In this document: piece by piece, positions 1-64,000 of the stretch
Layout of the letters: each line of letters begins with the position of its first letter
Position numbering within the stretch: the stretch's first letter is position 1
From: Candidatus Humicultor tengchongensis
GTDB taxonomy: Bacteria > Sysuimicrobiota > Sysuimicrobiia > Sysuimicrobiales > Humicultoraceae
Direction: 5' to 3'
Assembly: GCA_031459715.1 (NCBI GenBank)
Contig: JAVKIA010000004.1
Coordinates: 2,755-66,754, forward strand
Length of the DNA: 64,000 nt
Translations under genes and position numbers: made by a program
The notes under the pieces: generated by a model
The model's input: only the letters and a program-made list of their open reading frames with translations
Told to the model about the DNA's origin: nothing
Databases searched by the model: none

Positions 1-800
1 CCGGCCTCCTCCCAAGTCAGGGCCAGGAGCGAGCGCACATCGTCGAGGCGGTCTTCCGCCGTGGGGAAGAACGTCGGCCCTGGCAGGCCCGCTGCGCCCG
101 CGGAGTGTCGCGCGATCAGGGTGAGGGTGCGCTGCGGGCCACCGGCGAGCTCCAGGTGCAGCGTCCCCGTCCAGCGGGTGGCGTCGCTGTTTGGCCGCTC
201 GCCAGAGGTGCCCAGCACCTCTGCGCCGAGCGCGATCCGGCCCCCGGGCCAGACGCGTCCCAGGCGAAGACGCGCTCCGGCGCTCCCGAAGCTGCCGCCT
301 CCCACGGAGTAGCCGGACCGCGCGGACGATCGCGTCCGCACCGAGATCACCCCGCCCAGCGCGTTCCCATAGATCGCGGAGTAGGACCCGCGCAGCACCT
401 CTATCCGTTCCACCTCCGCGAGGGAGATGGTGCTCAGGTTGACCCCGAACTGGGCGGTGGCGTTCAGGGGCACGCCGTCGACCAGCACCAGCACCTGCTG
501 TGGGGTGGAGCCGCGGATGGAGGCCTGGGTGAACCCACCGGGGCCACCGCCGGCGGCGCGGGTGGAGACCTCCGCCAGGAAGCGCAGGGCGTCGCCCAAC
601 GTGGCGAACCCCAGCCGGCGCAACTCCTCCCCGTCCAGGACGCTGACGAGGGCGGGCGTCGTGGTCGAGAGCTGGGGACGAAGGCCGGGGACGGTCACCT
701 CCTCCCCCTCGAACGTGGGGACCTGGCCCCGGGCCGGGGCCACCAGGAAAAGCAAAATACCCACGACGGCAATCCCCGTGGGCACAGTACATAGAGCCAT
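1..800 (-). CDS. TonB-dependent outer-membrane receptor, BtuB-like, N-terminal part (runs off the left edge; 3' end outside window)
   Basis: Not in the ORF track because there is no stop in the window. My own translation of the minus strand from the ATG at 800-798 gives a signal peptide (MALCTVPTGIAVVGILLFLVAPARGQV), a TonB-box-like EEVTVPG, and a classic plug domain (…DGVPLN…IERIEVLRGSYSAIYGNALGGVISV…). A Shine-Dalgarno GGAAAGGGGAG lies upstream. It is preceded by a cobalamin riboswitch. Confidence 0.8.
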   Translation of the reverse strand, partial: MALCTVPTGIAVVGILLFLVAPARGQVPTFEGEEVTVPGLRPQLSTTTPALVSVLDGEELRRLGFATLGDALRFLAEVSTRAAGGGPGGFTQASIRGSTPQQVLVLVDGVPLNATAQFGVNLSTISLAEVERIEVLRGSYSAIYGNALGGVISVRTRSSARSGYSVGGGSFGSAGARLRLGRVWPGGRIALGAEVLGTSGERPNSDATRWTGTLHLELAGGPQRTLTLIARHSAGAAGLPGPTFFPTAEDRLDDVRSLLALTWEEA

Positions 801-820
801 CGGACCCACTCCCCTTTCCG

Positions 821-1000
821 CGAAGGTGTGAGGGCCACGGCGGCAGGCAGGTCTTCTGGCTCCGGTTCATCGCGCGGCCGGCCTTCCCGGGCGGCAGGGT
901 GATCGCCCTCGCCCAGTGGCCCCCTGGCCACACTCCCCGTTACAGCGGCGGGACCGCGCCGGATTCCCTGCGACCTCCGCAAGGCCTGCAGGTCACCGGC
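821..1000 (-). ncRNA. Cobalamin (B12) riboswitch in the 5' leader of the TonB-dependent receptor
   Basis: The minus-strand sequence contains GGGAAUCCGGCGCGGUCCCGCCGCUGUAACGGGG, then GGCCACUGGG, CCCGGGAAGGCCGG and GAAGACCUGCC. These match, in the same order, the conserved blocks of the E. coli btuB leader as I recall them (AGGGAAUCCAGUGCG…GCGGUAAGG, GCCAUUC…GGGAAGUC, GAAGACCUGCCGGCC). The element ends about 20 nt before the SD/ATG of the receptor gene. Boundaries are approximate. Confidence 0.75.
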
Positions 1001-1158
1001 TTCCCTCTTCCGACGGAGCGGCGCTCCGTCAACCTGCGCCGTTCACTGGGGTATTCCCGGCCGGGTGGCCGATTCCTCCCGGGGAGTTATCTCAGCGTGG
1101 ATGTGGCGCATCACCGTGCCCGTTGACGACTTGCCCGTAGGGAACCGCCTCGCCTGGG

Positions 1159-2088
1159 TCAGATGCGCGGGCGGAAAGAGACGCGCAGGGGGCCGACGGT
1201 GTATACGTCCTGCGTCACCACCACGTCCACACGAACTGGGCGGCGGGCCTGGGTGATGGCGCTCACCACGCGGCGCAGGGCGTCCAGCTCCGTCTCCACC
1301 AGCGGGGGGTCGGTGATGCGGGCGAACGGCGGCGAGAGGACCTCGCGGCGGGCGGCGGGGGCAGACTGGTCGAGCAGTTCCAGCAACTGTCGCCCCACCT
1401 CGTCACGGGAGCGCCGACCGTCGACCTGACCCGACCCCAGCACCCGGCCCCGCGGGAAGACCAGCCGGTTGTCCACCAGTTGAACCGAGACCTCCAGGGG
1501 CTCGCCCACCAGGGTGTTCTCGTTGGCCACGATGCGCACCACGGTCTCCCCTGGGTGCTGCTTGACCAGCTCCGCCACCTGGTCCCAGGTCAGGGCGGGA
1601 GGAAAGAGGCGCAGCACCGACCCCGTCGTCCCGTCGACGCCGATGCCGCTGGCCAGCGCCTGGTCCACCGCGCGCAGGCGCAGCGTGTCCACCTCTACCG
1701 CCACCTGTACCAGGGGGAGGCGGGCGTCGATGATCCCCCGCAGCACCTCCTGGTTGCGCAGGTAAGCTATGTCTCCCTGCTTCAACTGCTTCAGCCGACT
1801 CTCCGCCCCCCGGATTTCCCCCTGCAGGCTGTCGAGCTGGGCCTGGAGGCTGCGGAACTGGAAGAGCGCCTGGCGGGCGTCCTGCGAGACCAGCAGCACC
1901 GCGGCCACGGTGAGGACGGTGATGAGCATGCCGGTGGCCACAGTGATGATCTGGGCGGTGTGGCGGGGGCGCAATCCGAGGAGGGTGAGCCGGCGCCGCC
2001 CGATGGCCCGGCCGACCAGGTTTCCCACGAAGGCGATCCCCCCGCTAACCAGGATGAGCAGGGGAACCAGGATGATGCCGAACTCCAT
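1159..2088 (-). CDS. DUF3084-like membrane protein (N-terminal TM helices plus coiled-coil); last gene of the long minus-strand operon
   Basis: 309-aa ORF with N-terminal hydrophobic segments (MEFGIILVPLLILVSGGIAFVGNL…, ITVATGMLITVLTVAAVLLV) followed by a coiled-coil stretch (LQAQLDSLQGEIRGAESRLKQLKQ). Its start overlaps the stop of the upstream GT2 gene at 2088. Confidence 0.5.
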   Translation of the reverse strand: MEFGIILVPLLILVSGGIAFVGNLVGRAIGRRRLTLLGLRPRHTAQIITVATGMLITVLTVAAVLLVSQDARQALFQFRSLQAQLDSLQGEIRGAESRLKQLKQGDIAYLRNQEVLRGIIDARLPLVQVAVEVDTLRLRAVDQALASGIGVDGTTGSVLRLFPPALTWDQVAELVKQHPGETVVRIVANENTLVGEPLEVSVQLVDNRLVFPRGRVLGSGQVDGRRSRDEVGRQLLELLDQSAPAARREVLSPPFARITDPPLVETELDALRRVVSAITQARRPVRVDVVVTQDVYTVGPLRVSFRPRI

Positions 2089-2777
2089 CAGCGGGAGACC
2101 AGCAGGCGGCCGAGCAGCCGCAGGTAGGCGATGACCTCTCGCGGTGAGAGTTTGCTGCGCCCGGTGGCGCGGTCGGTGAAGGTGTAGCCCACCTCCACCA
2201 CGGTCAGCCCGGGGTTGCGCGCCAGGATCTCCAGCAGGATCTTGAACCCCAGGCCCCAGTAGTCGCCGGCGAGCACCTCACGGCGTGCGGCGAAGTAGCC
2301 CGAGAGCGGGTCGCGCACAGCCAGGCGCAGGAGGAGGCGTGCTCCGGCCGTCGCCACCATGCTGGCCAGGCGCCGCCAGGCGGGCCACCGCTGGATCCTC
2401 CCGCCCGGCACGTAGCGCGAGGCCACCGCCAGATCCGCGCCTCTCTGCACCGCCGCCACCAGGGCCGGCAGGACCTCCGGAGGGTGGGAGCCGTCGCAGT
2501 CCATCACCGCGACCACCGGCGCGGAGGCGACCGCCGCTCCCGCCAGCACCGCCGAGGCCAGCCCCGCCTTCCCCGGCCGGCGGATCACACGTATGGGCAC
2601 GGGACCATCCGCGGCCAGGGCCGCGGCCACCTCCGCCGTCCCGTCGGGGGAGGCGTCGTCCACGACGATCACCTCCAGGTCCATCACCGGGACCAGCGGA
2701 CGCAGGGCGGCCACCAGCCGGGGCAGGGCCTCTCGCTCGTTGTAGGTGGGCAGGATCAGGGCGGTCCGGGCCGTCAT
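2088..2777 (-). CDS. GT2 polyprenol-phosphate glycosyltransferase (Dpm1/Ppm1/ArnC-like)
   Basis: The true start is the ATG at 2777 (MTARTALILPTYNEREALPRLV…); the 292-aa track ORF carries an N-terminal extension. It has a DxD-type motif (VIVVDDASPDGT), a CDGSHPP motif and …SRYVPGG…, typical of dolichol-phosphate mannose synthase and ArnC. ATGA overlap with the upstream GT39 stop (2774-2777). Confidence 0.8.
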   Translation of the reverse strand: MTARTALILPTYNEREALPRLVAALRPLVPVMDLEVIVVDDASPDGTAEVAAALAADGPVPIRVIRRPGKAGLASAVLAGAAVASAPVVAVMDCDGSHPPEVLPALVAAVQRGADLAVASRYVPGGRIQRWPAWRRLASMVATAGARLLLRLAVRDPLSGYFAARREVLAGDYWGLGFKILLEILARNPGLTVVEVGYTFTDRATGRSKLSPREVIAYLRLLGRLLVSR

Positions 2778-4420
2778 GGCGAGGCGCACGGAAGGGGCTG
2801 CGCCGTCCGCAGCACAAGCAGCTCGCCCCTCGATGCCATCGGTACCAGCTCCCCGGCAAAGGCCCGCCGCGCCCAGCGGTCGTAGTCGCCGCGCTCGAGT
2901 ACCAGGAAGGCGCGTCCCGGGCCGCACAGTGCCCGCCGGGCTTCCGCCTCGCGAGGCGCGACCCACCGGACCGGGTGCCCGCTGTAGAAGACCAGGGAGG
3001 CCCGATCGCTCAGGCCGGCAGCGACGATGCGGTCACCCGGCTGGATCCGGGCCCCCAGTACCAGGGCCAGCGGCTTCATCGGCTTGAGGGTCTCCGCCGC
3101 AGGGAGGACGACGAAGACCAGGACCCCCAGGGTGACCGCCATGGTGGTAACCAGGGCGGCCAGAGCAGGCGCGTGCCTCCGCCAGGCCATCAACCCCGCT
3201 GCCACCGCCACGCCCCCGACCACCGGGAGGGCCAGCAGGCGGAGCTGCAGCCGCAAGGAGGCGTAATGCGCCGGTGATTGCCGCGCGCCCAGCACTGCCA
3301 CAGCCACGACCAGAAACCCGGCAACGGACAGCAGCACCGCGCCGCTCCAGCGCAGGAGGCCATCGGCCCGGGGGTCGCCCTCCCACAGCGCAGCAGCACA
3401 CAGGCGGGCGACGGCGACGGCGGCCACCGGCAGGAGAGGGAGGATGTAGTTAGGCAGCTTCGTACCCGCGGCGGAGTAGAACAGGAGCACAGTCCCCATC
3501 CACAGCAGCAGGAGGAGGCTGCTGTCCTTCTGGCGGGCCCTCCGCCAGTGGTAGACGCAGGCTGAGGGCAGCAGCGCGCTCCAGGGAAAGGCGCCGGCGG
3601 CCAGCACGGGCAGGTAGTAGTACCAAGGCCCGGGCTGGTTCTCCACGACGCCGAAGAAGCGGGTGAACAGGTAATAGCCCACCGCCGTGCGCAGGAACGC
3701 CCGGCCGTGGAGGGCGGTCTCGATGCCGTACCAGGAGAGGCCGATCAGGCCGTAGAGGAGCAGGCCCTCCCAGGGAAGCTCCCGCAGGCGCTCCCGAAGC
3801 CTTCCCCGCACCAGCCACCAGATCCCCAGCGCCATCCCCGGCAGCAGCAGGGCGATCGGACCTTTGGTCAGCGTCCCCAGGCCAGCCCAGACGAACAACC
3901 AGCGGTAGGCGCTCCTCCGATCCGGCCCGCTCCTGGCCTGCTCCGCCGCCACCGCCATCGAGAGTGCCAGAAGCATGAAGACCACAAGCGGGACGTCGAA
4001 GACGGCCATGCGGGACAGCAGGAAGTACTCCAGCATGGTCATCAGGATCAGCCCGGCCAGCAGCCCCGTGCGCAGGTCATAAAACCGGCGGGCAAGCAGC
4101 ACGGTAACGAGCACGCCGGAGGCCCCAAAGAGCGCCGACCAGATCCGCGCGGTGAACTCCGTGAAACCAAACAGAGCACCGGTGGCGGCAACCAGCCACA
4201 TATACAGAGGCGGGTGGACGAACCAGGGTGCGCCGTTGCTGTACAGGGTGAAGGGATCTCCCCGCTGGACGATGGCGCGGGCCACCTCGGTGTATTTCGC
4301 CTCGTCCTGGTCCCACAGGCTCCCCTGCCCCAGGGCAACAGTGAAGAAGGCCAGGGCGGCCGCCGCCAGCAGCAGGGGAGCAGCCCGCTCCGGCAGCCGG
4401 ACGGTCAGCGCACCCGCCAC
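2774..4420 (-). CDS. ArnT/PMT-family (GT39/GT83) polytopic membrane glycosyltransferase using a polyprenol-phosphate-sugar donor
   Basis: The C-terminal ~550 aa of the 780-aa track ORF show multiple TM helices and PMT_2/ArnT-like motifs (…DEAKYTEVARAIVQRGD…, YYYLPVLAAGAFPWS, KLPNYILPL). The N-terminal Pro/Arg/Gly-rich 230 aa is an artefactual extension. My proposed start is the GTG at 4420 (VAGALTVRLPERAAPLLLAAA…), 16 nt inside the LptFG 3' end; the start is uncertain. Confidence 0.7.
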   Translation of the reverse strand: MAGALTVRLPERAAPLLLAAAALAFFTVALGQGSLWDQDEAKYTEVARAIVQRGDPFTLYSNGAPWFVHPPLYMWLVAATGALFGFTEFTARIWSALFGASGVLVTVLLARRFYDLRTGLLAGLILMTMLEYFLLSRMAVFDVPLVVFMLLALSMAVAAEQARSGPDRRSAYRWLFVWAGLGTLTKGPIALLLPGMALGIWWLVRGRLRERLRELPWEGLLLYGLIGLSWYGIETALHGRAFLRTAVGYYLFTRFFGVVENQPGPWYYYLPVLAAGAFPWSALLPSACVYHWRRARQKDSSLLLLLWMGTVLLFYSAAGTKLPNYILPLLPVAAVAVARLCAAALWEGDPRADGLLRWSGAVLLSVAGFLVVAVAVLGARQSPAHYASLRLQLRLLALPVVGGVAVAAGLMAWRRHAPALAALVTTMAVTLGVLVFVVLPAAETLKPMKPLALVLGARIQPGDRIVAAGLSDRASLVFYSGHPVRWVAPREAEARRALCGPGRAFLVLERGDYDRWARRAFAGELVPMASRGELLVLRTAQPLPCASP

Positions 4421-5475
4421 AGGAGGGCACCCCCCAGCGAGGCCAGCAATAGGTTGGGCGTCCACGCGGCCAGCAGGGGCGGCAGGCGACCGGTCTGGCC
4501 CAGGGCAAGTGTGGCGTTGGTCAGCAGGTAGTAAATCAGGATGATCAGCACGGTCAGGCCCAGGCCGATGGAGGGCCCGCCGCGGTGCGGACGCAGCCCC
4601 AGGGGGATGGCCAGGAGGGCAAAGGGCAGGCTGCTGCTGGGCAGCGCCATCCGGGCGTGCATCCACACCAGGTACTCGACGACGACCTCCCCCGTACGCC
4701 GCAGGACGGCGATATAGGCGCGCAGCTCCCGGATGGTCATCTGCGAGGGGTCTTTGTGCTGGGCCAGGATCTCCCGCGGCGTGCGCCGGATCTGGGCCTC
4801 CAGGCGGTGGAAGCTCATCTCCACCGGTGGGCTCGCCGAAAGCAGGTGGACGGTCCCCTCCTCGAACTCCCACCGGCCGCCGCTGTAGCGGGCCCGCCTG
4901 GCCTCGATGACCCGGACCAGGCGCTCCGCCTCGAACTGGTTGACCACCAGCCCTTCCAGGACCTCGCCGCCCCCGGCCATGCGGCGGGCGTAGTAGACGG
5001 AGACGCGGGAGCCTTCCACCTCGCGGAAGAGGACGTAGCCGCGTGGAGACGGGGGCTGCCTGGTGGCGCGGCTTATCTCCTGGGCGAAGCGATCCTCCGC
5101 CAGGGGTACCGTCCACTCGCCAAGCACCGCTCCCCCTACCGCCACCAGCGCCGCCACCACCAGGACCGGCAGGCTCATCCTTCCCAGGCTGATCCCTCCT
5201 GTGCGCATGGCCACCACCTCGTTGTGCTCTGAGAGGCGGCCCGCGGTCATCAGCACCGCCAGCAGCAGGGCCATGGGCAGGGAGGCCACGGCCAGGTTGG
5301 GCAGCCGCAGCAGGAGCAGCCGCAGGACGGTGGGGAGGGCGATGTGCTGGCTGACGGCGATCCGCACCAGCCCGAAGATGTCGTTCACCGCCAGCAGGAC
5401 GGTGAACAGGCCCACCCCAAAGAGGAAGAGGCCCAGCACCTGCTTCAGGATGTACCGATCCAGGATGGAGATCAC
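4405..5475 (-). CDS. lptF: LPS export ABC permease, LptF/LptG (YjgP/YjgQ) family
   Basis: 356 aa beginning MISILDRYILKQVLGLFLFGVGLFTVL…, with a periplasmic beta-jellyroll insert followed by C-terminal TM helices, typical of LptF/G. 4-nt overlap with upstream lptB. Confidence 0.8.
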   Translation of the reverse strand: MISILDRYILKQVLGLFLFGVGLFTVLLAVNDIFGLVRIAVSQHIALPTVLRLLLLRLPNLAVASLPMALLLAVLMTAGRLSEHNEVVAMRTGGISLGRMSLPVLVVAALVAVGGAVLGEWTVPLAEDRFAQEISRATRQPPSPRGYVLFREVEGSRVSVYYARRMAGGGEVLEGLVVNQFEAERLVRVIEARRARYSGGRWEFEEGTVHLLSASPPVEMSFHRLEAQIRRTPREILAQHKDPSQMTIRELRAYIAVLRRTGEVVVEYLVWMHARMALPSSSLPFALLAIPLGLRPHRGGPSIGLGLTVLIILIYYLLTNATLALGQTGRLPPLLAAWTPNLLLASLGGALLWRVR

Positions 5476-6188
5476 AGCTGGAAGGTCTCTCCCAGGTAGA
5501 AGCGCCGTGCCTCCTCGCTCTCCATGATCTCCCGCGCTGTACCCGCCAGGAGGACGGAGCCCTGGTGGATGATCATGGAGCGGTCGGTGATGGCCAGGGT
5601 CTCCCGCACGTTGTGGTCGGTGACCACCACACCCAGGCCGCGGGCCCGCAGACCGCGCACCACCTCCTGGAGCTCCGACACGGACTTGGGGTCGATTCCG
5701 GTAAACGGCTCGTCCAGCAGGATGTAGGACGGCTCCATGGCCATGACCCGGGCGATCTCCACGCGCCGCCGCTCCCCTCCGGAAAGGGAGACTCCCACCT
5801 GGCGGCGCAGGTGGGTGAGGCCGAACTCCACCAGCAGCCGCTCCACCGTCTCCCGCCGCGCGGCGCGCGGCCGCCCGGCGGCCTCCAGGACGATGAGGAT
5901 GTTCTCCTCCACGGTGAGCCCGCGGAAGATCGAGGGCTCCTGGGCCAGGTAGCCGATGCCCAGGCGCGCCCGCCTGTGCACGGGCAGGTGAGTCAGCTCC
6001 AGACCGTCCAGCCAGACCTCCCCGGCATTGGGCCGTACCAGGCCTACCATCATGTAAAAGGTCGTGGTCTTCCCGGCGCCGTTGGGCCCCAGCAGGCCGA
6101 TGATCTCACCCCGCTCCACCTCCAGCGTCACGCCGTTGACCACGGTGCGCGCCCCGTACCGTTTGACCAGGTTGCGTGTCCGCAGCAC
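5472..6188 (-). CDS. lptB: LPS export ABC transporter ATP-binding protein LptB
   Basis: 238 aa with Walker A GPNGAGKTT, signature LSGGERRRVEIARV, Walker B ILLDEPF and an LptB-like C-terminus. Confidence 0.85.
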   Translation of the reverse strand: MLRTRNLVKRYGARTVVNGVTLEVERGEIIGLLGPNGAGKTTTFYMMVGLVRPNAGEVWLDGLELTHLPVHRRARLGIGYLAQEPSIFRGLTVEENILIVLEAAGRPRAARRETVERLLVEFGLTHLRRQVGVSLSGGERRRVEIARVMAMEPSYILLDEPFTGIDPKSVSELQEVVRGLRARGLGVVVTDHNVRETLAITDRSMIIHQGSVLLAGTAREIMESEEARRFYLGETFQL

Positions 6189-6207
6189 GGCCGACCACTC
6201 CCCGGGG

Positions 6208-7149
6208 TTACTGCCCCGGCCCGCCCAGAGTCAGACGGGGACCGCCGGTTGCGGTCACCCGCCGCGCCCGCAGCTCCACTCTCACCACCTCGGCGGTCAG
6301 GGTATGGGAGCCGCGGCGCACCACCACCCCGCCGCTCAGGGTGACCACTCCGGCACGCCCGTCCGCTACCGCCAGCGGCGCGCGCGCCAGCAGCTCCCCG
6401 GCGGTGAGGCGGACGTCGTCCACAGCCGTCGCCCGCTCCTCCGCAAGGCGGGCCTCTACCCTACCCGCCTGCAGGCGCCCCTCCGGAAGGGTGAGGTCCG
6501 CGTCCCCGGCGGCGGTCCCCACCTCCGCCGCCGCGTCAAACTCCAGCCGCCGCCCTGCCAGCCGCATTTGCCCGAAGGTGAGGAGGGGACTGCCCTCGGC
6601 CATCACCCGCCTCCTGGCCAGGTCCACCTCGATCCGCCCCGCCGTCAGACGCACCAGGTCGGCGCCGCGCTGCGCGGTCACCTCCACGCCCTCCTCAGCC
6701 ACGACAAGGTTGCTCCGCAGCCAGGCTGCGGTACGGGACGCCCGCAGGACCAGCGTCTCCTGCCGCAGGACCACGCCGCCGGACGCTTCCACCAAACCCC
6801 GCCGCTCATCGTAGCGAACCTCCGGGGCCTCCAGCCTGGCCGGGCCCCAGGCCACTACCACCGGGAAGCCTCGCAGGAGCCAGGTGCCGGCAGCACGGTC
6901 GTACTCGGCGTACGAGGCGCCGGTGACCTCTACGGGCGGTCCTCCCTGGGCCGCGGCGGGCTGGCCTGCGGCAAACGGCGCCCTCGCCGCAGCAGAGGGG
7001 CTGGCGGCACAGGTCAGGGTGGCCGCGAGCACCAGGGTGGCGGCCAGGGCCAGGGTGCCAGTGAGGGTCAGGGCCGCACCCGGGAGTGGAGCAGCGGCCA
7101 CAGCGGTGCGCGACGAGACTGCGGGGGCGGGGAAAGGGCGACCGCGCAC
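6208..7149 (-). CDS. LptA/OstA-like periplasmic LPS-transport protein (start uncertain)
   Basis: The C-terminal ~250 aa of the 435-aa track ORF has a signal-like segment (AVAAAPLPGAALTLTGTLALAATLVLAATLTCAAS) followed by an OstA-fold-like beta-rich region (…LRGFPVVVAWGPARLEAPEVRYDERRGLVEASGGVVL…, …VRLTAGELLARAP…). A candidate GTG start at 7149 abuts the LptC-like stop. Confidence 0.55.
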   Translation of the reverse strand: MRGRPFPAPAVSSRTAVAAAPLPGAALTLTGTLALAATLVLAATLTCAASPSAAARAPFAAGQPAAAQGGPPVEVTGASYAEYDRAAGTWLLRGFPVVVAWGPARLEAPEVRYDERRGLVEASGGVVLRQETLVLRASRTAAWLRSNLVVAEEGVEVTAQRGADLVRLTAGRIEVDLARRRVMAEGSPLLTFGQMRLAGRRLEFDAAAEVGTAAGDADLTLPEGRLQAGRVEARLAEERATAVDDVRLTAGELLARAPLAVADGRAGVVTLSGGVVVRRGSHTLTAEVVRVELRARRVTATGGPRLTLGGPGQ

Positions 7150-7151
7150 AG

Positions 7152-7766
7152 CTACTCCCGCACAGTCACGCGGATGTTCCCGCTCAGCCTGGCCCTGCGT
7201 AGCTCGATGTCGCTCTCCAGGCGGTCGGCGCGGACGGTAATCCGGTCCTGCACCAGCACCACGCCGCCGGTCGCCACTAGGAGGCGGCGAGCGGGCAACC
7301 ACTGCACGCGCCCCGCCGCCAGAGACCGTCCCTGGGCACGGGCGCGTACCTCGCCCCACAGCGTCAGTACCTGCGCCCCAATAGAGAAGACGGCGCTGGC
7401 CGCGGCAACCGTCAGCACCGCCCTGCCCCGCTCGTAAAATGTTCCGTCCACGCCCTCCAGCCGCACCTCCTGTCGGGCGGCATCCGTCTCCAGAGTCCTG
7501 GCCCGCAGCTCCCACCGGATAGTGCCCGCCGCATCACCTCCGGTGAGGCGGCCGCCCACAACGGAGACCTCCGGCGGGGCAGTTTCAGAGGTGGGCGCGG
7601 GCGCACCGCGTACCGAGCCAGGCGCAGGCGTGGAAACAGGCGCAGGTGGGGAGGCGCCGGACGACGGGCCGGGATCGCCGGCGGACCCTCCGCGGCCCAG
7701 CCAGGTCAGGCCGGCCAGCCCCAGCACGGCGACCACCGCTGCGGCCGTCCACCACCTCACGCGCAT
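7152..7766 (-). CDS. LptC-like membrane-anchored OstA-fold protein
   Basis: The ATG at 7766 gives MRVRWWTAAAVVAVLGLAGLTWLG (a TM anchor), a Pro/Ser-rich linker, then a beta-rich domain ending …DRITVRADRLESDIELRRARLSGNIRVTVRE, which is LptC/LptA-like. It sits between lpxB and lptA/lptB. Confidence 0.55.
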   Translation of the reverse strand: MRVRWWTAAAVVAVLGLAGLTWLGRGGSAGDPGPSSGASPPAPVSTPAPGSVRGAPAPTSETAPPEVSVVGGRLTGGDAAGTIRWELRARTLETDAARQEVRLEGVDGTFYERGRAVLTVAAASAVFSIGAQVLTLWGEVRARAQGRSLAAGRVQWLPARRLLVATGGVVLVQDRITVRADRLESDIELRRARLSGNIRVTVRE

Positions 7767-7824
7767 CTGTGCCGGGGCTCCGTCTCCCCGCCTGAGCCGG
7801 CTCGTCGCCCTCTCCCCGCAGTCG

Positions 7825-9012
7825 TCAGATCGTCTGTATGGTACTCGAGCCCTCTCTGCCCAGCAAGCGCGCCAGGCGGAGGACCTCTGCTGCGGCGCGC
7901 TCCGCAGCGCCACCGTCCGCCAGCCCCAGGCGAAGCGCCCGCAGCTCCTCCTGCTGGCGGGTGCGCCGCGGCGTATCCGCCAGCCAGTCCGCTAGCGTCG
8001 CGGCCAGACGTCGGGGCGTCAGAGCGTCCTGCAGCAGCTCCGGCATCACCTCCCGTCCGGCCAGGAGGGAAGGCAGGCCGGCCCACTGCACAGCTGCGAT
8101 CCGCCTGGCTATCCAGTAGTCCAGGCGGGAGGTCTTGTAGATGACGACGCCGGGGATGCCCAGGCAGAGCGCTTCCAGCGTGGCGGTCCCTGAGGCGATC
8201 ACAGCGAAGTCGGAGGAGGCCAGGGCGTCGTATCCCGCCTGCGTCCCGCCCTCCACGACGGTGACTTGAAGACCCGCAGGCCGCAGCGCGGCTTCTACCT
8301 GCGTCCTGTAGTGGGGCGCGGCCAGCAGGAGGACAGCACGCAGCGCAGGGAGGCGCGCCCGAACGGAGGCCAGGGCGCCGGCGATGACGGGGAGGTGGCG
8401 GCGCAGCTCCTGGCGGCGGCTTCCTGGCAGAAGCGCCAGCAGCGGCGCCTGCAGGGGAATCCCCAGGCGACTGCGGACTACCTCGGGCGGTGCAGACGGC
8501 CGGACGCGGTCAACGGCGGGATGGCCGACGTAGCGGACGTCGGCGCCCGCCGCGCGGTACGCCTGGGCCTCGAAGGGAAAGGCCGCCAGCAGGCGCAGGC
8601 CCAGCTTGGCCACCCCACAGGCCCGCCGCCCTCGCCGTGTGGAGACCATGGGTGGCAGGAAGTAGGCGACGGGCACCCTGCCCTGAAGGCGACGGGCCAG
8701 GGCCAGGTTGAAACCGGGGAAGTCGATCAGGACCACCGCCCGGGGAGCGGCGGCGGCGATCGCCCGATGCACCCGGGAGAGCCGGGCCAGAAAGGCCGGC
8801 AGGCGAGGGAGCACCTCCAGCCACCCCACCACGCCCCACCCGGAGCTGTCCAGCAGCAGGCGCGCGCCCGCCGCAGCCATCCTCGGCCCTCCCACCGCTG
8901 GCAGATCCACATCGGGACGGAAGCGGCGCAGAGCGGCGACCAGGTCAGCCCCGTAGATGTCTCCCGAGACCTCTCCCGCCACCAGGAAGATACGGGGCCC
9001 CACTGCGGCCAT
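7825..9012 (-). CDS. lpxB: Lipid-A-disaccharide synthase LpxB
   Basis: From the ATG at 9012: MAAVGPRIFLVAGEVSGDIYGADLVAAL…, with GT19 motifs (…FLPPMVSTRRGRRA…, …GTATLEALCLGIPGVV…). Confidence 0.85.
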   Translation of the reverse strand: MAAVGPRIFLVAGEVSGDIYGADLVAALRRFRPDVDLPAVGGPRMAAAGARLLLDSSGWGVVGWLEVLPRLPAFLARLSRVHRAIAAAAPRAVVLIDFPGFNLALARRLQGRVPVAYFLPPMVSTRRGRRACGVAKLGLRLLAAFPFEAQAYRAAGADVRYVGHPAVDRVRPSAPPEVVRSRLGIPLQAPLLALLPGSRRQELRRHLPVIAGALASVRARLPALRAVLLLAAPHYRTQVEAALRPAGLQVTVVEGGTQAGYDALASSDFAVIASGTATLEALCLGIPGVVIYKTSRLDYWIARRIAAVQWAGLPSLLAGREVMPELLQDALTPRRLAATLADWLADTPRRTRQQEELRALRLGLADGGAAERAAAEVLRLARLLGREGSSTIQTI

Positions 9013-9076
9013 GGACTGCCCTGGGACAGTGTGACCGCTCACCTCTGCCTGGGGCCCAGGGGGAACGAGGGCCCGC

Positions 9077-9913
9077 TCACTCGGCGCCCGACGCCCAGCG
9101 AACCACGCCGCGCGGCCGCTCGCGGGCGGCGCGGAGGAAGGCCACCAGCTCCCCCACCAGCGGGTGATCGCCCAGCTCGGCCTGCAACCGCTCCAGCGCC
9201 TGACCCAATCCCAGCGCGGACTGGTACAGGATGCGAAATGCCCGGCGCAGCACGGCGCGGTCGCCCGCACTGATTCCCTGCCGCTGCAGGCCGACGCGGT
9301 TCAGACTGCGGCAGCGCGCGGGACGCCCTTCCGCCAGCATGAACGGCGGGCAGTCCTGGCGCAGCAGGCTGAATCCGCCGATCATGGCCAGGCGGCCGAT
9401 GTGCACGAACTGGTGGATCCCGGTCATCCCGCCGATGTACGCGCCGTCGTCCACCTGCACGTGCCCGGCCATCTGCACGCCGTTGACCACCACAACCCGA
9501 TCCCCCAGACGGCAGTTGTGCCCGATGTGGGCGGAGCACATGATGAGGCACTCGTTGCCCACCACGGTGGCCGCACCCTCCCCGGTGGCCCGGCTGATGT
9601 TCACGTACTCCCGGATGCGGTTGCGGTCGCCGATCACCAGGTAGCTGCGCTCGCCCTGGAAGTGCCGGTCCTGCGGAATGGTGCCCAGGGTGGCACCGCT
9701 GGAGATCTCGTTGTCCATCCCGATGCGCACCCCGTCCTCGATGACCACGTGGGGGCCGATGCGGGTCCCCGGGCCGACGACCACGTCGCTGCCGACCACG
9801 GCGTAGGGCCCTACCACCACGCCGGGGTGCAGGCGGGCGCCGGGATGGACCACGGCGGTCGGGTGCACCTCCACCGAGTCCCGAGCATGATCCCTTCCCC
9901 GGGGGGTGCTCAT
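9077..9913 (-). CDS. lpxA: UDP-N-acetylglucosamine O-acyltransferase LpxA
   Basis: 278 aa with left-handed beta-helix hexapeptide repeats ([26 protein letters not shown]…) and an LpxA-like C-terminal helical domain. Confidence 0.85.
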   Translation of the reverse strand: MSTPRGRDHARDSVEVHPTAVVHPGARLHPGVVVGPYAVVGSDVVVGPGTRIGPHVVIEDGVRIGMDNEISSGATLGTIPQDRHFQGERSYLVIGDRNRIREYVNISRATGEGAATVVGNECLIMCSAHIGHNCRLGDRVVVVNGVQMAGHVQVDDGAYIGGMTGIHQFVHIGRLAMIGGFSLLRQDCPPFMLAEGRPARCRSLNRVGLQRQGISAGDRAVLRRAFRILYQSALGLGQALERLQAELGDHPLVGELVAFLRAARERPRGVVRWASGAE

Positions 9914-9929
9914 AGTGAGTGCAACCCCA

Positions 9930-10829
9930 TCACCGCGCCTCCCCCGGCCGTGGCCCCAGCGGCGAGGCCTCTACGGCGAACACGCTGATCCCCGCCTCCT
10001 CCGCACGGGCGGCCAGCCGCAGCCGCTCCAGGACGATGGTGCGGAAGGCCTCCACCGCCAGCACCCGTGCCCGTCCCGCCCGCATCACCTCCACGGTTTC
10101 CGGACCCACGGTGGGAAGATCGAAGCGGGGGTCTTGCTGCGGCCGGCTCACCTTCACCACTACTGCGCCCGGTGCCATGGCCGTGCCCCGCCGGATGGCG
10201 GCATCGGTCCCCTCCGCCGCCTCCACGGCCAGGATCGCCCCGTGCTTGAGAACCACGGTCTGGCCCACTTCGTGGGCCGCCAGTGCACGGCCCACGGCCA
10301 GGCCGATGCGCACGTCGCGCTCTTCCGCAGGGCTAAGTGGGGTGCCGGCCAGCAGCCCGGGCGGGGCCACAAGGTCGGGGACGTAGGCGAGCTGGTCCAG
10401 GACGCGGATCCCCTGCGCGGCCAGGCGGCGGGCCAGGGCGTCCAGGATCTGCTGGTCACCCCGTTCCGGCAGTCGCTCCAGGAACCCGCGCAGGTCGGAC
10501 CCGGAGGCGAGCAGCCGCGCCACCATCTCTCCGCGGCGAAACCGCCCGGCCAGCAGTACCTCGCGCACTGCATGCCGGTGCCACAGGGCCTCCAGCTCCT
10601 CCCACTGCTCCGGGGCCAGCCTGGCGAAGACGTGGGCCAGGTGCTCCAGAGCCGGAGTCTCCCCCGCCATCTGCACGCAGACGAGGCGGCGGCCCCGCGC
10701 CCGCACCGCCCTGGCCAGCACCTCTGGCAGGCGCCCCTCGCCCGCCAGCAGTCCCACGGCACCGCGCAGTGCCTCCCCACCGCCTGGGGCGGCCCTGGGG
10801 AATCGTCTCTGGGGCCGGGCCGCGGTCAC
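9930..10829 (-). CDS. lpxI: UDP-2,3-diacylglucosamine hydrolase LpxI (DUF1009)
   Basis: DUF1009/LpxI-like core ([27 protein letters not shown]…[25 protein letters not shown]). The start GTG at 10829 overlaps the fabZ stop in a GTGA overlap that I checked in the DNA. The 397-aa track ORF is an N-terminally over-extended artefact. Confidence 0.7.
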
Positions 10830-11332
10830 CTCTCGCCGACCAGCGGCTCCGCGGAGGGTGCGGGCGCCACCTGTTCCTCCGGCAGGAGGGCAGTCGCCGT
10901 CTCTTCCCGGGGAAGGGCAAACGCGATCTCCGCTTCTGCCGCCACCTCCTCCCCCACCCGGGCCACTCCCCAGACCTTTCCCAGCCGCCCGCGCAGGGCC
11001 CGCACCTCCACCTCGATGCGCAGGGTGTCGCCGGGTACCACCGGGCGGCGGAAACGACAGCGGTCGATCCCGGCCAGGTAGGCCAGGTGCCCGCGCAGGC
11101 GGGGGACGTTGAGGATCAGGCACGCCGCCACCTGGGCCATCGCCTCCACCACCAGCACCCCCGGCATAACCGGATAGCCCGGGATGTGACCGGCGAAGAA
11201 GGGTTCGTTGACGGTCACGTTCTTGATGCCGACGATGCGCCGCTCCTCCATCTCCACGATCCGGTCCACGAGGAGAAAGGGGTAGCGGTGGGGCAGGATG
11301 GCAAGGATCTGCTCAAGGCTCAGTGCGGGCAT
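10826..11332 (-). CDS. fabZ: 3-hydroxyacyl-ACP dehydratase FabZ
   Basis: From the ATG at 11332: [60 protein letters not shown]…, the canonical FabZ hot-dog fold. 20-nt overlap with the lpxC 3' end. Confidence 0.9.
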
Positions 11333-12149
11333 TTCTCTCCCCCCAGCGGCGCGCAATCTCCCGGGCCAGGGCCACGTGCAAGGCGTGGCCTCCGCGGACG
11401 ACCTCCACGTATCCATGCAGGCGAGCACCCAGCAGGGCCAGGTCCCCCAGCAGGTCGAGGATCTTGTGCCGGACCGGCTCGTCGGCGAACCGGGGCGGGT
11501 TCAGGTAGCCGCCCGCGGCAATGACCAGGACGTTCCCCGGCCCGGCCCCCCGAGCCAGTCCCGCGGCGCGCAGCGTCGCGGCTTCGTCAACAAATCCCCA
11601 GGTCCGCGCCGGAGCAATCGCGGTGGCGAACACCGAGAGGTCGGCGGTGGCCACCTGACGGCCCAGGGGCGGCGGCAGGTCCACGATGTAGCGGACGCGG
11701 AGCTCGCCGCCCGCCCGGGTGACGGCGCGGGCATCCCCGACCGTCACCTCCACCTCGCCGAGTTCGATCACCCGGGCAGGCTCTTCCTGCTCCACGATGC
11801 CGGCCCCGGCCAGCGCCTCCACGTACCCGGCCGCGCTGCCGTCGAGGGCAGGCAGCTCCGGCCCTTCCACCTCCACCTGCAGGTTGTCGATGCAAAGACC
11901 CGCCGCCGCCGCCAGCAGGTGCTCCACGGAGGCCACGGTCACGCCGTCTCCCAGGGTGACCCCGCGGCGCGTGCTGCGCACGTTCTCCAGTGTCGCCCGA
12001 AGGGCGCCAGGGCCGAGGTCGCAGCGGGAGAAGATGACACCCGCACCGGGAGGCGCGCCCAGAAGGCGCACGCGTACCGCCGCGCCGCTGTGTACCCCCA
12101 CGCCACTTAGGGAGACGGCTCTAGTGATGGTGCGCTGGCGGATGGGCAT
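11313..12149 (-). CDS. lpxC: UDP-3-O-acyl-N-acetylglucosamine deacetylase LpxC
   Basis: From the ATG at 12149: [29 protein letters not shown]…, with LpxC motifs (…[18 protein letters not shown]…, …[14 protein letters not shown]…). Confidence 0.85.
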
Positions 12150-12165
12150 CCTCCCCCGGGCGATG

Positions 12166-13968
12166 CTACTCCTTCGGTCGCAGCAGGAGGCGCACAGGGT
12201 AATAGGAGCCGGCCGCGGGCATGGTAACGACGCCGACCTGCACGCTCTGCCCAGCCGGCACGGTGAGGGTACCAAGGACGCGCTCCTCGCCCGGCCGGTA
12301 GATGGCGATCTCCACCGGGCGGCCATCCACCAGGAAGGTTCCGCGCGCCGGACCGCCGGCGGCGACGGCCACCAGCTCCGCCTGCACCTCGGTCGGCCCG
12401 CCGGCCACTGTGAGCAGCAGGCGGTAGACGACGCCGTAGTCTCCCACCAGCGGCTCGGCCGTGCGCACGTCCTGCAGTCCGGCCGCCGCCCCCAGGTCCA
12501 CCAGGGGCACCGGCCCGCCCAGCTCCACCCGTCGATGGACGGTCACCGTGGGCAAGGGGAAGACGCCCCGGGGATGGGGGTAGGCCACCTGGTACACGGG
12601 CAGGGGGACCGTGCCCTCCAGCAGCCAGGGGAGGCGGACTTGCACCCGGACCTCGAGCTCCTCTCCCCGCAGCAACTGGAGCTGCAGGATACCCGAGACC
12701 AGCTGCCGGGGAGCCATCGTCTGGACGGTGAAGGCATAGGCGGAGTTTGGCGGAACCTCCAGCACGTAGCCCCGGCCGGCAGCCAGGTTCCGCAGGAAGC
12801 GCGCCGCGGCGGCATGCCCCACAAACAGAGAATCGGGGGAGGGACCGGCCAGGCCACTGATCAGCAGCATCTCTGAGGGCTGCGTGCTGCGGTTCCACAG
12901 CATAACGGAGAGGATGCGAGGGCACGCCGGGGTCCCGTTCATGTGGTGGTAGAGCAGGCGGATCGGGTGGCGCGCGTCTACCGCTTCGGAGAAGAGGATC
13001 CCGTCGGCGTCCACGACCTCGGGTCGGTTGCTCACTAACAGCAGTGCCGGATCCGCCACCTGCACCCGTTCCCGCAGCACAACCACGCGCGCCACCCCGT
13101 CCACCGGCAGCGCATATGGGCTGCGTACCACCACCGGGACGGCCAGCTCCACCCGGTCGGCGTCCGCGGCCATCCCCTCCAGGGACGGGAAGGGACCCAC
13201 GGCCAGCGTGGCCCCGGGCCCCCGGCGCACCACCTGGTCGATGCGCCGCCGTACCGCCTCCCTGATCAGTGCCGCATCCGTCAGGTCGCCGCTGACCCGT
13301 ACCGTAACCTCCTCGGGGATGGTTCCGGCAAGCGGTCGCACCACCACCGGCAGCAAGACCCGCCCTCCTCCCACGGCCACCGGCACCACCGTGGAGCCCA
13401 CCGCACGGGCCTCCACCACCACAGTGCCTCCTTCCACCCGCACAGAAGCGATGCGCCGGTCGAAAGGCCCAAGCCTCACCGCTCCCGGGAGGAAGGCCTG
13501 GACGGAGACGCTTGCCCTCTCTCCGGGCGAAAGCCGCAGCAGCGGCGGAAACAGACGGACGGTGTTGCGGGCCAGGGCCTGCTGCAGCCGCGCCGCCCAC
13601 TGCGCGGCCAGCGCCTCCGGGGTGGTCCGGTTGAGCCGCGCCAGCTCTCCGTCGGCAGTGACCAGGTGCCGCTCGTTCACCAGCAGGTCCGCGGCTCCGG
13701 GACGGGGGCGCACGGCGACGGTGTATGGGCCCCCCGCCGCTACCAGCGCGCCGAGTCGGCGCACCACTTCCGCCGCCCGCAGCGCCGCCCCCGGCCCGCG
13801 CACCCGTAGCACCACCACCTCCTGCAGGACGACCGCCACCGCAGGCTCCGCACCGGTCTGCGGGAGCAGACGCACCGGAGCCTCCGCCCTCCCCCCGGCG
13901 GCGAGGAGGGTGAGGCTCACCGTGCAGGCCAGGAGGGTCGTCAGAGGCAGCCGCAGGGACAGCATCAC
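12166..13968 (-). CDS. Hypothetical secreted protein (600 aa) inserted between lpxD and lpxC
   Basis: N-terminal signal peptide ([30 protein letters not shown]), then a long beta-rich, Val/Arg/Pro-rich sequence with no motif I recognise. Its coordinate spans overlap lpxD by 4 nt upstream and leave 16 nt before lpxC downstream, so it appears to sit in the lpx operon. Confidence 0.6.
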
Positions 13969-15005
13969 CGCTTCGAGCGGGAGCGCGCGCGCCGGGTCGC
14001 CAGCTCAGCCAGGCGCCGTTGCAGCGCCTCAAATCCGGCGAAAAGCTCGGGCAGCCGCCGCAGGTATGCCTGCACCCGCAGCTCCTGCCGGTGCGGCCAG
14101 GCCGGGAAGCCGGAGACGACCTGCCGCGCGGGGATGTTCTTGGTCACCCCGGCCTGAGCCAGCACCGTGGCTCCGGCGCCGATGCGGGTGTGGTCCCGCA
14201 CTCCCACCTGCCCGGCCAGGACAGCGCCGTCCTCCACGGTCACGCTGCCGGCCAGGCCCACCTGGCCGGCGATCAGCACCCCGCGGCCGATGCGCACGTT
14301 GTGGGCCACCTGCACCAGGTTGTCGATCTTGGTGCGCGCCCCGATGCGCGTCTCCCCCAGGGTGCCCCGGTCCACCGCGGTGTTGGCTCCGATCTCCACG
14401 TCGTCCTCAATGACCACCCGGCCCAGGTGAGGGATCTTCACCGGCCCGCTCTCGCCCTGCGCATAGCCAAACCCGTCGCTACCCACCACCACCCCCGGGT
14501 GAAGGATGACGCGGTGGCCGAGGACGCAGCCGGCGCGCACGGTCACCTGGGGACCGAGGATACAGTCCTCCCCCACACGCGCGTCGCTCTCCACCACGGT
14601 TCCGGCCAGCAGCGCGCTGCGCGCCCCCACGCGCGCCCGATCGCCAAGCACCACGTGCGGCCCCACGTGCACGCCGTCCCCCAGGACGACATCGGTCCCC
14701 AGCACCGCGGTGGGATGGACTCCCGGAGGATAGGCAGGCGCGGGGGAGAAGAGGGCCAGCAGGCGGGCAAAGGCCAGGCGGGCGTTAGCCGCGCGGATCG
14801 CCGGCTTTCGCCCGGGAGGCAGCTCCGCAGGGAGGAGGACGGCGGCAGCGGCGCTGGCCTCGGCCGCGCGCAGGGCGTCGGCATCAGCGGCGTAGACGAT
14901 GGTCCCCGGGCTCGCCGCCTCGGGCTCCCCCACCCCGCTGATCTCCACGGCGGGGTCGCCGGCCAGAGTACCGCCCAGGTGAGTGGCCAGGTCGCCCAGT
15001 CTCAT
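13965..15005 (-). CDS. lpxD: UDP-3-O-acylglucosamine N-acyltransferase LpxD
   Basis: 346 aa with an N-terminal LpxD domain ([25 protein letters not shown]…) followed by extensive hexapeptide repeats. Confidence 0.85.
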
Positions 15006-15011
15006 CGCCGG

Positions 15012-15449
15012 TCACCGCAGTCTGGCGATCACCTCTTCGGTGATGTCGACGGTACGGCCGGGGAGAGCGTACACCACGGGGCTCTTCACCAGCACGGCGC
15101 CCCGCAGCCCTCGCTCCCGAACTATCTGGCCCACCACGTCGCGGATCTCCTTGTTCAGCCGGTCCTCCAGCTCCCCCTTCAGCTGCGCCAGCTCCCGCAG
15201 GTACTGGTTGCGCCGCGCCTCCAGATCCGCGGGGGAGAGCTGCCCTGCTAGCAGCTGCAGATCCAGGGCCATGGCCTTCTCTCGCTCGTCCAGCTGTCGC
15301 TGGTAGGAGAGCGCCCGAACGCTCTCGTTGAGGATGCGGTTTGTGTCTACGAGGGCGAGCCTGCCCCCGCCGCAGGCAGCCAGCCCCACGGCGGCCGAAA
15401 GCAGGAGCACCATGGCCGTGACCATCGAGGTGCGGCGCCGCGCAGGCAC
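15012..15449 (-). CDS. OmpH/Skp-family periplasmic chaperone, possible lipoprotein
   Basis: 145 aa with a signal peptide and an LAAC lipobox-like motif, then an OmpH-like coiled coil (…NESVRALSYQRQLDEREKAMALDLQLLAGQL…). Confidence 0.65.
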   Translation of the reverse strand: MPARRRTSMVTAMVLLLSAAVGLAACGGGRLALVDTNRILNESVRALSYQRQLDEREKAMALDLQLLAGQLSPADLEARRNQYLRELAQLKGELEDRLNKEIRDVVGQIVRERGLRGAVLVKSPVVYALPGRTVDITEEVIARLR

Positions 15450-15453
15450 GGTC

Positions 15454-16563
15454 CTACCGCTTCAGCCGGGCGAGCACCTCGGTGGTGAGGTCCTCGCCCG
15501 TCAGGTTGCTCAGGTAGCGGGTCAGCACTACATCGAAGCCCCGGGCGGCAGCCAGGGCGGCCACCTCGATCTTCACGTCGGAGAGGATCACGTCCTCCAG
15601 GCGGGAGCGCTGCTCGGTGAGCGCCTGCCGCTCTGCCAGGAGCTGCTGCTCCCGCTCCCGCAGCCCCTCCGCATACCGGTTCTGGGCGGCGGCCAGCTGG
15701 CCTTCGGCCAGGCTGAGCAGGCGGCGACGGAAGGCCTCCAGCTGCGCCTCGAAGGCCCGCTGCCTGGCCGTCATCAGGCGTCGTGTCCCGGCCTCCAGCT
15801 CCTGCCTCTTTGCCTCCACCATCCGGGCGAACTCTCGCTCCGCCTCCCGCTGCGCCCTGGCCAGCCGGCCGTTGGCCTCGGCCACGCGGGCCTTCTCGAA
15901 GTCGCGCAGGATCACCTCCACCAGCTCAGCCCTGGCGCGGACCTTGGCATCCCGCTCTGTGAGCAGCCGGTCCAGCTCTTCCGTGAGCTGGCGCAGCTCC
16001 TCCTCCGAGGCCACGCCGATGACGGCCGCCTTCAGCCGCAGGTTGGCGATGGGGAAGCGGTACTCGTCCAGGACCTCGGCCTCATAGCGGCGCAGCTCGG
16101 CACGCAGCTCCGCCGCCCGGGCCTCCACCGCCTGTTTCAACTCCGCGTGTATCTGCGCGCGCAGCCGCTCCAGCTTCGCCGTCTGCTCCTCTCGCAGGGA
16201 AGCGGCGTAGCGCTCCAGGGCGGCCTCCTGCCGCTGCCGCAGGGAAGCCATCTCCGCCTGGAACTCCGCCTCCAGGCGCTTGGCCTGGGTGCGCAGCTGC
16301 GCCTCCAGGCGGTCCTGCAAAAGCGGCGGAGCCTGCGGCGGGACGGCGAGCTGCGCCTCCAGGTCGGCCAGCTTTGTATTCAGGGCGTCCAGCTCCGGCC
16401 AGCGTGGATGCGCCCGTGCCACCCGGTCCACGTCCACGACGCCCACACGCAGCCCCCCCCTGCCTGTGGGCGTCGGCTGCGGCCGGACCGCCGCGCCCTG
16501 AGGCCGACAGCCAGCCGCCCCCAGGAACGCCAGGAGCAGGAACACGGAGAGGCGCCGGAGCAT
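15454..16563 (-). CDS. Long OmpH/Skp-like coiled-coil periplasmic protein (369 aa)
   Basis: Signal peptide MLRRLSVFLLLAFLGAAGC, an OmpH-type N-terminus (VGVVDVDRVARAHPRWPELDALNTKLADLEAQ…) and about 250 aa of Arg/Glu/Ala/Leu-rich coiled coil, with a second OmpH-like C-terminal segment (…VKIEVAALAAARGFDVVLTRY…). Confidence 0.6.
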   Translation of the reverse strand: MLRRLSVFLLLAFLGAAGCRPQGAAVRPQPTPTGRGGLRVGVVDVDRVARAHPRWPELDALNTKLADLEAQLAVPPQAPPLLQDRLEAQLRTQAKRLEAEFQAEMASLRQRQEAALERYAASLREEQTAKLERLRAQIHAELKQAVEARAAELRAELRRYEAEVLDEYRFPIANLRLKAAVIGVASEEELRQLTEELDRLLTERDAKVRARAELVEVILRDFEKARVAEANGRLARAQREAEREFARMVEAKRQELEAGTRRLMTARQRAFEAQLEAFRRRLLSLAEGQLAAAQNRYAEGLREREQQLLAERQALTEQRSRLEDVILSDVKIEVAALAAARGFDVVLTRYLSNLTGEDLTTEVLARLKR

Positions 16564-16567
16564 GCGG

Positions 16568-17047
16568 CTACTTGCCCGCCACCTTCTGGATCACCTGATC
16601 GGTGAGATCCACCCCGCCGAAGAGCACCACCGAGCGCTCCAGGACAATGGCCACCCCCTGCGCCCTGGCTACCTCCTCGATCGCCGCGCGGATCTCCCGG
16701 TCCAGGCCACCGAACAGCTCCTGGCGCTTGGCCAGCACCTGCTGCTGCAGCTGCCGGTCCAGCAGCTGCCGCTGCTCCGCCGTCATCCCCTTGGATCGCT
16801 CCCGGAACTCCCGCTGCTTGGCCGCAAAGAACTCCTGCAGGGCGCGCTCGGAGGCCGCCCGCCGCGGGTGCGCGTCCAGCGCCCGCTGCATGTCCACGAT
16901 GCCGATGGCGAAGCTCTGGCCGAAGGCGGGCACTCCACCTCGGGACAGCGTCCACACCACGGCCGCGACCAGCAGCAGCACTCCCCCGCCGAGGGCGAAC
17001 CACCAGCTCCGCCGCAGCGTCCGTACGCCATCCAGCCGCGTCCTCAC
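16568..17047 (-). CDS. OmpH/Skp-family periplasmic chaperone
   Basis: 159 aa with an N-terminal TM/signal segment, then IGIVDMQRALDAHPRRAASERALQEF…KRQELFGGLDREIRAAIEEVARAQGVAIVLERS, an OmpH signature. Confidence 0.7.
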   Translation of the reverse strand: MRTRLDGVRTLRRSWWFALGGGVLLLVAAVVWTLSRGGVPAFGQSFAIGIVDMQRALDAHPRRAASERALQEFFAAKQREFRERSKGMTAEQRQLLDRQLQQQVLAKRQELFGGLDREIRAAIEEVARAQGVAIVLERSVVLFGGVDLTDQVIQKVAGK

Positions 17048-17128
17048 CTTTCTCCCTCCCTCCTGGGCCGCCGGTAACTACCGGCGGTCAAACACTCCAA
17101 TTGTAGCCGCCGTCAAGGCCGGCCGCAG

Positions 17129-18430
17129 CTACAGGTTGCTGATCAGGCGCACCCAGTACTCGCCCCCCGACCTGCCGACAATCTCGCCGGAGAGGAATTC
17201 GGTGAAGCGGTATCGCACGCTCCCCTCCACCTGCTGGGCCGGCAGCAGGTATGCCAGGCGCACGCTCACATCCGGCCCCACCCGGTAGGTGACGAACCCG
17301 GTGACCTCCCCGGTGTTCAGCGTATAGGCCGCCCCCAGGTCCCAGACCGCATCCGGCGCGTAGCGCAGCCCCAGGTCGTAGCGGGCGGAGAGGGTGTTGG
17401 GCAGCAGCCCCACCTCGGCGAACGTCTCCAGGCGGCCGAAGAGACGGCCGAGGTGGGCCCGCAGTTCCGGACCCGGGGCCCGCGTGCCCACGTTGAGCTG
17501 CGCCTCGACCCGCCCCAGCCAGAGGAGCGAATCGGCCACCACGGTCACATACGTCGTCTCCCCCACGGAGAGGACGGGCCGGGCCACGACGCGGTACTCG
17601 GCCGCAGGTGGATATGCCCGCAATCGCTCTGCCAAAAGCCGCTCCAGCGTTTCGCGCTGCCCCTGGACGAAGGCGACGGGCAGTCCGCGGATGGGCCCGG
17701 CCATGGACAGGACCGCCGGGGCGTGCTGCTCCAGCAGGAGGAACGGGATGGAGCTGGAGCGGAAGCGCACGCCGATGTCCCGCACCACGCGGCCATCGCG
17801 GGGCAGGAGGTCCACATCCACTCGGGCCACCCTCCCCGCCCGCACCCGCGCCGCTCCGCTGAACCCGGGCAACGCCTCCTCTACGGCGCGGCGGACCTCC
17901 TGGGCGACAAGCGGCCCGGCCCAGTCCAGGGACTGCACCGGCAGGCCCACGAGCATTGCCCGCACAGCCGACGCCACCGCCTGCTGCACCGGCTGCAGGA
18001 CCAGGGGGGCCACGGCGGAATCCACGTCGCTGTGCGGGAGGACCTCGACCTCGTGGACCAGCGGCGGTGCGGGGCGCAGGCGCACCGCCACCACGGCGGT
18101 GGGCCCCACCTCCACGCGGGCCTCGGCGACGGTGTAGCCGCCCACCACCCGGTCCACCACTGTGGTCAGCGTGGCCCGCAGCTGCGTCAGGCCCGGACGG
18201 AGCTGGTCCACCGGGCGGCCGACCAGCAACCGCTGCGCCACCGTCTCCACGGTGCTCTGCAGGCGGGCCTGAACCACGGGGGGGACGCCGCCGTCCACGG
18301 CCAGGTGCACTTCCACCGCCTCGACCACCGCGCCGCTGGCTGCGGCCCACGGGACCAGCAGCAGGAGCAGGGCCAGGCTGCAGACCGCTCGCCCGGCCGC
18401 GGCTAGAACGGGTGTCCCAGGTTGAGCCAC
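17129..18430 (-). CDS. Hypothetical secreted/envelope protein immediately downstream of bamA (start uncertain)
   Basis: This is the frame of the 473-aa track ORF 17129..18550, which gives a coherent protein (signal-like AAAGRAVCSLALLLLLVPWAAASG, then Val/Arg/Ala-rich repeats). The overlapping 527-aa ORF 17088..18671 in another frame is compositional junk. A candidate GTG start at 18430 lies 28 nt inside the bamA 3' end. No family assignment. Confidence 0.45.
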   Translation of the reverse strand: MAQPGTPVLAAAGRAVCSLALLLLLVPWAAASGAVVEAVEVHLAVDGGVPPVVQARLQSTVETVAQRLLVGRPVDQLRPGLTQLRATLTTVVDRVVGGYTVAEARVEVGPTAVVAVRLRPAPPLVHEVEVLPHSDVDSAVAPLVLQPVQQAVASAVRAMLVGLPVQSLDWAGPLVAQEVRRAVEEALPGFSGAARVRAGRVARVDVDLLPRDGRVVRDIGVRFRSSSIPFLLLEQHAPAVLSMAGPIRGLPVAFVQGQRETLERLLAERLRAYPPAAEYRVVARPVLSVGETTYVTVVADSLLWLGRVEAQLNVGTRAPGPELRAHLGRLFGRLETFAEVGLLPNTLSARYDLGLRYAPDAVWDLGAAYTLNTGEVTGFVTYRVGPDVSVRLAYLLPAQQVEGSVRYRFTEFLSGEIVGRSGGEYWVRLISNL

Positions 18431-20331
18431 GTCTGGGTCCCGGCGGGGCCAAAGGCGAAGTCCAGGCGGAGCACGCCCAGGGGAGACCTGAAGGCCACGC
18501 CCACGCCGTAGTTGGCCACGAAACCGGGGGTGCTGAGCGCCGTCCCCCACGCCGCCCCGCCGTCGACGAAAACGATGCCGGTGAAGTCCTTGAAGAAGGG
18601 AGCGATGCCGCCAAGCGGCGCGCGGTACTCGACGTTGGCCAGCGCCATGGCGGTACCGCGGTACTGGCCACCGCTGAACCCGCGCAGCGTGGTGGGGCCG
18701 CCCAGGGCGAACAGCTCCTGCCCGGGGATGGCGCCGCTGCCCAGCCCGGCGCCGACCCGCCCCGCGATCAGGGATTCCCCGCCCAGGGGGATGTACTGGA
18801 CGTACTCGGCAAAATACTTCTGGAAGTTGAACTCACTGCCCAGCGGCGGCAGGGCGAACTCCAGGGAGAGCATCTGCCGGCTGCCTCGGGTGGGGTTGAT
18901 GCGGCTGTCCCGCAGGTCCCTGCTCCCGCTTACCGTCACCGACACTGTCCGCCCCGGGGAGAAGAAGGCGGGCGGAGCGCAGGGGTCGGGCGGGCAGGTC
19001 CCGCTGGGGTCGATGGGCAAGGGGGTGATGGCGGCGCGCTCCGAGCGCAGCCGCAGGCTCACGGTGGTGTGGGCGTCCATCGGCCGCATCACCTCAGCCA
19101 GGCTGCCGACCCGCTCCAGGTCGAAGCGGGCCGTCGTCGCCCCCCCGCTGACCTCAGTCTGCGTGGCCACGGTCTGGTAGAGGTTGAGGTCCAGCGAGGT
19201 CTGGTGTGGGTCCAGGAACGGCTCGCGGAAGCTCAGGACGAAGGTGAACTTGGCGGCCTGGGTTGCCGTGGGGGAGAAACCCCGCTCCGCCCTCAGGGCG
19301 ACGGTCTGCGCCCGTCCCCGCCAGTTCCGCTCCCGGTATGCGATCTGCCCCGTCAATCCTTCGGTGGTACTGTAGCCGGCACCGAAGCTGAGCTCGCCGG
19401 TGCGGGCCTCTTTCACTTCGATCTCGATGACGGCGGCCTCGGGGGTGGACCCTGGCTGGGGGCGGGCCTGTACCGACTCGAAGAGGCCCGTCTCGAAGAG
19501 GCGCTGCAGGTCGGCGTTCATCTGCCGCACGTTGAAGACGTCGCCCCGCTGCAGCCGCACATAGCGCCGGGCCACGGCGGGCCGGGTCTTGGTCAGCCCG
19601 CGGAAGACCACATCCTCCACCCGCCCCTCGGCCAGGCGCACGCGGAGCCGGCCGTCGTCCGCGGGGTCCAGCCCGATATCCACCACGCGGGCCAGCACAT
19701 ACCCCCGTTCTTCGTAGAGCTTCTCCACGGCGCGCACCCCGTCGCGGGCGCGCTTCGTGTTCAGCACCTCCCCCATGGGAATGTCCAGGGCCCGGACGAT
19801 ATCCGCCGTGGCGACCACCGTGTTGCCCTGCACCACCACCGCCACCACCCGCGGGTTCTCCACGACCAGGAAGACCACCCGCAGGCCCGCCGGGTCGGTC
19901 TCCACGCGGACGGAGACGTCGGCGAACCATCCCAGGTCTGCAATAGCCTGAACGTCCCGCCGCAGCTGCTCGGGGGTGGGTACATCGCCCACCTTGATGG
20001 TGACCACCGCCAGGATCTGCGCGGTGGGAATGTACCTGTTGCCCACCACCTCAACGGCCGCCACCCGCGGAGATGGCGTGGGTGAAGGGGCCGGTGTGGG
20101 CGATTGCGTCGGCGCCGGTGTGGGTGCAGGGACGGGAGCCGGTGCAGACTCCGGCGCGGGCGAAGGTGGGGGCACGGGCGACGGTGAGGGTACGGGCGAC
20201 GGTGACGGCGCGGGCGATGGCGCCTGCGCGTGGGAGGTGGAAATGATCCCCGGCGCCGCCAGTAGGAACAGCAGGGCGATCAGGGCACAGGACACATGAA
20301 GCGCGCAGCGCCGGCAGAGGAGGACAGGCAT
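18403..20331 (-). CDS. bamA: Outer-membrane protein assembly factor BamA (Omp85) with a Pro/Ala/Ser-rich linker
   Basis: 642 aa, in order: a signal peptide; a 51-aa low-complexity linker (PSPAPSPSPVPSPSPVPPPSPAPESAPAPVPAPTPAPTQSPTPAPSPTPSP); POTRA-like repeats (…VAAVEVVGNRYIPTAQILAVVTIKVGDV…); a beta-barrel with the Omp85 VRGF-like motif (TLRGFSGGQY); and a C-terminal aromatic residue (…WLNLGHPF). Confidence 0.85.
   Translation of the reverse strand: MPVLLCRRCALHVSCALIALLFLLAAPGIISTSHAQAPSPAPSPSPVPSPSPVPPPSPAPESAPAPVPAPTPAPTQSPTPAPSPTPSPRVAAVEVVGNRYIPTAQILAVVTIKVGDVPTPEQLRRDVQAIADLGWFADVSVRVETDPAGLRVVFLVVENPRVVAVVVQGNTVVATADIVRALDIPMGEVLNTKRARDGVRAVEKLYEERGYVLARVVDIGLDPADDGRLRVRLAEGRVEDVVFRGLTKTRPAVARRYVRLQRGDVFNVRQMNADLQRLFETGLFESVQARPQPGSTPEAAVIEIEVKEARTGELSFGAGYSTTEGLTGQIAYRERNWRGRAQTVALRAERGFSPTATQAAKFTFVLSFREPFLDPHQTSLDLNLYQTVATQTEVSGGATTARFDLERVGSLAEVMRPMDAHTTVSLRLRSERAAITPLPIDPSGTCPPDPCAPPAFFSPGRTVSVTVSGSRDLRDSRINPTRGSRQMLSLEFALPPLGSEFNFQKYFAEYVQYIPLGGESLIAGRVGAGLGSGAIPGQELFALGGPTTLRGFSGGQYRGTAMALANVEYRAPLGGIAPFFKDFTGIVFVDGGAAWGTALSTPGFVANYGVGVAFRSPLGVLRLDFAFGPAGTQTWLNLGHPF
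20095..20250 (-). repeat. Short imperfect tandem DNA repeats encoding the BamA Pro/Ala/Ser-rich linker
   Basis: Repeated units such as ggtgagggtacgggcgacggtgacggcgcgggcgatgg are visible on the plus strand. They lie within bamA codons. Confidence 0.6.
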
Positions 20332-20346
20332 CTCGCTGGATACTGC

Positions 20347-21051
20347 CTACCGGCGCTCCCCGCGAAGCGACCGCTCCGCTGCAATGACCAGATCGATGAG
20401 CTCGGCATCGGAGACCAGGGTGGGAGGCGCCGAGGTCAGGGTGGCCGCAGCGGCGGTCCGGGGTGTCGGCGCCGGCCTGGCAGCAGGCCGCATGGAGGGA
20501 CGCCCAACCCGCTTCACCTGCAGGGGCGACGCGACCCGCGCCTGCGGCACCACGCGCGGAATAGGGGCCGCGACGGCCGGCGGGGCAGCCGTCTCCTCCG
20601 GGGTAAGCACCGCCGGCACCAGCGCCAGCATGATGCCCGGCTGCCTGAACCTGACCACAGCGGGCGGGGGAGCCAGCCCGGGAGCCACCTCTACCCGGGT
20701 AGCCAGCAGCGACCGGCCGCCCAGGAGCAGGGCCAGCAGGGCAGCGGCGCCCAGCACCGTCATCACCGCCGGGGAGCGAGGAAGCACCTCCTCCCGTGCA
20801 GGGAAGGTGCGCTCGCGGGCGTGGTGCACCTCCGCTTCGGCCAGCAGCAAGGTGAGGATGCCGCGGGCGAGCCGCCCGTCCGTCACCTCCTGCCTGGCCC
20901 GGGCCAGCCACCGTTCGGCGAAGCCGATGTGGCGCACCAGGTGCTCCTGCGCAGCGTCTCGCTCACTGGCCTGTGATTGCACAGCGCCTCCCTCCTCAAC
21001 GGTAGCAGGCAGGCGAACCTTCCGATAGTTACTATCCGCAGGCGGCGCCAC
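20347..21051 (-). CDS. Putative membrane-anchored anti-sigma factor / hypothetical protein downstream of the sigma factor
   Basis: 234 aa with a cytoplasmic N-terminus, a single TM (VMTVLGAAALLALLLGG) and a Pro/Ala-rich extracytoplasmic tail. It lies 35 nt downstream of the sigma gene in the same orientation. The anti-sigma function is inferred from context only. Confidence 0.4.
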   Translation of the reverse strand: MAPPADSNYRKVRLPATVEEGGAVQSQASERDAAQEHLVRHIGFAERWLARARQEVTDGRLARGILTLLLAEAEVHHARERTFPAREEVLPRSPAVMTVLGAAALLALLLGGRSLLATRVEVAPGLAPPPAVVRFRQPGIMLALVPAVLTPEETAAPPAVAAPIPRVVPQARVASPLQVKRVGRPSMRPAARPAPTPRTAAAATLTSAPPTLVSDAELIDLVIAAERSLRGERR

Positions 21052-21085
21052 TCAATCGCATATCGGCTGCAGCACTCCCGCGCGG

Positions 21086-21715
21086 TCAGGAGGTCTCCGG
21101 CCGCGGCGCCGAGGGGTTCAGCGCAGCCCTGACCCGGGCGATAGCCTGCTTCTGCAGCCGGTAGAAGTGGGAGAGGCTGATACGCAGCGCACCGGCCACC
21201 TGTCGTGGGTCCTGGCGGGTGAGGAACGCCCGCAGGATGGCCCGCTCCCGCCCCGGGAGGTCGGCCACGACCGCCCGGATCTGCTCGTAGAGGACCCGAT
21301 CCTCCACCCGCAGCAGGGAGAGCTCCGCCTCCAGGTCGCCCAGCGCACCCCCCGGCACCAGTTCCTCCGCCAGGAGCTGGTCCAGGGAAAGCTCGCCGGT
21401 GCGGCGGGCGAAGGCGTTGAGCATGCGGCCGCGAATGCGGTAGGCAGCGAAGGTGCTGAAGCGGACCCCGCGGCCCGGGTCGAAGCGCTCCACCGCCTCG
21501 ATCAGGCCCACTGTCCCCTCCTGAATCGTGTCCATCAGGAGCGCCTGCGGCGGACGCAGCTGCATGGCCAGCTTGAAAACCAGCGGCTGGTAAGCCTCGA
21601 TCAGGCGGAGGCGACTGGCCGCATCGCCGCTGCGGTACTGCGCCCACAGCCCTGCCTCCTCATCGGGGCGGAGCAGGTTGACCTTTTGGAGCTCACGCAG
21701 ATACTCCTCAAACAT
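21086..21715 (-). CDS. Sigma-70-family RNA polymerase sigma factor (group-3 / sporulation- or FliA-like size)
   Basis: 209 aa with region 2 (LIEAYQPLVFKLA…DTIQEGTVGLIEAVERFDPGRGVRFSTFAAYRIRGRMLNAF) and a region 4 HTH (RQVAGALRISLSHFYRLQKQAIARVR). Confidence 0.75.
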   Translation of the reverse strand: MFEEYLRELQKVNLLRPDEEAGLWAQYRSGDAASRLRLIEAYQPLVFKLAMQLRPPQALLMDTIQEGTVGLIEAVERFDPGRGVRFSTFAAYRIRGRMLNAFARRTGELSLDQLLAEELVPGGALGDLEAELSLLRVEDRVLYEQIRAVVADLPGRERAILRAFLTRQDPRQVAGALRISLSHFYRLQKQAIARVRAALNPSAPRPETS

Positions 21716-21799
21716 GGCGCGCCTCTGTGCGCCTGTCCTCTCCCGCTTGGGGCGAATTCGTCCGCCCGGGGCGAAATCCTGCGCCCGGGCCCGCCGGAA

Positions 21800-24700
21800 T
21801 CAAAAGCGGAGGGTGTACTGGAGCAGGGCGCCGCTCCGGCCGGCGTTGTCCACGGAGAACGCCAGCATCACGTTGCGCAGGAAGCGCCACTCCAGGGACC
21901 AGACGAAACGGGTCTCCTGCTCGAAGATGGTGGTCAGCCGCAGGTAGAGGTCGCGCACCAGCAGCCGGCCCACGCGCAGTTGCAGCGGCCGGGCGAAGTC
22001 GTACTGCACGGTGAACTCGCCGAGCCCCAGAGCGCGGGCGATGGCCGCCTCCACCCCGCCGAACAGCGCCCGCCCCAGCTCGGCCCGCAGCAGCGCCTGC
22101 ACGTCGGCACCTGGCTCTGCCACCGCGCCACCGGCCAGTAGCCCGACGATCTGCTCCCGACTGTGTGGGGGATCCGACCGCAGGACCACCCGGTCGACGA
22201 TCTCTTCGGGGAAGACCTGCCGCGCTTCCAGGAAGACCTTGGTGGTGCTGCCGTCCGCCAGCAGGAGGTCCGTCTCGGCATCCAGCGAGATCAGGGGGCG
22301 CATCCCCAGCTGCGGGAGGAAACGAGCTTCCCCTTCGCGCAGGGTGAAGGTGCGACCGAACACGGTCACCGCTCCCCGTTGCGCCGTCAACCGTCCGGTG
22401 ACGCTGGGCTGGCGTAGGGTCCCGCCCACGGAGAGCGTATCTCCCGGGGCAAGCTCCACGCGCATCCGCCCCAGGTGCACGGTCAGGTCCTCCCCGCTGG
22501 TCAGGCGCAGGTCGCGCAGGCGCAGGTCCGGGCCCCGGGAGGCGGCCTGCCGCCCTGGCGCGGGCAGCAGCCCCAGGGCGTCCAGGTCGCCCCGCTTCAC
22601 CGTCACCTCCCCGGTCAGCTCGGGCGGGGCCTGCGCACCGGTGAGGGATCCGGTGAGGACGAGGTCGGCATCCACCGCCCCGGTGAAGAACGGCGGCGCC
22701 TCGATCCGGGCGTCGCGCGCCCGCACCGCCAGCCGCTCCACCCGGTCCGGTCGGAAGTGGGCGATGGCCACAGACCCCGTGGCCTCCAGCCTCCCCTCGC
22801 CCAGGCGGGCAGTGAAGGATGAGAGCGAGAGGCGATCCTGGCTGAAGCTGATCCCGGCCTGCACCGCCTCCAGCGGGGGGTTCAGGCCGCGCAGGCGGAT
22901 GTGCCCGTCACGCACGGTCATCCCGCCGCTCATTACCGGGCGGCCGGGGGTCCCTGAGAGGAGCACCTGCCCCTCCAGCCTGCCGGTGGACTCCTGCACC
23001 GGGGGGAGGAGCAGCGCCAAGATGCTGAGGTCGGCCTGCACCAGGGAGACTTCAAAGCGCATGGGCCGTTCGGCCAGGACCCCGCGCCCCGGGCCAAGAG
23101 GGATGACCCCCACCCCCTTGACCCGGTGCCCGTCCTGGCTGAGCAGCGCCTGCTCCACGTGGAGCTGCCCGTCCCGGTAGAAGGCGTTCGCCACCAGCGA
23201 GTCGAACCGCAGGCCGTTGACGCTGCCGCGGCGCACGTCCAGGGACAGCCCGACCTCCGGGTCCTGCCAGCGGCCGTTGATCTGCGTGGTGAAGGTGAGC
23301 GTGCCGGCCAGCGGCCGCTCCGGGCGCAGCAGCGGCCGGAGCAGCGCCAGGTTCAGGTCGGTGCCCCCGACCTCCAGCTGGCTATCCCCGTGCAGTACCA
23401 CCTGCCCCCGCGCAGCGAAGATCCCCTCTCCGGAGCGCCCGCGCAGCCTGTCCACCCTGACCACGTCGTTGCGGAAGCTGAGCCCGACGTCCACTTCATC
23501 GATGGGCTGGTCGCCCAGCCTACCCCGGGTCAGGCGCGCCTGCAGCGCCGCCGACGGGCGGGCCCGCGTCCCCTGCACCGTGACGATGCCGTCGAGGCGC
23601 CCATCCAGCGGGACCGGCGCCCGCAGCCGCCCCAGGGAGAGCAGCGTGGCCAGGCTGCCGCGGGAGACCTCACCGTGCAGGTCAAGCACAGGGGGGCGCA
23701 ACCCCAGGATCCCGCGGACGGTGTATGTGCCCTCGCCCTGGGAGAGCGTGACGGGCTCGAGGGCCAGCCGGCCAGAGGCCCAGCGCACGACGCCGTCGGC
23801 GCGGTCGAACGGCTGCCGGTTCAACACCAGGTCCCGCGCCGAAAACGCGGCCACTACCGCCGGATCAGCGGCGGTGCCCTCGACGCGCCCCTGCAGGTCC
23901 AGGTGCCCTGCCATCTGGACCACCTCAGCGGGCAGCGCGGTCAGGTGCTTCAGGTCCAGGTCCCGCACGGCGAAGCTGAGGCTCAGGGCTCCCGTCCGAT
24001 CCACAGTGCCGCGCGCCGTGAGCACGGAGTCCCCCACGCGGGCGCGTAGCGCCTCCAGGGTCAGCGCTCCACCCTGCCAGCGAAACGTGGCCGCGGCTTC
24101 GTCTACCCGCTGCCTCTGGACGCTGCCCTCGAGCAGGGTCACCCGGCCGCTGGCCAGGGGCCGGGTCACCGTTCCTCCGACGGTGAGCCGGCCGGAGAGG
24201 CGGCCGGTGAGGTGCAGCGGCACGGCGGCGGAGCGGATCAGGCTGGCTGCGGGGATGCCCTCTGCCTGAACCGTGAGTGCCACGGAAGATGGGTCTTTCC
24301 ATCGCACCGTTCCCGACACCAGGTAGGTCCCCCTCCCCTCCCGCAGCACCAGGCCGGGCGTGGCCAGGGCGTGACGGGACACCCGCAGCGGCCCCTGTGC
24401 GCTGTCGAACTCCAGCGAGGCCAGGGTCCCGGGGCCAGAGAGGACGGTGCCGTTGAACACTGGCTCGGACCGCGTCCCGGTTACCCTCCCGGCAGCCTCC
24501 ACCGTCGCCTGCAGGCGCGGAGGCGCCCCGATCTGGCGAGCGACCTCCCGCAGGTCCAATCCGGTGGCCGCGGCGTCGACATCCAGTATGCCCCGGCGCG
24601 AGACGGAGCCTGCTGCACGCAGCACCGTCTTGCCGCGGCCGGCGACGAGATACGGGAAGGCGACCTCGGCGTCCGCGTACCACCCGCCGGCGCGCAGGTA

Positions 24701-26263
24701 GTCCACGTGCAGCCCGCCGGCCTGGCCCGGGCCCATCCTCCCCGCAGCCTCCGCGAACAGTGCCTTGGGGGCGCGGCCCAGCACGACGCTCCCCTGCAGC
24801 CGACCGCTCAGGGGGAGGCGCAGCCCGGCACGGGCCAGCAGCTCCGGCGGGAGGTTCTCGACCTCCGCCGCGGCCAGCAGCGTCCCGCCGCTGCCCATGG
24901 CCAGGCGCAGCTCGCCCTGCAGGCGGGCGTCTCCTGCCACCGCGGTGACGTCCCGCAGGACGAGGAGGTCGCCCAGGAGGGAAAGCCCCGCCGACTCCAC
25001 GGCCACGGGCTGTCGGTTCACCGCGCCACGAGCCCTGATGATCGTCCCCTGAATCAGCGGAGCGGACCAGGAGCCGGTGATGCGCACGTCCGCGCCCGTG
25101 GTGCCCTCAAGGCGGACTCGCGCTGTGGGGAAGAGGAGGCGCTGCACCGCGGCCAGGTCCAGCCGCGGCGAGGTCACCACCAGGTCCAGCCGGCGGCCGA
25201 AGCGCAACGCCGCTTCCCCGCGTAGACGTAGCCACGACCCATCGACCTTAAGGCTCAGAGCGTCGGTAGCCACACGGTCGTTGTCCACACGGAGCAGGCC
25301 GGACATCCCGTACAGGCGGGTCCGCTGCGGCAGCAGCGTTGCCGCCCCGTCCACAAGGCGCACGCTGCCCCGGTAGTCCAGAGTACGCCTCCCTCCCCAC
25401 GGCGCCCTCAGCAGGTGGAGTTGCGCGTCCGCTGCCCCCCCGGTGAAGACCAGGGCTGGCGTGCGCACGAGGTACGGCCCCCACTGTACCAGGGGGGCGC
25501 CCTCCGCCCGCAGGTCGGCGTCCAGCACGCCGCGGTCGAGGAGGTACCTCCCCTGCAAGGTGACCGGCGTGCGCCTGCCCGTGTGCAGGCTGACCAGAGC
25601 CGCCTCCAGCTCCACGGTCGGCGCCAGGCGGAAGTCTGCCCGGCCGCTGACCTGGACGAAACGCGCGCGGAACGGATACGGCGGCCCGGAGTGGTCGGTG
25701 AGAGTAACCCTCCCATCCCGCACGACGACCAGAGGCGCCAGGCCCGCGCCCTTCATGGCCGGGGCACCCGGCTGGGCTACCAGGTCCAGCACGTTCCACC
25801 GCCCGGCGGAGGAGATCTCCAGCCAGATCTCCGGACGGACCAGGGTGATGGTGGTGATGCTGCGCAGGACACCGCGGCGGCGCAGCAGGTCGCCCAGCAG
25901 GGCGGCGGGACGGAAGGAGACGACGATCTGCGCGGCCGTAATGATGGCACCCTCGGCCGTGGGCTCTCTGCGGCCGACGGTCACCCCTTCAAGGACCACG
26001 CCTCGCAGCGGGTCGCCGCGCAGGGCGCCGATCTGCACCGGCCGCTGGAACTGGCGCGCGGCCGCCGCCTGCACCGCCCGGCGGGCCTGCTCGTGCAGCC
26101 GCCCCGAAGTCGCGACGGCGTACAGGACGGCTCCGCCCGCGGTTAGGAGGACAACGGCCAGGACGAAGGATCGACGAAACATGGGCGGCTTGGCTCCACC
26201 AGACACTATGCCCTGCTGTCCTGAAAACGGAACTCTGCGCCCGCCTTTCAGAAAAACGGCCAC
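21800..26263 (-). CDS. tamB: TamB/AsmA-like translocation-and-assembly module protein (1487 aa)
   Basis: Giant ORF with an N-terminal TM anchor (FRRSFVLAVVLLTAGGAVLYAV), a long repetitive beta-rich body and a DUF490-like C-terminus (…FTVQYDFARPLQLRVGRLL…SLEWRF). It lies directly upstream of the sigma gene, anti-sigma candidate and bamA, on the same strand. Confidence 0.8.
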   Translation of the reverse strand: MAVFLKGGRRVPFSGQQGIVSGGAKPPMFRRSFVLAVVLLTAGGAVLYAVATSGRLHEQARRAVQAAAARQFQRPVQIGALRGDPLRGVVLEGVTVGRREPTAEGAIITAAQIVVSFRPAALLGDLLRRRGVLRSITTITLVRPEIWLEISSAGRWNVLDLVAQPGAPAMKGAGLAPLVVVRDGRVTLTDHSGPPYPFRARFVQVSGRADFRLAPTVELEAALVSLHTGRRTPVTLQGRYLLDRGVLDADLRAEGAPLVQWGPYLVRTPALVFTGGAADAQLHLLRAPWGGRRTLDYRGSVRLVDGAATLLPQRTRLYGMSGLLRVDNDRVATDALSLKVDGSWLRLRGEAALRFGRRLDLVVTSPRLDLAAVQRLLFPTARVRLEGTTGADVRITGSWSAPLIQGTIIRARGAVNRQPVAVESAGLSLLGDLLVLRDVTAVAGDARLQGELRLAMGSGGTLLAAAEVENLPPELLARAGLRLPLSGRLQGSVVLGRAPKALFAEAAGRMGPGQAGGLHVDYLRAGGWYADAEVAFPYLVAGRGKTVLRAAGSVSRRGILDVDAAATGLDLREVARQIGAPPRLQATVEAAGRVTGTRSEPVFNGTVLSGPGTLASLEFDSAQGPLRVSRHALATPGLVLREGRGTYLVSGTVRWKDPSSVALTVQAEGIPAASLIRSAAVPLHLTGRLSGRLTVGGTVTRPLASGRVTLLEGSVQRQRVDEAAATFRWQGGALTLEALRARVGDSVLTARGTVDRTGALSLSFAVRDLDLKHLTALPAEVVQMAGHLDLQGRVEGTAADPAVVAAFSARDLVLNRQPFDRADGVVRWASGRLALEPVTLSQGEGTYTVRGILGLRPPVLDLHGEVSRGSLATLLSLGRLRAPVPLDGRLDGIVTVQGTRARPSAALQARLTRGRLGDQPIDEVDVGLSFRNDVVRVDRLRGRSGEGIFAARGQVVLHGDSQLEVGGTDLNLALLRPLLRPERPLAGTLTFTTQINGRWQDPEVGLSLDVRRGSVNGLRFDSLVANAFYRDGQLHVEQALLSQDGHRVKGVGVIPLGPGRGVLAERPMRFEVSLVQADLSILALLLPPVQESTGRLEGQVLLSGTPGRPVMSGGMTVRDGHIRLRGLNPPLEAVQAGISFSQDRLSLSSFTARLGEGRLEATGSVAIAHFRPDRVERLAVRARDARIEAPPFFTGAVDADLVLTGSLTGAQAPPELTGEVTVKRGDLDALGLLPAPGRQAASRGPDLRLRDLRLTSGEDLTVHLGRMRVELAPGDTLSVGGTLRQPSVTGRLTAQRGAVTVFGRTFTLREGEARFLPQLGMRPLISLDAETDLLLADGSTTKVFLEARQVFPEEIVDRVVLRSDPPHSREQIVGLLAGGAVAEPGADVQALLRAELGRALFGGVEAAIARALGLGEFTVQYDFARPLQLRVGRLLVRDLYLRLTTIFEQETRFVWSLEWRFLRNVMLAFSVDNAGRSGALLQYTLRF

Positions 26264-26392
26264 CCGCGGGCGCCGGGTTCGGGCCGGCGCAGCACGAAGG
26301 GACGGAGGCGACCGCCCCCGTCCCTAGTGTCCGCAGGCTAACCTTCCCGCCCTCGCCGCCCGGGCGGGGCCGTGCCCGGGCGGCCCGCCGCC

Positions 26393-28225
26393 TCAGCGCA
26401 CATGAATGGGGACCCGGAACTCCCCCTGGATCACCCAGTTGGTCCGGATCAACCGGCCGGCGAAGACGTCGAACTTAGTGAACTCCGCTCCGGTCGCCGG
26501 CAGGCCGAAGGGGACCAGGCGGATCAGGATCTGGTTGTTGGTCCCCAGGCTCTCAAAGATCTCCACCGCCTCCTCCAGGGTGTCCCCGGGGAAGGGGGGC
26601 TGCTCGGTGAGCAGGTCTCGTACGATCACGTCTTCCGGGCTGGTTCCAGTCAGGTCGATCCCCGCCGAGCTGACGAGGAGCACCGCCGGGCCCCGCGGGT
26701 AATTCCGCGGCACAGGGACCTCGATGACCCGAGAGACCTGCTGGTCCTGCTGGTAGGGGCGGACGGTGATCCGGACGCGGATGGTCCCTCCCGGGTCGAC
26801 CTCCCGTGTCTCCGCCTCAACGTTGGTGATCTCCGCTGTCTCCCGCTTGCGGGAGAGGGTCATCTCCACCTTCAGGTCAAACGGGTCCAGGTCGGCGAAG
26901 GGATTGAAGAAGAGGAACTGGACTGCCGTGGAGATGTCCAGTACTGAGGCCAGGGCCACGTCCTGCTGGCTGTAGAAGATATTCTCCCGGGAGATGACTC
27001 CGGGCAGCCGCCTGGCGCGCACCGCCATCTTTACCCGGGCCGACCCCTCCCCCTGGACCTGGTCGCGTCCCCGCTCTGCGGCGACGAAGGCCACCAGGGG
27101 CGCGAAGAGGCGCACCAGATCGGCGCGGCGCACCACCTGGGCCGCCCGGCTCACCGTCTTTCCTGAGTCGGCGTCGTTGACGGTGACTCGGACGGTGAAC
27201 ATGCGGGGGAACTTCCCCACCAGGCCGCGGATGCCTGGCCCGCGGTCCTCGTCGATCTGCCCGACCAGCGGTCCCAGGTTGCCCTCCAGGAAGGGACGCT
27301 GCAGCGTCTGCACCACGGTGACGATCTCGGCGGTGGTCAGGCCGTAGGCCACCGACCCCAGGTTCTCCCAGGGGTGACCGCAGATGAGCAGCTTGCTCCC
27401 CACCCGCAGCGTCGTGGTGCAGATGCCGCCGAACTCCACGTCGCCCAGCACCTGGAGGATCCCCACCGGCGAGCCGGCGCGGATCTGCGCCGCCTCCCCG
27501 GCGGCCTGCCCTCCGCCATACTGCACCAGCGGCCGCTGGGCCAGCCGCTCGCCCATCACCTTCTGCAGGAGGGTGAAGGCGCGGGGGGTCAGGCCTCCGG
27601 CCAGGGTCACCGGCTGCGCCGGGAGGAAGGCCAGGGTGCCGGGCAGTGCCGCCGCCTGGCGGGCCTGGGCGGGAGTGCGGGCCACCACCACCCGGTGGAC
27701 CGGCTTCCCGTCCACCACCAGCGGGGTGGTGGGGGAGAAGACGGTGGGCCAGGGAGCGGCTGCAGCCTGCGGCTGCTCCAGCAGCGGCAGCATGTACTCG
27801 ATGGGGGTGCCCAGCCCCAGGTCCTTCCTGGTCTGGAAGAGATAGCTGGCGCTGTGGGCGCCCACCAGCTTCCCGTTGATGTACAAGGGGCTGCCGCTCA
27901 TCCCCGCAGCGGTGCCGCCTGTCTGCTCCATCAGGGGGCCGTAGGTCCGGTAGAGAATCAGGTGCTTCACCGGGATGGCGCCGCCACCTCCCGCCAGCAG
28001 CGCCATTACCTCGAAGTTGAACTCCGCGATCTGCGGGCTCTTCACCGTGGTCCGGCCCACGCCCCGCATCCCCGGCTTGATCTCCGCCACCTTCATGATC
28101 GGGGGCAGCCCCTCCTGGGCGCTGCCCACCGCCGCCGGCGGCAGGAGGACCGCCAGGGCCAACCCGCATACCATGACCGCTCGCCACACACGTGTCACGT
28201 CCCTCTCTCCTCTCTCACTCCCCAC
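26393..28225 (-). CDS. SpoIVB-like peptidase S55 family protein (610 aa), secreted
   Basis: Signal peptide, then the S55/SpoIVB-type serine motif GMSGSPLYINGKLVG, and a long C-terminal extension. It is the gene immediately upstream of tamB. Confidence 0.6.
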   Translation of the reverse strand: MGSERGERDVTRVWRAVMVCGLALAVLLPPAAVGSAQEGLPPIMKVAEIKPGMRGVGRTTVKSPQIAEFNFEVMALLAGGGGAIPVKHLILYRTYGPLMEQTGGTAAGMSGSPLYINGKLVGAHSASYLFQTRKDLGLGTPIEYMLPLLEQPQAAAAPWPTVFSPTTPLVVDGKPVHRVVVARTPAQARQAAALPGTLAFLPAQPVTLAGGLTPRAFTLLQKVMGERLAQRPLVQYGGGQAAGEAAQIRAGSPVGILQVLGDVEFGGICTTTLRVGSKLLICGHPWENLGSVAYGLTTAEIVTVVQTLQRPFLEGNLGPLVGQIDEDRGPGIRGLVGKFPRMFTVRVTVNDADSGKTVSRAAQVVRRADLVRLFAPLVAFVAAERGRDQVQGEGSARVKMAVRARRLPGVISRENIFYSQQDVALASVLDISTAVQFLFFNPFADLDPFDLKVEMTLSRKRETAEITNVEAETREVDPGGTIRVRITVRPYQQDQQVSRVIEVPVPRNYPRGPAVLLVSSAGIDLTGTSPEDVIVRDLLTEQPPFPGDTLEEAVEIFESLGTNNQILIRLVPFGLPATGAEFTKFDVFAGRLIRTNWVIQGEFRVPIHVR

Positions 28226-28333
28226 GCTTCCGCGCCGGGTTGGAAAAAAATTCGGGAAGAGAGGACCTCTCCCCTACGCCGCGGACCTGTGCCCCTGGAT
28301 GTCACACCACCGTCACCCCGGCGGGAAACTTTC

Positions 28334-28642
28334 TCACCTGGGCCGCAGGTGGGCGACCACCATCCCCCGTTCCCGGATCTGCTGCCCCGGGCGCACCAGC
28401 ACCTCCACCACCGTGCCGTCAGCGGGCGCGCGGGCGGCAACCGCCCTGCCCACCAGGGCACGGACGTAGACCAGGGGGTCGCCGTCGCGCACCTCCTGTC
28501 CGGGCCGGACCAGGCCGTCCGCCAGCACCTCGCCCGTGAGGGTGGCCCGCACCTCCAGCACACCCGCCGCAGCCGCAGCGGCCGAGGCCAGCGGCAGGAG
28601 CAGCGAAACGCCAAGGACAAGGATGCGCACCGGTCTCCTCAT
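28334..28642 (-). CDS. Small secreted protein with a biotin/lipoyl-attachment-like (HlyD-type hybrid) beta domain
   Basis: 102 aa with a signal peptide (MRRPVRILVLGVSLLLPLASAAAAAAG), then …GEVLADGLVRPGQEVRDGDPLVYV…APADGTVVEVLVRPGQQIRERGMVVAHL, a lipoyl-like hammerhead pattern. Confidence 0.5.
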   Translation of the reverse strand: MRRPVRILVLGVSLLLPLASAAAAAAGVLEVRATLTGEVLADGLVRPGQEVRDGDPLVYVRALVGRAVAARAPADGTVVEVLVRPGQQIRERGMVVAHLRPR

Positions 28643-28648
28643 CCTCCA

Positions 28649-29845
28649 TTATGCCCGGCGACGGGCGGCGCGGCTACGCTGGCTCGGCCGGGGTGCGGGT
28701 TGGCCAAACTCCTCCGGCGGGGAGGGCCGGCGGCCGAAGTAGAAACGCAGGGCCTCCACGATCCGTTCGGCAGCCCGCCCGTCGCCGTAGGGGTTCTGCC
28801 TGCGGGCCATCGCCTCGTACGCCGCCGGGTCGGAGAGCAGCCGACCGGCCTCGGCCACGATGCGCGCCCGGTCCGTTCCCACCAGGCGGGCCGTTCCCGC
28901 CTGGATTCCCTCCGGTCGCTCCGTCACCTGTCGCAGGACGAGGACGGGCTTGCCCAGCGCGGGCGCCTCCTCCTGGATGCCTCCGGAGTCGGTGAGGATG
29001 AGGTGGGCGCGGCGCATCAAGGCTACCCAGGGGACGTACTCCGGCGGCTCCAGCAGGTGCGCCCGGGGGTGGCCGCGCAGGACCTGGTGCACCACGCGGC
29101 GCACCGCCGGGTTGGGGTGCACGGAGAAGACCAGCTCCACGTCGGGATATCGCTCCAGCAGGTCCAGCAGGGCCAGGTAGATCTGACGCAGCGGCTCTCC
29201 CCAGTTCTCCCGGCGGTGAGTGGTCACCAGCAGGAGGCGGCGGCCCTCCAGCGGCGGGATCTGCGGGGGCAGCGCCCCGGTCGCACGTGTGGCTACAGCC
29301 TGCAGGGCGTCGATCACCGTGTTGCCGGTGACAAAGATGCGCCCGGGGTCCACCGCTTCGCGCAGCAGGTTCTGCCGCGCCTGCTCGGTGGGGGCAAAGT
29401 GCAGGTCGGCCAGCACCGAAACCAGCCGCCGGTTCATCTCCTCGGGGAAGGGCTGGTACTTGTCGGCGGTGCGCAACCCCGCCTCCACGTGCCCAACCGG
29501 CAGGCGGTGGTAGTAGGCGGCCAGCGCGCCCACGAAGCAGGTGTGGGCGTCCCCCTGCACCAGGACCATGGCCGGCCGCAGCCTTTCCAGCAGGGATGAC
29601 AGCCCCTGCAGCGACCGGGTGACGATGTCGCTGAGGCCCTGTTCGGGGAGCATGATGTCCAGGTCGTGGTCGGGGACGATGTCGAAGACGGAGAGCACCT
29701 GGTCCAACATCTCCCGGTGCTGCCCGGTGACCACCACCAGGGGCTGGAAGTCGCCGCACTGACGCAGCGCCTCTACCAGCGGGGCCATCTTCACGGCTTC
29801 GGGCCTTGTGCCGAAGATGGTGACGACGCGCAGGGGGTCGGGCAC
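28649..29845 (-). CDS. wecB: UDP-N-acetylglucosamine 2-epimerase (non-hydrolysing), WecB/MnaA
   Basis: 398 aa: MPDPLRVVTIFGTRPEAVKMAPLV…HVEAGLRT…DSGGIQEEAPALGKPVLVLR, which is diagnostic. Confidence 0.9.
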   Translation of the reverse strand: MPDPLRVVTIFGTRPEAVKMAPLVEALRQCGDFQPLVVVTGQHREMLDQVLSVFDIVPDHDLDIMLPEQGLSDIVTRSLQGLSSLLERLRPAMVLVQGDAHTCFVGALAAYYHRLPVGHVEAGLRTADKYQPFPEEMNRRLVSVLADLHFAPTEQARQNLLREAVDPGRIFVTGNTVIDALQAVATRATGALPPQIPPLEGRRLLLVTTHRRENWGEPLRQIYLALLDLLERYPDVELVFSVHPNPAVRRVVHQVLRGHPRAHLLEPPEYVPWVALMRRAHLILTDSGGIQEEAPALGKPVLVLRQVTERPEGIQAGTARLVGTDRARIVAEAGRLLSDPAAYEAMARRQNPYGDGRAAERIVEALRFYFGRRPSPPEEFGQPAPRPSQRSRAARRRA

Positions 29846-29848
29846 GCG

Positions 29849-30979
29849 CTACGCCGGGCGGCCTCCGCCGCGGGTGTCCCGCACCGCCGCCGCCTTCCGC
29901 TCCAGCAGCCCCATGCGCCGCGCCCCGACGTACAGGGCGGCGGCGATCACCGCCAGGGTGACCACCGAGGCCGTGCGGTTGACGCCGGCCACCGCCAGCG
30001 CACCCACGCCGAAGAAGGCGCTGACCAGGTAGAGGAGGAGGACCGTCTGCCGCTGGGAGAGCCCCCGGTCCAGCAGCCGATGGTGCAGGTGCCCGCGGTC
30101 CGGCAGGTAGATGGGCTGGCGGCTGCGGAAGCGGCGGACGATGGCGAAGGCGGTATCCACGATGGGCACGGCCAGCGCCAGCAGGGGGACCGCCAGAGAG
30201 AGGGCGGTGTAGGACTTGTACAGGCCCATCACCGAGATGCCGCCCAGGACGTAGCCCACGAACATGGAGCCGGAGTCGCCCATGATGATGCGCGCCGGGT
30301 TGAAGTTGTGCCGCAGGAAACCCAGCATGCTGCCGATGAGGCACGCCGCCAGGAGCATGGAGGTGGCGTCCCCCTTGACCATGGCCGTGAGCAGGAGCGT
30401 GGTCCCGGCGATGGCGGCGATGCCCGAGGCCAGGCCGTCCACCCCGTCGATGAAGTTGGTGGCGTTGACCACTCCCACCACCCAGACGATGGTGAACAGC
30501 GGCCCCAGCGGACCTACCGCCACCGTCCGCCCCGTCAGGGGGTGGGTGACGAACTGCGTGCTAAGTCCGAAGGGGATGAGCACGGCCCCCGCGGCCACCT
30601 GCAGCAGGAATTTGAGAGCCGGATGCAGCCCCCTGGCGTCGTCCCAGATCCCCACCAGGAAAAGGAAGGTCGATCCCAGGAGGATCCCCAAGACCGCCTG
30701 GTCGGCGCGCGGGCTGAGGGGGATGCGGATGGTGAGGACGTCGCCGCGGTGGGTGAAGACGATGTCCCGCGTGATGACCGTAGCCACCAGGAGGGCGGCG
30801 AGGAAGCCGACGTAGATGGCCACCCCGCCCAGCCGCGGCATGGGGCGCACGTTGATCCGCCGCCCGCCGGGGTAGTCTATGGCACCGATGCGCCGGGCAA
30901 AGCGCCGCAGCCCCGGAGTCAGGGCGTTGGTCACCACCAGGGCGACCAGGGCGGCGGCAATCCAGGAGGGGAGGATCAT
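29849..30979 (-). CDS. Undecaprenyl-phosphate N-acetylhexosamine-1-phosphate transferase (WecA/TagO, GT4 MraY-like)
   Basis: 376 aa polytopic membrane protein with NATNFIDGVDGLASG and the HHRLL motif (DRGHLHHRLLDRG). Confidence 0.85.
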   Translation of the reverse strand: MILPSWIAAALVALVVTNALTPGLRRFARRIGAIDYPGGRRINVRPMPRLGGVAIYVGFLAALLVATVITRDIVFTHRGDVLTIRIPLSPRADQAVLGILLGSTFLFLVGIWDDARGLHPALKFLLQVAAGAVLIPFGLSTQFVTHPLTGRTVAVGPLGPLFTIVWVVGVVNATNFIDGVDGLASGIAAIAGTTLLLTAMVKGDATSMLLAACLIGSMLGFLRHNFNPARIIMGDSGSMFVGYVLGGISVMGLYKSYTALSLAVPLLALAVPIVDTAFAIVRRFRSRQPIYLPDRGHLHHRLLDRGLSQRQTVLLLYLVSAFFGVGALAVAGVNRTASVVTLAVIAAALYVGARRMGLLERKAAAVRDTRGGGRPA

Positions 30980-31011
30980 GGCCAGACCATTGTACCGTTT
31001 CTGGGGTGGCC

Positions 31012-31980
31012 CTAGACCGGCTGGGGCTGCGGCCGGGCCTCGAAGAGGTCGCTCACCGAGCGGTCCTCGTGGATGCGACGGATGGCCTCCCCCAGCAGCG
31101 GAGCCACGGAGATGACGCGGATCTTCTCGCCGCGCTTCTCCGCCGGCAGGGCCACGGTGTTGGTCACCACCAGCTCGCGCAGCGGGCTCTGGGCGATGCG
31201 CGCCAGCGCCGGCCCGGAGAGGATAGCGTGGGTCACGTACGCCGCCACCTCCTCCACGCCACGCCGCAGCAGGGCCTGCGCGGCCATGGTCAGCGTCCCC
31301 GCTGTGTCGGCGATGTCGTCCACGATGACAGCCCGGCGGCGGTAGACCTTGCCGATGACGTGCACCACCTCCCGCACCTGGTTGGGCTGGTCCCGCCGCT
31401 TGTCGATGATGGCCAGGGGAGCGCCCAGCAGCGCGGCGAACTCCCGCGCCCGCTGCGTCCCCCCGATGTCTGGGGAGACGATGACCAGGTTCTCCGGCCG
31501 CTGCCGCCGCAGGTCTTCAGCCAGGAGCATACGCGAGGGGAGGTGGTCCAGCGGGATGTCGAAGAAACCCCAGATTTGGCCGGCGTGCAGGTCCACGGCC
31601 AGGATGCGGTGCGCCCCGGCGGCGACAAGCAGGTTGGCCACCAGCTTGCTGCTTATGGGTTCGCGCGGCCGGATCTTGCGGTCCTGCCGCGCGTAGCCAA
31701 AGTAGGGTATCACCGCCGTGATCCGCGCCGCAGAGGCACGGCGCAGCGCGTCGATGATCACCAGCAGCTCCATCAGGTGCTCGTTGACCGGCGGCGACGT
31801 GGGCTGGATGATGAAGACATCCTCGCCGCGCACGCTCTCCTCGATGGTGATACGCACCTCGCCGTCGGCGAAGCGGGCCAGGGTGATCTCCCCCAGAGGG
31901 ATGTCCAGGTAGTCGGCCACCTCCTGAGCCAGCGCCGGATTGGCCGATCCGCTGAAGACCTTGAGGGTGCGCCCACCCAT
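31012..31980 (-). CDS. prs: Ribose-phosphate pyrophosphokinase
   Basis: 322 aa: MGGRTLKVFSGSANPALAQEVADYLDIPLGEITLARFADGE…DLHAGQIWGFFDIPLDHL…, with the PRPP-binding motif VIVDDIADTAGTL. Confidence 0.95.
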   Translation of the reverse strand: MGGRTLKVFSGSANPALAQEVADYLDIPLGEITLARFADGEVRITIEESVRGEDVFIIQPTSPPVNEHLMELLVIIDALRRASAARITAVIPYFGYARQDRKIRPREPISSKLVANLLVAAGAHRILAVDLHAGQIWGFFDIPLDHLPSRMLLAEDLRRQRPENLVIVSPDIGGTQRAREFAALLGAPLAIIDKRRDQPNQVREVVHVIGKVYRRRAVIVDDIADTAGTLTMAAQALLRRGVEEVAAYVTHAILSGPALARIAQSPLRELVVTNTVALPAEKRGEKIRVISVAPLLGEAIRRIHEDRSVSDLFEARPQPQPV

Positions 31981-31987
31981 GGCCCCC

Positions 31988-33346
31988 TCACCTGCCCACC
32001 CGGCTGTGCCGGATTACCCGCGCGGGGACCCCCACGGCCACGGCGCCGGCGGGGACGTCCCTGGTCACCACCGAGCCCGCACCCGTGCTGGCCCCCCTGC
32101 CGATACGCACCGGCGCCACCAGCATGGTGTCGCTGCCGATGAAGGCCTCGTCCTCGATGACCGTGGGCCATTTCTTCCCGGAGCGGTCGCGCAGGTTGCA
32201 GGTGATGGTACCCGCGCCGATGTTCACCCGCTCCCCCACGGTGGCGTCCCCCAGGTAGGACTTGTGGTGCACCTTGGTCCCGTCGCCGATGGTGCTGTTC
32301 TTCACCTCGGCGAAGTTGCCGATCTCCACCCGCCGCCCGATGCGCGAGCCGGGGCGGAGGTGGCTGTAAGGGCCGACGCGGCTGCCCTCGCCCACCGTAG
32401 ACTGCACCACGGTGGAGGCCACCACGGTCACCCTGTCGGCGATGACGGCATCAACCAGGCGGGCCTGCGGACCGATGGTGCAGCCGCGACCGATGCGGGT
32501 CTGCCCTTCCAGGGAGCTGCCCGGGTGGATTACCGTCTCCTCCCCCACTACCACCCCCGCGTGGATGTAGGTGGCCTGGGGGTCCACCACGGTGACGCCG
32601 CCGTCCATGAGACGCTCCAGCAGCCGGGCGCGCATGGCCGCCTCCGCCCGGGCCAGATCGCGTCGCGAATTCACGCCCAGCACCTCCAGGGGGTCGTCCG
32701 CCGCCAGGGCGTCCACCCGGGCGCCGACCCGCAGCGCCCAGGCGACGACGTCGGTCAGGTAGTACTCGCCCTGGACATTGGCCGGCCGCACGTGTCCCAG
32801 CCCTTCCCGCAGAAGGGCCAGGTCGAAGACGTAGGTGCCGGCATTGATCTCCTGAATGGCCCGCTCCCCAGGGGTGGCGTCGGCCTCCTCCACGATGCGC
32901 TGCACCCCTCCGCCGGAGTCGCGGAGGACGCGGCCGTAGCCGGTAGGGTCGGACAGGTGGGCCGTGAGCAGGGTGATCCCGGGCCGGGCGTCCTCATGGT
33001 GCGACACCAGGCGTCGCAGCGTCCGGGCGGTGAGCAGAGGGACATCCCCGTAGAGCACCAGCACGGCCTCCGCCTCCTCCACCGCCTGCAGCCCCACCAG
33101 CACCGCGTCTGCTGTCCCTTTCTGCTCTGCCTGCACGACGAAGGAAGCACCGTCGCCGACCTCCGCCTGTACCGCCTCTGCGCCCCGGCCGACGACCACC
33201 ACCGGCTGGATCAGGCCCGCCTCTTCCAGGGTCGCCAGGACGTAGCGGACCATCGGCCGCCCGCAGATGGGGTGCAGAACCTTGGGAAGGCTGGAACGCA
33301 TGCGCTTGCCCACGCCGGCGGCAAGGACGATGGGACGGACGGTCAT
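31988..33346 (-). CDS. glmU: Bifunctional GlmU (GlcNAc-1-P uridyltransferase / GlcN-1-P acetyltransferase)
   Basis: The true start is the ATG at 33346 (MTVRPIVLAAGVGKRMRSSLPKVLHPICGRPMV…). It has an N-terminal nucleotidyltransferase domain plus a C-terminal hexapeptide acetyltransferase domain. The 737-aa track ORF is an N-terminal over-extension. Confidence 0.9.
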   Translation of the reverse strand: MTVRPIVLAAGVGKRMRSSLPKVLHPICGRPMVRYVLATLEEAGLIQPVVVVGRGAEAVQAEVGDGASFVVQAEQKGTADAVLVGLQAVEEAEAVLVLYGDVPLLTARTLRRLVSHHEDARPGITLLTAHLSDPTGYGRVLRDSGGGVQRIVEEADATPGERAIQEINAGTYVFDLALLREGLGHVRPANVQGEYYLTDVVAWALRVGARVDALAADDPLEVLGVNSRRDLARAEAAMRARLLERLMDGGVTVVDPQATYIHAGVVVGEETVIHPGSSLEGQTRIGRGCTIGPQARLVDAVIADRVTVVASTVVQSTVGEGSRVGPYSHLRPGSRIGRRVEIGNFAEVKNSTIGDGTKVHHKSYLGDATVGERVNIGAGTITCNLRDRSGKKWPTVIEDEAFIGSDTMLVAPVRIGRGASTGAGSVVTRDVPAGAVAVGVPARVIRHSRVGR

Positions 33347-33548
33347 CTGTGGAAGGCCTTTACGGGAACCTCCTGCCGCACAGAAGTTCTTGACCCCCCG
33401 GAGCAATCCTTCCCCAGCCCGCCGCCCCCCGGCGGCAGGTCTTCCGCCAAGCCTGACGCCGCCGCAGCACCGGCACCGCTTGCCGCCGGCGGGAAATCGG
33501 CTATCCGCCCGATAGCGGAGCCTTACCGCCATTTCTAAACTCCACGGC

Positions 33549-34090
33549 GTGCGCGGGCTTGCTGCTGCGGTCATCGTCTTGCTGCTTTCCGCCTTGAACT
33601 TCCCGGCATCTGCCGGCGACGATTCCGCGCGTCCTGCCTCCCTGGAGGAGCGCATGGCCGGGCTTGCGGTGCGCACTGGCGCCCGGGCCGTGCTGCTCCT
33701 GCTGTGCTGCACGCCCTGTCCCGTCAGGAGGTAGGCGTTCGCCACCAGCCCGACGCATTGGACCGGGCACTGGCCGCCAGCGCCTACGCCCGGCTGGCCG
33801 AGGAGATTGCGGCGGCCATGGGTGAGGCCCTGCGCGACTTGGGACACCCGGTGCTGGAGTCGCTGGCGGAGGCAGCCGGCCGGCTGCTGGACGACCTCGT
33901 TACCTTCGTGGAGGGAGCGGACTTCATCGGCGAGGACGCCCGAGAGTGGACAGCTTCCGACCTGCTGGCCCTGGCCGCGGGGTCGGGGTCGCGCAGCGAG
34001 ACTCTCTACCTGCTGTACAACAACCGGAATGGGGATACCGGCGGGTACGCTGTGGACCTGACGGTGACCGCCCGCCAGGCCACGCCGTAG
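33549..34090 (+). pseudogene. Small secreted hypothetical protein split over two frames (possible frameshift or two tiny ORFs)
   Basis: The 33549..33734 ORF encodes a signal peptide (MRGLAAAVIVLLLSALNFPASAGDDS…). The 33704..34090 ORF (GTG start, another frame) continues with a soluble domain. The two would join across a ctgctcctgctgtgctgc repeat tract. This is the only plus-strand coding signal in a 200-bp interval flanked by minus-strand genes. Confidence 0.35.
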
Positions 34091-34307
34091 GCAGGACCGG
34101 GGCGAAGGGCCCCTGGCCAGGATCCCGGTAAGGAAGCGCTTTGGGCACAGGCAGAAGCGTGGCTGGGGGGGCAGGCTTCGATCCTGCGCTGCCGGAGTCA
34201 AAGTCCGGTGTCCTCCCGATTAGACGACCCCCCAGCGCACCTGTATTGTCCTGAGGAGCGGGAAGCCGGTCAACCCCTGGGGGCCCGGTGGGGCGGGCCC
34301 GTCCTCA

Positions 34308-34706
34308 TCATGTGACCCGCCCCTCTCCCGCAAGGGCGACCACGTCTATCTCCACCAGCGCCCCGCGCGGCAGGCGGCTGACCGCCACCGTGGTCCGCGC
34401 CGGCGGCTCCTCCTGGAAGAACGCACCGTATTCCTCGTTCATCGGACCGAAGTCGTCCATCTGCGCCAGGAAGACCGTGCACTTGACCACGCGCCGCAAC
34501 GACGACCCCGAGGCCTCCAGGATGGCCCGGACGTTCTCCAGGACCTGACGGGTCTGCTGCTTGATGTCCGTCCCCACCAGCTGGCCGGTCTGGGGGTCCA
34601 GGGCGATCTGGCCCGAGAGGAAGAGCAGTCCTCCTGCCCGCACCGCCTGAGCGTAGGGGCCGATGGCCCGCGGCGCCCGGTCCGTGCTGATGATCTCCCG
34701 CTGCAT
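34308..34706 (-). CDS. ridA: RidA/YjgF-family reactive-intermediate deaminase
   Basis: 132 aa: …APRAIGPYAQAVRAGGLLFLSGQIALDPQTGQLVG…TVFLAQMDDFGPMNEEYGAFF…RTTVAVSRLPRGALVEID. Confidence 0.9.
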   Translation of the reverse strand: MQREIISTDRAPRAIGPYAQAVRAGGLLFLSGQIALDPQTGQLVGTDIKQQTRQVLENVRAILEASGSSLRRVVKCTVFLAQMDDFGPMNEEYGAFFQEEPPARTTVAVSRLPRGALVEIDVVALAGEGRVT

Positions 34707-34854
34707 ACCTCAAACCTCCCCGTGTGACCTGGAGCAGGACCCGGCACAGGCCGTCTCCCGCCGCGTCGATTATACGCGCGACGCGTCACCGCGCGCACGA
34801 TGCACGATCCCGACGCGCGCACCGGTGCACCATGGGAAAGGGCAGAGGGGGTGG

Positions 34855-35088
34855 CTACAGGGCCTGCAGCATGGCCTGCAGGCGGCGGCGCAGCGGCTCT
34901 GGGGCGGGCCGCCCCGCGCACCGCTGCCTGATGACCTCCCGGAGCCTCAGCTCGAACTCGTGGCGCGGTCCGCAGTCGCGGCACAGCCGCAGGTGTTCCT
35001 GGATCAGGTGGGAGGTCTGGGGATCGAGCTCCCGGTCCATGTACTGCCACAGCAGACGCACGACCTCTTCGCAGTGCACCGCGCTCAT
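34855..35088 (-). CDS. Zinc-binding (ZAS, HX3CX2C) anti-sigma factor, RsrA-like
   Basis: From the ATG at 35088: MSAVHCEEVVRLLWQYMDRELDPQTSHLIQEHLRLCRDCGPRHEFE…, with the HLIQEHLRLCRDC ZAS motif. ATGA overlap with the ECF sigma gene stop. Confidence 0.8.
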   Translation of the reverse strand: MSAVHCEEVVRLLWQYMDRELDPQTSHLIQEHLRLCRDCGPRHEFELRLREVIRQRCAGRPAPEPLRRRLQAMLQAL

Positions 35089-35693
35089 CGCCCCTCCCCT
35101 CCCTCGCCGGAGGGAAGCCGCCGCGCCCGCAGGGCGTACTCCCAAAGCGCCCGCTGCAGCAGCCATCGTCCGCGGAAGAGGCGGGACATCACCGTGCCAA
35201 TGGGGACTCCCAGGATGCGGGCGATCTCTTTGTAGGTGAACCCTTCCAGGTCCGCCAGGATGACCGCGGTGCGGAAAGCCTCCGGCAGCGAGGCCAGGGC
35301 CGCCTCCACGTCGGCGTCCATGATCGTCTGCAGGATGACCTCTTCCGGGTTCCCCTGGCGGCGCAGCTCCTCACTGGCCCGGACGCGGCTGTAGAGGTAC
35401 TGTGTCTCCATGTCCTCCTGGTCCACCACCTCTGGTTCGCGGTCCGTCTTGCGGTAGGCGTCGATGTAGGCGTTCATCAGGATGCGGTACAGCCAGGCGC
35501 GGGCGTTGGAGCCCGGCTGGAAGGTGTGAAAGGAGCGCCAGGCCTTGAGGAAAGTCTCCTGCACCAGGTCCTCCGCGGCGTCCCGGTCGCGGGTTAGGCG
35601 CAAAGCCGCGCTGTAGAGACGGTGGAGGTGCTCCTCCGCCAGCGCCGCAAACTCCCGGGCGGCCGGGGTCTGTGGCGAAGGCTGGTTCACCAT
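35085..35693 (-). CDS. ECF (group 4) RNA polymerase sigma factor, SigR/SigE-like
   Basis: 202 aa with region 2 (…LVQETFLKAWRSFHTFQPGSNARAWLYRILMNAYIDAYRK) and region 4 (EAFRTAVILADLEGFTYKEIARILGVPIGTVMSRLFRGR). Confidence 0.9.
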   Translation of the reverse strand: MVNQPSPQTPAAREFAALAEEHLHRLYSAALRLTRDRDAAEDLVQETFLKAWRSFHTFQPGSNARAWLYRILMNAYIDAYRKTDREPEVVDQEDMETQYLYSRVRASEELRRQGNPEEVILQTIMDADVEAALASLPEAFRTAVILADLEGFTYKEIARILGVPIGTVMSRLFRGRWLLQRALWEYALRARRLPSGEGGEGR

Positions 35694-35988
35694 CGGTGAA
35701 GGGGACCCCCCAGCGACCTCCCCACGTCCCGCTCAACGTGCGGCTGCGGGAGAAGATTCCAGGACTGCGGCGGGCGGATAACGGAAAGGACAAGGCACCC
35801 CCGACAATCGCGCCCATTTGGGGCCCTCGCCCCGCCCTTTGATGGTCGGGCCAGACCTGCGTGTCCGGGGTGCCCTGCCCTGCTATGAACCTTCGACCAG
35901 GGGGGAGCGTTGTCCTGCCGCAGGTAGGCCGGCGGGCATAGCCCAGCCCCCGGCAGGCATCGCGGTCCTCAGGCGGGAGATTTGGGCT

Positions 35989-36411
35989 CTACTCTGCGCC
36001 GGGGGCGTGCCCGTAGATCATGTCGTGCAGGGTGAGGCGTTCCAGCACCCCTTCAGCCGCGGCCTTCATGGCCATCCAGATGGGGCGGATGCCGCAGCCC
36101 GGGAGGTAAGCGCAGTTGGGATCCTCCACCCCCACGCACCACCACGGCGCTGCTCCCTCCTCCAGGACCTCGAAGGCCTCCCGCAGGGTAATCTGGGCTG
36201 GAGGGCGGGAGAGGGTGTGTCCACCGGCCGGCCCCCGTTTGCTGGCCACCAGCCCGGCCCGGCGCAGCGAGGCCATGATCTGGTTGAGGTAGGATTCGGG
36301 CAGGCCCTGCCGGGCGGCGATCTCGTGGCTCTGGACGTACCCCTCGCCGTAGTGGCGGGCCAGATCCACCAGCGCGCGCAGGCCGTACTCTGCGCGGCTG
36401 CTCACCTTCAC
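35989..36411 (-). CDS. Rrf2-family transcriptional regulator (IscR/CymR-like)
   Basis: The GTG at 36411 gives VKVSSRAEYGLRALVDLARHYGEGYVQSHEIAARQGLPESYLNQIMASLRRAGLVASKRGPAGG…, a canonical Rrf2 wHTH. It lies just downstream of the Cys/sulfur-carrier operon. Confidence 0.8.
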   Translation of the reverse strand: MKVSSRAEYGLRALVDLARHYGEGYVQSHEIAARQGLPESYLNQIMASLRRAGLVASKRGPAGGHTLSRPPAQITLREAFEVLEEGAAPWWCVGVEDPNCAYLPGCGIRPIWMAMKAAAEGVLERLTLHDMIYGHAPGAE

Positions 36412-36446
36412 CGCGCGTGCGCCGTGATCGATCCGGGTACGTACCC

Positions 36447-36848
36447 TCACTGCACGACCACGTCCTCTTCGCTCACCCGGCCGTCGACAATGCGGAAGCC
36501 CCGCACCTCTGGCCGCTGCGCCTGTTGCAGCGATATTATCACATAGACCGCCTCCGGGTAGAATGCCCTGGCCACGTCCGTGCGCGAGGGCGCGGCCTGG
36601 CTGGCGGTGTGCGAGTGGTAGATGCCCACGATCTCCAGTCCTTCCCGGTCCATCTCCCGCAGGAACTGCAAGAGCTGCCGGTCGTCCAGTCGGTAGGTGT
36701 AGGGGCTCTGATCGACGTTGTGCCCGCGGTAGACGCGGAGGACCTGCCCGTCCCGCCCTGCCAGCAACCCACAGCACTCCAGGGGAAAGGTCTCCCGCGC
36801 GTGGGCGATCATCTCTTCCAGGTGCTCCCGCGTCAGCCGCAGCGTCAT
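36447..36848 (-). CDS. JAMM/MPN+ metalloprotease (Mec+-like, sulfur-carrier C-terminal peptidase)
   Basis: 133 aa with JAMM motifs E…(ECCGLLAG)…HSHTASQAAPSRTD, i.e. HxHx7Sx2D. Its start codon abuts the cysM-like stop. Confidence 0.85.
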   Translation of the reverse strand: MTLRLTREHLEEMIAHARETFPLECCGLLAGRDGQVLRVYRGHNVDQSPYTYRLDDRQLLQFLREMDREGLEIVGIYHSHTASQAAPSRTDVARAFYPEAVYVIISLQQAQRPEVRGFRIVDGRVSEEDVVVQ

Positions 36849-37802
36849 CTATCCGAACACCCCGGTGGAGAGGTAGCGGCCGCCGCCGTCGGGCAGAACC
36901 ACCACAATCACCCCCTGGCCGATCTCGCGGGCCACCTGCAGCGCCGCCAGCATGGCCGCGCCGGCCGAGGGGCCGACCAGCCAGCCTTCCTCCCGTGCCA
37001 GGCGCCGAGTCATGGCGTAGGCGGCCTCGGTGGTAACGGCGATCACCCGGTGGTGCACGGAGGGGTCATAGATGCCCGGGACGATGGAGGTGGCCATGTG
37101 CTTCAGCCCCTCCAGGCCGTGCAGCGGGCCGTCGGGCTCCACGGCGATGATCTGCACGTGTGGCCGCTCCTCCCGCAGCCGCCGTCCCACCCCCACCAGG
37201 GTGCCCGAGGTGCCCAGGCCGGCGATGAAGTGGGTGAGGCGGCCCTCGCTCTGGGCGATGATCTCCGCTCCCGTGGTCTCGTAGTGGGCGCGCCAGTTGG
37301 CGGGATTGTTGTACTGATCCAGCAGGAGGTAACGGTACGGCGCGGCGGCAAACAGCTGCCGCGCCAGGCGGATGGCTCCGTCGGACCCCTCCAGCGGGTC
37401 GGAGGGGATGACCGTGGCCCCGAAGGCCTGGATGATCCGCCGTCGCTCCACGCTCACGTTCTGCGGCATGACCAGCTCCACCCGGTAGCCCTTGGCCGCT
37501 CCGATCATGGCGTAGGCGATGCCCGCGTTCCCCGAGGTGGCATCCAGGAGGACCTTCCCCGGGGTGAGCCGGCCCTCGCGCTCCGCCTCCTCGATCATCC
37601 GCAGCACGGGCCGGTCCTTCACCGACCCTCCGGGATTGAACCACTCCGCCTTGGCCAGGATCTCCACCCCGGGGGGGACACCGCCCAGGCGCGTCACCCG
37701 CAGCAGCGGCGTGCGACCGATGCACCCCAGGAGGTGGCTGCCGAGACGGTGGGCGGGCGAGACCGGGCGGGTGGACACTCCTGCCGTCACCTCAGTCGTC
37801 AA
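36849..37802 (-). CDS. cysM: Cysteine synthase B-like PLP enzyme (CysM / CysO-dependent type)
   Basis: 317 aa: …LLRVTRL…ILAKAEWFNPGGSVKDRPVLRMIEEAEREGRL…TSGNAGIAYAM…, PLP fold-type II. Confidence 0.8.
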   Translation of the reverse strand: MTTEVTAGVSTRPVSPAHRLGSHLLGCIGRTPLLRVTRLGGVPPGVEILAKAEWFNPGGSVKDRPVLRMIEEAEREGRLTPGKVLLDATSGNAGIAYAMIGAAKGYRVELVMPQNVSVERRRIIQAFGATVIPSDPLEGSDGAIRLARQLFAAAPYRYLLLDQYNNPANWRAHYETTGAEIIAQSEGRLTHFIAGLGTSGTLVGVGRRLREERPHVQIIAVEPDGPLHGLEGLKHMATSIVPGIYDPSVHHRVIAVTTEAAYAMTRRLAREEGWLVGPSAGAAMLAALQVAREIGQGVIVVVLPDGGGRYLSTGVFG

Positions 37803-38631
37803 AGAGGACCGTGGGCTCCGGGTAGAGACGCACCCGATGGGCCAGCAGGCGCGCGTGGATCAGATCGCGCAGGGCGGCGTTCTTCTCCTCCACCGTGCCG
37901 GGCGCACGCAGCACCTCCAGCGGCAGGTTGACTCGCAGCGCGCGGTTGGGGATGACATGGCGGGTGATCCCGGTGGGCAGCTTCTGCGGGAGGACGGCCA
38001 GCCGCAGGATCTGCGCCTTGGTGAAGCGCGGGAAGACCACCAGCACGCCGATCCGGTCGTATTCGGCACGCAGGAGGCGGCGGTCCGTGGTCAGGACGCG
38101 GTAGATGGGTACGCGTCCGTTGTAGGCGTCCACCACGGCGCGCATGGCCCCCACCCGCGCGGTGAGGGACCGCTCCGCCCGCACACCCAGCACCCCCTGC
38201 TCCCAGATCAGGCCGCAGGCCAGGCGGCCGTTGCGCAGCGCGCCGGCCAGCCGGGCGGTGCTGTCCAGGGGAACCAGCGGTAGCTGTGGAAGCAGGCGCG
38301 CCAGCGCGGGGCCATCCTCCCGCAGCAGGTGGTGCCACACCTCCACGCGCACCGCAGCCGCGCCGTAATCCACGACCTGAAGGAGGTGGTGCGGGAGGCC
38401 CAGGCGCTGCAGGGCGCAGGTGCGGTTCGCCCCGTCCAGAATCACGTAGCCGCCATCCGGCAGCGCCGCGGCCAGCGGCGGGTTGCGCAGCACCCCCTCC
38501 TGCTCCAGCTGCTCCACCAGCGCGGCGACGCGCCTCGGATCGGCGTCCTCGTGCAGGTGGACCTCCGCCGCCGGGACGATGCGCAGGGTGGGGAGGACCT
38601 GGGCGGAGGAGGAACGGGCGGGAGGCGTCAT
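37792..38631 (-). CDS. ParB/Srx-like (sulfiredoxin-fold) domain protein of unknown function, embedded in the sulfur-carrier operon
   Basis: 279 aa. The N-terminal region shows a ParB/Srx-type motif (GGYVILDGANRTCALQRLGLPHHLLQVVDY). There is an 11-nt overlap with the downstream cysM-like gene and a 4-nt overlap with the upstream CBS-like gene. Confidence 0.5.
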   Translation of the reverse strand: MTPPARSSSAQVLPTLRIVPAAEVHLHEDADPRRVAALVEQLEQEGVLRNPPLAAALPDGGYVILDGANRTCALQRLGLPHHLLQVVDYGAAAVRVEVWHHLLREDGPALARLLPQLPLVPLDSTARLAGALRNGRLACGLIWEQGVLGVRAERSLTARVGAMRAVVDAYNGRVPIYRVLTTDRRLLRAEYDRIGVLVVFPRFTKAQILRLAVLPQKLPTGITRHVIPNRALRVNLPLEVLRAPGTVEEKNAALRDLIHARLLAHRVRLYPEPTVLFDD

Positions 38632-40028
38632 GGGCGACCGAGGACCCTGGCCAGGTGGTCGATGACGTCGATCTTGGTGACGATGCCGACGACGCGTCCG
38701 CTGTCGATGACCACAGCCGCGTTGGCGCTGAGGAAGATCTCCGCCAGCTCGCCCACCGGCGTCTCCGGCGTGACCACCGGGGCGCCGGGGTTAACCAGAA
38801 GGGTGATGGGGTCGTCGAGGCCGCCTCCGCCCTCCAGCAGGTAGGAGAGCAGATCCACCTCGCTGACCATGCCCACCAGGCCGCCGTCAGCCACCACCGG
38901 CAGCTGGGAGACGTCGTACTGCTTCATCTTGGCGATCACCGCGCGCACCTGCTCGTCGGGCGTCGCGGTGATCAGCGGCAGGCCCTTGGCCCGCAGCAGG
39001 TCGGCCACGGTGCCCAGCTCCGCCTCCAGGTAGCCGTTCTCCCGCATCCAGTCGTCGTCGAAGACCTTGGAGAGGTAGCGAAACCCGGAGTCGGGCAGGA
39101 TGACCACAGCCCGCTTCCCCTCTCCGTGGTCGGGCAGACCGCGCAGGTAGCGCAGGGCCCCGGCCACGGCGCTGCCGCTGCTGCCTCCGCAGAACAACCC
39201 CTCTTCCCGCACCAGGCGACGGGTCATGAGGAAGGATTCCCGGTCGGTGACCTGGACCACCTCATCCACGACGCGGAAGTCCATGGTTCCGGGAAGGAAG
39301 TCCTCGCCGATCCCTTCCACCTTGTAGGTGTGCGCCTCCCCCAGCGTGCCGCTGCGGAAGTAGTGGCTGTACACCGAGCCCACCGGGTCCACACCCACCA
39401 CCTTCACCTGAGGGTTGCGCTCCTTAAGGAAGCGTCCCACTCCGGAGATGGTCCCCCCGGTGCCCATGCCACAGACGAGGATGTCCACGCGGCCGCCGCT
39501 GTCCTCCCAGATCTCCGGGCCGGTGGTTTCGTAGTGAGCGGCGGGGTTGTCCGGGTTGTGGTACTGGTCGGCGTACCAGGCGCCGGCGGTCTCCTCCGCC
39601 AGCCGCCGGCTGACGCTGTAGTAGGAGCGCGGGTCCTGGGGCGCCACCGCCGTGGGCGTGATCACCACCCTGGCGCCGAAGGCGCGCAGGAGGCGGATCT
39701 TCTCCTCGGACATCTTATCCGGCATCACGAAGATGCAGCGGTAGCCGCGCACGGCTGCCACCAGGGCCAGGCCCATGCCGGTGTTGCCCGAGGTGGCCTC
39801 AACGATGGTCCCCCCCGGCCGCAGCCTCCCCTGCGCCTCCGCCACAGCCACCATGCGCACGCCGATGCGGTCCTTCACCGACCCTCCGGGGTTGAGGAAC
39901 TCCAGCTTGGCCACCACGTCGGCGCGCACGCCCCGGGCCACCCGGTGCAGGCGCACCAGCGGGGTCCCTCCCACCACCTCCAGGATGCTGTCGTGGATGC
40001 GTTCGCCGGCGCGCACCTGCGTCCTCAC
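38628..40028 (-). CDS. Cystathionine beta-synthase-like PLP enzyme with C-terminal tandem CBS domains
   Basis: The true start is the GTG at 40028, in a GTGA overlap with the cysO-like stop that I checked. It contains …SILEVVGGTPLVRLHRV…KLEFLNPGGSVKDRIGVRMV…TSGNTGMGLAL…, and the C-terminus has two CBS motifs (…VRAVIAKMKQYDVSQLPVV…, …GVVGIVTKIDVIDHL). The 571-aa track ORF is over-extended. Confidence 0.8.
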   Translation of the reverse strand: MRTQVRAGERIHDSILEVVGGTPLVRLHRVARGVRADVVAKLEFLNPGGSVKDRIGVRMVAVAEAQGRLRPGGTIVEATSGNTGMGLALVAAVRGYRCIFVMPDKMSEEKIRLLRAFGARVVITPTAVAPQDPRSYYSVSRRLAEETAGAWYADQYHNPDNPAAHYETTGPEIWEDSGGRVDILVCGMGTGGTISGVGRFLKERNPQVKVVGVDPVGSVYSHYFRSGTLGEAHTYKVEGIGEDFLPGTMDFRVVDEVVQVTDRESFLMTRRLVREEGLFCGGSSGSAVAGALRYLRGLPDHGEGKRAVVILPDSGFRYLSKVFDDDWMRENGYLEAELGTVADLLRAKGLPLITATPDEQVRAVIAKMKQYDVSQLPVVADGGLVGMVSEVDLLSYLLEGGGGLDDPITLLVNPGAPVVTPETPVGELAEIFLSANAAVVIDSGRVVGIVTKIDVIDHLARVLGRP

Positions 40029-40327
40029 CCCTCGGCCTCCCCCGCCGTCCCCCCGGCCATGGCCGGAATGATGGACACCTCGTCCTGCGGCCCCACCGGG
40101 GTCTCCTCCCCGCGCAGGGTGCGCATCTCGTCGCCGTTGACGAAGATGTTGATGTAGGCGCGCACGTGCCCCTGGTCGTCCAGCACCTGGGCGCCCACCC
40201 CCGGGTAGGCCGCGTGCAGGTTCGCCAGCACCTCCCGCACCGTGCTTCCCGGGATCTGCACCCGGCTCTGCCCGCCGGTCTGCCGCCGCAGCGGCGCGGG
40301 CAGGTAGACAGTTGCCATGGACATCAC
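40025..40327 (-). CDS. MoaD/ThiS/CysO-family sulfur-carrier protein with a C-terminal extension after the Gly-Gly
   Basis: 100 aa: …VRAYINIFVNGDEMRTLRGEETPVGPQDEVSIIPAMAGG-TAGEAEG*. This is a beta-grasp carrier ending in GG followed by a 7-residue tail. A JAMM protease is encoded in the same operon. Confidence 0.75.
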   Translation of the reverse strand: MMSMATVYLPAPLRRQTGGQSRVQIPGSTVREVLANLHAAYPGVGAQVLDDQGHVRAYINIFVNGDEMRTLRGEETPVGPQDEVSIIPAMAGGTAGEAEG

Positions 40328-40393
40328 CTCCTACGCACCCCACGAATTCTGTCCGCGAATTCGTGGGGACCCCCGGAACTCATCTCCCCCTTC

Positions 40394-41545
40394 CTAGGAC
40401 CCCAGCGCCTGGTCCAGGTCCGCCATCAGATCCTCCGGGTGCTCCAACCCCACCGAGAGGCGCAGCAGCCCCTCCTCCACCGCCAGGGGTGTCCCCGCCA
40501 CGCTGGCGTGAGTCATCGACGCCGGGTGATCGATCAACGACTCAACCCCGCCCAGGCTCTCCGCCAGGAGGAACAGTCGGGTCGCGGACGCGACCCGACG
40601 GGCTTCCGCCTTCCCGCCGTGGACCACGAACGAGACCATGCCGCCGAAGCAGCGCATCTGCCGCGCGGCCAGCTCGTGGCCGGGATGGTCGGCCAGCCCC
40701 GGATAGAGGACCAGGCTGACCCGCGGATGCCGGCGCAGGAAGTGAGCCACCTTCGCCGCGTTCTGCGGGTGCCGCTCCATGCGCACCGCCAGGGTGCGCA
40801 GCCCGCGCAGAACCAGCCAGCAGTCCAGCGGGCCGGGGACGGCGCCCACCGCATTTTGCAGGAACTTCAGCCGCTGGTACAGGTCGGCGCGGGAGGTGAG
40901 CACCGCCCCGCCCACTACGTCGCTGTGGCCCCCCAGGTACTTGGTCGTGGAGTGGACCACCAGGTCGGCGCCCAGGCGCAGCGGCTGCTGCCCGTAGGGG
41001 GTGGCAAAGGTATTGTCCACCGCCACCAGCGCCCCGGCGGCGTGGCCCAGCTCCGCCAGGCGGGCGATGTCCAGGATGTGCAGGTAGGGGTTGGTGGGCG
41101 TCTCCAGGAAGAGCAGCCGGGTGCTTTCCCGCATCGTCCGCTCCACCGTGGGAAGGTTGCGCATGTCCACGAAGGTGGTCTCGATGCCATAGCGCTGCAG
41201 GACACGAACGAAGAGGCGGTGTGTGCCGCCGTAGACATCATCCGGGGCCACCACGTGGTCCCCGGGGGCAAGCAGCAGGGCCACTGCGGTGATGGCCGCC
41301 ATCCCCGAGGCGAAGGCCAGCCCGTACTCCGCCTCCTCCAGAGAGGCCAGTGCCCGCTCCAGGGCGGTGCGGGTGGGGTTGGCGGTGCGGGAGTAATCGT
41401 ACCCCCGGTGCTCCCCTGGAGCCTGCTGCACGTAGGTAGAAGTCTGGTAGATGGGAGGGATCACCGCCCCGGTGGTGGGGTCGGGCGCCTGGCCATCGTG
41501 GATGGCCCGCGTCTCGAAGCGGTGGGAGGACGGCATCAGGAGCAC
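40394..41545 (-). CDS. Cys/Met-metabolism PLP enzyme (cystathionine gamma-synthase / gamma-lyase family, MetB/MetC-like)
   Basis: 383 aa: …FETRAIHDGQ…SRTANPTRTALE…, with the conserved PLP-lysine region (…HSTTKYLGGHSDVVGGAV…). Confidence 0.85.
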   Translation of the reverse strand: MLLMPSSHRFETRAIHDGQAPDPTTGAVIPPIYQTSTYVQQAPGEHRGYDYSRTANPTRTALERALASLEEAEYGLAFASGMAAITAVALLLAPGDHVVAPDDVYGGTHRLFVRVLQRYGIETTFVDMRNLPTVERTMRESTRLLFLETPTNPYLHILDIARLAELGHAAGALVAVDNTFATPYGQQPLRLGADLVVHSTTKYLGGHSDVVGGAVLTSRADLYQRLKFLQNAVGAVPGPLDCWLVLRGLRTLAVRMERHPQNAAKVAHFLRRHPRVSLVLYPGLADHPGHELAARQMRCFGGMVSFVVHGGKAEARRVASATRLFLLAESLGGVESLIDHPASMTHASVAGTPLAVEEGLLRLSVGLEHPEDLMADLDQALGS

Positions 41546-42243
41546 ACCGTCTCCGCCGCCAGCGGGGCCAGCCGCTCTTCCACCTCCGGCCGCCCCACCG
41601 GCAGCAGCTCCAGGGCGTACACTTCGGCGAACCGTCGTGCGTAGGCATCGGCCACCGCGGCAACGGAGACCTCCTGGCCCAGCAGACGGCTCATGGAGGT
41701 GACGGGGCGGTTCAGGCCGCAGGGGTTGATCCAGGTGAAGGGCTCCAGATCTGTGGTGACGTTCAGGGCCACCCCATGCATGGTCACCCGCCGCTTCACC
41801 GCCACGCCCACGGCGGCCAGTTTCGCCTCGCCTACCCAGACGCCGGGGAAGCCGCGCATCCGGACGGCGTTGATCCCGAAGTCGGCGACGGTTCGGATCA
41901 CCGACTCCTCCAGCGCTCGCATGAAGCGCACCACGTCCTCATCCATGGCCCGCAGGTCGAGGATGGGATACGCCACCAGCTGCCCCGGCCCGTGGTAGGT
42001 GACCCCGCCGCCGCGCTCGATCTGGTAGATCTCGACGCCGCGCTGCCGCAGCACCTCGGGAGGCAGCAGCAGGTGCCCCCGATCCCCGGACCGCCCCAGG
42101 GTGATCACCGGGTGATGCTGCAGCAGCAGGACCACGTCGGGGATGGCTGCCCGCTGCCGGGCGGCGACCAGCCGCCGCTGCAGCGCCCAGGCGTCGGCAA
42201 AGGGCGTCAGCCCTTCAAGGGTCACCAGCCATGCATCCCGCAT
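41536..42243 (-). CDS. lipB: Octanoyltransferase LipB
   Basis: From the ATG at 42243: MRDAWLVTLEGLTPFADAWALQRRLV…HHPVITLGRSGD…GGGVTYHGPGQLVAYPIL…, with the LipB catalytic Cys region NPCGL. Confidence 0.85.
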   Translation of the reverse strand: MRDAWLVTLEGLTPFADAWALQRRLVAARQRAAIPDVVLLLQHHPVITLGRSGDRGHLLLPPEVLRQRGVEIYQIERGGGVTYHGPGQLVAYPILDLRAMDEDVVRFMRALEESVIRTVADFGINAVRMRGFPGVWVGEAKLAAVGVAVKRRVTMHGVALNVTTDLEPFTWINPCGLNRPVTSMSRLLGQEVSVAAVADAYARRFAEVYALELLPVGRPEVEERLAPLAAETVCS

Positions 42244-42481
42244 CTTGGCTCCTATTCTAGCCGCATGCCCACGGCCAGGCGTGACCGCAGGCAGCAACGA
42301 CCCGGCACGGTCGGACGCTCATGGCAACGTCGTCTGGGCTGGTCGGGCCTGTGCAGCCCGACGGGAGGGCGAAGGCCGCTAGGCCTCCGCCCGGAGACAG
42401 ATGCAGGAGCGAGGGCGCGGAGCCAGGGGGTGCGCAGGTACTGGGCGCACAGACATGACAGCAGGCATCATAGCACGACAT

Positions 42482-43548
<1,067 letters not shown>

Positions 43549-43552
<4 letters not shown>

Positions 43553-45183
43553 CCCTCTCCCCTCCACCGCTCCTGCGCCAGCAGCAGCCACAGGGAGAGG
43601 GAGGAGAATCCCAGCAGCATCAGCGCGGGAGCGGCTGCCCGGGCGAAGAACCCTTCGGTGGCCGTGGACCAGATGCGCGTGGCCAGCGTCTCGAAGCCCG
43701 TGGGGCCAAGCAGCAGCGTCGCCGGCAGCTCCTTCATCGTGGTGAGGAAGACCAGCGCCGCCGCTGCCACCACCCCCGGGCGGACCAGCGGCAGGGTAAC
43801 GGTGCGCAGGACCTGGAAGGGGCTGCGCCCCAGGGTCTGCGCCGCCTCCTCCTGTGAGGGGCTCACCTGCGCCAGGCCCGCACGCAGCGGGCCCAGTGCC
43901 TGGGGCAGGAAGTGAACGGCGTAGGCGAAGATCAGTAGCCCCAGCGTCTGGTAGACGAACGGCAGATAGCGTGCGGCGAAGAAGACCAGCGATAGCGCCA
44001 GGACGATGCCGGGAAGGGCGAACCCGGCGTAGGTGAGGCGCGAGATCAGGCCGGCCAGCCACCCCCCGTGGCGCACGGAGAGGATGGCCACGGGCAGCGC
44101 CGCCACCACCGTGACTCCCGCCGCCAGGACGGAGGCATACAGGGAGCGAAAGGCGGGGCGCAACGCCAGAGCCAGGGGCTCACCCTGCCGTACTCCCACC
44201 ACCAGCCAGTAGCCGATGACCCCTACAGGGACAAGCACGCCCAGCACGGTCGCCAGCCCGCACAGCGTCAGGGCCGGCCACCGCCAGGGGCCCAGCCGCC
44301 GGGGGGGAAGGGCACGGGAGGTCCCCCGCAGGCGGTAGAACCGGCCCCGCCCTTGCCGATCCTCCAGGAGCACTATCAGCGAGGCCATGGCTACCAGCAC
44401 CAGGGAGAGGACGGCCGCGTAGTGCCGGTTGAAGGACGCCTGATACTGCAGGTAGATGGCCGTGGTGAAGGACTCGAACTGCATCATGGAAACGGCACCG
44501 AAGTCGCTGAGCACGTACAGCGCCACCAGCACGGCACCCGCGCCCACCCACGGCCTCAAGTGGGGGACGGTGACGCGGCAGAAGGCGCGCCAGCCTCCAT
44601 CGCCCAGGGTGCGCGCTGCCTCCTCCAGGGCCGGGTCCATCCCGCGCAGGCCCGCCCGGGCGCTTAGCAGGACGTAGGGATAGGTCACCAGGGTGAGGGT
44701 GATCCAGGCACCGGGGAACCCGTAAAGGCCCCCTGGCCGCAAGGCGATCCCCAGGCGGTCTGCCAGGTGGTGCACCACCCCCCACGGCCCGAAGACGGTA
44801 GCCACGATGATCCCGCTGATGAAGGAGGGTACCGCCAGCGGCAGAACGGTGAGTGTACTCCACAGCCGCGCGCCCGGCAGGTCGGTGCGGGTGGTCACCC
44901 AGGCCAGGGGCAGGGCGACGGCCACCGCGCTGGCGGTGACGGCCGAAGCCAGAAGCACGGTGCGCAGGAGGATGCGGAGTGTACGGGGCTGCACCAGCAG
45001 GCGCCAGATCCCTTCGTCCGCGCCGGCCGCACGCACTCCCAGGTAGAGCACGGGCAGCAGCAGCGCCCCTGCCACCAGCAGCGAGGGTAGCAGAACTAGA
45101 GGGCCGGGAGGCCGACGACGGACCGGACCGCGGACCGGGCCCTCCCTGCGCAGCGTCAGGGCAGACGGCAGGGCCACAGCCAT
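43549..45183 (-). CDS. Fe3+ ABC transporter permease, fused two-domain (FbpB-like)
   Basis: 544 aa with about 12 TM helices and two EAA-like loops (…ARTLGDGGWRAFCRVTVPHLRP…, …AAQTLGRSPFQVLRTVTLPLVRP…). Confidence 0.8.
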
Positions 45184-45188
45184 GGCCG

Positions 45189-46223
45189 CTACAGGATACC
45201 TGCCTCCCGCAGCAGGCGGAGGGTCTCCTCCAGAGCCTGCAGGTGGTTGAGGTCCACGGGCGGGGTGCTGATCTGCGCCAGCGGCCGCAGCAGGGGGTGG
45301 GCGGGAATGCCGGCGACCAGCGGGTACTCGAAAGTCTCAGTGGCGAAGTAGCGCTGCGCCTGGGGGGATAGCAGGAACTCCACCAGGCGCAGGGCCGCGG
45401 CACTGCGCGCAGTGTCTATAACGCCCACGCCGGCCACGTTGATCAGGTTGCCGGCGTCAGGCCCGGGGAAGAAGTAGTTACGCACCGGGAAGCCCTCCCC
45501 CCGCTCCTGCAGGAAGCGGAAGAGGTAGTAGTGGTTGACGAATCCCACGTCGATCTCGCCCGCGCCCAGGGCAGCGACGATGGCGGTGTTGTTGCGGTAG
45601 GCCCGTGGGGCGTTGGCCCTCATTCCCAGGAGCCACGCCCGCGTCCGCTCATTCCCCCACAGCAGGCGCATGGCCGTCACGTGCGCCTGGAAGGACCCGT
45701 TGGTCGGCGCCCAGCCCATGCGCCCCCGCCAGCGGGGGTCTGTGAAGTCGCGGATAGAGGCGGGAAGATCGCGGGGGGAGAGGCGACGCGTGTTGTACGC
45801 GACGACGCGGGCCCGGCCGCTAATCCCCACCCACAGCCCCTCGCCAGAGCGAAAGCGGGGTTCCACCTTCTGCAGAAGCCCCTCCGGCAGGCGCTGCAGC
45901 CGGCCGGCGTAGGCCAGCGCCCCCAGCGCACCGGCATCCTGAGCGAAGTAGACGTCCGCAGGACTGTTGGCCCCCTCCTCCATGATGGTGGCGGCGAGCT
46001 CGGCCGTCTCCCCGTAACGGACGCGTAACCGGACTCCGCTGGCCTGAGCGAACCGCTCCAGCAGCGGCCCCACGAGCTCCTGATTGCGTCCGGAGTAGAC
46101 CGTGACCGTGGCCGGCTGCGCTCCCAGAGTGGCGAAGGACCCGAGGAGGAACGGCAGGAGGGCCACCAGGAGGACTATGGGGCGCGCGCACCGCAGGCAG
46201 GCACCGCTCATGGCCTCTCCCAT
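45189..46223 (-). CDS. Fe3+ ABC transporter periplasmic substrate-binding protein (FbpA/AfuA-like)
   Basis: 344 aa with a signal peptide, then …TVTVYSGRNQELVGPLLERFAQASGVRLRVRYGETAEL…, an SBP_bac_1/iron-binding fold. Confidence 0.75.
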   Translation of the reverse strand: MGEAMSGACLRCARPIVLLVALLPFLLGSFATLGAQPATVTVYSGRNQELVGPLLERFAQASGVRLRVRYGETAELAATIMEEGANSPADVYFAQDAGALGALAYAGRLQRLPEGLLQKVEPRFRSGEGLWVGISGRARVVAYNTRRLSPRDLPASIRDFTDPRWRGRMGWAPTNGSFQAHVTAMRLLWGNERTRAWLLGMRANAPRAYRNNTAIVAALGAGEIDVGFVNHYYLFRFLQERGEGFPVRNYFFPGPDAGNLINVAGVGVIDTARSAAALRLVEFLLSPQAQRYFATETFEYPLVAGIPAHPLLRPLAQISTPPVDLNHLQALEETLRLLREAGIL

Positions 46224-46310
46224 CCCTCCCCTGCTCCCGAGAGCAGGCGGACTTGGATCGCTCCGCGCGTTACGCTATCCTAATTCTTGACCATGGAACA
46301 ACAGAATCCA

Positions 46311-46327
46311 CCAACAATCGTTGTTGG
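46311..46327. promoter_or_regulatory. 7-3-7 inverted repeat CCAACAAtcgTTGTTGG in the divergent fbpA/fur promoter region: candidate Fur-family operator
   Basis: A perfect 7-bp inverted repeat centred about 20 nt upstream of the fur ATG (46342), within the 118-bp intergenic region shared with the divergent iron ABC operon. Confidence 0.4.
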
Positions 46328-46341
46328 GTACACCGTGCGGC

Positions 46342-46770
46342 ATGATCAGCGCCGCTGAGCTGCGCCAGCGCCTCCGGGAGGCCGGCCGGCGGGTCACGCC
46401 CCAGCGCGACCTGATCTTCCGCCTGCTGGAGGAGACCCAGGCCGACCACCCCTCCGCCGAGATGCTCCACCTGCGGGCCGCGCGCCAGATGCCCTCCATC
46501 TCCCTGCGCACGGTCTACGCAGTGCTGGCCGAGCTACAGGAGCTGGCCGTGGTGCGGCCCCTGGACCTGGGCACCGGCAGCACGCGATTCTGCACCAACG
46601 TCCGCAACCACCACCACCTGGTCTGCGAACGCTGCGGCCGGGTAAAGGACGTCTTCATGGAGCTGGCCTCGCTGGAGGTCCCCGAGGAACAGCGCAGCGG
46701 GTTTCTGGTCAAGGAGCAGTCGGTGGTCTTCCGCGGCCTGTGCGCCGGGTGCCGGGGCGCGGGCGCCTGA
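46342..46770 (+). CDS. fur: Fur-family metalloregulator (Fur/Zur/PerR)
   Basis: From the ATG at 46342 (the track ORF starts at an upstream TTG): MISAAELRQRLREAGRRVTPQRDLIFRLLEE…HHHLVCERCGRVKDV…, with HHH and CxxC metal sites. Confidence 0.85.
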   Translation: MISAAELRQRLREAGRRVTPQRDLIFRLLEETQADHPSAEMLHLRAARQMPSISLRTVYAVLAELQELAVVRPLDLGTGSTRFCTNVRNHHHLVCERCGRVKDVFMELASLEVPEEQRSGFLVKEQSVVFRGLCAGCRGAGA

Positions 46771-46796
46771 CCCCGGTCCAGAGGGTGCTGCCCCTT

Positions 46797-48155
46797 CTAC
46801 GGCTGCAGCGCCGCCAGCTCCCGGGTGGCCGCGGCCACCGCCTCTGCGGGATAGGCGTAGTCCTCCAGACGGCCGCTCAGGTACTCCTGGTAGGCCTGCA
46901 GGTCGAAGTGGCCGTGCCCGCTGAGGTTGAACAGGATAACCCGCGGGACCCCCAGCTCCCTCGCCTCCAGGGCCTCGTCGATGACCCGGCGCACGGCATG
47001 CGCCGACTCGGGCGCGGGGACGATCCCCTCGCTGCGGGCGAACTGCACCGCCGCCTCGAAGACCGCGCGCTGGCCGTAGGCTGCGGCCTCCACATACCCG
47101 GCATCGTAGAGCAGGCACAGCGACGGCGCGTCGCCATGGTAGCGCAGGCCGCCGGCGTGGATCCCCGGGGGGATGAAGGTGTGTCCCAGGGTGTACATCT
47201 TGAACAGGGGGGTGGTGGCCGCGGTGTCGCCGAAGTCGTAGAGGTAGCGGCCGCGGGTGAGCGAAGGGCAGGCCTCGGGCTCCACGGCCACGAAGCGGAC
47301 GTCCTTGCCCTTGAACCGGTCCCGCAGGAACGGGTAAGCCAACCCGGCGTAGTTGCTCCCCCCGCCCACGCAGCCGATGACCACGTCGGGGTACTCACCG
47401 GCCAGCTCCATCTGCCGCCTGGCCTCCAGGCCGATGACGGTCTGGTGCAGGAGGACGTGGTTGGCCACGCTGCCGATGGAGTACTTGGTGTCGTCATGCG
47501 TGGCCGCGTCCTCCACCGCCTCGCTGATGGCGATGCCCAGACTCCCCGGAGAGTGCGGGTCCCGCTGGCGGATCGTCCGCCCGGCATGGGTCCTCTCGCT
47601 GGGGCTGGGCAGGACCTCCGCCCCCCAGGTCTCCATGATCACCCGGCGGTAGGGCTTCTGCTCGTAGGAGACCCGCACCATGTACACGGTGCACTCCAGG
47701 CCGAAAAGGCGGCAGGCCAGGGCCAGCGCGCTGCCCCACTGTCCGGCGCCGGTCTCCGTGGTCAGGCGACGCACCCCCGCCTCCCGGTTGTAGAAGGCCT
47801 GGGCCACCGCGGTGTTGGGTTTGTGGCTGCCCGCGGGGCTGGTGCCCTCATACTTGTAGTAGATGTGCGCCGGCGTCCCCAGGGTCCGCTCCAGGCGGTG
47901 GGCACGGTATAGCGGCGTGGGGCGCCACAGCTGGTAGATCTCCCGCACCGGCTCGGGGATTTCCACCTCCCGCTCGGTGGAGACCTCCTGCTGGATGATC
48001 TGCGGGGGGAAGAGCGGCGCCAGGTCATCCGGACCGATGGGCTGCTTGGTGGCCGGATGGAGCACCGGGGGGAGCGGTAGCGGCAGGTCGGCCAGGATGT
48101 TGTACCAGGCCCCAGGCAGGTCGCGCTCGTCCAGCACGAATTTGGTCTGCGGCAT
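46797..48155 (-). CDS. TrpB2-type tryptophan synthase beta-chain-like PLP enzyme
   Basis: From the ATG at 48155: [25 protein letters not shown]…[18 protein letters not shown]…, the TrpB2 (indole-salvaging) subgroup. Confidence 0.8.
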
Positions 48156-48331
48156 GCAGCCTCCACCTCCGGACAGGGAATGCGCTGGATGTAGTGCCGA
48201 AGACAACGGATAGCGGTTCGTCTCCGTGAGGGGAAATCCCTGCGCCGGATGGCGGGGAGCGGACCCAGGAGCTTCCGTCCCCTGCGGCCCTCGTCCCCAG
48301 AAATCCGCGGCACCGGACTGCCGGGGTGGGC

Positions 48332-50053
48332 CTACTCCATCTGGCGCACAGCCAGGGTGCGCAGGCGGTTGATGGCGGCGGCCAGCTCGTAGCGACGGGG
48401 CAGAGCGTAGTCGCCGGGGTGCCCCTCAAACCCCGAGAGGACCTCCAGACCCCGCTGCGCCACGTCCGCCAGCACCATATCCAGCACCGCGCCCAGGGGG
48501 CGCTCGCCGTCGAAGTAGCCTTTCTCCAGCGCGTAGAAGATGGCGTCGCCGATGGCACGGGTCTGGCTGGGATCCACCACCTGCTCCACCGCCGAAAGGT
48601 CGATGGTCTCGCGGCCGAAGACGATGGTGCGCAGCCCCTTGGCGTCCACGCGCAGGCGTCGTTCGCGGTAGGGATTAAACCCATGGGGCAGGGGGATGCG
48701 GGAGCGCACGCGCTCGAAGGGCCGTCCCTCGCTTGCCCGCCCGGAGGGCCGCGCGGCGGCGATGCGCCGCGCCTCCTCGGTGACCACGCGGGGGGCGAAG
48801 CTCTCCATTAGGATGACAGTGTCAGCCACCGCGAAGTAGTCACCCGAGCCGCCCATGACCAGCACCGTGGAGACGCCGTGGGCCTGGTAGAGGTGCCGCA
48901 CCTGGTCGATGAAGGGGGTGATGGGTTCCAGGGCCTTGGGTACCAGCCGCTGCATGGCCTCGTCGCGAATCATGAAATTGGTGGCGCTGGTGTCCTCGTC
49001 GACGAGCAGGACTCGCGCCCCCACCTCCAGCGCCTCCATGATGTTGGCCGCCTGGGAGGTGCTGCCGCTGGCGTTGTCCGTGGAGAAGGCCTGCGTCTCC
49101 TGCCCGAAGGGGAGGTTGGTGATGAACGGGCTGATGTCCACCCGGGCAACCCGGCGGCCGTCCTCGGCGCGGATCTTCACCGTGTCGGGGTGCGTGGCCA
49201 CGTACTCCCGCCCGTCGCCGGGGATGTGGGGGTAGATGCCGCGGGCCAGAGCGGCCAGCAGCGTGGACTTGCCGTGGAAGCCACCACCCACGATCAGGGT
49301 GATCCCCGCGGGGATGGCCATGCCGCTGACCGCACCGAGGTGCGGCGCCTGCAGCGTCACCGCCAGCTGCGGAGGGGCCCGGAAGGGGACAGCCCGGTGG
49401 GCCGGAAGGGGAAGGTCGGAAGCGCCGCTCTCCCGGGGGAGGATGGCCCCGTCGGCGATGAAAGCAACCAGCCCTCTGGCCCGCACAGCCTCCTGCAGGG
49501 CAGCATGATCCTCCGCCACCTCCACGTGGCGCCGCGCCGCCCGGGCGTCCAGGTTCGCCCACATCAACGCCCCTTCCACGGCGGCCGGGAGATCTTCGAA
49601 GAAGATGGCCAGCGCCTGCCTGGCCTGGATCTTCCGCCCCTCCGCGGGCAGGCCCAGGGCCAGGCGCAGCTCCACGAAGTCCTCGTGCAGGCGACAGGCG
49701 GTCCGCGGCAGGATTTCCTGTCCGCCGGCGTCCACCAGGAGCACGCCGCTGCGACCCGGCCCCCCGCCGCGCCGTCCCTGGCGGCGGGTCACCTCGCGGA
49801 AGCGGCGGGCCAGGAAGTCCTCCAGGGCCACGCGCCGCACGACCCCGTCGCGCAGGTCGGGGGGAATCTGCGCCTCTGCCATGTCCACCCGGACGCGCAG
49901 CAGGGAGGGCGGGGCGAAGGGGTCGGGCTGCACGTGATCGATGAAGAGGACGAAACGGGGGAAGCGGTAGGCCCCGGCGATGGCCTTGTAGGCGGCGTAC
50001 CCTTTGCCCTCCAGCGTCAGCAACTTGTCCCGCAGGCGGTCGGCCGGCAGCAT
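48332..50053 (-). CDS. Predicted ABC-class ATPase of unknown function (COG3044 / ABC_ATPase family)
   Basis: 573 aa. The N-terminus [50 protein letters not shown]… is characteristic of this family. Walker A-like GGFHGKST. Confidence 0.6.
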
Positions 50054-50075
50054 GGTCAGCAGGGGCGGCTCGGCC

Positions 50076-51281
50076 TCACCGCTGCGGCCGGAGCAGGCGC
50101 GCCGCCACCTGCGCGTAGAACTTCGCCGCCATCACCGCCTCGTCCAGGTCCACGTACTCGTCGGCGGAGTGGGCCAGGTCGGGGATGCCCGGCCCAAAGA
50201 GGATGGTGGGGATGCCGCGGGCGGCGAAGAAGCGGCCGTCGCTGGCCTGCTGGTAGCCCACCGGAGTGGAGTCCAGCCCCAGCCCGGCGGCTACCTCTCG
50301 GGCGGCGAGCACCAGCGGCGCGTCGGCCGGGGTTTCGATGGGCGGTCCCTGCTGCAGCGGCTCCACGGTCACGTCCAGGTCGGGGTCCTCCTCCCGCAGC
50401 CTGGCCACCACCCGATCGATCTCCGCCAGGGCCTCGGCCGGGTGCTCGTGGGGCAGGGTGCGCCGGTCGACGGTGGCCTCGCAGCGGTCGGGGACCACAT
50501 TGGTGGCGATCCCGCCGCTGATGGTCCCCACGGAGAGTGAGGGAGGCGGGGTGAGCGGATGCCTCTCCCGGGCCAGCCGCGCGCCGATCTCCTGCTCCAG
50601 GGCGGTGAGCACCTTGACCATGGAGCGGATGGCGTTGACCCCGCGCCACGGAGTGGAACCGTGGGCGGTGCGGCCGCGAGTGACCAGGCGCACCCACAGC
50701 AGACCTTTCTCCGCGATGGCGATGCGGTTGTGGGTGACCTCGCCGACGATGACCTGGTCGGGCCGCAGCAGACCCCGCTCCACCAGCATCTCTGTGCCCC
50801 TGGCCCCGCCCACCTCCTCGTCGCTTACCAGGGAGAGCAGCAGCGACCCCGCCAGCGGTACCTCCAGACGCAACAGCGCCTCCACCGCCGTTACCATGGC
50901 CGCCACCGATGCCTTGGGGTCGGCCGCCCCCCGGCCGTAGAGGCGCGTCCCCTCGATCTGCGCACCCAGGGGGTCGTGGCGCCAGGCGCGGCGGTCTCCG
51001 GGAGGCACTGTGTCCAGGTGGCTGTTCAGCAGGAGCTCCGGGCGTCCCGACCCCAGGCGCAGCAGGAGGTTGGGCTTCTTGGGCTCCTCCGCCAGGACCT
51101 GGAAGTCCACCCCCAGCCTGCGCAGGCGTGCCCCAATCAGGTCCACGGCGCGGCGGGTGTCGCCCGGAGGGTTGGTGGTGTCAGTGCGCACCAGCGAGGC
51201 AAGCAACCCCACCAGGGAGGACCGCTGCCGCTCGACCTCCCCGGTCAGCACGGGGGCATCGGAGGGCGTCGCAGAGCTCAT
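50076..51281 (-). CDS. M20-family metallopeptidase / deacylase (ArgE/DapE-like)
   Basis: From the ATG at 51281. It contains …NSHLDTVPPGD…, …GRGAADPKASVAAMV… and …SDEEVGG…, the M20 metal-binding motifs. Confidence 0.8.
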   Translation of the reverse strand: MSSATPSDAPVLTGEVERQRSSLVGLLASLVRTDTTNPPGDTRRAVDLIGARLRRLGVDFQVLAEEPKKPNLLLRLGSGRPELLLNSHLDTVPPGDRRAWRHDPLGAQIEGTRLYGRGAADPKASVAAMVTAVEALLRLEVPLAGSLLLSLVSDEEVGGARGTEMLVERGLLRPDQVIVGEVTHNRIAIAEKGLLWVRLVTRGRTAHGSTPWRGVNAIRSMVKVLTALEQEIGARLARERHPLTPPPSLSVGTISGGIATNVVPDRCEATVDRRTLPHEHPAEALAEIDRVVARLREEDPDLDVTVEPLQQGPPIETPADAPLVLAAREVAAGLGLDSTPVGYQQASDGRFFAARGIPTILFGPGIPDLAHSADEYVDLDEAVMAAKFYAQVAARLLRPQR

Positions 51282-51327
51282 CGGGCCAGAAGTAGGTTCT
51301 CCGCAGGCGGGAGCGTTGCCTGCGGGG

Positions 51328-52677
51328 TCAGCGGGTGGGAGCCGGGGCGGGCGGGGAAGTGGCCGGGCGGGCCACCCGCTGTCGGGCAATCTCCACTGCC
51401 TTCGCCAGCTGGGCATCGTGGCCGCGAAGGAAGTCCTCCGAGGTGAGGTCGAGGATCACATCCGGGGTCACCCCCGCCCCTTCCAGCCGCCGCCCCTTCC
51501 CGCTGGTGAGCCGGCGGATGGTCACGCTGAGCGCGGAGCCGTCGGAGAGCTCGAACAGCGTGCTGGCCTCCACCGCTCCCGCGGTCTTCACCCCCACCAG
51601 CGTCCCCCGCCGGTGCTCCACCACCGCCGCCGCCAGCAGCTCCGCCGCGGAGGCGGTCCCTTCGTTCACCAGCACCACCAGGGGAGTGGCCCCAGGCAGC
51701 AGGGGGCCGCGCTCGGTGTACACCACCTCCGTCCCCCGGCTGGTGACCTGCTGGTAAATGGGGAGACCGCGGGGGACAAGCAGGTTCAGGGCCTCCCGCA
51801 GCTCGTGGAGGAAGCCGCCGATGTTGCTGCGCAGATCCAGCACCAGGGCGCGCATCCCCTGCCCCAGCAGGCGCTGCAGCGCGGTGCGCAGCTCTCTCGC
51901 CGAACCCTGCGTGAACTCGTAAAGGTAGATGTAAGCAATCCCCGGCTCGACCATCCGCGCGGCGAACAGCGGCGGGACCACGATGGGCGCCCGGGTGATG
52001 GCGCGCATCAGCGGTGCCGGGTAGCCGGGACGTTCGAAGGTAACCGTCACGGTGCTGCCGGCGGGGCCGCGGATCATGTTGACCACCTGCTCGGCGGTGA
52101 GGCCCCCGGTGGGCGTGTCGTTCACGCGGACGATTCGGTCGAACGGACGCACGTCCAGGCGCTGCGCCGGACTGCCCGGTATGACCTGCCACACGTAGAA
52201 GCGCCCGTCCTTGGGCAAAAGGACCATGCCCACGCCGGCGAAGCCGGCCTGCTGCCGCTGCCGGGCGATGCGCTCGCGGTACTGCTCGGGGGTGAGGAAA
52301 CCGGTATGCGAGTCGTTGAGGCTGGCGGTGACCGCGGTGATGGCGGCGTAGGCCAGATCACGGGCCGACACCTTGCCCTGCGCAGCGGTGAGGGCTGCGG
52401 CAAACGCGGCACGGAAGATCCTCTCCGCCTCGTCGGGAGCGGTGCCCCTGGGGATGACGGCGAACCGGGCGGGGACGCCGGCGCTGCTCAGAGACGCCGT
52501 GATCCCCTCCAGGGCGGCGTTGAGCAGGCGCACCCGGTCCACCAGTGCCTGCTCCACGTACTCCGCATCCAGCACCTGGATCGCTTCCAGAACCAGCCCG
52601 GCGTCGGCGGCAGCGCGCGCGGGAGCGGGCAGCACGGCCACCGCTGCCACGACAGCCAGCAGGAGCAGGCGCTTCAT
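51328..52677 (-). CDS. ctpA: C-terminal processing peptidase, S41 family (CtpA-like) with PDZ domain
   Basis: From the ATG at 52677: signal peptide MKRLLLLAVVAAVAVLPAPARA; a PDZ domain (…GVGMVLLPKDGRFYVWQVIPGSPAQRLDVRPFDRIVRVND…); and the S41 catalytic region (…LVLDLRSNIGGFL…, …LVNEGTASAAELLA…). Confidence 0.85.
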   Translation of the reverse strand: MKRLLLLAVVAAVAVLPAPARAAADAGLVLEAIQVLDAEYVEQALVDRVRLLNAALEGITASLSSAGVPARFAVIPRGTAPDEAERIFRAAFAAALTAAQGKVSARDLAYAAITAVTASLNDSHTGFLTPEQYRERIARQRQQAGFAGVGMVLLPKDGRFYVWQVIPGSPAQRLDVRPFDRIVRVNDTPTGGLTAEQVVNMIRGPAGSTVTVTFERPGYPAPLMRAITRAPIVVPPLFAARMVEPGIAYIYLYEFTQGSARELRTALQRLLGQGMRALVLDLRSNIGGFLHELREALNLLVPRGLPIYQQVTSRGTEVVYTERGPLLPGATPLVVLVNEGTASAAELLAAAVVEHRRGTLVGVKTAGAVEASTLFELSDGSALSVTIRRLTSGKGRRLEGAGVTPDVILDLTSEDFLRGHDAQLAKAVEIARQRVARPATSPPAPAPTR

Positions 52678-52728
52678 CCTCGCGGCGAACCTCAGGCGCA
52701 TACCTCCACCCTCAGTCTGGCCATCCGC

Positions 52729-53448
52729 TCACAGCGCCGGACGGAACGGCACCAGACGCAGGATCCAGGTGTTCAGGACAAAGAGAGCGTCGCTGGCCAG
52801 GGCCAGGCCCATGATCAGGAGGAAGACGCCGCTCAGGGTGGTGATGGACCGGCTGTAGCGGCGCAGCCAGGAGAGGTCCAGGGTCAGCGTGAGCAGCAGG
52901 GCCGCCAGCAGGAAGGGTACACCCATACCCAGGGCATAGGTGAACAGGAGGAGCGCGCCGCGCTGCGTGCTCTGCTCCTGCGCCGCCAGCGTCAGCACCG
53001 CGGTGAGCACCGGACCGATGCACGGCGTCCAGGCGAAGCCGAAGGCCATCCCCACGGGGACCGCTCCTGCCAGGCCCCAGGGGCGGCGGCTGAAGTGGAA
53101 GCGGTGCTCCCGGTACAGCAGGGGCGCCCGCAGCAGGACGGCCAGGCCCAGGGCGATGATCAGCAGGCCGCCGACACGGCTGAGCCAGATGCGGTTGGAC
53201 AGGACGAAACCGCCCAGCAGCGACGCCGAGGCCCCCAGGGCTGTGAAGACGAGGGCGAAGCCCCCGACGAACAGCCCGGTGGCCAGGAGCACCCGCCCTG
53301 CGTGGCGGCGCCTCTGGGCCGCTTCCATCTCCTGGAGAGAGAGCCCGGAGACGAAGGAGATGTACCCGGGGATCAAGGGGACGACGCAGGGCGAGAGAAA
53401 CCCCAGCACGCCTGCGGCGAACGCAACGGGAAAGCTGACATCAGGCAC
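52729..53448 (-). CDS. ccdA: Cytochrome c-type biogenesis / thiol-disulfide electron-transfer membrane protein CcdA (DsbD-beta-like)
   Basis: The GTG at 53448 is a candidate start. It has the motifs FLSPCVVPLIPGY and WTPCIGPVL in a six-TM protein. Confidence 0.75.
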   Translation of the reverse strand: MPDVSFPVAFAAGVLGFLSPCVVPLIPGYISFVSGLSLQEMEAAQRRRHAGRVLLATGLFVGGFALVFTALGASASLLGGFVLSNRIWLSRVGGLLIIALGLAVLLRAPLLYREHRFHFSRRPWGLAGAVPVGMAFGFAWTPCIGPVLTAVLTLAAQEQSTQRGALLLFTYALGMGVPFLLAALLLTLTLDLSWLRRYSRSITTLSGVFLLIMGLALASDALFVLNTWILRLVPFRPAL

Positions 53449-53498
53449 CGCACCGTCTCCGCCTTGGGCCCATTGTACATTCCCCCAAACGCCCGCGC

Positions 53499-54290
53499 CT
53501 ACGCCCTTCTTCTCCTGCGCAGCGGATGCAGGCGCACAGCCGATCCGGCGCGAAGGCCGGTGCGCGTCGCAGCGCTGCCCTCGCGCACAGCGATCTCCAG
53601 CAGGCCCTCGCTGCCGGGGAGGAGGAGGAGCTCTCCCCGCCTGCCGCTGCCGTAGGTGGCCTGCAGGCGGAGGGGCCATGCGCCGCGGGCGGTGCGCAGG
53701 GTGAAGGCAGGGTGCGGCGCGGCCAGCTCCGGCGGGATGCTGGTGACCAGGTTGCCGAAAGGGTCGACGTAGAGGATCTCACCGACCAGCACCTCCCCAC
53801 GCCACTCTGCGTGCGGTGCGGGCAGCTCCACCGGATCATCGATAGGACGGCCCAGACGGGCAGGCGGTTCGCCCAGGAGCAGCCGGGCCGCCGCCGGCGC
53901 GAAGAGGTCGCGACCGTGGAAGGTGCTGGAGGCAGACGGCAGGGCGACCGCGGGGTCGAGGTGAAAGACCCGCGGCCACCCCAGGCGGCGCGCCGCAGGC
54001 AGGAGCAGACCGTTGTCGGGCCCGACGAAGCACTGCCCGCCCGAAGCCACCACCAGCGGGCGCCGCTCGGTACCCACGCCCGGATCGACCACGGCCAGGT
54101 GGACGGTGCCGGCCGGGCAGAATGGCGCCACGGCGGCCAGCAGGAACGCCCCCTGCCGCACATCGTGACGGCGCACATCGTGGCTGATGTCCAGGAAGCA
54201 TGTCTCCACGCGCGCCGCCACCACCGCCTTCATGGCGGCGGGGTAGGGGGAGCGGCTACCGAAGTCGGACAGCAGGGTCAACAGGCGCAT
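53499..54290 (-). CDS. SAM hydroxide adenosyltransferase (DUF62; fluorinase/chlorinase-related family)
   Basis: From the ATG at 54290: MRLLTLLSDFGSRSPYPAAMKAVV…HLAVVDPGVGTERRPLVV…GPDNGLL…, a DUF62 signature. Confidence 0.75.
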   Translation of the reverse strand: MRLLTLLSDFGSRSPYPAAMKAVVAARVETCFLDISHDVRRHDVRQGAFLLAAVAPFCPAGTVHLAVVDPGVGTERRPLVVASGGQCFVGPDNGLLLPAARRLGWPRVFHLDPAVALPSASSTFHGRDLFAPAAARLLLGEPPARLGRPIDDPVELPAPHAEWRGEVLVGEILYVDPFGNLVTSIPPELAAPHPAFTLRTARGAWPLRLQATYGSGRRGELLLLPGSEGLLEIAVREGSAATRTGLRAGSAVRLHPLRRRRRA

Positions 54291-54360
54291 GGCGTCGTCG
54301 CAGCACTGCCGGACTGTCTGCCGGGCCCGCCGCTCCTGAGCCGGCTGAAGGGTCCGTCGC

Positions 54361-55515
54361 TCATCCCTCCTCCGCCCAGGAGACCACAAACCGGGCCAGC
54401 ACCTCAGCGGTGGCCGCCACCGAGGCCAGGTCCACCCACTCCTCCGCAGCGTGCGCACCCGACCCTGCAGGACCGAAGATCACCGTGGGGATACCGGCGG
54501 CGGCCAGCAGCGCCGAGTCCATCCAGGGGGAGGCCCCCACCAGGGCCGGTTCCCGCCCCAGCACCGATCTGGCGGCACGCCGCAGCGCGCCGACCAGCGG
54601 CGCCTGCGGAGGACTCTCCAGGCCGGGGCGAAAGAGCGACAGCGACCAGGTGGCCTCAAAAGAGGGGTCTGCCCGGCGTAGCTCCGCCAGCAGACCCTCT
54701 ACTTCCGCGGTGACGTCCTCCGGACGCTCTGCCGGCAGAGTCCGCCGCTCCACCTGCAGCCGGCAGCGCTCCGGGTAGGTGCTCAGGCCCTGCCCTCCGG
54801 TTATCAGTGAGGCATGCACCGAGGGCCGCCCCAGGAGCGGGTGACGGCGACGCGGGTAGTGCTCGCGCTCCAGCCGCTCCAGCGCTGCCAGCACGCGGCC
54901 CATGCGGACGATGGCGTCCACACCCTCGTCGTGGCGGCTGCCGTGCGCTGCGCGGCCCGCGGTCTCGATGGTGATCCAGGCGAAGCCTTTGTGGGCGATG
55001 CACACCTCCAGGGCCGTGGGCTCGGTGACCACGGCCGCTCCCGCCGTCACCTCCCGGACGACGGCTTCGGTTCCGCGGCTGGCGTACTCCTCGTCGGCCA
55101 CCATGGCCAGCACCACGTCGCCCGGTGGGGGTCCGGCGGCTGCGGCGGCCAGCGCCGCCTCCACCATGGCCGCCACCCCTCCCTTCATGTCGAAGGCGCC
55201 ACGCCCGTACAGCCGCCCCTCGCGGATGACCGGCTCAAAGGGGTCGACGGTCATCCCCTCCACGCCCACCGTGTCCAGGTGGCCGTTCAGTAGCAGAGGG
55301 GGCCGCTCCCCCCGTCCGCGCAGGCGCGCCAGGACGCTGGCCCGGCGGGGCCCCACCTGCCGTACCTCCGCCTCCAGCCCGGCGCTGCGGCAGTACTGGC
55401 AGAGGAAGGCGGCGATGGCTTCCTCTCCGGGTGCTCCGGGGACCAGATCTGGGTTCACGGAGTTGTGGCGCACCAGGTCGGCGAGCAGGCGGATCAGGCG
55501 CTGGGAGTCGATCAT
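54361..55515 (-). CDS. M20-family metallopeptidase / deacylase (second paralog)
   Basis: 384 aa: …NGHLDTVGVEGM…GRGAFDMKGGVAAMV…ADEEYASRG…. Confidence 0.8.
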   Translation of the reverse strand: MIDSQRLIRLLADLVRHNSVNPDLVPGAPGEEAIAAFLCQYCRSAGLEAEVRQVGPRRASVLARLRGRGERPPLLLNGHLDTVGVEGMTVDPFEPVIREGRLYGRGAFDMKGGVAAMVEAALAAAAAGPPPGDVVLAMVADEEYASRGTEAVVREVTAGAAVVTEPTALEVCIAHKGFAWITIETAGRAAHGSRHDEGVDAIVRMGRVLAALERLEREHYPRRRHPLLGRPSVHASLITGGQGLSTYPERCRLQVERRTLPAERPEDVTAEVEGLLAELRRADPSFEATWSLSLFRPGLESPPQAPLVGALRRAARSVLGREPALVGASPWMDSALLAAAGIPTVIFGPAGSGAHAAEEWVDLASVAATAEVLARFVVSWAEEG

Positions 55516-55588
55516 GCGTGCTCTGTGGTCACAACCGGGAGAAGCTCGAGCACGTCGGACCTCCTACTTCACGAGCACGTTGGACCTC

Positions 55589-56446
55589 CTACTTCAACAG
55601 GCGGGAGAGGCGCCGGTCGGCGTAGACCTTCCCGCCGGTCTGGCAGCCAGGGCAGTAGGAGGTCTCCCGTTCCTGGAAGTAGACGGCGGCCAGCCGCCCA
55701 CCGCAGCGAGGGCATTCTTGGCCGGCCCGACGGTGGATGCGGAAAAGGTCTTCTGGCTCGCGCAGCGGCAGGGTCTGGCCGAACCGGGCGCGGTGCTCCT
55801 CGATGGAGCGCTGCAGAACCTCGCGGATCGCCGTGTGCAGGCGCTGCTGCTCCTCCGGCTGCAGGGATCCCGTGAGGGCAAACGGCGAGAGGCGGGCTTC
55901 CCAGAGGATCTCGTCGGCCCAGGCGTTGCCGATGCCGGCCAGGTAACGCTGGCTGGTCAGGAAGCGCTTGAGCTGCATCTGCGCCTGGGCCAGCATCGCC
56001 GCCAGCACGGGGGCGGAGAACGCTTCGTCCAGCGGCTCCAGGCCCAGCGTGGACAGCGGCTCGGTCCCCTCCACTTCCTCCGCCCGCCGCAGGTACAGAC
56101 CGGCACGCTTCTTCGGCCCCCGCTCCACCAGCCGCAGGTCATTGCCGTCGTCCAGAGCGAGGGCTAGGGCCACGTCCTTGGCCAGGCGCTGTCCAGAGGG
56201 GACCACCTGCAGCCGGCCGTCACGGCCCAGGTGTACGATCATGACCAGCCCGCCGGAGAGGTCGAAGAGCAGCAGTTTCCCCCTGCGGCGCACGTCCTGG
56301 ACGGTCGCCCCCGCGAGGGCCTCAAGCGGCGGGTGAACCGACTTCAACAGGGCGGCGCTGTGCAGGTGCGTCGCGCGGATCGTCCGCCCTGACACTTGGG
56401 GCCTGAGGGCGGCGACCAACGCCTCCAGCCAGGGAATCTCAGGCAC
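55589..56446 (-). CDS. mutM: Formamidopyrimidine-DNA glycosylase (Fpg/Nei family)
   Basis: MPEIPWLEALVAAL… (N-terminal Pro2), an H2TH region (…GIGNAWADEILWEARLSP…) and a C-terminal zinc finger CPRCGG…CPGCQ. Confidence 0.85.
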   Translation of the reverse strand: MPEIPWLEALVAALRPQVSGRTIRATHLHSAALLKSVHPPLEALAGATVQDVRRRGKLLLFDLSGGLVMIVHLGRDGRLQVVPSGQRLAKDVALALALDDGNDLRLVERGPKKRAGLYLRRAEEVEGTEPLSTLGLEPLDEAFSAPVLAAMLAQAQMQLKRFLTSQRYLAGIGNAWADEILWEARLSPFALTGSLQPEEQQRLHTAIREVLQRSIEEHRARFGQTLPLREPEDLFRIHRRAGQECPRCGGRLAAVYFQERETSYCPGCQTGGKVYADRRLSRLLK

Positions 56447-57650
56447 CCGCCAGCTCCGCCGCAGCCCAGCTACTTGCCGCCTGCAGCGCCGCCGCCACCG
56501 CGCCCTCTACGATGCCCTGGGCGAATTCCGGTCTCCCCCCACCCCGCCCCCCGTACTGACGGAGCGTCCGCTGCAGCAGCGCGGCCACATCCACCCCCAC
56601 ATCGGGTGAGCGGGCGAAGACCACATGTCCCTCCTCCGTGGCCAGCAGGACAACCAGGCCGCCCTCCGAGACCAGCGCCCGGGCCAGGCCCCGCACCTCA
56701 TCGAGGGGTCGCCCCCCGAGCACCTCCGTCACCACCGCCGGGGCCTGGACGTCCCGGCGGCGCAGGCCGGCCTCCACGGCCAGGAGCCGCTGCAGCGTCT
56801 CTTCCGCCCGCCGCGCCGCCTCCTGTTCCCGCGCAGCCAGCCGCTGGACCGCGGCCACCACCTCCTCCTCCCCCGTGGAAAGCAGGCGCAGGAGGTCGGC
56901 CAGGAGGCGGCTCTGCCGGCGGCGATCCCGCAGGGCGCGCCAGCCGCAGAGGAACTGGACGCGGGTCCCACCCTTGTATCGCTCCCAGCCGGTGACGGCC
57001 ACCATCCCCACCTCGCCCGTGGCCCGCACGTGCGTCCCACCGCAGGGGGAGCGGTCGAACCCTTCGATCTCCACCAGGCGAATCGTCCCGGACTTCTGCG
57101 GCGGGCGGCGCAGCCCCCAGCGGCCCACCTCCGTCTCGTCCACGAAATGGAGGCGCACCGGCCGGTTCTCCATCACCACGGCGTTGGCAGCATCCTCCAG
57201 CCGCGCCGCCTCCGCCGGGCCGAACTGCGCGGCATCCAGGTCGACCGTGCAGCGCTCGGCGCCCAGGTGGACGGCCAGCGTGGTTGCACCCAGCTCCCGT
57301 AATGCTGCCTGGGAGAGAAGGTGCTGGCCGGTGTGCTGCTGCATGTGGTCAAAGCGGCGCTCCCAGTCCACGCGGCCCTCCACCACCTGCCCGGGGAGAG
57401 AGGCGGGATCGCCTCCGTCCAGACGGTGGAGGACGCGGCCGTCATCGGTCTCCGTCACCTCCAGGACGGGCAGGCCTCCCAGGAGGCCTGTGTCGTGCAG
57501 CTGCCCGCCGGAGGTGGGATAGAAGGCGGTGCGGTCCAGCTCCACCAGCACCCCGCCAGAGACGGGGCGTGCGGCCTGCACGCGCGCCTGAAAGGTGCGC
57601 AGGTAGGCGTCGGTCAGGTAGAGCCGTTCGGTCATCTGTGGGAGCGCCAT
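56439..57650 (-). CDS. alaX: Alanyl-tRNA editing protein AlaX-L (tRNA_SAD plus DHHA1-like C-terminus)
   Basis: 403 aa with the motifs HMQQHTGQHLL and CGGTHV, which form the AlaRS editing-domain zinc site. 8-nt overlap with fpg. Confidence 0.75.
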   Translation of the reverse strand: MALPQMTERLYLTDAYLRTFQARVQAARPVSGGVLVELDRTAFYPTSGGQLHDTGLLGGLPVLEVTETDDGRVLHRLDGGDPASLPGQVVEGRVDWERRFDHMQQHTGQHLLSQAALRELGATTLAVHLGAERCTVDLDAAQFGPAEAARLEDAANAVVMENRPVRLHFVDETEVGRWGLRRPPQKSGTIRLVEIEGFDRSPCGGTHVRATGEVGMVAVTGWERYKGGTRVQFLCGWRALRDRRRQSRLLADLLRLLSTGEEEVVAAVQRLAAREQEAARRAEETLQRLLAVEAGLRRRDVQAPAVVTEVLGGRPLDEVRGLARALVSEGGLVVLLATEEGHVVFARSPDVGVDVAALLQRTLRQYGGRGGGRPEFAQGIVEGAVAAALQAASSWAAAELAGA

Positions 57651-57655
57651 GCTGC

Positions 57656-58306
57656 CTAGCGTTTCAGGCTGAGCGTCAGGCCGTCCCGCAGCGGCAGGAG
57701 CACCGAGTGCAGACCGGGGTGGCCGAAGGCCAGCCTGTTGTACTGCCGGACCCCTTCACGGTCGGCGGCAGACCAGCGTCCCTCGGGCGCGCCGGGGACC
57801 ACCTCCCCGCCCAGCAGCGCGTTGTCGGCGACCAGCAGGCCCCCATCGGCCAGCAGGGGGAGGACCAGGTCGAAGTATGCCGGGTACTCGGTCTTCACCG
57901 CATCCAGGAAGACGAGCCCGTAGGTCATCCCGCGCAACGTCGGCAGCACCTGCAGCGCGGCGCCGGGCAGGACCTCCACCAGGTCGGAGAGGTCCGCCCG
58001 GGAGAGGTTTGCCTGCGCCCGGGCGACGCGCTCCGGGCGCAGCTCGACAGTCTGCAGCCGCCCTCCATACTCCCGCAGCGCCCGACCCATCCAGATGGCG
58101 GAGTAGCCGATGGCCGCCCCCACTTCCAGGACGCGGGAGGGACGGGCCAGGCGCACCAGCAACGCCAGGAGGCTACCCACCTGGGGGCCGCAGATGGGGA
58201 TGCGCTCCTCCCGCGCCTGCGCCTCCAGCTCCACCAGCAGTGGGTCGCGCGGCGGCAGCAGGTCGTCCAGGTACTGCAGGACCCGGCCAGACAGGAGTTC
58301 GGGCAT
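57656..58306 (-). CDS. Class I SAM-dependent O-methyltransferase (caffeoyl-CoA OMT / YrrM-like)
   Basis: 216 aa with SAM motif I (VLEVGAAIGYSAIWM) and …VFLDAVKTEYPAYFD…. Confidence 0.75.
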   Translation of the reverse strand: MPELLSGRVLQYLDDLLPPRDPLLVELEAQAREERIPICGPQVGSLLALLVRLARPSRVLEVGAAIGYSAIWMGRALREYGGRLQTVELRPERVARAQANLSRADLSDLVEVLPGAALQVLPTLRGMTYGLVFLDAVKTEYPAYFDLVLPLLADGGLLVADNALLGGEVVPGAPEGRWSAADREGVRQYNRLAFGHPGLHSVLLPLRDGLTLSLKR

Positions 58307-58488
58307 CAGCTCGTCAGCATCCCCAATGTGTCGTACAAGAGCGTAGCGTATTCCACCCCTGCAGGTACAGCGCCGGGAAGGCCACCTGAGGGTTCGTGTT
58401 TACTTCCAGCCAGGCCTGTGCTAGACTGCGCGGCGGCAGGTAGGGCGCAACGCGCAGTATCTGTACGTTTACAGAAGGGAGAAGGGTC

Positions 58489-58692
58489 TTGATGGCCACA
58501 GGCACGGTCAAGTGGTTCAGTGCGGAGAAGGGCTACGGCTTCATCTCCGTGGAAGGCGGCAAGGACGTCTTCGTGCACTACACCGCGATCCAGTCTGACG
58601 GCTTCCGCACCCTCCAGGAGGGGCAGGCCGTACAGTTCGACATCGTGGAAGGCAAGAAGGGTCCGCAGGCGGCAAACGTCACCATCCTCTAG
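58489..58692 (+). CDS. cspA: Cold-shock protein (CspA family)
   Basis: [63 protein letters not shown], with RNP1/RNP2 motifs. Confidence 0.95.
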
Positions 58693-58799
58693 ATCACGCT
58701 CGCCAGCGCCAGACGGCAGCCCGGGTATTCCCCGGGCTGCCGTGTTTCTGGCCGAAAAGCCCCAGGGGAGACCGCGGCCTGCCGCGAATCTGCATCACC

Positions 58800-59063
58800 G
58801 TGGCACTGCTTGCCCTGGTGGACTATCTCTTCCTGTTCCTCTACCTGGCACTATTGGTGCGCGTCATCCTCTCGTGGGTGCCCGGCGCGATGGACAGCGG
58901 CGCCGCCCTTTTCGTCTACAGGATCACCGACCCGCTCCTGGCCCCGCTGCGGCGGGTGATTCCCCCGGTGGGCGGGCTGGACATCACACCGCTTATCGCC
59001 TTCCTCATCCTGGGCGCGGCGCAGCGCATCGTCCGCGAGATCCTGCTTAGCCTGATGTTCTGA
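58800..59063 (+). CDS. yggT: YggT-family small membrane protein
   Basis: 87 aa with two TM helices and the YggT pattern (…LLVRVILSWVPG…VYRITDPLLAPLRRVIPPVGGLDITPLIAFLIL…). Confidence 0.8.
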   Translation: MALLALVDYLFLFLYLALLVRVILSWVPGAMDSGAALFVYRITDPLLAPLRRVIPPVGGLDITPLIAFLILGAAQRIVREILLSLMF

Positions 59064-59108
59064 TCTGCCTGAAGGGCCGGACCTGATAGGCGCAGCCCCG
59101 GTCGGTGG

Positions 59109-60344
59109 CTACGGCCGGGTGCCCGCGGGGGGATCGTGCCCCTCCCGTCCGCCGGAAGCGGCAAGACCCGCTGCGGCCACAAGCGCCGGCACGTTCAGCG
59201 CCAGGGTCAGCAGGAGTGTGTTCCGCAGGCCAATCACGTCGGCAGTGGCCCCCACCGCCGTGAGCATCAGCCCCCCGATCCCCCAGGCCAGGCCCATGAC
59301 GATGCTGGAGGCCAGGCTGGCGTGCTGCGGCAGGCTCTCCTGCGCCATAGTCACGGTCACCGGCGCGGAGGTGTACAGGAGGATCCCCGCTATGGGGAGG
59401 AGGAGGAAACCCCAGCCCAGCGGCGCCAGAAGGTAGACCGCCATGAGTGGGGCGCTCAACAGCAGCGAGAGCAACAGGACCGCCCGGCGTCCCAGCCACT
59501 CGGCCAGGATGCCGCCGGTGAACCCCCCGGCAGCTCCGATCCCCCCGAAGAGGAAGACTGCGGTTCCGCCCAGGACCAGGGAGAGCCCCCGCTCCCGCAG
59601 CAGCAGCGGCAGGAAGGTGATGAAGGAGATGGAGACGATGCTGCGCACGACCACGTAGATCCACAAAAGGAGCAGGGTACGCCGCTGCGCCCGCAGCGCC
59701 CGGCGGATGGTCCCCGCGCGGGCGGGGCGGGCCGTAGGCCAGCGCCACAGGATTGCGGCCAGGAGGACCATGACCACCGCTCCAGGGAGGCCGGCCGGAA
59801 GGGTCCAGGCGAGCCCCTGCCACTGCACCAGAGCGGCGATGTACAACGGCCCCACGGCGTAGGCCAGCTCGCCGCCGGCGACGAAGATGGCCAGCCCGGT
59901 GGCGCGGCGGGCACCGCTGTGGAACCCGGCGGAGGCCGCGCCCTGCGGGTGGAAGGCGGCCGTGCCCACCCCCGCGCAGAGCAAGGCCACGATCAGCGCC
60001 GGATACGTGGGCAGGACCCCGGTGAGGCTCATGGCCGCCACGGTGAGCAGGGGGCCCAGGGCTACCAGACGGCTGCGGCTCTGGCGGTCTGCCACCAGCC
60101 CGAAGAAGGGCTGGGAGAGCGCCGATGAGGTGTTCAGGATCGTGCCCAGCAGCCCGGCCAGCGCCAGGTTCAGGTTGAAGCGCGGCACCAGCAGCGGCAG
60201 CAGCGGGGAGAGCCAGGCCATGTGGAAGTCGTTTAGGAAGTGGGCCAGGGTAACGCCAAGCAGCCGCCGCTGCTGCATCGGCGGTACGGGAGCCACGGTG
60301 GGAGGCAGGAGATCACGGGCGGGGGCCAGCGGCACGAACGCCAT
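59109..60344 (-). CDS. MFS transporter
   Basis: Start at the ATG at 60344 (or the downstream ATG at 60278). It has 12 predicted TM helices and MFS motif A-like GLVADRQSRSR. It is divergent from the oxidoreductase gene. Confidence 0.7.
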   Translation of the reverse strand: MAFVPLAPARDLLPPTVAPVPPMQQRRLLGVTLAHFLNDFHMAWLSPLLPLLVPRFNLNLALAGLLGTILNTSSALSQPFFGLVADRQSRSRLVALGPLLTVAAMSLTGVLPTYPALIVALLCAGVGTAAFHPQGAASAGFHSGARRATGLAIFVAGGELAYAVGPLYIAALVQWQGLAWTLPAGLPGAVVMVLLAAILWRWPTARPARAGTIRRALRAQRRTLLLLWIYVVVRSIVSISFITFLPLLLRERGLSLVLGGTAVFLFGGIGAAGGFTGGILAEWLGRRAVLLLSLLLSAPLMAVYLLAPLGWGFLLLPIAGILLYTSAPVTVTMAQESLPQHASLASSIVMGLAWGIGGLMLTAVGATADVIGLRNTLLLTLALNVPALVAAAGLAASGGREGHDPPAGTRP

Positions 60345-60407
60345 TATAGCAGAGCAGCTTCCGCCGCCCGGGGGATGAGGTCGCCGCCCCTGCGGCGAAA
60401 AGAGGGC

Positions 60408-63368
60408 ATGCGTACCCGGCTCTCTCCTGTGCGCAGCGTACCCTCCTCCACAGACGCCCTGGCCGCCGGCCTGCGGGCCGCGGTGCGTGGGGAGGTGCGC
60501 TTCGACCACTTCTCCCGAGTCCTTTACAGCACCGACGCCAGCATCTACCAGATCCTCCCCCTGGGCGTGGTCCTGCCGAAGGACGATGAGGACGTGGCGG
60601 CGACACTGCGCCTGTGCGCGGACGCCGGCGTCCCCGTGCTGCCCCGCGGTGGCGGGACCAGCCTGGCCGGGCAGGCCATCGGTCGGGCGGTGATCCTGGA
60701 CTGCTCCCGCCACCTGCGGGCGATCCTCGAGGTCAACCCCGACCGCCGTCTGGCCCGGGTGCAGCCCGGCGTGGTGCAGGACGACCTGAACGCGGCGGCG
60801 TCACCCTTCGGCCTGCGCCTGGGGCCGGACACGGCCACCAGCAACAGGGCCACCCTGGGCGGGATGATAGGCAACAACTCCTGCGGCGCACGTTCCATCG
60901 TCTACGGCAAGATGGTGGACCACGTGGAGCGGCTGCGCGTCCTGCTGGCCGACGGGCAGGAGCTGGTTCTGGGGCCGCTGGACGAGGCCGCGCTTGCGGC
61001 CAAGATCCAGGAGCCCTCGCGCGAGGGGCAGCTTTACCGCACTGTCCTGGAGACGGTCCAGGCGCACCGCGAGGAGATTGAGCGGCGCTATCCCAGGCTG
61101 CTGCGGCGCGTCGCCGGTTACAACCTGCCGGAGATGCTGCTTGCTCCCTTCAACCTCTGCCGGCTGATCGTGGGCTCGGAAGGCACTCTGGCCACAGTGA
61201 CCGAGGCCACGGTGCGCTTGGTCCCTCATCCGGCGCACACGGTGCTGACCGTGCTGCACTTCGCCGACCTGCAGGAGGCGCTGGAGGCGGTTCCCCTCAT
61301 CCTGGCCCACCGGCCTTCTGCGGTGGAGCTGGTCGACCGCTTCGTCCTGGAGATGACTCGGGCGCAGCTGGAGTACGCCCGCCGCATGACCTTCGTCCAG
61401 GGGGACCCCGACGCCCTGCTGCTGGTGGAGTTGGCTGGCGACCATGGCGACGAGGTGCTGGACCGGCTGGCCGCGCTGGAACGCTCCCTGGCCGCCGGTT
61501 CCCGGCCCTACGCCGTGGGACGCGCCGTGGAAGGGGCGGAGCAGGACAACATCTGGCGCGTGCGCAAGGCCGGGCAGGGCCTGCTGCAGGGGATAAAGGG
61601 CGACGCCAAGCCCATCACCTTCGTCGAGGACACCGCCGTCCCCCCGGAGCGCCTCGCCCAGTACATCGCCCGCTTCCGCGGCATCCTGCAGGCGCACGGT
61701 GTGCGCGCCGCCTTCTACGCCCACGCCAGCGTAGGCTGCCTGCACGTCCGACCGCTCATCAACCTGAAGGACGCTCAGCAGGTCCAGACCATGCGGGCCA
61801 TCGCCGAGGCGGTGGGGGAGCTGGTCATCGAGTTCGGTGGGGCCATGAGCGGGGAGCACGGCGACGGACTGGTCCGGGGGTGGTTCCTGCAGCGCTACTT
61901 CGGCCCGGTGATCACCCAGGCCTTCCGTACCATCAAGCAGGCCTTTGACCCCCAGGGGCTGATGAATCCCGGCAAGATCGTGGATCCGCCCCTGATGACG
62001 GAGGACCTGCGGTACGGGCCGGGGTATCGCACCCTGTCCCTGCCCACCCACTTCGACTGGAGCCGCGACGGGGGCTTTGCCGCGGCGGTGGAACTGTGCA
62101 GCGGTGTGGGCGCCTGCCGCAAGACCGGAGAGGGGACCATGTGCCCGTCCTACATGGTCACCCGGGAGGAGGAGCACTCCACGCGCGGACGGGCTAACCT
62201 GCTGCGGGCGGTGCTCTCCGGCGTCCTCCCGCCGGCGGAGCTGACCGGGCGGCGTCTCTACGCGGCCCTGGACCTCTGCGTGGAGTGCAAGGGATGCAAG
62301 GCGGAGTGCCCGGCGAACGTGGACATGGCCAGGCTGAAGGCCGAGTTCCTGGCCGGCTACTATCAGGCACACGGGGTGCCGGTGCGGGCGCGCCTGTTCG
62401 CCCACGTCCACCGGCTGAACCGGCTGGGAGCGGCGCTGGCTCCCTTCTCCGGATGGCTGGTGCGCTCAGCGCCGGCCCGCCTGGCGCTGGAGCGGCTCCT
62501 GGGCATCGACCGGCGCCGTCCCCTCCCCCCGTTCGCCCGCCCCACCTTCGACGCCTGGTGGCGGCGCCGCGGCCCGGGAGGCCCCGCCCCTCCCCAGAGG
62601 GCGCAACCTGCTCAAGCTCCCGCATCCGCAGCCACTCCGCGCGCCCCCGCACCCGCAGGACGCGTCGCCCTCTTCGCGGACACTTTCCTCCGGTACAACC
62701 ACCCGGAGGTAGGGCGGGCCGCGGTTGCCGTGCTGGAACGCCTGGGCTACGACGTGATCGTCCCGGACGTGGTCTGCTGCGGCCGGCCCATGATCAGCAA
62801 GGGGCTGCTCGAGGCGGCGCGGCGCCACGCTGCGGAGAACGTACGCCGGCTGCTCCCTCTGGCCCTGGCCGGCGTGCCCATCGCCGGATGCGAGCCCTCC
62901 TGCATCCTCACGTTCCGCGACGAGGTCCCCGACCTGCTGCCCGGGGAGGACACCCGTCGCCTGGCGGCGCAGACCTTCCTCATCGACGAGTTCCTCCAGC
63001 GCCACATCCGGCAGCGCGGCTGGCCCGCCTCCGACCACAGCGGGCGCGTCCTGTTCCACGGCCACTGCCACCAGAAGGCCCTCGTCGGGACCGGCCCGGC
63101 GGTGGAGGTGCTCAGGGCCGCGGGCTATCAGGTGGAGGTCGTGGACTCAGGCTGCTGCGGCATGGCCGGCTCGTTTGGCTTCGAGCGCGACCACTACCAG
63201 ATCTCCCTGGCCATGGGAGAACGCCGCCTCCTGCCCGCCGTCCGCGCGGCGGCCCCCGAGGTGCAGGTGGTGGCTATGGGCGTCTCCTGCCGGCAACAGA
63301 TCGCCCACGGGAGCGGACGCCGCGCCCGGCACCTGGTGGAACTCCTGGCGGAGGCGCTGGACCGCTAG
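60408..63368 (+). CDS. FAD-linked oxidase fused to a 4Fe-4S / CCG-domain module (GlcD-GlpC/Dld-like, 986 aa)
   Basis: The ATG at 60408 has a good SD (AAGAGGG). It carries an FAD_binding_4 domain (…VVLPKDDEDVAATLRLCADAGVPVLPRGGGTSLAGQAIG…), then an FAD-oxidase C domain, then Cys clusters (CRKTGEGTMCPSY, CVECKGCKAECPANVD) and CCG-type Cys motifs (VVCCGRP, CCGMAG). Confidence 0.8.
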   Translation: MRTRLSPVRSVPSSTDALAAGLRAAVRGEVRFDHFSRVLYSTDASIYQILPLGVVLPKDDEDVAATLRLCADAGVPVLPRGGGTSLAGQAIGRAVILDCSRHLRAILEVNPDRRLARVQPGVVQDDLNAAASPFGLRLGPDTATSNRATLGGMIGNNSCGARSIVYGKMVDHVERLRVLLADGQELVLGPLDEAALAAKIQEPSREGQLYRTVLETVQAHREEIERRYPRLLRRVAGYNLPEMLLAPFNLCRLIVGSEGTLATVTEATVRLVPHPAHTVLTVLHFADLQEALEAVPLILAHRPSAVELVDRFVLEMTRAQLEYARRMTFVQGDPDALLLVELAGDHGDEVLDRLAALERSLAAGSRPYAVGRAVEGAEQDNIWRVRKAGQGLLQGIKGDAKPITFVEDTAVPPERLAQYIARFRGILQAHGVRAAFYAHASVGCLHVRPLINLKDAQQVQTMRAIAEAVGELVIEFGGAMSGEHGDGLVRGWFLQRYFGPVITQAFRTIKQAFDPQGLMNPGKIVDPPLMTEDLRYGPGYRTLSLPTHFDWSRDGGFAAAVELCSGVGACRKTGEGTMCPSYMVTREEEHSTRGRANLLRAVLSGVLPPAELTGRRLYAALDLCVECKGCKAECPANVDMARLKAEFLAGYYQAHGVPVRARLFAHVHRLNRLGAALAPFSGWLVRSAPARLALERLLGIDRRRPLPPFARPTFDAWWRRRGPGGPAPPQRAQPAQAPASAATPRAPAPAGRVALFADTFLRYNHPEVGRAAVAVLERLGYDVIVPDVVCCGRPMISKGLLEAARRHAAENVRRLLPLALAGVPIAGCEPSCILTFRDEVPDLLPGEDTRRLAAQTFLIDEFLQRHIRQRGWPASDHSGRVLFHGHCHQKALVGTGPAVEVLRAAGYQVEVVDSGCCGMAGSFGFERDHYQISLAMGERRLLPAVRAAAPEVQVVAMGVSCRQQIAHGSGRRARHLVELLAEALDR

Positions 63369-63414
63369 AAGCAGCAGGAGCGCCCCGCCTGCAGAGGCGC
63401 CTCAATCGAAACGT

Positions 63415-63879
63415 TCAGGCGCGAGCCTTGGACGACTCCCTGGTGGCGCGGCGCCGCCGTTTCGCCCCGTCCACGCTCCCGGGGAGCGTCTCCTCCCAGG
63501 TGACGATGCTGTGGAAGAAGACCCGGTCGCCTTCCTCCAGCCCGCGCGTCACCTCGGTGATGTGTACGTTGGTGGCGCCGAAGTCGGCCAGGGCCGACTT
63601 GACCGCCGCCTCCGGACGGGCGTCCTGGCCGCAGGTGAAGATGTCCAGGGCGACGTAGCGCAGCTCAGGCCAGGTGTGGACGGAGAGGTGAGATTCGGAG
63701 ATGACGACGACGCCGGAAACCCCGCCCGGGTTAAACCGGTGAAAAGATATGGACCAGACCTGGACCTTGGCCGCCTCCGCGGCCCGCACCAGGATCTGCT
63801 CCACCTGCTCCACCTTGCTGATGATCTCCGGATTGCATCCGGAGGCCTCGACAATGTAGTGGTGCCCGACGGCATCCAT
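63415..63879 (-). CDS. speH: S-adenosylmethionine decarboxylase proenzyme (SpeH-type)
   Basis: 154 aa: …ISFHRFNPGGVSGVVVISESHLSVHTWPELRYVALDIFTCG…, containing the ESH/S self-processing site. Confidence 0.85.
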   Translation of the reverse strand: MDAVGHHYIVEASGCNPEIISKVEQVEQILVRAAEAAKVQVWSISFHRFNPGGVSGVVVISESHLSVHTWPELRYVALDIFTCGQDARPEAAVKSALADFGATNVHITEVTRGLEEGDRVFFHSIVTWEETLPGSVDGAKRRRRATRESSKARA

Positions 63880-64000
63880 CTCCCACCTCCTCCTCCCCCG
63901 CCGCGCGCCGCGCTGGCGGTGTAGGTCCGTTTGCCGGCTCGGAGTATACGGGTGCCGTCAGGGGGTGTCAACGCGATGCGCTGGCTCGGTAGCGCCCCGG

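Follow-up and report, generated by a model that had tools for sequence, protein, structure and literature searches.

In E. coli, the small alternative sigma factor sigma-E (RpoE) is followed by RseA, a single-pass, N-in membrane protein that combines a cytoplasmic sigma-binding domain with a periplasmic sensing tail, and the sigma-E gene is autoregulated. In anti-sigma systems of the ECF and RsgI types, the gene after the sigma gene classically encodes a co-translated, single-pass membrane protein whose N-terminal domain is cytoplasmic. One anti-sigma protein relevant here, CnrY, is a small membrane-anchored protein. The classic anti-sigma layout is supported also by PMC6101532, where class II anti-sigma domains (CnrY, NepR) are two-helix clamps, as opposed to the 3+1-helix bundle of class I. 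The core regulon of E. coli sigma-E includes YaeT/BamA and Skp (PMC1312014), and a 2026 BAM review discusses sigma-E for E. coli only (PMC13067283). A regulator of outer membrane (OM) biogenesis would fill a gap in the picture of the double-membraned Terrabacteria, which include Negativicutes, Halanaerobiales, Limnochordia and CSP1-3. A sigma gene and a membrane protein gene, the latter here called the partner, sit between tamB and bamA in all loci examined, across very distant lineages. They are a concrete, testable regulator candidate, and the two probably form a hitherto undescribed switch that controls outer-membrane construction. The pair is not listed in the literature on the conserved Terrabacterial OM gene cluster, as far as this was searchable, and is unmentioned in two CSP1-3 genome papers.

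The pair was studied in a 64-kb stretch of DNA, the whole of which is referred to as the window. Its host had been taken for a diderm Firmicute and is instead a CSP1-3/Sysuimicrobiota MAG (GCA_031459065, GCA_031459305, GCA_031458875), labelled Armatimonadota by NCBI. Open reading frames and Pfam matches bear out the original prediction that a 209-aa sigma factor and a membrane protein lie between tamB and bamA on one strand, in an operon whose order is S55 peptidase, tamB, sigma, partner, bamA, hyp473, three skp genes and lpxD. The features of the operon are as follows.

26393–28225, minus strand: S55 (SpoIVB-like) peptidase, first gene of the operon (PF05580, E = 1e-7)
21800–26263, minus strand: TamB, AsmA-like lipid-transport protein (PF04357, E = 2e-31, with DUF748 and AsmA)
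21754–21782, minus strand: P1, promoter-like two-block motif GCAGGATTT-N11-GACGAATTC in the tamB–sigma spacer
21086–21715, minus strand: sigma-70-family gene, 209 aa (Pfam Sigma70_r2, TIGR02937)
21028–21061, minus strand: P2, ATGyGA-N18-GGATAGTAAC in the sigma–partner spacer
20347–20982, minus strand: partner gene, putative membrane anti-sigma, 211 aa
18403–20331, minus strand: BamA (Omp85, E = 1e-37), 642-aa ORF with three POTRA domains
17129–18550, minus strand: Hyp473, no Pfam match
16568–17047, 15454–16563 and 15012–15449, minus strand: three OmpH/Skp genes (Pfam)
13965–15005, minus strand: LpxD (Pfam)

The spacers measure 84 nt between tamB and sigma, 103 nt between sigma and partner and 15 nt between partner and bamA, and no terminator-like site was found among these four genes. 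A terminator-like hairpin lies just upstream of the S55 gene (28254–28274). Hyp473, the three OmpH/Skp genes and LpxD, whose order downstream of bamA is conserved in the compared loci, are likely co-transcribed with the pair. The BamA ORF includes a signal peptide and a Pro-rich linker (N-terminus MPVLLCRRCALHVSCALIALLFLLAAPGIISTSHA); the MAG annotation places the BamA start 89 codons further downstream. No known RNA family was found with Rfam where sigma and partner lie, either in the window or at four further loci.

The sigma gene has a third-position GC of 0.88, and its product matches Pfam Sigma70_r2 (PF04542) with E = 4e-19. It also matches NCBIfam TIGR02937, which has a cut-off of 42.9 bits, at 77.9 bits over residues 37–199. 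With both region 2 and region 4 present, it belongs to the sigma-70 family. Its parts are these.

aa 2–10: region 1.2
aa 17–106: sigma-2
aa 108–132: disordered linker
aa 128–199: sigma-4

The AF2 model has a typical sigma-2 and a four-helix sigma-4 (pLDDT 80–96 in both), and its pLDDT is below 50 at residues 108–132, which are variable with indels across orthologues. Only these ~25 residues stand between sigma-2 and sigma-4, and Pfam gave no Sigma70_r3 match. The description of the factor as group-3-like is therefore only partly upheld: it is a sigma-70 family member with a region 2 nearest to groups 1–3, but it has no sigma-3 domain, and a group 3 assignment (FliA, SigB/F/G or RpoH type) was rejected. 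Region 2 scores best with RpoS, RpoD, RpoH and FliA, above RpoE, whose models stay far under cut-off. The two-domain build of sigma-2 and sigma-4 is ECF-like, yet the N-terminus carries a region 1.2 helix, which matches PF00140 weakly (E = 0.039) and aligns to region 1.2 of RpoS and SigA.

None of the better-known families accommodated the protein. Only region 2 aligned to FliA/WhiG models (TIGR02479, 63 bits against 189.6; NF005413, 67 bits against 201), and seven of seven orthologues tested were also under the FliA/WhiG cut-off. Scores were similarly short for SigK (57 bits against 252), SigE (52 against 339–349) and SigBFG (65 against 234). SigK and SigE were the only curated models to align over the full length; a pro-sequence of the SigE/K type is absent from the protein, which begins directly with region 1.2. 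Identity to B. subtilis SigH is 25% over 88 residues, in region 2 only (the query was confirmed as SigH by 409 bits against NF006148), and the NCBIfam SigH models did not reach threshold. Foldseek matched SigA, RpoS, RpoH, SigH and FliA about equally and singled out no class, the B. subtilis SigH model aligning end to end over 210 columns. Many members carry the JGI/KEGG label 'RNA polymerase sporulation-specific sigma factor'. The factor is a minimal sigma-70-family protein (regions 1.2, 2 and 4) outside every curated family compared (FliA, SigH, SigE/K, RpoE).

The partner ORF is open over 20347–21051 on the minus strand, and its true start is a GTG at 20982, positioned 6–7 nt past a GGAGG-type ribosome-binding site (GAGGAGGGAGG). 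From this start the 211-aa product is identical to the annotated protein P0121. Four parts can be distinguished along it.

aa 2–59, nt 20806–20979, minus strand: N-terminal two-helix domain
aa 71–89, nt 20716–20772, minus strand: TM helix
following the TM helix: Pro/Ala-rich, disordered linker, predicted periplasmic
aa 192–208, nt 20359–20409, minus strand: conserved C-terminal helix

All 17 family members compared have a single hydrophobic segment at about residues 61–94 (Kyte-Doolittle mean 1.6–2.7), and in 16 of them the N-terminal flank carries at least as many K and R residues as the C-terminal flank, so the partner is predicted to be a single-pass type II (N-in) membrane protein. AF2 placed two helices before the TM segment (aa 2–34 and 38–59, pLDDT 84–90) in a model that is otherwise mostly disordered (pTM 0.29). 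Mean pairwise identity is high in the hairpin (0.71) and the C-terminal helix (0.75) and low in the TM helix (0.29) and the linker (0.25). A profile of the N-terminal domain found 229 clusters, nearly always at residues 1–50 of proteins of 170–240 aa, and judged from these sequences this domain, in which W25, R28, E51 and R56 are invariant, is the defining and best-kept part of the family. The C-terminal helix is common to CSP1-3 and Negativicutes; it has been lost in the ANGP1 subfamily, which keeps the hairpin and the TM helix. In the model, an N-in protein with a ~60-aa cytoplasmic helical domain and one TM helix suits a membrane anti-sigma.

That the partner lacks a recognisable anti-sigma domain, as had been proposed, agrees with our searches: profile searches against Pfam, NCBIfam and PDB sequences found no match, and anti-sigma models found none among the 17 members even at E<=1. 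There is no Pfam model for the family. A weak DUF4398 signal (E = 0.07) in three of the 17 was treated as noise. Foldseek of the mostly disordered model against the PDB returned generic helical hairpins only, all at E>0.3. A class I anti-sigma (zf-HC2, RseA_N, RskA or RsiW type) was rejected, there being no Pfam match and just two helices before the TM segment, and neither a PDZ stress-sensor domain nor an RseB-like partner was recognisable in the family.

The order tamB–sigma–partner–bamA was found in all CSP1-3 loci (n = 23), in the Negativicutes Methylomusa and Anaerovibrio, and in five metagenomic loci, two of a second ANGP1 lineage and three of low-GC lineages. A scan with a partner profile built from a low-GC subset added 79 low-GC metagenomic loci; every one of the 75 with enough upstream sequence has sigma there, and all 60 with enough downstream sequence have BamA. 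Conservation of the pair in OM loci of diderm Firmicutes, which the original prediction left to be checked, is thereby supported. The outcome named as refuting a dedicated envelope circuit, a FliA-type sigma with its FlgM elsewhere and an unconserved partner, did not come about: the sigma falls short of the FliA/WhiG cut-off and the partner is conserved. TamB is directly upstream of sigma in every locus that extends far enough, and there is no case of a partner without sigma in ~105 loci with upstream room. Many loci have the partner start within 0–30 nt of the sigma stop or overlapping it (overlap in L024 and L032, 3 nt between them in L033), and the partner stop is always 9–41 nt from the bamA start. 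Within CSP1-3, identity among sigma orthologues is 56–95%, compared with 44–69% for BamA and 33–85% for TamB, and sigma orthologues in Negativicutes are 37–42% identical. In Veillonella parvula TamB and BamA have consecutive locus tags, Vpar_0526 and Vpar_0527 (PMC5491611), so that sigma and partner appear to be jointly missing. The S55 gene is kept upstream of TamB in CSP1-3 and occurs in the clusters of L031, L033 and L036; it is also present in the V. parvula cluster, which appears to lack the sigma pair (PMC5491611), and is therefore not strictly tied to the pair.

P1 agrees at 17 of 18 positions with the sigma-H-type consensus RNAGGAWWW / RNNGAATWW (PMC8510167), and for this reason another sigma could read it. 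It is the sole match in the 64-kb window, where 0.03 are expected by chance. A PWM scan of the window scored P1 at 29 bits and the next best site at 15.7; with no second strong P1-type site, no regulon is visible beyond the operon. The original prediction had suggested looking for promoter motifs ahead of bamA and lpxD. The PWM scan found none of the conserved type directly upstream of either gene in the window; their control would have to go via co-transcription from the site upstream of sigma. P1-type motifs occur in 17 of 23 CSP1-3 loci, once per locus and always in the tamB–sigma spacer. P1-like sites are also found in this spacer in L034 and L036; no P1-type site lies upstream of sigma in L032 and L033, and the spacer itself is nonexistent in L031, L035 and most Negativicutes-like loci.

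P2 may be a housekeeping-type promoter, as predicted from its sequence (−35 GTGACT, 17 nt, −10 GATAGT in L008). Within the thermophilic CSP1-3 clade, each of the eight loci with a ~100–150-nt spacer keeps both P2 blocks and their spacing, while the flanks diverge. A related AGGAyT box is present in the sigma–partner spacer of Negativicutes-like loci (15–26 of 51 spacers), and it is enriched in these low-GC spacers (15 of 51, compared with 0.6 in shuffles). Read from sequence, this box is ambiguous and could be a promoter for sigma or part of a housekeeping-type promoter, TTnCCA-18-TATAAT; the position of the TATAAT, right next to the ribosome-binding site, speaks against a simple reading.

We favour, with moderate confidence, the reading that the pair is a sigma/anti-sigma-type feedback module built into the ancestral Terrabacterial OM biogenesis operon. 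From the gene identities, domain architecture, predicted topology, invariant linkage and promoter-like motif, we infer that the partner binds sigma, that it senses a signal and that sigma reads the promoter. The cytoplasmic two-helix domain of the partner would hold sigma at the membrane, and the periplasmic tail with its conserved end helix would report the state of OM assembly, whether it binds some envelope component or undergoes cleavage. Once the partner was inactivated, sigma would be released and would transcribe from the AGGAyTT-N13/14-CGAA promoter upstream of its own gene. The transcript would carry partner, bamA, hyp473, the three skp genes and lpxD, this length being suggested by the lack of a terminator-like site downstream within the scanned positions 13000–29500, and anything beyond lpxD would be extrapolation. 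The outcome would be a self-limiting loop raising OM-assembly capacity, as sigma-E/RseA does in E. coli. Invariant linkage, the apparent joint loss, tight coupling of sigma and partner, P1 and the higher conservation of sigma speak for this reading, together with the membrane anti-sigma build of the partner, the likeness of its two predicted helices to class II domains and the sigma-E precedent of BamA and Skp. On the other side, P1 is not universal, its reader could be a different sigma, and the window shows no regulon outside the operon.

The same observations can be arranged differently. The partner could be an inner-membrane-anchored accessory of BamA or TamB, with its tail and C-terminal helix docking on BamA POTRA domains, TamB or Skp, and sigma a neighbour merely by shared operon. 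The constant 9–41 nt from the partner stop to the bamA start would suit such a structural envelope role, as would a periplasmic helix that is as conserved as the N-terminal domain (0.75 and 0.71) and is common to CSP1-3 and Negativicutes; these points, and the absence of similarity to any known anti-sigma family, count against an anti-sigma. Terrabacterial BamA, moreover, works without known lipoprotein partners, and further factors may exist (2026 review, PMC13067283). A periplasmic accessory would, however, not need the 60-aa cytoplasmic domain that defines the family, and it is the C-terminal helix that the ANGP1 subfamily dropped, retaining hairpin and TM helix. An accessory also leaves unexplained why, at many loci, the partner start touches or overlaps the stop codon of sigma and why the partner never occurs without sigma in the ~105 loci with upstream room, and we consider it unlikely. 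We give still less credence to a constitutive sigma dedicated to the OM cluster, or to a partner that is a membrane tether or activator, in which transcription would be positioned at the membrane with no stress sensing. A very highly conserved sigma inside an operon of essential genes, its position straight after tamB with no promoter of its own in most Negativicutes-like loci, and a partner with no recognisable PDZ or RseB-like sensor are consistent with this; against it stand the classic anti-sigma layout, with sigma followed by a co-translated single-pass protein with a cytoplasmic N-terminal domain, and the absence of P1-type sites before other cluster genes in the window.

It is very improbable that the sigma is an orthologue of a known alternative factor (FliA, SigH or SigE/SigK) and that its position in the OM cluster is meaningless. 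The sporulation-specific JGI/KEGG label, the full-length alignments confined to SigK and SigE models, a length and missing sigma-3 like those of the B. subtilis SigH model (210 Foldseek columns) and the fit of P1 to the sigma-H consensus point that way. They are outweighed by FliA_WhiG, SigK, SigE and SigBFG scores all far under cut-offs, by the 25% identity to B. subtilis SigH in region 2 only, by the missing pro-sequence and by a constant location between tamB and bamA in widely separated lineages, a pattern not shown by FliA, SigH or SigE/K. If confirmed, the feedback module would define both a novel subfamily of sigma factors and a novel anti-sigma domain, and would be a functional sigma-E/RseA analogue hard-wired into the BamA operon. 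The gene pair would also serve as a further marker in tracing the ancestral OM cluster through time, along with its loss in lineages such as Veillonella.

Among described systems, B. subtilis sigma-H (Spo0H) resembles the sigma studied here in its size of ~210 aa and in having no sigma-3 domain. The sigH gene adjoins secE-nusG, and SigH is not known to have a membrane partner. Residues R96 and T100 of SigH, reportedly implicated in −10 recognition (Daniels et al. 1990), align with G96 and N100 of the present sigma. The partner recalls the class II systems CnrY/CnrH and NepR/EcfG in that its sigma-facing part is predicted to consist of two helices, of ~55 aa. It differs from them in showing no detectable sequence or profile similarity, in an AF2 monomer that is a closed hairpin and not a clamp, in a periplasmic tail that is long and ends in a conserved helix, and in a cognate sigma that is not clearly an ECF factor.

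Reminiscent of SpoIVB (S55)–SpoIVFB–pro-sigma-K signalling, an S55 peptidase is encoded here in one conserved cluster with a putative membrane regulator and a minimal sigma that is SigE/K-like (PMC5491611). In contrast to that system, the sigma has no pro-sequence, and the loci showed no homologues of SpoIVFA, BofA or SpoIVFB; a link to SpoIVB-to-pro-sigma-K signalling is speculative, as is the S55 peptidase as candidate site-1 protease. A far-reaching version, which we rate as a long shot, is that the pair is the ancestral envelope-homeostasis circuit of double-membraned Terrabacteria, already part of the OM cluster before Negativicutes and CSP1-3 split. A membrane anti-sigma of a new class would in that case undergo regulated proteolysis, with the S55/SpoIVB-like peptidase of the cluster as its trigger in the periplasm. 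Such a circuit would supply the counterpart of sigma-E/RseA that is missing outside Proteobacteria, and it would also be related by evolution to the SpoIVB-to-sigma-K (mother-cell sigma) checkpoint of endospore formers.

The closest parallel in organisation is sigma-E/RseA of E. coli. There is no sequence relationship between the two systems: the partner has no RseA_N match, RpoE models score the sigma far under cut-off, the sigma has a region 1.2 that distinguishes it from sigma-E, and rseB and rseC genes are absent here. In arrangement, however, both have a small alternative sigma followed by a single-pass N-in membrane protein, and the partner, as known from its sequence and model, is likened to RseA with its cytoplasmic domain and periplasmic tail. 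Autoregulation of the sigma gene is a proposed further likeness. Whereas the E. coli pair sits at a separate locus, the pair described here sits inside the biogenesis operon itself, so that bamA and skp, which are outputs of sigma-E in E. coli, lie in the same operon as the sigma and its partner.

The G+C content of the window is 71%, and its minus strand holds an unbroken run of genes from an S55/SpoIVB-like peptidase to LpxD, downstream of which lie LpxC, LpxA, LpxB, LptB, LptF/G and a DUF3084 protein. The coordinates and gene calls of the original prediction were correct, and the features are as follows.

26393–28225, minus strand: S55/SpoIVB-like peptidase, 610 aa, S55 domain N-terminal, heading the operon in CSP1-3
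21800–26263, minus strand: TamB
21086–21715, minus strand: sigma-70-family protein (sigma), 209 aa
20347–20982, minus strand: single-pass membrane protein (partner), 211 aa, without database match
18403–20331, minus strand: BamA
17129–18550, minus strand: Hyp473, 473 aa, no Pfam or NCBIfam match
between Hyp473 and LpxD, minus strand: three OmpH/Skp genes
13965–15005, minus strand: LpxD
1159–2088, minus strand: DUF3084 protein, at the distal end of the LPS/Lpt genes

As a DUF3084 gene is also a member of the conserved diderm-Firmicutes outer membrane (OM) cluster (Antunes et al. 2016, supplementary table), the window holds the same ancestral cluster. A terminator-like site immediately precedes the S55 gene, and none was found between tamB, sigma, partner and bamA. 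The partner ORF is readable from 21051, with a GTG at 20982 following GAGGAGGGAGG; a start there yields exactly the 211-aa protein annotated in GCA_031459065, GCA_031459305 and GCA_031458875. BamA is annotated in MAGs as 553 aa, with its start 89 codons too late; read from 20331, 15 nt past the partner stop codon, it gains a signal peptide and a SPAPSPSPVP-type Pro-rich linker ahead of POTRA1. A spurious opposite-strand ORF of 50–57 aa is called in the ‘gap’ left by the short BamA. Between LpxD and LpxC, a 600-aa ORF (12166–13968, minus strand) has good coding statistics and no Pfam match; it is kept in close relatives of the window and missing from ANGP1 loci L004–L007, Negativicutes locus L031 and L032 of a second ANGP1 lineage, where LpxC or an acyltransferase follows LpxD. 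The window also contains a cobalamin riboswitch (829–1051, minus strand, 79.6 bits) and a tRNA gene (34163–34234, minus strand), which overlaps the 5' end of a long GlmU-like ORF (31988–34201), hence the start of that gene must be further downstream.

Scanning a genome collection with a partner profile gave 21 species-representative loci which, with the ANGP1 loci and the window, comprise 23 distinct CSP1-3 loci. All 23 have the order (S55)-TamB-sigma-partner-BamA-Hyp473-OmpH x3-LpxD, as far as contigs reach. A profile of the partner N-terminal hairpin alone matched 229 clusters among 1.84 billion representatives, nearly always at residues 1–50 of proteins 170–240 aa long, and distant members carry the names Methylomusa anaerophila, Anaerovibrio sp. 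and Acidaminococcales. The expectation that the pair occurs in OM loci of diderm Firmicutes was borne out in these Negativicutes, where the Methylomusa/Anaerovibrio-type order is MlaEFD-TolC-TamB-sigma (210–215 aa)-partner-BamA-hyp433/446-OmpH-x-OmpH-LpxD. Their sigmas share 37–42% identity end to end with the window sigma, along with the signatures RLIEAYQPLVFK, MD.IQEGTVGLIEAVE and SH.YRLQKQ, and are clear orthologues of it. The host itself, which had been assumed to be a Firmicute, is not one: related loci place it in CSP1-3/Sysuimicrobiota, and the matching MAGs carry the NCBI label Armatimonadota.

The tamB-sigma-partner-bamA order is also kept in the second ANGP1/‘Ca. Segetimicrobium’ lineage, where the sigma and partner genes of L032 overlap by 4 nt and those of L033 are separated by 3 nt, and likewise in three low-GC lineages. 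A metagenome scan with a low-GC partner profile added 80 loci (79 scorable); sigma was immediately upstream of the partner in 75/75 with room, and BamA was the next conserved downstream gene in 60/60 with room. In Veillonella parvula, TamB and BamA have consecutive locus tags (Vpar_0526, Vpar_0527; PMC5491611), hence sigma and partner appear jointly absent; an S55-domain protein (Vpar_0521) is retained in that cluster, as are three skp genes (PMC5491611). The L031 and L033 clusters (two copies in the latter) and that of L036, a low-GC locus, encode S55/SpoIVB-like peptidases as well. A Hyp473-type protein of about 430–470 aa lies directly 3' of BamA in CSP1-3, Negativicutes and low-GC lineages (433–446 aa there), is missing in the L032/L033 lineage and, by locus-tag order, in V. 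parvula, and may be an uncharacterised OM-assembly component.

Sigma matched Pfam region 2 (E=4e-19), with weak hits to region 1.2 and the C-terminal HTH, and passed the general NCBIfam model TIGR02937 (77.9 bits, cut-off 42.9). It scored far below the cut-offs for RpoS, RpoD, RpoH, FliA/WhiG, SigB/F/G, SigE, SigK and RpoE, as did seven orthologues from different lineages for the specific models; membership of the FliA/WhiG or SigB/F/G clades, which HMM classification was proposed to settle, was thus not indicated. Full-length alignments to curated models were obtained for SigK and SigE only, many family members carry the JGI label ‘sporulation-specific sigma factor’, and identity to B. subtilis SigH (25%) is confined to region 2. 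The best PDB sequence matches were to region 1.2-2 of SigA and RpoS, and Foldseek did not discriminate sigma classes. AF2 modelling from 31 homologues gave an N-terminal helix followed by sigma-2 (aa 17–106) and a four-helix sigma-4 (aa 128–199), both predicted with confidence and joined by a disordered linker rich in indels (aa 108–132); a sigma-3 domain is absent. With its weak region 1.2 match, sigma-2 and sigma-4 and no sigma-3, the protein as modelled is a two-domain sigma factor retaining region 1.2, so that ‘group-3-like’, as originally predicted, holds for its sequence but not for its ECF-like architecture.

Word-indexed searching gave 47 partner homologues, whose alignment has five parts. 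A conserved block at the N-terminus (HIGFAERWLARARQEV..G..ARG.LTLLLAEAEVHHARE) leads into a hydrophobic segment and then a juxtamembrane motif (VVRF.Q..GS.LALV); the other two parts are a variable Pro/Ala-rich stretch and a C-terminus that is again conserved (LVSDADLIDLVLAAERSLR). In the AF2 prediction, two helices (aa 2–34 and 38–59, pLDDT 84–90) precede a TM helix (aa 72–89), after which come disorder and a terminal helix (aa 192–208, pLDDT about 85). Within CSP1-3, pairwise identity averages 0.71 over the hairpin and 0.75 over the C-helix, compared with 0.29 over the TM region and 0.25 over the linker. Among 17 members tested across lineages, all have a single hydrophobic segment and in 16 the K+R count of the N-flank equals or exceeds that of the C-flank, indicating an N-in, C-out topology. 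The predicted lack of a recognisable anti-sigma domain held, with no Pfam, NCBIfam or PDB-sequence match for the 17 members at permissive thresholds, and Foldseek returned generic hairpins only. The N-domain is retained even where the periplasmic helix is lost. L032/L033-lineage partners (P0248, P0250, P0254, P0257, P0264, P0268) are missing the C-terminal helix and end in an aromatic residue (..SPTF, ..SSTF, ..SAAF, ..APAW), resembling OMP C-terminal signals and PDZ-binding tails. In one metagenomic ORF (P0251, 236 aa), sigma sequence comprising region 1.2, region 2 and the linker runs straight into partner helix 2 and TM at a short AQ.W string common to both proteins; this ORF is most likely a deletion or assembly chimera rather than a natural fusion.

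The tamB-sigma spacer contains a promoter-like motif, P1 (GCAGGATTT-N11-GACGAATTC, 21782–21754), in agreement with the published sigma-H-type consensus (-35 RNAGGAWWW, -10 RNNGAATWW; PMC8510167). The 64 kb of the window hold a single copy of its core, AGGAYTT-N11-15-CGAA (0.03 expected by chance), and each of the 20 matching loci among those examined has exactly one, always in this spacer; eight other examined loci had no match. Both blocks and the 11–12-nt spacing are kept in 17/23 CSP1-3 loci while the flanks diverge, and a PWM from P1 sites scores 29 bits at the window P1 and ≤15.7 anywhere else in the window. P1-like sites occupy the same spacer in low-GC loci L036 (GAAGGAATA-12-GTAGAACCT) and L034 (GGAGGATAT-11-CACGAACTT), where the pattern is rare (1–3 times per 12–20 kb). 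The motif is missing from L032 and L033, and the spacer is nearly nil in most Negativicutes-like loci. A sigma-70-consensus match, TTGACC-16-GATACT, lies antisense in the first codons of sigma (21678–21705, plus strand); it is the only one in 16.5 kb scanned and probably a chance match, as about 0.1 are expected.

Where the stretch between sigma and partner is long, as in eight loci of the thermophilic CSP1-3 clade, it holds a conserved two-block motif, P2 (ATGyGA-N18-GGATAGTAAC, 21061–21028, minus strand), whose blocks keep a constant distance. L032 and L033 have similar boxes, GGATAyT, ahead of sigma. P2 may serve partner-bamA as a promoter of the housekeeping type. In low-GC lineages (L037–L116; e.g. 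L039 around 5103–5270) this spacer is about 160–200 nt, with a variable hairpin upstream of a strongly conserved 3' block, CCAgGAyTATAtAT.TGTGgTTATAATAGGGGTG. AGGAyT-N14-16-[GT]A[AT]T occurred in 15/51 of these spacers (shuffled: mean 0.6, maximum 3), at 22x the density of whole loci, and the block could represent a single promoter, a pair of overlapping promoters or an operator. A check of the sigma/partner region in the window and four further loci turned up no Rfam family.

Taken together, we infer that these features fit the standard signature of a sigma factor with a membrane-bound anti-sigma: the genes are always linked, frequently with overlapping stop and start codons, and appear absent together in Veillonella, while the partner combines a cytoplasmic helical N-domain with a single TM helix. 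The main rival is that the partner is an envelope-assembly accessory, which would suit its constant abutment on bamA and a periplasmic helix as conserved as the N-domain; the N-domain outlasts loss of that helix, which favours the anti-sigma. In a sigma/anti-sigma pair, the partner would bind sigma and release it on envelope stress, and sigma would read P1. The conserved site upstream of its own gene suggests autoregulation, and since no terminator-like site follows in the scanned 13000–29500, P1 would also drive increased transcription of the genes downstream, namely partner, bamA, hyp473, skp and lpxD. The S55 peptidase is a speculative candidate protease for the partner.

The pair is unmentioned in the OM-cluster analysis of Antunes et al. 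2016 and its supplementary gene table, the V. parvula OM proteome (PMC5491611) and Mla/TamB papers, and a 2026 BAM review, which treats sigma-E for E. coli only and describes Terrabacterial BamA as lacking known partners (PMC13067283). Sigma factors and the outer membrane are unmentioned in both genome papers on the CSP1-3/Sysuimicrobiota phylum. Wider full-text searching did not find the pair in the papers that it covered. A sigma/anti-sigma-type pair is a known kind; what appears new is an unclassified sigma subfamily and a partner domain without a Pfam model, together with a place in the BamA operon that is unusual and stays fixed over distant lineages. If the predicted two-helix N-domain of the partner binds sigma, class II anti-sigma domains would provide a precedent for such a module (PMC6101532). 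The E. coli sigma-E core regulon includes bamA and skp (PMC1312014), and the output of the proposed pair would likewise cover both.

Follow-up and report, generated by a model that had tools for sequence, protein, structure and literature searches.

The window, by which we mean the whole 64,000-nucleotide (64-kb) stretch of DNA analyzed, is part of a Sysuimicrobiota (CSP1-3) MAG; the outer-membrane (OM) cluster that it contains is complete and belongs to the diderm-Firmicutes type. The earlier note on this DNA had placed a SpoIVB-like peptidase gene at the head of its tamB–bamA cluster, and this is what we found, with TamB encoded directly downstream, followed by an ECF sigma factor and BamA (Table 1). 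The maximal protease ORF, counted from the first GTG, spans 26393..28225(-) and encodes 610 aa; this ORF, its N-terminal signal sequence and its GMSGSP motif were all confirmed. The true start is probably the GTG at 28198, giving a protein of 601 aa, because this codon follows GGAGAGAGGG and close homologs are 601 aa long. Third-position GC of the ORF was 0.91, and it was therefore marked as coding. The Sec-type N-terminal signal sequence, MTRVWRAVMVCGLALAVLLPPAAVGSA, was called by reading the translation, without a predictor. A hairpin just upstream is consistent with the protease gene heading a transcription unit, and the small barrel-sandwich gene beyond it keeps this place in loci of Sysuimicrobiota and in two of Negativicutes, L066 and L081. 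The sigma factor homolog in locus L001 has region 4 too, and a Pfam search with the candidate anti-sigma protein returned no match. No sporulation gene was recognizable among the annotated genes of the window, and spoVG, sought between ridA and glmU, was not found there.

Table 1. Features of the protease gene and its surroundings (window positions; residues in 601-aa numbering).
Feature	Position	Strand	Basis or remark
BamA, POTRA domains and Omp85 barrel	18403..20331	-	
Single-pass membrane protein, Pro/Ala-rich periplasmic tail, candidate anti-sigma factor	20347..21051	-	Translation; position conserved in related loci
ECF-type sigma factor	21086..21715	-	Pfam Sigma70_r2
TamB homolog, 1487 aa, immediately downstream of protease gene	21800..26263	-	Pfam TamB, E 2e-31
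Predicted permuted S55-type serine protease gene, 601 aa, stop codon included	26393..28198	-	ORF, GC3, homologs, alignment
Family-specific C-terminal module, residues 335-601, α/β and Ig-like β-sandwich elements	26396..27196	-	
Second β-barrel, residues 240-334, homologous to N-terminal, His-bearing half of S55 domain	27197..27481	-	
Asp318 codon	27245-27247	-	
His275 codon	27374-27376	-	
Inter-barrel linker/insert, residues 147-239, conserved GLSPRA motif, family-variable length	27482..27760	-	Alignment
First β-barrel, residues 30-146, homologous to C-terminal half of S55 domain	27761..28111	-	
GMSGSP motif	27887..27904	-	Ser101 codon 27896-27898; Ser in 157/157 aligned relatives
Signal peptide, residues 1-27	28118..28198	-	Read from translation; N-terminal hydrophobic segment conserved in alignment
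Terminator-like hairpin and T-run, between upstream small gene and protease gene	28254..28274	-	
Small secreted protein, 102 aa, barrel-sandwich (lipoyl-like) domain, conserved upstream partner gene	28334..28642	-	Weak Pfam matches

The Pfam Peptidase_S55 HMM (PF05580) matched the window protein with 32.5 bits (E 1.2e-7; cut-off 25), and a precomputed PF05580 match was present in 119/120 close homologs among the matches listed. The closest fold was the solved SpoIVB structure (PDB 9LNF), which matched the window protein at E 5e-6, and hhalign with a SpoIVB alignment gave E 1e-15. Both the serine of GMSGSP and His275, the equivalent of SpoIVB His236, are invariant. PGAP names the relatives "SpoIVB peptidase S55 domain-containing protein". 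By contrast, the SpoIVB equivalog model TIGR02860 gave only 36.2 bits against a cut-off of 305.25. PDZ detection, which the earlier note had proposed, returned no Pfam PDZ family match in the window protein at E <= 1, nor in 10 diverse relatives at E <= 10, whereas genuine SpoIVBs show PF17820, PF00595 and PF13180. We conclude from these comparisons of sequence that the protease belongs to the S55 family but is not a SpoIVB ortholog, and both halves of this statement agree with what the note had proposed.

The same note had remarked that GMSGSP lies unusually near the N-terminus, and the motif indeed occupies residues 99-104 (108-113 of the 610-aa ORF). In its natural order the window protein failed to give a colinear match over the whole 210-position PF05580 domain, the match being limited to profile positions 112-210. 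We therefore examined the order of the two half-domains by placing residues ~228-334 ahead of residues 30-146 and scoring the swapped sequence against Pfam S55. After swapping, 7/10 diverse members gave a single match over profile positions 13-210, at 54-67 bits, compared with 42-50 bits for the C-barrel alone; a reversed N-segment brought no gain. The match of the swapped window protein itself reached only to profile position 81. Two separate Pfam S55 stretches were present in 6/10 natural, unswapped sequences. An HMM of the second barrel matched residues ~215-301 in 119/120 SpoIVBs (mean 6.3 bits; decoys -2.2), and the SpoIVB segment 214-301, which was aligned to the His275 region by hhalign as well as by the reverse HMM, contains His236. 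With 13 Bacillaceae SpoIVBs, hhalign placed the second barrel on region 214-300, His on His, weakly (P 0.046), and an HMM built from Bacillaceae SpoIVBs only, a model too narrow for the purpose, detected the second barrel in 8/157 relatives, none significantly. Pfam returned no match when either the second-barrel region or the C-terminal 374 aa was scanned by itself; the lone second barrel was missed because it is too diverged for the HMMER filters. Of 9LNF, a whole-family profile run against PDB matched the C-barrel alone, Foldseek of the full model against PDB gave just half-domain matches to HtrA, 3C and SGPB proteases (E ~0.02), and the second barrel was modeled with low confidence (pLDDT 40-56). 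We conclude that the S55 domain is, as far as sequence can tell, circularly permuted, the Ser101 barrel preceding the barrel that bears His275 (CGH275PW) and Asp318. The permutation explains the half SpoIVB domain reported by annotation pipelines; no description of a permuted S55 domain was found in the literature searched.

The span between the two barrels varies from 75 to 277 residues across the family, and the linker had no PDZ or other Pfam match. Its predicted order of strands and helices had suggested a PDZ domain; this reading was dropped because no PDZ profile matched and because the linker is down to about 50 residues in Negativicutes. Neither the linker nor the C-terminal module gave an hhalign match to SpoIVB, including its PDZ domain. 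The "long C-terminal extension" described in the earlier note thus stands for residues ~335-601, which are family-specific, but not for its first ~190 residues, which are the linker and the His-bearing half-domain.

A set of 158 sequences, clustered at no more than 50% identity, was used to assess the catalytic residues. Ser101 was conserved in 157/157, His275 in 156/156 and Asp318 in 154/154 of the aligned relatives, and the spacing from His to Asp was 43 residues in 145/158 sequences. With all three strictly conserved, the protease is predicted to be catalytically intact, and the permuted arrangement supplies Ser101, His275 and Asp318 as residues open to mutation.

Comparison of gene order across lineages indicated that the position of the gene is conserved. 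The next gene downstream is tamB or bamA in 45 loci of the source lineage and in 22 distant loci. Relatives are followed immediately by tamB/bamA in Sysuimicrobiota, Halanaerobiales, Limnochordia and other Bacillota, and immediately by mlaEFD in Negativicutes, Synergistota (Synergistales) and Riflebacteria, so that the cluster headed by the protease reads either tamB-bamA-skp-lpxD or mlaEFD-tolC-tamB-bamA. The protease gene is therefore a conserved first gene of the OM biogenesis cluster in several phyla of two-membraned Bacillati (Terrabacteria). The window copy represents a Sysuimicrobiota-specific subtype, marked by GGTAAGMSGSP and by CGHPW with two invariant Cys. Many relatives carry, after the gene of this subtype, a second and more typical paralog that the window lacks.

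The window protein is 27-34% identical to Negativicutes and Halanaerobiales proteins over ~480-580 residues (tblastn), with phmmer E values of 1e-59 to 1e-73. The Colibacter homolog is ~30% identical to it over residues 13-514, and that of Veillonella montpellierensis is 55% identical to the Colibacter protein. These Vpar_0521-type proteins share the permuted architecture, and their loci share the small upstream barrel-sandwich gene and the OM cluster; those of Negativicutes differ from the window in having mlaEFD-tolC between the protease gene and tamB, and a shorter inter-barrel linker. Vpar_0521, the Veillonella parvula ortholog, has been described as carrying an N-terminal SpoIVB domain; it was found in OM fractions and is conserved among diderm Firmicutes (PMC5491611), and the numbering Vpar_0521...0526 (tamB)/0527 (bamA) agrees with the gene order at locus L081. 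[quoted passage not shown] F7NM31 may be an ortholog of the protease, judging solely from an accession close to those of SonA (F7NM22) and SonB (F7NM24). No paper characterizing an S55 protease of the OM cluster was found in the literature searched, and the Sysuimicrobiota paper does not mention envelope or sporulation.

SpoIVB of Bacillus subtilis (MEROPS/Pfam family S55; crystal structure 9LNF), the closest known relative, differs from the window protease in several respects. In SpoIVB His precedes Ser and a PDZ domain lies N-terminal to the protease domain, whereas in the window protease Ser precedes His, no PDZ was detected and the protein continues into an additional C-terminal module of ~265 aa (601 versus 426 aa in total). 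The window protease has a strictly conserved Asp 43 residues after the His, while for SpoIVB the identity of the third catalytic residue is under dispute (PMC12502668), and the gene context is OM biogenesis rather than sporulation. Members of the HtrA family (DegP, DegQ and DegS) have, unlike the window protease, their barrels in the normal order and carry PDZ domains at the C-terminus; they have no family-level sequence relationship to it, and their genes do not head tamB/bamA clusters.

Several phyla keep the protease gene at the head of the cluster, and this links the enzyme to the cell envelope, not to the sigma-K checkpoint. From the gene neighborhood and the two published proteomic observations we infer a role in envelope assembly or signaling. 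We consider it probable that the protein is a secreted (periplasmic), permuted, SpoIVB-related serine endopeptidase serving the TamB/Mla/BamA machinery. The signal peptide would direct secretion of a predicted periplasmic serine endopeptidase of chymotrypsin fold, which would work at or near this envelope-spanning machinery, where it may process or clear proteins such as stalled or misfolded OM proteins or components of the machinery. Such a role would resemble that of DegP or BepA of Proteobacteria, in lineages without BamB-E lipoproteins.

Two other readings were weighed against this one. The enzyme could act as a site-1 signaling protease that cuts the anti-sigma-like periplasmic tail and frees the ECF sigma factor for induction of bamA-skp-lpx, as modeled on DegS acting on RseA/sigma-E and SpoIVB acting on SpoIVFA/pro-sigma-K. 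The sigma factor and the single-pass protein with its Pro/Ala-rich tail share the cluster with the protease in every Sysuimicrobiota locus examined, as well as in the soil contig L085, a sigma factor homolog follows tamB in the negativicute Colibacter, and SpoIVB, the closest characterized relative, is a signaling protease (PMC12502668, PMC6581720). However, in Halanaerobiales, Limnochordia and the Veillonella locus examined the protease is kept at the head of a cluster that lacks the pair, and a DegS-like PDZ sensor domain was not detected, so that this reading appears unlikely even with a candidate sigma/anti-sigma pair adjacent in the window lineage. The earlier note was thus right that the gene precedes tamB and a sigma gene in the window, and its comparison of synteny with Limnochordia (tamB/bamA neighbor) and Negativicutes (mlaEFD neighbor) has now been made, but the link to sigma is not general. 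We regard it as rather unlikely that the protein is a general housekeeping protease, periplasmic or secreted, whose adjacency to tamB/mla is an inherited block of synteny at the edge of the OM cluster. The gene does sit between mbl/flagellar-rod genes and the OM cluster in loci L084, L086 and L081, long paralogs with β-propellers occur outside OM clusters in unrelated contexts, and the immediate downstream neighbor varies by lineage between tamB, bamA and mlaE; the adjacency could thus partly reflect an inherited boundary rather than a functional link. Yet this neighbor is always an OM-biogenesis gene, the adjacency is kept in Sysuimicrobiota, Bacillota, Synergistota and Riflebacteria although other parts of the cluster have been rearranged, and both the OM-fraction detection and the co-elution with BamA have been published.

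Neither a sporulation role nor an inactive protein accounts well for the data. We rejected, as hardly conceivable, that the protein is the canonical SpoIVB of the organism, acting in the sigma-K sporulation checkpoint. The shared GMSGSP, the Pfam S55 match and the PGAP naming of relatives would fit such a role, but the equivalog score, the swapped barrels, the missing PDZ match and the length all speak against it, as does the window, with its lack of recognizable sporulation genes. Furthermore, orthologs are present in Veillonella, Megasphaera and Synergistota, which are not known to sporulate, and diderm contigs that carry spoIIID hold the protease gene inside the OM cluster. That the protein is a catalytically dead scaffold, or GMSGSP a chance match, is very improbable: the low confidence of the modeled second barrel would allow for a scaffold, but Ser, His and Asp are conserved at every aligned residue of the clustered set, and the significant PF05580, 9LNF and hhalign matches led us to reject a chance motif.

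The reading that we favor, a protease serving the TamB/Mla/BamA machinery, may be extended to the evolution of the family. We put forward, tentatively, that the protease is an ancient dedicated accessory enzyme of the ancestral TamB/BamA (and Mla) envelope machinery in two-membraned Bacillati, that SpoIVB was later re-permuted and fused to a PDZ domain, and that the Sysuimicrobiota copy may in addition trigger the ECF sigma factor of its cluster. On this view SpoIVB is a spore-specific derivative of a permuted S55 protease, recruited to signaling across the forespore intermembrane space, a compartment similar to a periplasm. Diderm Firmicutes and their relatives are not known to have BamB-E lipoproteins, TamA or Lol. 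With its gene conserved at the start of the tamB/mla-bamA-skp-lpx cluster in several phyla, the putative permuted S55 protease is a good candidate for a missing, unstudied OM-assembly factor. Veillonella parvula is genetically tractable, and the OM-assembly hypothesis is therefore directly open to testing. How the OM is built in diderm Firmicutes bears on models of the transition from two-membraned to single-membraned cells, and the permuted protease would place the roots of a key protease of the sporulation checkpoint in the envelope machinery of ancestors with two membranes.

The window has a G+C content of 69–74%, and nearly all of its genes lie on the minus strand. The ORF encoding the GMSGSP motif is a real coding gene with a third-position GC of 0.91. 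Its best candidate start is a GTG at 28198, because GGAGAGAGGG lies just upstream and close homologues are 601 aa long; residue numbers refer to this 601-aa frame, in which a Sec-type signal peptide is predicted from the N-terminal sequence and GMSGSP occupies residues 99–104. The earlier note took the motif for a genuine S55 signature in a protein of odd architecture, distinct from canonical SpoIVB, and called for a Pfam Peptidase_S55 search. This search returned 32.5 bits (cut-off, 25), with a match confined to profile positions 112–210 of 210, and the sole PDB sequence match, the SpoIVB crystal structure 9LNF, was covered only over its C-terminal ~100 residues. The profile score and the 9LNF match indicate true homology, effectively excluding a chance occurrence of the motif. 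Canonical SpoIVB is effectively excluded as well, since the SpoIVB equivalog model TIGR02860 gave 36 bits (cut-off, 305). The earlier reading was largely right.

P0001, a protein 100% identical to the protease, is encoded in a MAG that bears the label "Armatimonadota bacterium". The closest named relatives belong to Candidatus Geohabitans, Calidihabitans, Fervidifonticultor and Thermofontivivens, Fervidifonticultor being a member of Candidatus Sysuimicrobiota (CSP1-3), a phylum of the kingdom Bacillati. When 1.84 billion cluster representatives were searched exhaustively with a profile, 2018 clusters passed E ≤ 1e-30 and 6519 passed E ≤ 1e-3. Full-length relatives with 27–34% identity were found among species-representative genomes of Halanaerobiales (Natroniella, Fuchsiella, Frackibacter), Negativicutes (Colibacter), Limnochordia, many uncultured Bacillota, Synergistota and Riflebacteria. 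The family already carries an annotation, and two papers touch on it briefly.

Alignment of 26 family members revealed a second invariant block, FGGICT...LICGH275PW...IDxD318RG, ~170 residues C-terminal to the catalytic Ser. Across phyla the block reads GD(V/I)xxxA(I/L)GT(L/V)T(Y)...(A/G)FGHPF...QDRxxG(I/V)xG and resembles the SpoIVB stretch around His236 (GIGTMTFY...GALGHVI...NRNSPFGIFG). We built artificial constructs of 10 diverse members in which residues ~228–334 were moved ahead of residues 30–146. In seven of them the half-profile match became a continuous Pfam match over positions 13–210, with 54–67 bits. The first barrel alone gave 42–50 bits and constructs with a reversed N-segment gave 41–50 bits, so the true N-segment adds +13 to +16 bits. 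The gain was smaller for the window protease (36.5 to 39.0 bits), whose match reached profile position 81; two separate Pfam S55 stretches were present in 6 of 10 natural full-length relatives. Conversely, 150+ diverse relatives were used to build a second-barrel HMM, which was run on 120 real SpoIVB sequences and on decoys. Its best match fell at SpoIVB residues ~215–301 in 119 of the 120 (mean 6.3 bits, minimum 4.2), whereas reversed and shuffled decoys averaged −2.2 bits (maximum 2.3). By hhalign, the first barrel aligned with SpoIVB at E 1e-15, and the second was placed, weakly (P 0.046), on SpoIVB 214–300 with His on His236. These profile comparisons show that the predicted S55 domain is circularly permuted, its two barrels being swapped, and this accounts for the half of the domain that seemed to be "missing"; Ser101 would then lie near His275 in the folded protease. 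No description of an S55 permutation was found in the literature searched.

Conservation was scored in 158 sequences, of which 149 represent clusters at 50% identity, 8 are from Negativicutes and one is the window protease. Among aligned residues, Ser101 was conserved in 157/157, His275 in 156/156, Asp318 in 154/154 and Asp253 in 152/156. The His and Asp318 are 43 residues apart in 145 of the 158, near the chymotrypsin His57–Asp102 spacing. Because Ser, His and Asp are invariant, the permuted family seems to be an active, strongly constrained protease, and a dead enzyme is effectively excluded. In the hhalign alignment an Asn of SpoIVB faces Asp318. The third catalytic residue of SpoIVB is disputed, Asp363 being ~24 Å from His236 and Thr393 having been proposed instead (PMC12502668); the triad of the permuted family is possibly the more canonical one. 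In the window-type protease, two cysteines near His275, C260 and C273, are likewise invariant.

The linker between the barrels varies greatly in length over the family and contains a conserved GLSPRA motif. PDZ detection, which the earlier note had proposed, gave no match there, nor did any other Pfam model in the Pfam scans. Relatives of 1.2–1.5 kaa combine the permuted module with a beta-propeller (Reg_prop/SGL-like) and bacterial Ig-like domains; they are encoded outside outer membrane (OM) clusters, one next to a threonyl-tRNA synthetase gene. In many Sysuimicrobiota loci, but not in the window, tamB is separated from the window-type gene by a second, tandem S55 paralogue, which retains the triad and resembles the general family (GGIAAGMSGSP, AFGHPFLN).

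Coordinates of the protease gene, its neighbours and related features
Feature	Sequence	Coordinates (strand)
OM/LPS cluster	window	1159-26263(-)
S55 protease	window	26393-28225(-)
GlmU ORF	window	31988-34201(-)
ORF overlapping GlmU 5' stretch	window	33704-34090(+)
600-aa ORF	window	12166-13968(-)
473-aa protein	window	17129-18550(-)
Small barrel-sandwich gene	window	28334-28642(-)
Small barrel-sandwich gene	L081 (Negativicutes)	9695-9985
Small barrel-sandwich gene	L066 (Negativicutes)	9281-9967
Sigma/single-pass genes	window	20347-21715(-)
Sigma/single-pass genes	L066	20676-21380
Sigma/single-pass genes	L085 (soil contig)	14819-16343
Tandem S55 paralogue	L006	11790-13748
Tandem S55 paralogue	L017	5434-7194
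Tandem S55 paralogue	L019	7093-9036
Tandem S55 paralogue	13 further loci	
Long beta-propeller relatives	P0429, P0434, P0411, P0482, P0504	
Long beta-propeller relative	L082	190-4644
S55 then mlaE-mlaF-mlaD	L073	11658-14631
S55 then mlaE-mlaF-mlaD	L071	11856-14788
S55 then mlaE-mlaF-mlaD	L081	11884-14748
Genes 5' of S55, spoIIID-type/Riflebacteria loci	L084	203-9974
Genes 5' of S55, spoIIID-type/Riflebacteria loci	L086	1215-7076
Genes 5' of S55, spoIIID-type/Riflebacteria loci	L071	8365-9990

The window holds a complete OM/LPS cluster of diderm-Firmicutes type in a Sysuimicrobiota (CSP1-3) genome. The minus-strand order is GlmU, Prs, a family-4 glycosyltransferase (GT4), UDP-GlcNAc 2-epimerase, a small secreted barrel-sandwich protein, a terminator-like hairpin, the S55 protease, TamB, an ECF sigma factor, a single-pass anti-sigma-like protein, BamA, a 473-aa protein, three Skp/OmpH, LpxD, a 600-aa protein, LpxC, FabZ, LpxA, LpxB, an LptB-like ABC ATPase, LptF/G, a family-2 glycosyltransferase (GT2) and DUF3084 (COG4372). 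The same cluster type, including the DUF3084/COG4372 gene, is known from Negativicutes and Halanaerobiales (PMC5007114); the paper describing the phylum Sysuimicrobiota does not mention the envelope. The small protein (~100 aa, a single lipoyl-like domain) is encoded directly 5' of the S55 gene in Sysuimicrobiota and Negativicutes, and the two genes form a conserved pair. The secreted 473-aa protein has a beta-barrel-like C-terminus, no Pfam match and homologues found in the source lineage only; its position is that of Negativicutes SonA (three POTRA domains and a 10-strand barrel). The single-pass protein, which has a Pro/Ala-rich tail, is encoded where the Acetonema bamA operon has SonB, a protein described with a transmembrane helix; SonB might be an anti-sigma factor. 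Coding signal is strong across the 600-aa ORF, for which Pfam gave no match. The reading frame of GlmU stays open for ~280 codons before its likely start (homologues, 453–470 aa), and neither this stretch nor the overlapping plus-strand ORF had a PDB match. No spoVG was present between ridA and glmU in the window.

Local phmmer and iterated HMMs were used to map the window proteins onto the ORFs of 81 related loci. The protease gene was directly 5' of tamB in every source-lineage locus whose contig reached beyond it, in two further loci (precomputed annotation) and in 18 distant loci from Halanaerobiales, Limnochordia and other Bacillota; in 4 loci it was directly 5' of bamA. The synteny comparison suggested in the earlier note gave S55-tamB in Limnochordia, whereas the Negativicutes order is small barrel-sandwich gene, S55, mlaE, mlaF, mlaD, tolC, tamB, bamA. 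As in Negativicutes, mlaE-mlaF-mlaD, with a long MlaD (~450 aa), directly follows the S55 gene in Synergistales and Riflebacteria. The pattern recurred in three extra metagenomic contigs picked from the cluster-representative search, two of them from diderms that carry spoIIID and therefore probably sporulate. The spoIIID contigs read M23, SpoIIID, Mbl, flagellar rod/L/P-ring genes or NAGPA, S55, (TamB), BamA, Skp, LpxD. A NAGPA (DUF2233) gene also lies 5' of S55 in Riflebacteria, and Vpar_0519 of Veillonella parvula is a DUF2233 protein. The constant trait is the location of the protease gene at the 5' cluster edge, where the next gene belongs to an envelope-spanning system of OM biogenesis (TamB, Mla or BamA).

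V. parvula Vpar_0521, described with an N-terminal SpoIVB domain, is a protein well conserved in diderm Firmicutes; it was found in OM, surface and whole-cell fractions and termed an important target; tamB is Vpar_0526 and bamA Vpar_0527 (PMC5491611). Since the five-gene offset to tamB is identical to that of the Veillonella montpellierensis locus, Vpar_0521 is the orthologue of the protease. In Acetonema longum, a peptidase S55 domain protein (F7NM31) co-eluted with BamA; the authors' conclusion was that there is no stable accessory protein (PMC13018214). The F7NM31 accession is a few numbers from SonA (F7NM22) and SonB (F7NM24), both of the bamA operon, which suggests that F7NM31 is the same cluster gene. 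Neither these two studies nor the V. parvula Mla study (PMC10665443) analyzed the protein further.

The comparisons show a predicted secreted protease of S55 type whose barrels are swapped and whose Ser/His/Asp set is intact, and its gene is tied to the OM-biogenesis cluster over several phyla. The main alternative to a role at the OM machinery is a DegS-/SpoIVB-style site-1 protease for the cluster-encoded sigma/anti-sigma pair, attractive in Sysuimicrobiota and in keeping with a homologue of the window sigma factor after tamB in the Negativicute Colibacter. However, the pair is missing from the cluster in Halanaerobiales, Limnochordia and the Veillonella locus, all of which retain the protease, so site-1 signaling cannot be its core function, and we regard this explanation as rather unlikely. 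A housekeeping protease whose position is a mere synteny relic is, if anything, slightly more doubtful.

The permutation, the strictly conserved Asp318 and the wide, constant occurrence of the head-of-cluster position, in which tamB and mlaEFD alternate as the next genes, appear to be new. We infer that the protease probably works as a periplasmic enzyme at the TamB/Mla/BamA machinery, where it would process or clear client or machinery proteins, and that its family-specific C-terminal module may serve as a docking or substrate-selection element.

Follow-up and report, generated by a model that had tools for sequence, protein, structure and literature searches.

Carriers of the ThiS/MoaD type with residues after the GG and a co-encoded JAMM peptidase are reportedly found in QbsE/QbsD (thioquinolobactin) and HcyS/HcyD (a Wolinella methionine pathway), systems attributed to Godert in 2007 and to Krishnamoorthy and Begley in 2011, with tails said to be 1-2 residues and a linked E1. 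The mec+-cysO-cysM operon of Mycobacterium tuberculosis (Mtb; Rv1334-Rv1336) combines a JAMM protein with CysO, a carrier that ends at its GG, and CysM, the substrates of which are CysO thiocarboxylate and O-phosphoserine (PMC9547175); its E1, MoeZR, is unlinked. Iyer, Burroughs and Aravind (2006) described neighborhood types 4c and 4d, in which ThiS/MoaD, JAB, and cysteine synthase occur together with an E1-rhodanese present or absent (PMC1779556). In Thermococcus kodakarensis, the serine kinase SerK (TK0378) feeds cysteine synthesis, and Makino et al. reported finding no clear SerK homologues among bacteria (PMC5120207).

The window, by which we mean the whole 64-kb stretch of DNA analyzed, encodes eight co-directional minus-strand genes at 35989-42243, in the order lipB, MetB/CGL-like enzyme, tailed CysO-like carrier, cystathionine beta-synthase (CBS), ParB/Srx-like protein, CysM-like synthase, JAMM peptidase, and Rrf2 regulator. 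This order, as given in a preliminary description, was borne out, and the public annotation of an identical locus (L087, GCA_031458875.1), made independently, has the same gene set. The operon shares a CysO-like carrier, a CysM-type PLP enzyme, and JAMM with that of Mtb, and with types 4c/4d the core set of carrier, JAB, and cysteine synthase; like the Mtb operon, it lacks an E1. It differs from the Mtb operon in also holding CBS, a MetB-type lyase, lipB, and Rrf2, in a 7-aa carrier tail, and in a serine-kinase homologue placed directly upstream of CysM. The phylum also differs, as the window belongs to Armatimonadota and a review calls the Mtb CysM type actinobacteria-specific (PMC9547175). 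The main text of Iyer 2006 contains no ParB/Srx-fold partner, no "sulfiredoxin," and no "cystathionine," and the architectures described there include no N-terminal carrier-CBS fusions (PMC1779556). The arrangement is not a product of chance, with the full order recurring in at least 17 species-level genomes. Calling the combination unusual, as had been done, is justified only relative to characterized systems, since this layout is standard within the clade, and the count of two PLP enzymes has to be raised to three. We interpret the locus as the cysteine-supply operon of a hot-spring Armatimonadota bacterium, in which two cysteine routes would operate under an Fe-S-type Rrf2 regulator, and assign this reading a probability of about 0.68. 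The analysis establishes directly which genes are present, their order and junctions, their homologies and folds, the conservation of the cluster and of catalytic residues, and the fusions; all enzymatic activities are inferred.

The first gene, lipB (41536..42243), encodes an octanoyl/lipoyl transferase (NF010925, 185 bits against a cutoff of 155; Pfam LplA-B_cat, 4e-51) and is the leading gene of the cluster in almost every related locus. The lipB stop and the metB start share 1 nt (TGATG), carrier and CBS overlap at GTGA with the CBS GTG start on the carrier stop, and CBS and the ParB-like gene overlap at ATGA; the ParB-like and CysM genes are 1 nt apart, CysM and JAMM abut with a 0-nt gap, and JAMM and Rrf2 overlap at GTGA or, with the Rrf2 start at 36411, lie 35 nt apart. 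The earlier statement that all junctions are tightly coupled thus holds for these, including the GTGA overlap it had singled out, and fails between metB and the carrier, where a 75-nt gap contains a perfect 12-bp palindrome, CCCCACGAATTC-N7-GAATTCGTGGGG (40338..40368). Apart from the window, L007 alone has this palindrome; in the other relatives the gap is 9-25 nt long or holds a hairpin insert of a different kind. For the palindrome, we predict a role as a lineage-specific hairpin or operator-like insert.

The carrier gene (40025..40318) encodes a 97-aa ThiS/MoaD precursor (Pfam ThiS, 1.8e-12, ending at profile position 76/76). Its GG (residues 89-90, codons 40054-40049) coincides with the end of both the ThiS and SAMP1 profiles, and the closest PDB match, Mtb CysO (3dwg_C, E 2e-14, 39% identity), aligns with it end to end up to the C-terminal GG. 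Seven further residues, TAGEAEG (40048-40028), follow. Most members of this carrier subfamily are tailed: PAMAGG is invariant in 120/120 homologues, and 116 of these 120 extend beyond it by 1-57 aa of nonconserved sequence. In contrast to QbsE and HcyS, the extensions reach up to full translational fusions with the GG retained, to CBS (ten species-level loci), to the ParB-like protein (L001/L002, P0050, P0053, P0076, P0083, P0085, and P0086), or to a DUF59 domain. The proposal that the tail must be removed remains a prediction, strengthened by the constancy of the motif, the prevalence of tails, and the GG kept in fusions.

The JAMM/MPN+ zinc peptidase that would remove it (36447..36848; Pfam Prok-JAB, 2.4e-28) is Mec+/QbsD/HcyD-like, with an intact site (E24, H78-S-H80-x7-S88-x2-D91) that is likewise intact in 47/47 relatives, and we predict that it both trims the carrier tail and hydrolyzes the carrier-Cys adduct. 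The preliminary description had staked its thiocarboxylate-operon interpretation on a GG at the conserved carrier C terminus and on an intact HxHx7Sx2D site; alignment places both where expected, and the interpretation as a whole is supported. It had also noted the lack of an E1 in the operon, which is correct and extends to the 64-kb window, where no ThiF/MoeB homologue was found (tblastn with MoeZ of the related locus L005, best E 0.85). In 11/80 related loci, a MoeZ-type ThiF+rhodanese gene occurs within the cluster or 3-4 kb downstream of it; the Chloroflexota loci L050 and L081 have it inside.

The gene between CBS and CysM (37792..38631, 279 aa) had been described only as ParB/Srx-like; the gene is real, and what was overlooked is its finer identity as a SerK/SbnI-type serine kinase homologue, which explains its position beside CysM. 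A Pfam search gave no match for this protein, and its NCBIfam matches to SbnI (5e-17, 62 bits against 350) and SerK (3e-8, 33 bits against 380) fall far under the equivalog cutoffs. A family profile nevertheless matches SbnI (3e-26) and SerK (2e-11) in the PDB over the full length. An AF2 model (pLDDT 92.4) retrieves only SbnI/SerK structures at Foldseek ranks 1-9 (E ~1e-17, TM 0.73-0.83 on target), with generic ParB/Srx proteins following at 3e-4, a 13-order E-value gap. E28 and D66 correspond to SerK E30/SbnI E20 and to SbnI D58, and are family-invariant, as are C-terminal K/RH motifs. On the basis of fold and catalytic residues, the protein is most likely a free L-serine kinase making O-phospho-L-serine, with the predicted substrate and phosphate donor extrapolated over ~20% sequence identity. 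SerK, with cysteine synthase (PMC5120207), and staphylococcal SbnI, with SbnA, share with it a two-domain fold, the catalytic Glu and Asp, and the logic of pairing with an O-phosphoserine-consuming CysK/CysM-family PLP enzyme. The window family differs from both in forming a separate bacterial clade with fusions unseen for SerK or SbnI.

Among 80 species-level loci of this family, the gene directly downstream of the kinase homologue is CysM in 36, the gene directly upstream is CBS in 27, and within 10 kb there is a carrier in 37 and JAMM in 43; about a third (26/80) have no sulfur-related neighbors. Five loci (L013, L015, L017, L020, and L033) pair the kinase homologue with JAMM and Rrf2 in the absence of carrier and CysM, so carrier chemistry does not account in full for the kinase-JAMM link. 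Fusions join relatives to the phosphoglycerate dehydrogenase catalytic half (TIGR01327, 357-382 bits), to JAMM, or to the carrier. A TrpB2 gene lies ~8.5 kb upstream of the kinase-homologue gene in the window; at least 15 relatives have one within 10 kb, and in an Ideonella genome the two are direct neighbors. TrpB2 enzymes use O-phosphoserine, according to Busch 2014 as cited in PMC11917138.

The CysM-type cysteine synthase (36849..37790, alternative starts 37802 and 37778; TIGR01136, 348 bits against a cutoff of 344; PLP lysine Lys58) is 46% identical to Mtb CysM and likewise 46% to E. coli CysM, an O-acetylserine/thiosulfate enzyme. Unlike Mtb CysM, it has no C-terminal extension and has a lysine, Lys230, at the position of the phosphate-binding Arg220, as do 43/44 cluster CysMs (motif EG[LW]KH); given these differences and the equal similarity to both enzymes, its use of O-phosphoserine is only predicted. 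The CBS (38628..40028; TIGR01137, 543 bits against 510) carries a C-terminal Bateman module (2x CBS) and matches Mtb Rv1077 best over its full length (4e-124). The MetB-type cystathionine gamma-lyase/synthase (40394..41536; NF005871, 565 bits against 513; PLP-lysine motif STTKY) is an orthologue of mycobacterial MetB of the Rv1079 type (top PDB matches 8sf4 and 3qhx, E 1e-137 to 1e-139). The closest solved relatives of the two are thus the mycobacterial reverse transsulfuration pair, from which the window pair differs in being split by the carrier gene inside a thiocarboxylate operon, with ten relatives giving CBS an N-terminal carrier.

A carrier, a JAMM protein, and a distant E1 could also form a SAMP/TtuB-like protein-conjugation system, with JAMM as deconjugase, the PLP enzymes as targets or co-regulated bystanders, and CysM working on free sulfide. 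The carrier passes the SAMP1 equivalog just over its cutoff (63.1 against 60 bits) and would fit a modifier role, its public record name is "ubiquitin-like small modifier protein 1," the sole NCBIfam match of the JAMM protein is desampylase (90 bits against a cutoff of 130), and N-terminal carrier fusions to enzymes resemble ubiquitin precursor fusions. We nevertheless consider conjugation very improbable: the match to CysO is far stronger than those to Haloferax-type "Small archaeal modifier protein 1" chains (2.5e-5 to 5.9e-5) or the M. acetivorans SAMP1 homologue (2l52, 1.7e-6), CysM, carrier, and JAMM recur around the kinase gene at the frequencies given above, and nearby E1s bear a rhodanese domain typical of sulfur transfer. 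Conjugation and sulfur-carrier roles are not mutually exclusive in archaea. A different question is whether the 7-residue tail has any function of its own or is a by-product of translational coupling to CBS or of a frameshift in a G-run, and the mature carrier here might even be fused to CBS. The Shine-Dalgarno sequence for CBS, GGGGGAGG, sits within the tail codons 6 nt ahead of the CBS GTG, tail sequences are not conserved, and one extra G in a G6 run at the GG codons would join carrier and CBS in frame, as occurs naturally in ten relatives; against this, three independent assemblies agree exactly on the unfused 97-aa form and similar tails occur in relatives that lack the G-run. A functionless tail is thus a plausible possibility to which we give somewhat less than even odds, and it is compatible with the cysteine-supply model because the tail would still have to be removed before activation of the GG carboxylate.

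The ParB/Srx-like protein may instead be a regulator, or may phosphorylate a different hydroxy-amino acid, homoserine for example, and so feed the MetB-type enzyme. Its distance from SerK and SbnI leaves room for this, SbnI also binds DNA and is described by NCBI as bifunctional, a regulator plus kinase, and the MetB-type enzyme could in principle take O-phosphohomoserine, the substrate of plant cystathionine gamma-synthase. The invariance of the catalytic Glu and Asp and of the K/RH motifs argues against such a role, and the conserved neighbors are beta-replacement enzymes (CysM, CBS, another PALP enzyme, and TrpB2) rather than MetB, with clusters such as L001 and L014 retaining the kinase homologue in the absence of metB. 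The phosphoglycerate dehydrogenase fusion ties the family to the phosphoserine pathway, and neither threonine nor homoserine is accepted by T. kodakarensis SerK (PMC5120207). We therefore regard a function other than serine kinase as unlikely.

The last gene of the operon encodes the Rrf2-family regulator (35989..36450, start 36450 or 36411; Pfam Rrf2, 1.9e-35; TIGR00738, 117 bits), with an Fe-S-type Cx7Cx5C motif whose Cys triad is kept in 42/42 relatives. Downstream on the same strand (34308..35693), with synteny conserved in relatives, are a SigH/SigR-like ECF sigma factor (35693-35085; TIGR02947, 187 bits), an RsrA-like ZAS anti-sigma factor with HLRLCRDC (35088-34855; TIGR03988, 60.9 bits against a cutoff of 62.5), and RidA (34706-34308; TIGR00004, 167 bits). 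A SigH/RsrA-type pair thus adjoins the cluster, and mec-cysO-cysM of Mtb is under SigH control (PMC8280819). A promoter-like GGAAT-N17-CGTT (35760-35735) lies immediately upstream of the sigma/anti-sigma/RidA span.

In our model, the first route would be the protein-thiocarboxylate pathway of Mtb (Mec+/CysO/CysM), with its substrate supplied from within the operon. The SerK/SbnI-like enzyme would convert free L-serine to O-phospho-L-serine, JAMM would take the 7-residue tail off the 97-aa precursor and expose the Gly-Gly, and a MoeZ-type E1 encoded elsewhere in the genome, as its cluster-linked counterparts in relatives suggest, would adenylate and thiocarboxylate the carrier. CysM would then condense O-phosphoserine with the carrier thiocarboxylate, and after an S-to-N acyl shift the same JAMM would cleave the Gly-Cys bond and free cysteine, by analogy with Mtb. 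The second route would be reverse transsulfuration, with CBS and the MetB-type lyase, orthologues of Rv1077 and Rv1079, producing cysteine from homocysteine and serine. Since JAMM would cut the peptide bond after GG in each catalytic cycle, any encoded C-terminal extension would be tolerated, which would account for the variable length and sequence of the tails; in the window the tail codons double as the ribosome-binding site and overlapping start of the CBS gene, and in relatives the tail has grown into full fusions with CBS or the kinase homologue.

The kinase-homologue family is found in Armatimonadota, Chloroflexota, Latescibacterota, Eisenbacteria, and some Proteobacteria, and comprises 1791 clusters at 50% identity (E<=1e-3), or 384 at E<=1e-30. 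If the kinase reading is true, a known pathway becomes self-contained, with activated serine supplied from within the operon, and the kinase homologue points to a large and largely unannotated bacterial enzyme family.

The region at 35989-42243 contains eight head-to-tail genes, all on the minus strand, in a window of ~71% G+C. Three hot-spring MAGs of Armatimonadota carry an identical locus (related loci L087-L089), for which the public gene calls give the same genes with the same lengths, and an Armatimonadota MAG encodes a protein that matches the carrier at 100% identity. In order, the genes encode LipB (NF010925, 185 bits, cutoff 155), a MetB-type Cys/Met PLP enzyme (NF005871, 565 bits, cutoff 513), a CysO-like carrier (curated ThiS/MoaD model), a cystathionine beta-synthase (CBS) with two CBS domains (TIGR01137, 543 bits, cutoff 510), a 279-amino-acid protein earlier called ParB/Srx-like that has zero Pfam matches and is termed the kinase homologue here, a CysK/M-family synthase (CysM; TIGR01136, 348 bits, cutoff 344), a JAMM peptidase (Prok-JAB peptidase model), and an Rrf2 regulator (curated Rrf2 model). 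The lipB and metB genes meet at TGATG, carrier and CBS at GTGA, and CBS and kinase homologue at ATGA; a 1-nt gap separates the kinase homologue from CysM, the ATG of the JAMM gene comes immediately after the TAG of CysM, and JAMM and Rrf2 meet at GTGA, or lie 35 nt apart with the alternative start at 36411. The metB/carrier junction is a 75-nt gap. Judged by these gene models and junctions, the preliminary description was right on gene order, coordinates, and the GTGA junction, but not in calling every junction tight, and the PLP enzymes that it counted as two are three.

Scanning the entire window with Rfam identified no regulatory RNA within the operon, and a consensus scan for promoters and terminators in the operon returned nothing useful. 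The window also carries, outside the operon and unrelated to it, a cobalamin riboswitch (829-1051, minus strand, 79.6 bits) and a tRNA-Gln(TTG) (34160-34234, minus strand). The stretch upstream of lipB (42482-46770) encodes the binding protein, permease, and ATPase of an iron(III)-type ABC transporter along with a divergent Fur-family regulator, an arrangement whose synteny is kept in L087 and L088.

The kinase homologue matches the NCBIfam models for SbnI (5e-17) and archaeal SerK (3e-8), the free serine kinases of staphylococci and Thermococcus kodakarensis, respectively, and its sequence also matches the solved structures of both. Its scores fall far under the equivalog cutoffs (62 versus 350 bits for SbnI and 33 versus 380 bits for SerK), indicating a distinct subfamily rather than an orthologue of either protein. 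A family profile built from 40 homologues recovers SbnI (3e-26) and SerK (2e-11) from the PDB over the full length. The AlphaFold (AF2) model (pLDDT 92.4, pTM 0.88) has SbnI and SerK structures at Foldseek ranks 1-9 (6nr6, 5x0b, 5uje, and others; E 1e-17 to 1e-15, TM 0.73-0.83 on target, 241-266 aligned columns), followed by Noc, ParB, and sulfiredoxin at E ~3e-4 over only ~80 columns. Model and profile both display the two-domain SerK/SbnI-type fold, with a ParB/Srx N-terminal and a SerK-type C-terminal domain. Within it, E28 aligns with SerK E30 and SbnI E20, and D66 (in DGANR) with SbnI D58 of the DGxxR motif; SbnI E20 and D58 are the catalytic Glu and Asp. E28 and D66 are invariant in the 40 family members, the C-terminal domain likewise has an invariant K205 and R224-H225, and structures of SerK E30A/Q mutants are present in the PDB. 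SbnI is named "O-phospho-L-serine synthase" by NCBI, and SerK serves cysteine synthesis by phosphorylating free serine (PMC5120207). The kinase homologue is probably a dedicated serine kinase; that it would phosphorylate free L-serine is supported by genomic context.

A profile search with this family retrieved 1,791 clusters (50% identity) at E ≤ 1e-3 and 384 at E ≤ 1e-30, and relatives are encoded on >530 genome stretches from Armatimonadota, Chloroflexota, Latescibacterota, Eisenbacteria, and some Proteobacteria. We counted neighbors over 80 species-level loci of the family: CysM is directly downstream of the kinase homologue in 36 and CBS directly upstream in 27, and within 10 kb of it 37 loci have a carrier and 43 a JAMM gene. 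In an Eisenbacteria genome, a different PALP enzyme follows the kinase homologue. The homologous proteins P0297, P0332, P0362, and P0382 (582-603 amino acids) carry the catalytic half of SerA N-terminal to the kinase homologue (TIGR01327, 357-382 bits, model positions 1-307 to 2-328 of 525), which here replaces the usual regulatory C terminus of SerA; SerA, phosphoglycerate dehydrogenase, catalyzes the opening step of the phosphoserine pathway. A TrpB2-type "TrpB-like PLP enzyme" is encoded at 46797-48155 on the minus strand (NF009057, 743 bits), ~8.5 kb upstream of the kinase gene. In at least 15 relatives a syntenic TrpB2 gene lies no more than 10 kb from the kinase homologue, and in an Ideonella locus (L049) the two adjoin divergently (8498-9829 and 10001-10855). 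TrpB2 enzymes are reported to be O-phosphoserine-dependent tryptophan synthases (Busch 2014, as cited in PMC11917138). All of these independent associations, namely the PALP neighbors, the SerA fusions, and TrpB2, agree in pointing to O-phosphoserine as the likely product of the kinase homologue.

The 26 loci without CysM, CBS, carrier, or JAMM yielded no informative recurring neighbor, with the recurrences reflecting synteny inside the genus Thermoflexus. Five relatives (L013, L015, L017, L020, and L033) have reduced clusters of lipB, kinase homologue, JAMM, and Rrf2, with the carrier and CysM not within reach, and one protein (P0263) is a direct fusion of JAMM and kinase homologue. The link between kinase and JAMM is thus not fully explained by a carrier model alone.

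Residues 3-90 of the 97-residue carrier align with M. tuberculosis CysO (3dwg_C) up to its terminal Gly-Gly (E 2e-14, 39% identity), and the ThiS and SAMP1 profiles both stop at residue 90, which places the Gly-Gly (residues 89-90) at the conserved position, as had been supposed. The residues TAGEAEG follow, and with these seven residues beyond it the Gly-Gly would be exposed only after processing. The carrier marginally passes the NCBIfam SAMP1 equivalog cutoff (63.1 versus 60 bits), and among solved structures it is nearer to CysO than to SAMP-type modifiers. The JAMM active site is complete (E24, H78-S-H80-x7-S88-x2-D91), and the HxHx7Sx2D motif on which the proposed tail cleavage depends is also intact in 47 of 47 related loci. 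Extra residues past the Gly-Gly and a JAMM gene in the same operon are both features of QbsE/HcyS-type tailed carriers.

Among the 120 best carrier homologues, the PAMAGG motif is invariant, and 116 bear tails of 1-57 residues without conserved sequence; the other 4 end at the Gly-Gly. In the window, the tail codons hold the Shine-Dalgarno sequence GGGGGAGG, 6 nt ahead of the CBS GTG, and the carrier stop codon overlaps that GTG. L003, the nearest relative with a free carrier, shows the same stop/start overlap and an unrelated 7-residue tail, RIAPAVA. A Mec+-type JAMM would cut a Gly-Gly-Cys amide in each cycle of the pathway, and encoded extensions would be removed at no added cost; we infer that such repeated cleavage after the Gly-Gly would leave tails free to drift and would allow fusions to arise. 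One carrier subgroup has Cys-rich tails after the Gly-Gly, e.g., TILQACFCPGRARRDATV and SLLQVCFCCG (P0178, P0186, P0194, P0201, P0205, P0219, P0239, and others), which resemble the Cys-Phe tail of QbsE.

Fusions of the carrier occur in several forms. Ten species-level genomes (L005, L032, L034, L035, L037, L040, L041, L044, L056, and L061) encode an in-frame carrier-CBS fusion with PAMAGG kept and linkers of about 2 to 40 residues, L001/L002 and six protein clusters have the carrier fused to the ParB-like kinase homologue, and in a Chloroflexota cluster ordered CBS, kinase, carrier, CysM, MoeZ (L081, 7071-7655) a FeS_assembly_P (DUF59) domain is joined behind the carrier Gly-Gly. In the window, both carrier Gly codons form a run of six G at 40049-40054, where one additional G would create an in-frame carrier-CBS fusion with the linker DGGGGRG. 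This run is possibly a slippage site or a relic of past fusion and fission; the unfused carrier is identical across the three assemblies L087-L089.

CysM shares 46% identity with both M. tuberculosis CysM (the sequence used is identical to 3dwg_A) and Escherichia coli CysM. Its Lys230, in the motif EG[LW]KH, occupies the column of M. tuberculosis Arg220, the phosphate recognition residue, and is Lys in 43 of 44 relatives; a basic residue here would be compatible with a phosphate ester substrate, though it is no proof of one. The CBS enzyme is nearest to M. tuberculosis Rv1077 (4e-124), with its CBS domains matched at 1e-20, and the MetB-type enzyme is nearest to mycobacterial CGL/CGS structures (~1e-138); together they form the predicted reverse-transsulfuration pair. 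To the idea that the CBS enzyme, too, uses O-phosphoserine we give a low probability: judged by eye, it has Glu at the column of M. tuberculosis CysM Arg220 and looks canonical there. The kinase homologue could also be imagined to replace the E1 enzyme by phosphorylating the carrier carboxylate. A tblastn search of the 64-kb window with E. coli MoeB and the MoeZ of L005 found no E1, with a best E of 0.85, in line with the earlier observation that the operon lacks one, and in M. tuberculosis the E1 is likewise unlinked. A MoeZ-type E1 (ThiF plus rhodanese) is encoded within 10 kb in 11 of the 80 related loci; nine Armatimonadota-type relatives have it 3-4 kb past the sigma gene, and Chloroflexota have it within the cluster. 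Given that relatives thus keep a MoeZ gene with the cluster, substitution by the kinase homologue is very unlikely.

Several features bear on regulation. The Cx7Cx5C triad of the Rrf2 regulator is conserved in 42 of 42 relatives. Directly downstream of the operon, at 34308-35760 on the minus strand, are genes for a SigH/SigR-like ECF sigma factor, an RsrA-like zinc anti-sigma factor with an HxxxCxxC motif (HLRLCRDC; 60.9 bits, cutoff 62.5), and RidA; most relatives show the same synteny. A SigR/SigH-type site, GGAAT-N17-CGTT, precedes the sigma gene at 35760-35735; this motif was seen only there and is absent upstream of lipB and of the carrier. SigH drives mec-cysO-cysM in M. tuberculosis under oxidative stress (PMC8280819), a control that the SigH-like sigma gene beside the operon parallels. 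The metB-carrier gap contains a perfect 12-bp palindrome, CCCCACGAATTC-N7-GAATTCGTGGGG (40338-40368), just upstream of the carrier ribosome-binding site. The palindrome is limited to the window and its closest relative, L007, and we therefore reject a conserved operator. Two other loci (L005 and L018) have different, hairpin-rich inserts of 130 nt at the same junction, which suggests repeated insertion of REP-like elements.

The CysO-aligned Gly-Gly and the intact JAMM support the CysO/CysM-type thiocarboxylate interpretation of the preliminary description at the level of predicted activities. The evidence supports an operon that would combine the Mec+/CysO/CysM pathway with a probable serine kinase, a tailed carrier, reverse transsulfuration, and a Fe-S-type regulator, each putative enzymatic step being read from homology. 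The core triad was described in a 2006 survey by Iyer, Burroughs, and Aravind, whose main text lacks the kinase, tail, transsulfuration, and Fe-S-type regulator additions (PMC1779556). No report linking SerK/SbnI-like proteins to CysO/CysM was found in the literature searched. In its broadest form our reading is tentative, with a probability of roughly 0.35: the 279-residue protein would stand for a large group of bacterial free L-serine kinases, so far unannotated, that make O-phosphoserine a metabolic hub in Armatimonadota, Chloroflexota, and other phyla. This hub would supply CysM (which would pair it with a protein thiocarboxylate), the TrpB2 tryptophan synthase encoded nearby, and perhaps the neighboring CBS. 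In the same systems the carrier would be made in ubiquitin-like fashion, either as a precursor whose tail is disposable or as an N-terminal fusion to CBS, kinase, or a DUF59 protein, and freed by JAMM.

To our knowledge, the only free serine kinases described are those of a few hyperthermophilic archaea and of siderophore synthesis in staphylococci. The thiocarboxylate cysteine route has so far been regarded as an actinobacterial speciality (PMC9547175). The operon suggests that the two are joined in another phylum, as a self-contained module from serine through O-phosphoserine to cysteine. At least 1,100 sequence clusters of this family, which databases now name hypothetical or "ParB N-terminal domain" proteins, thereby gain a function that can be tested, and in practical terms uncultured Armatimonadota and Chloroflexota could be better annotated for their cysteine and serine metabolism. 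The carriers, which in nature range from short-tailed forms to complete enzyme fusions, provide material on JAMM maturation of bacterial ubiquitin-like proteins, with relevance to how the processing of ubiquitin precursors originated.
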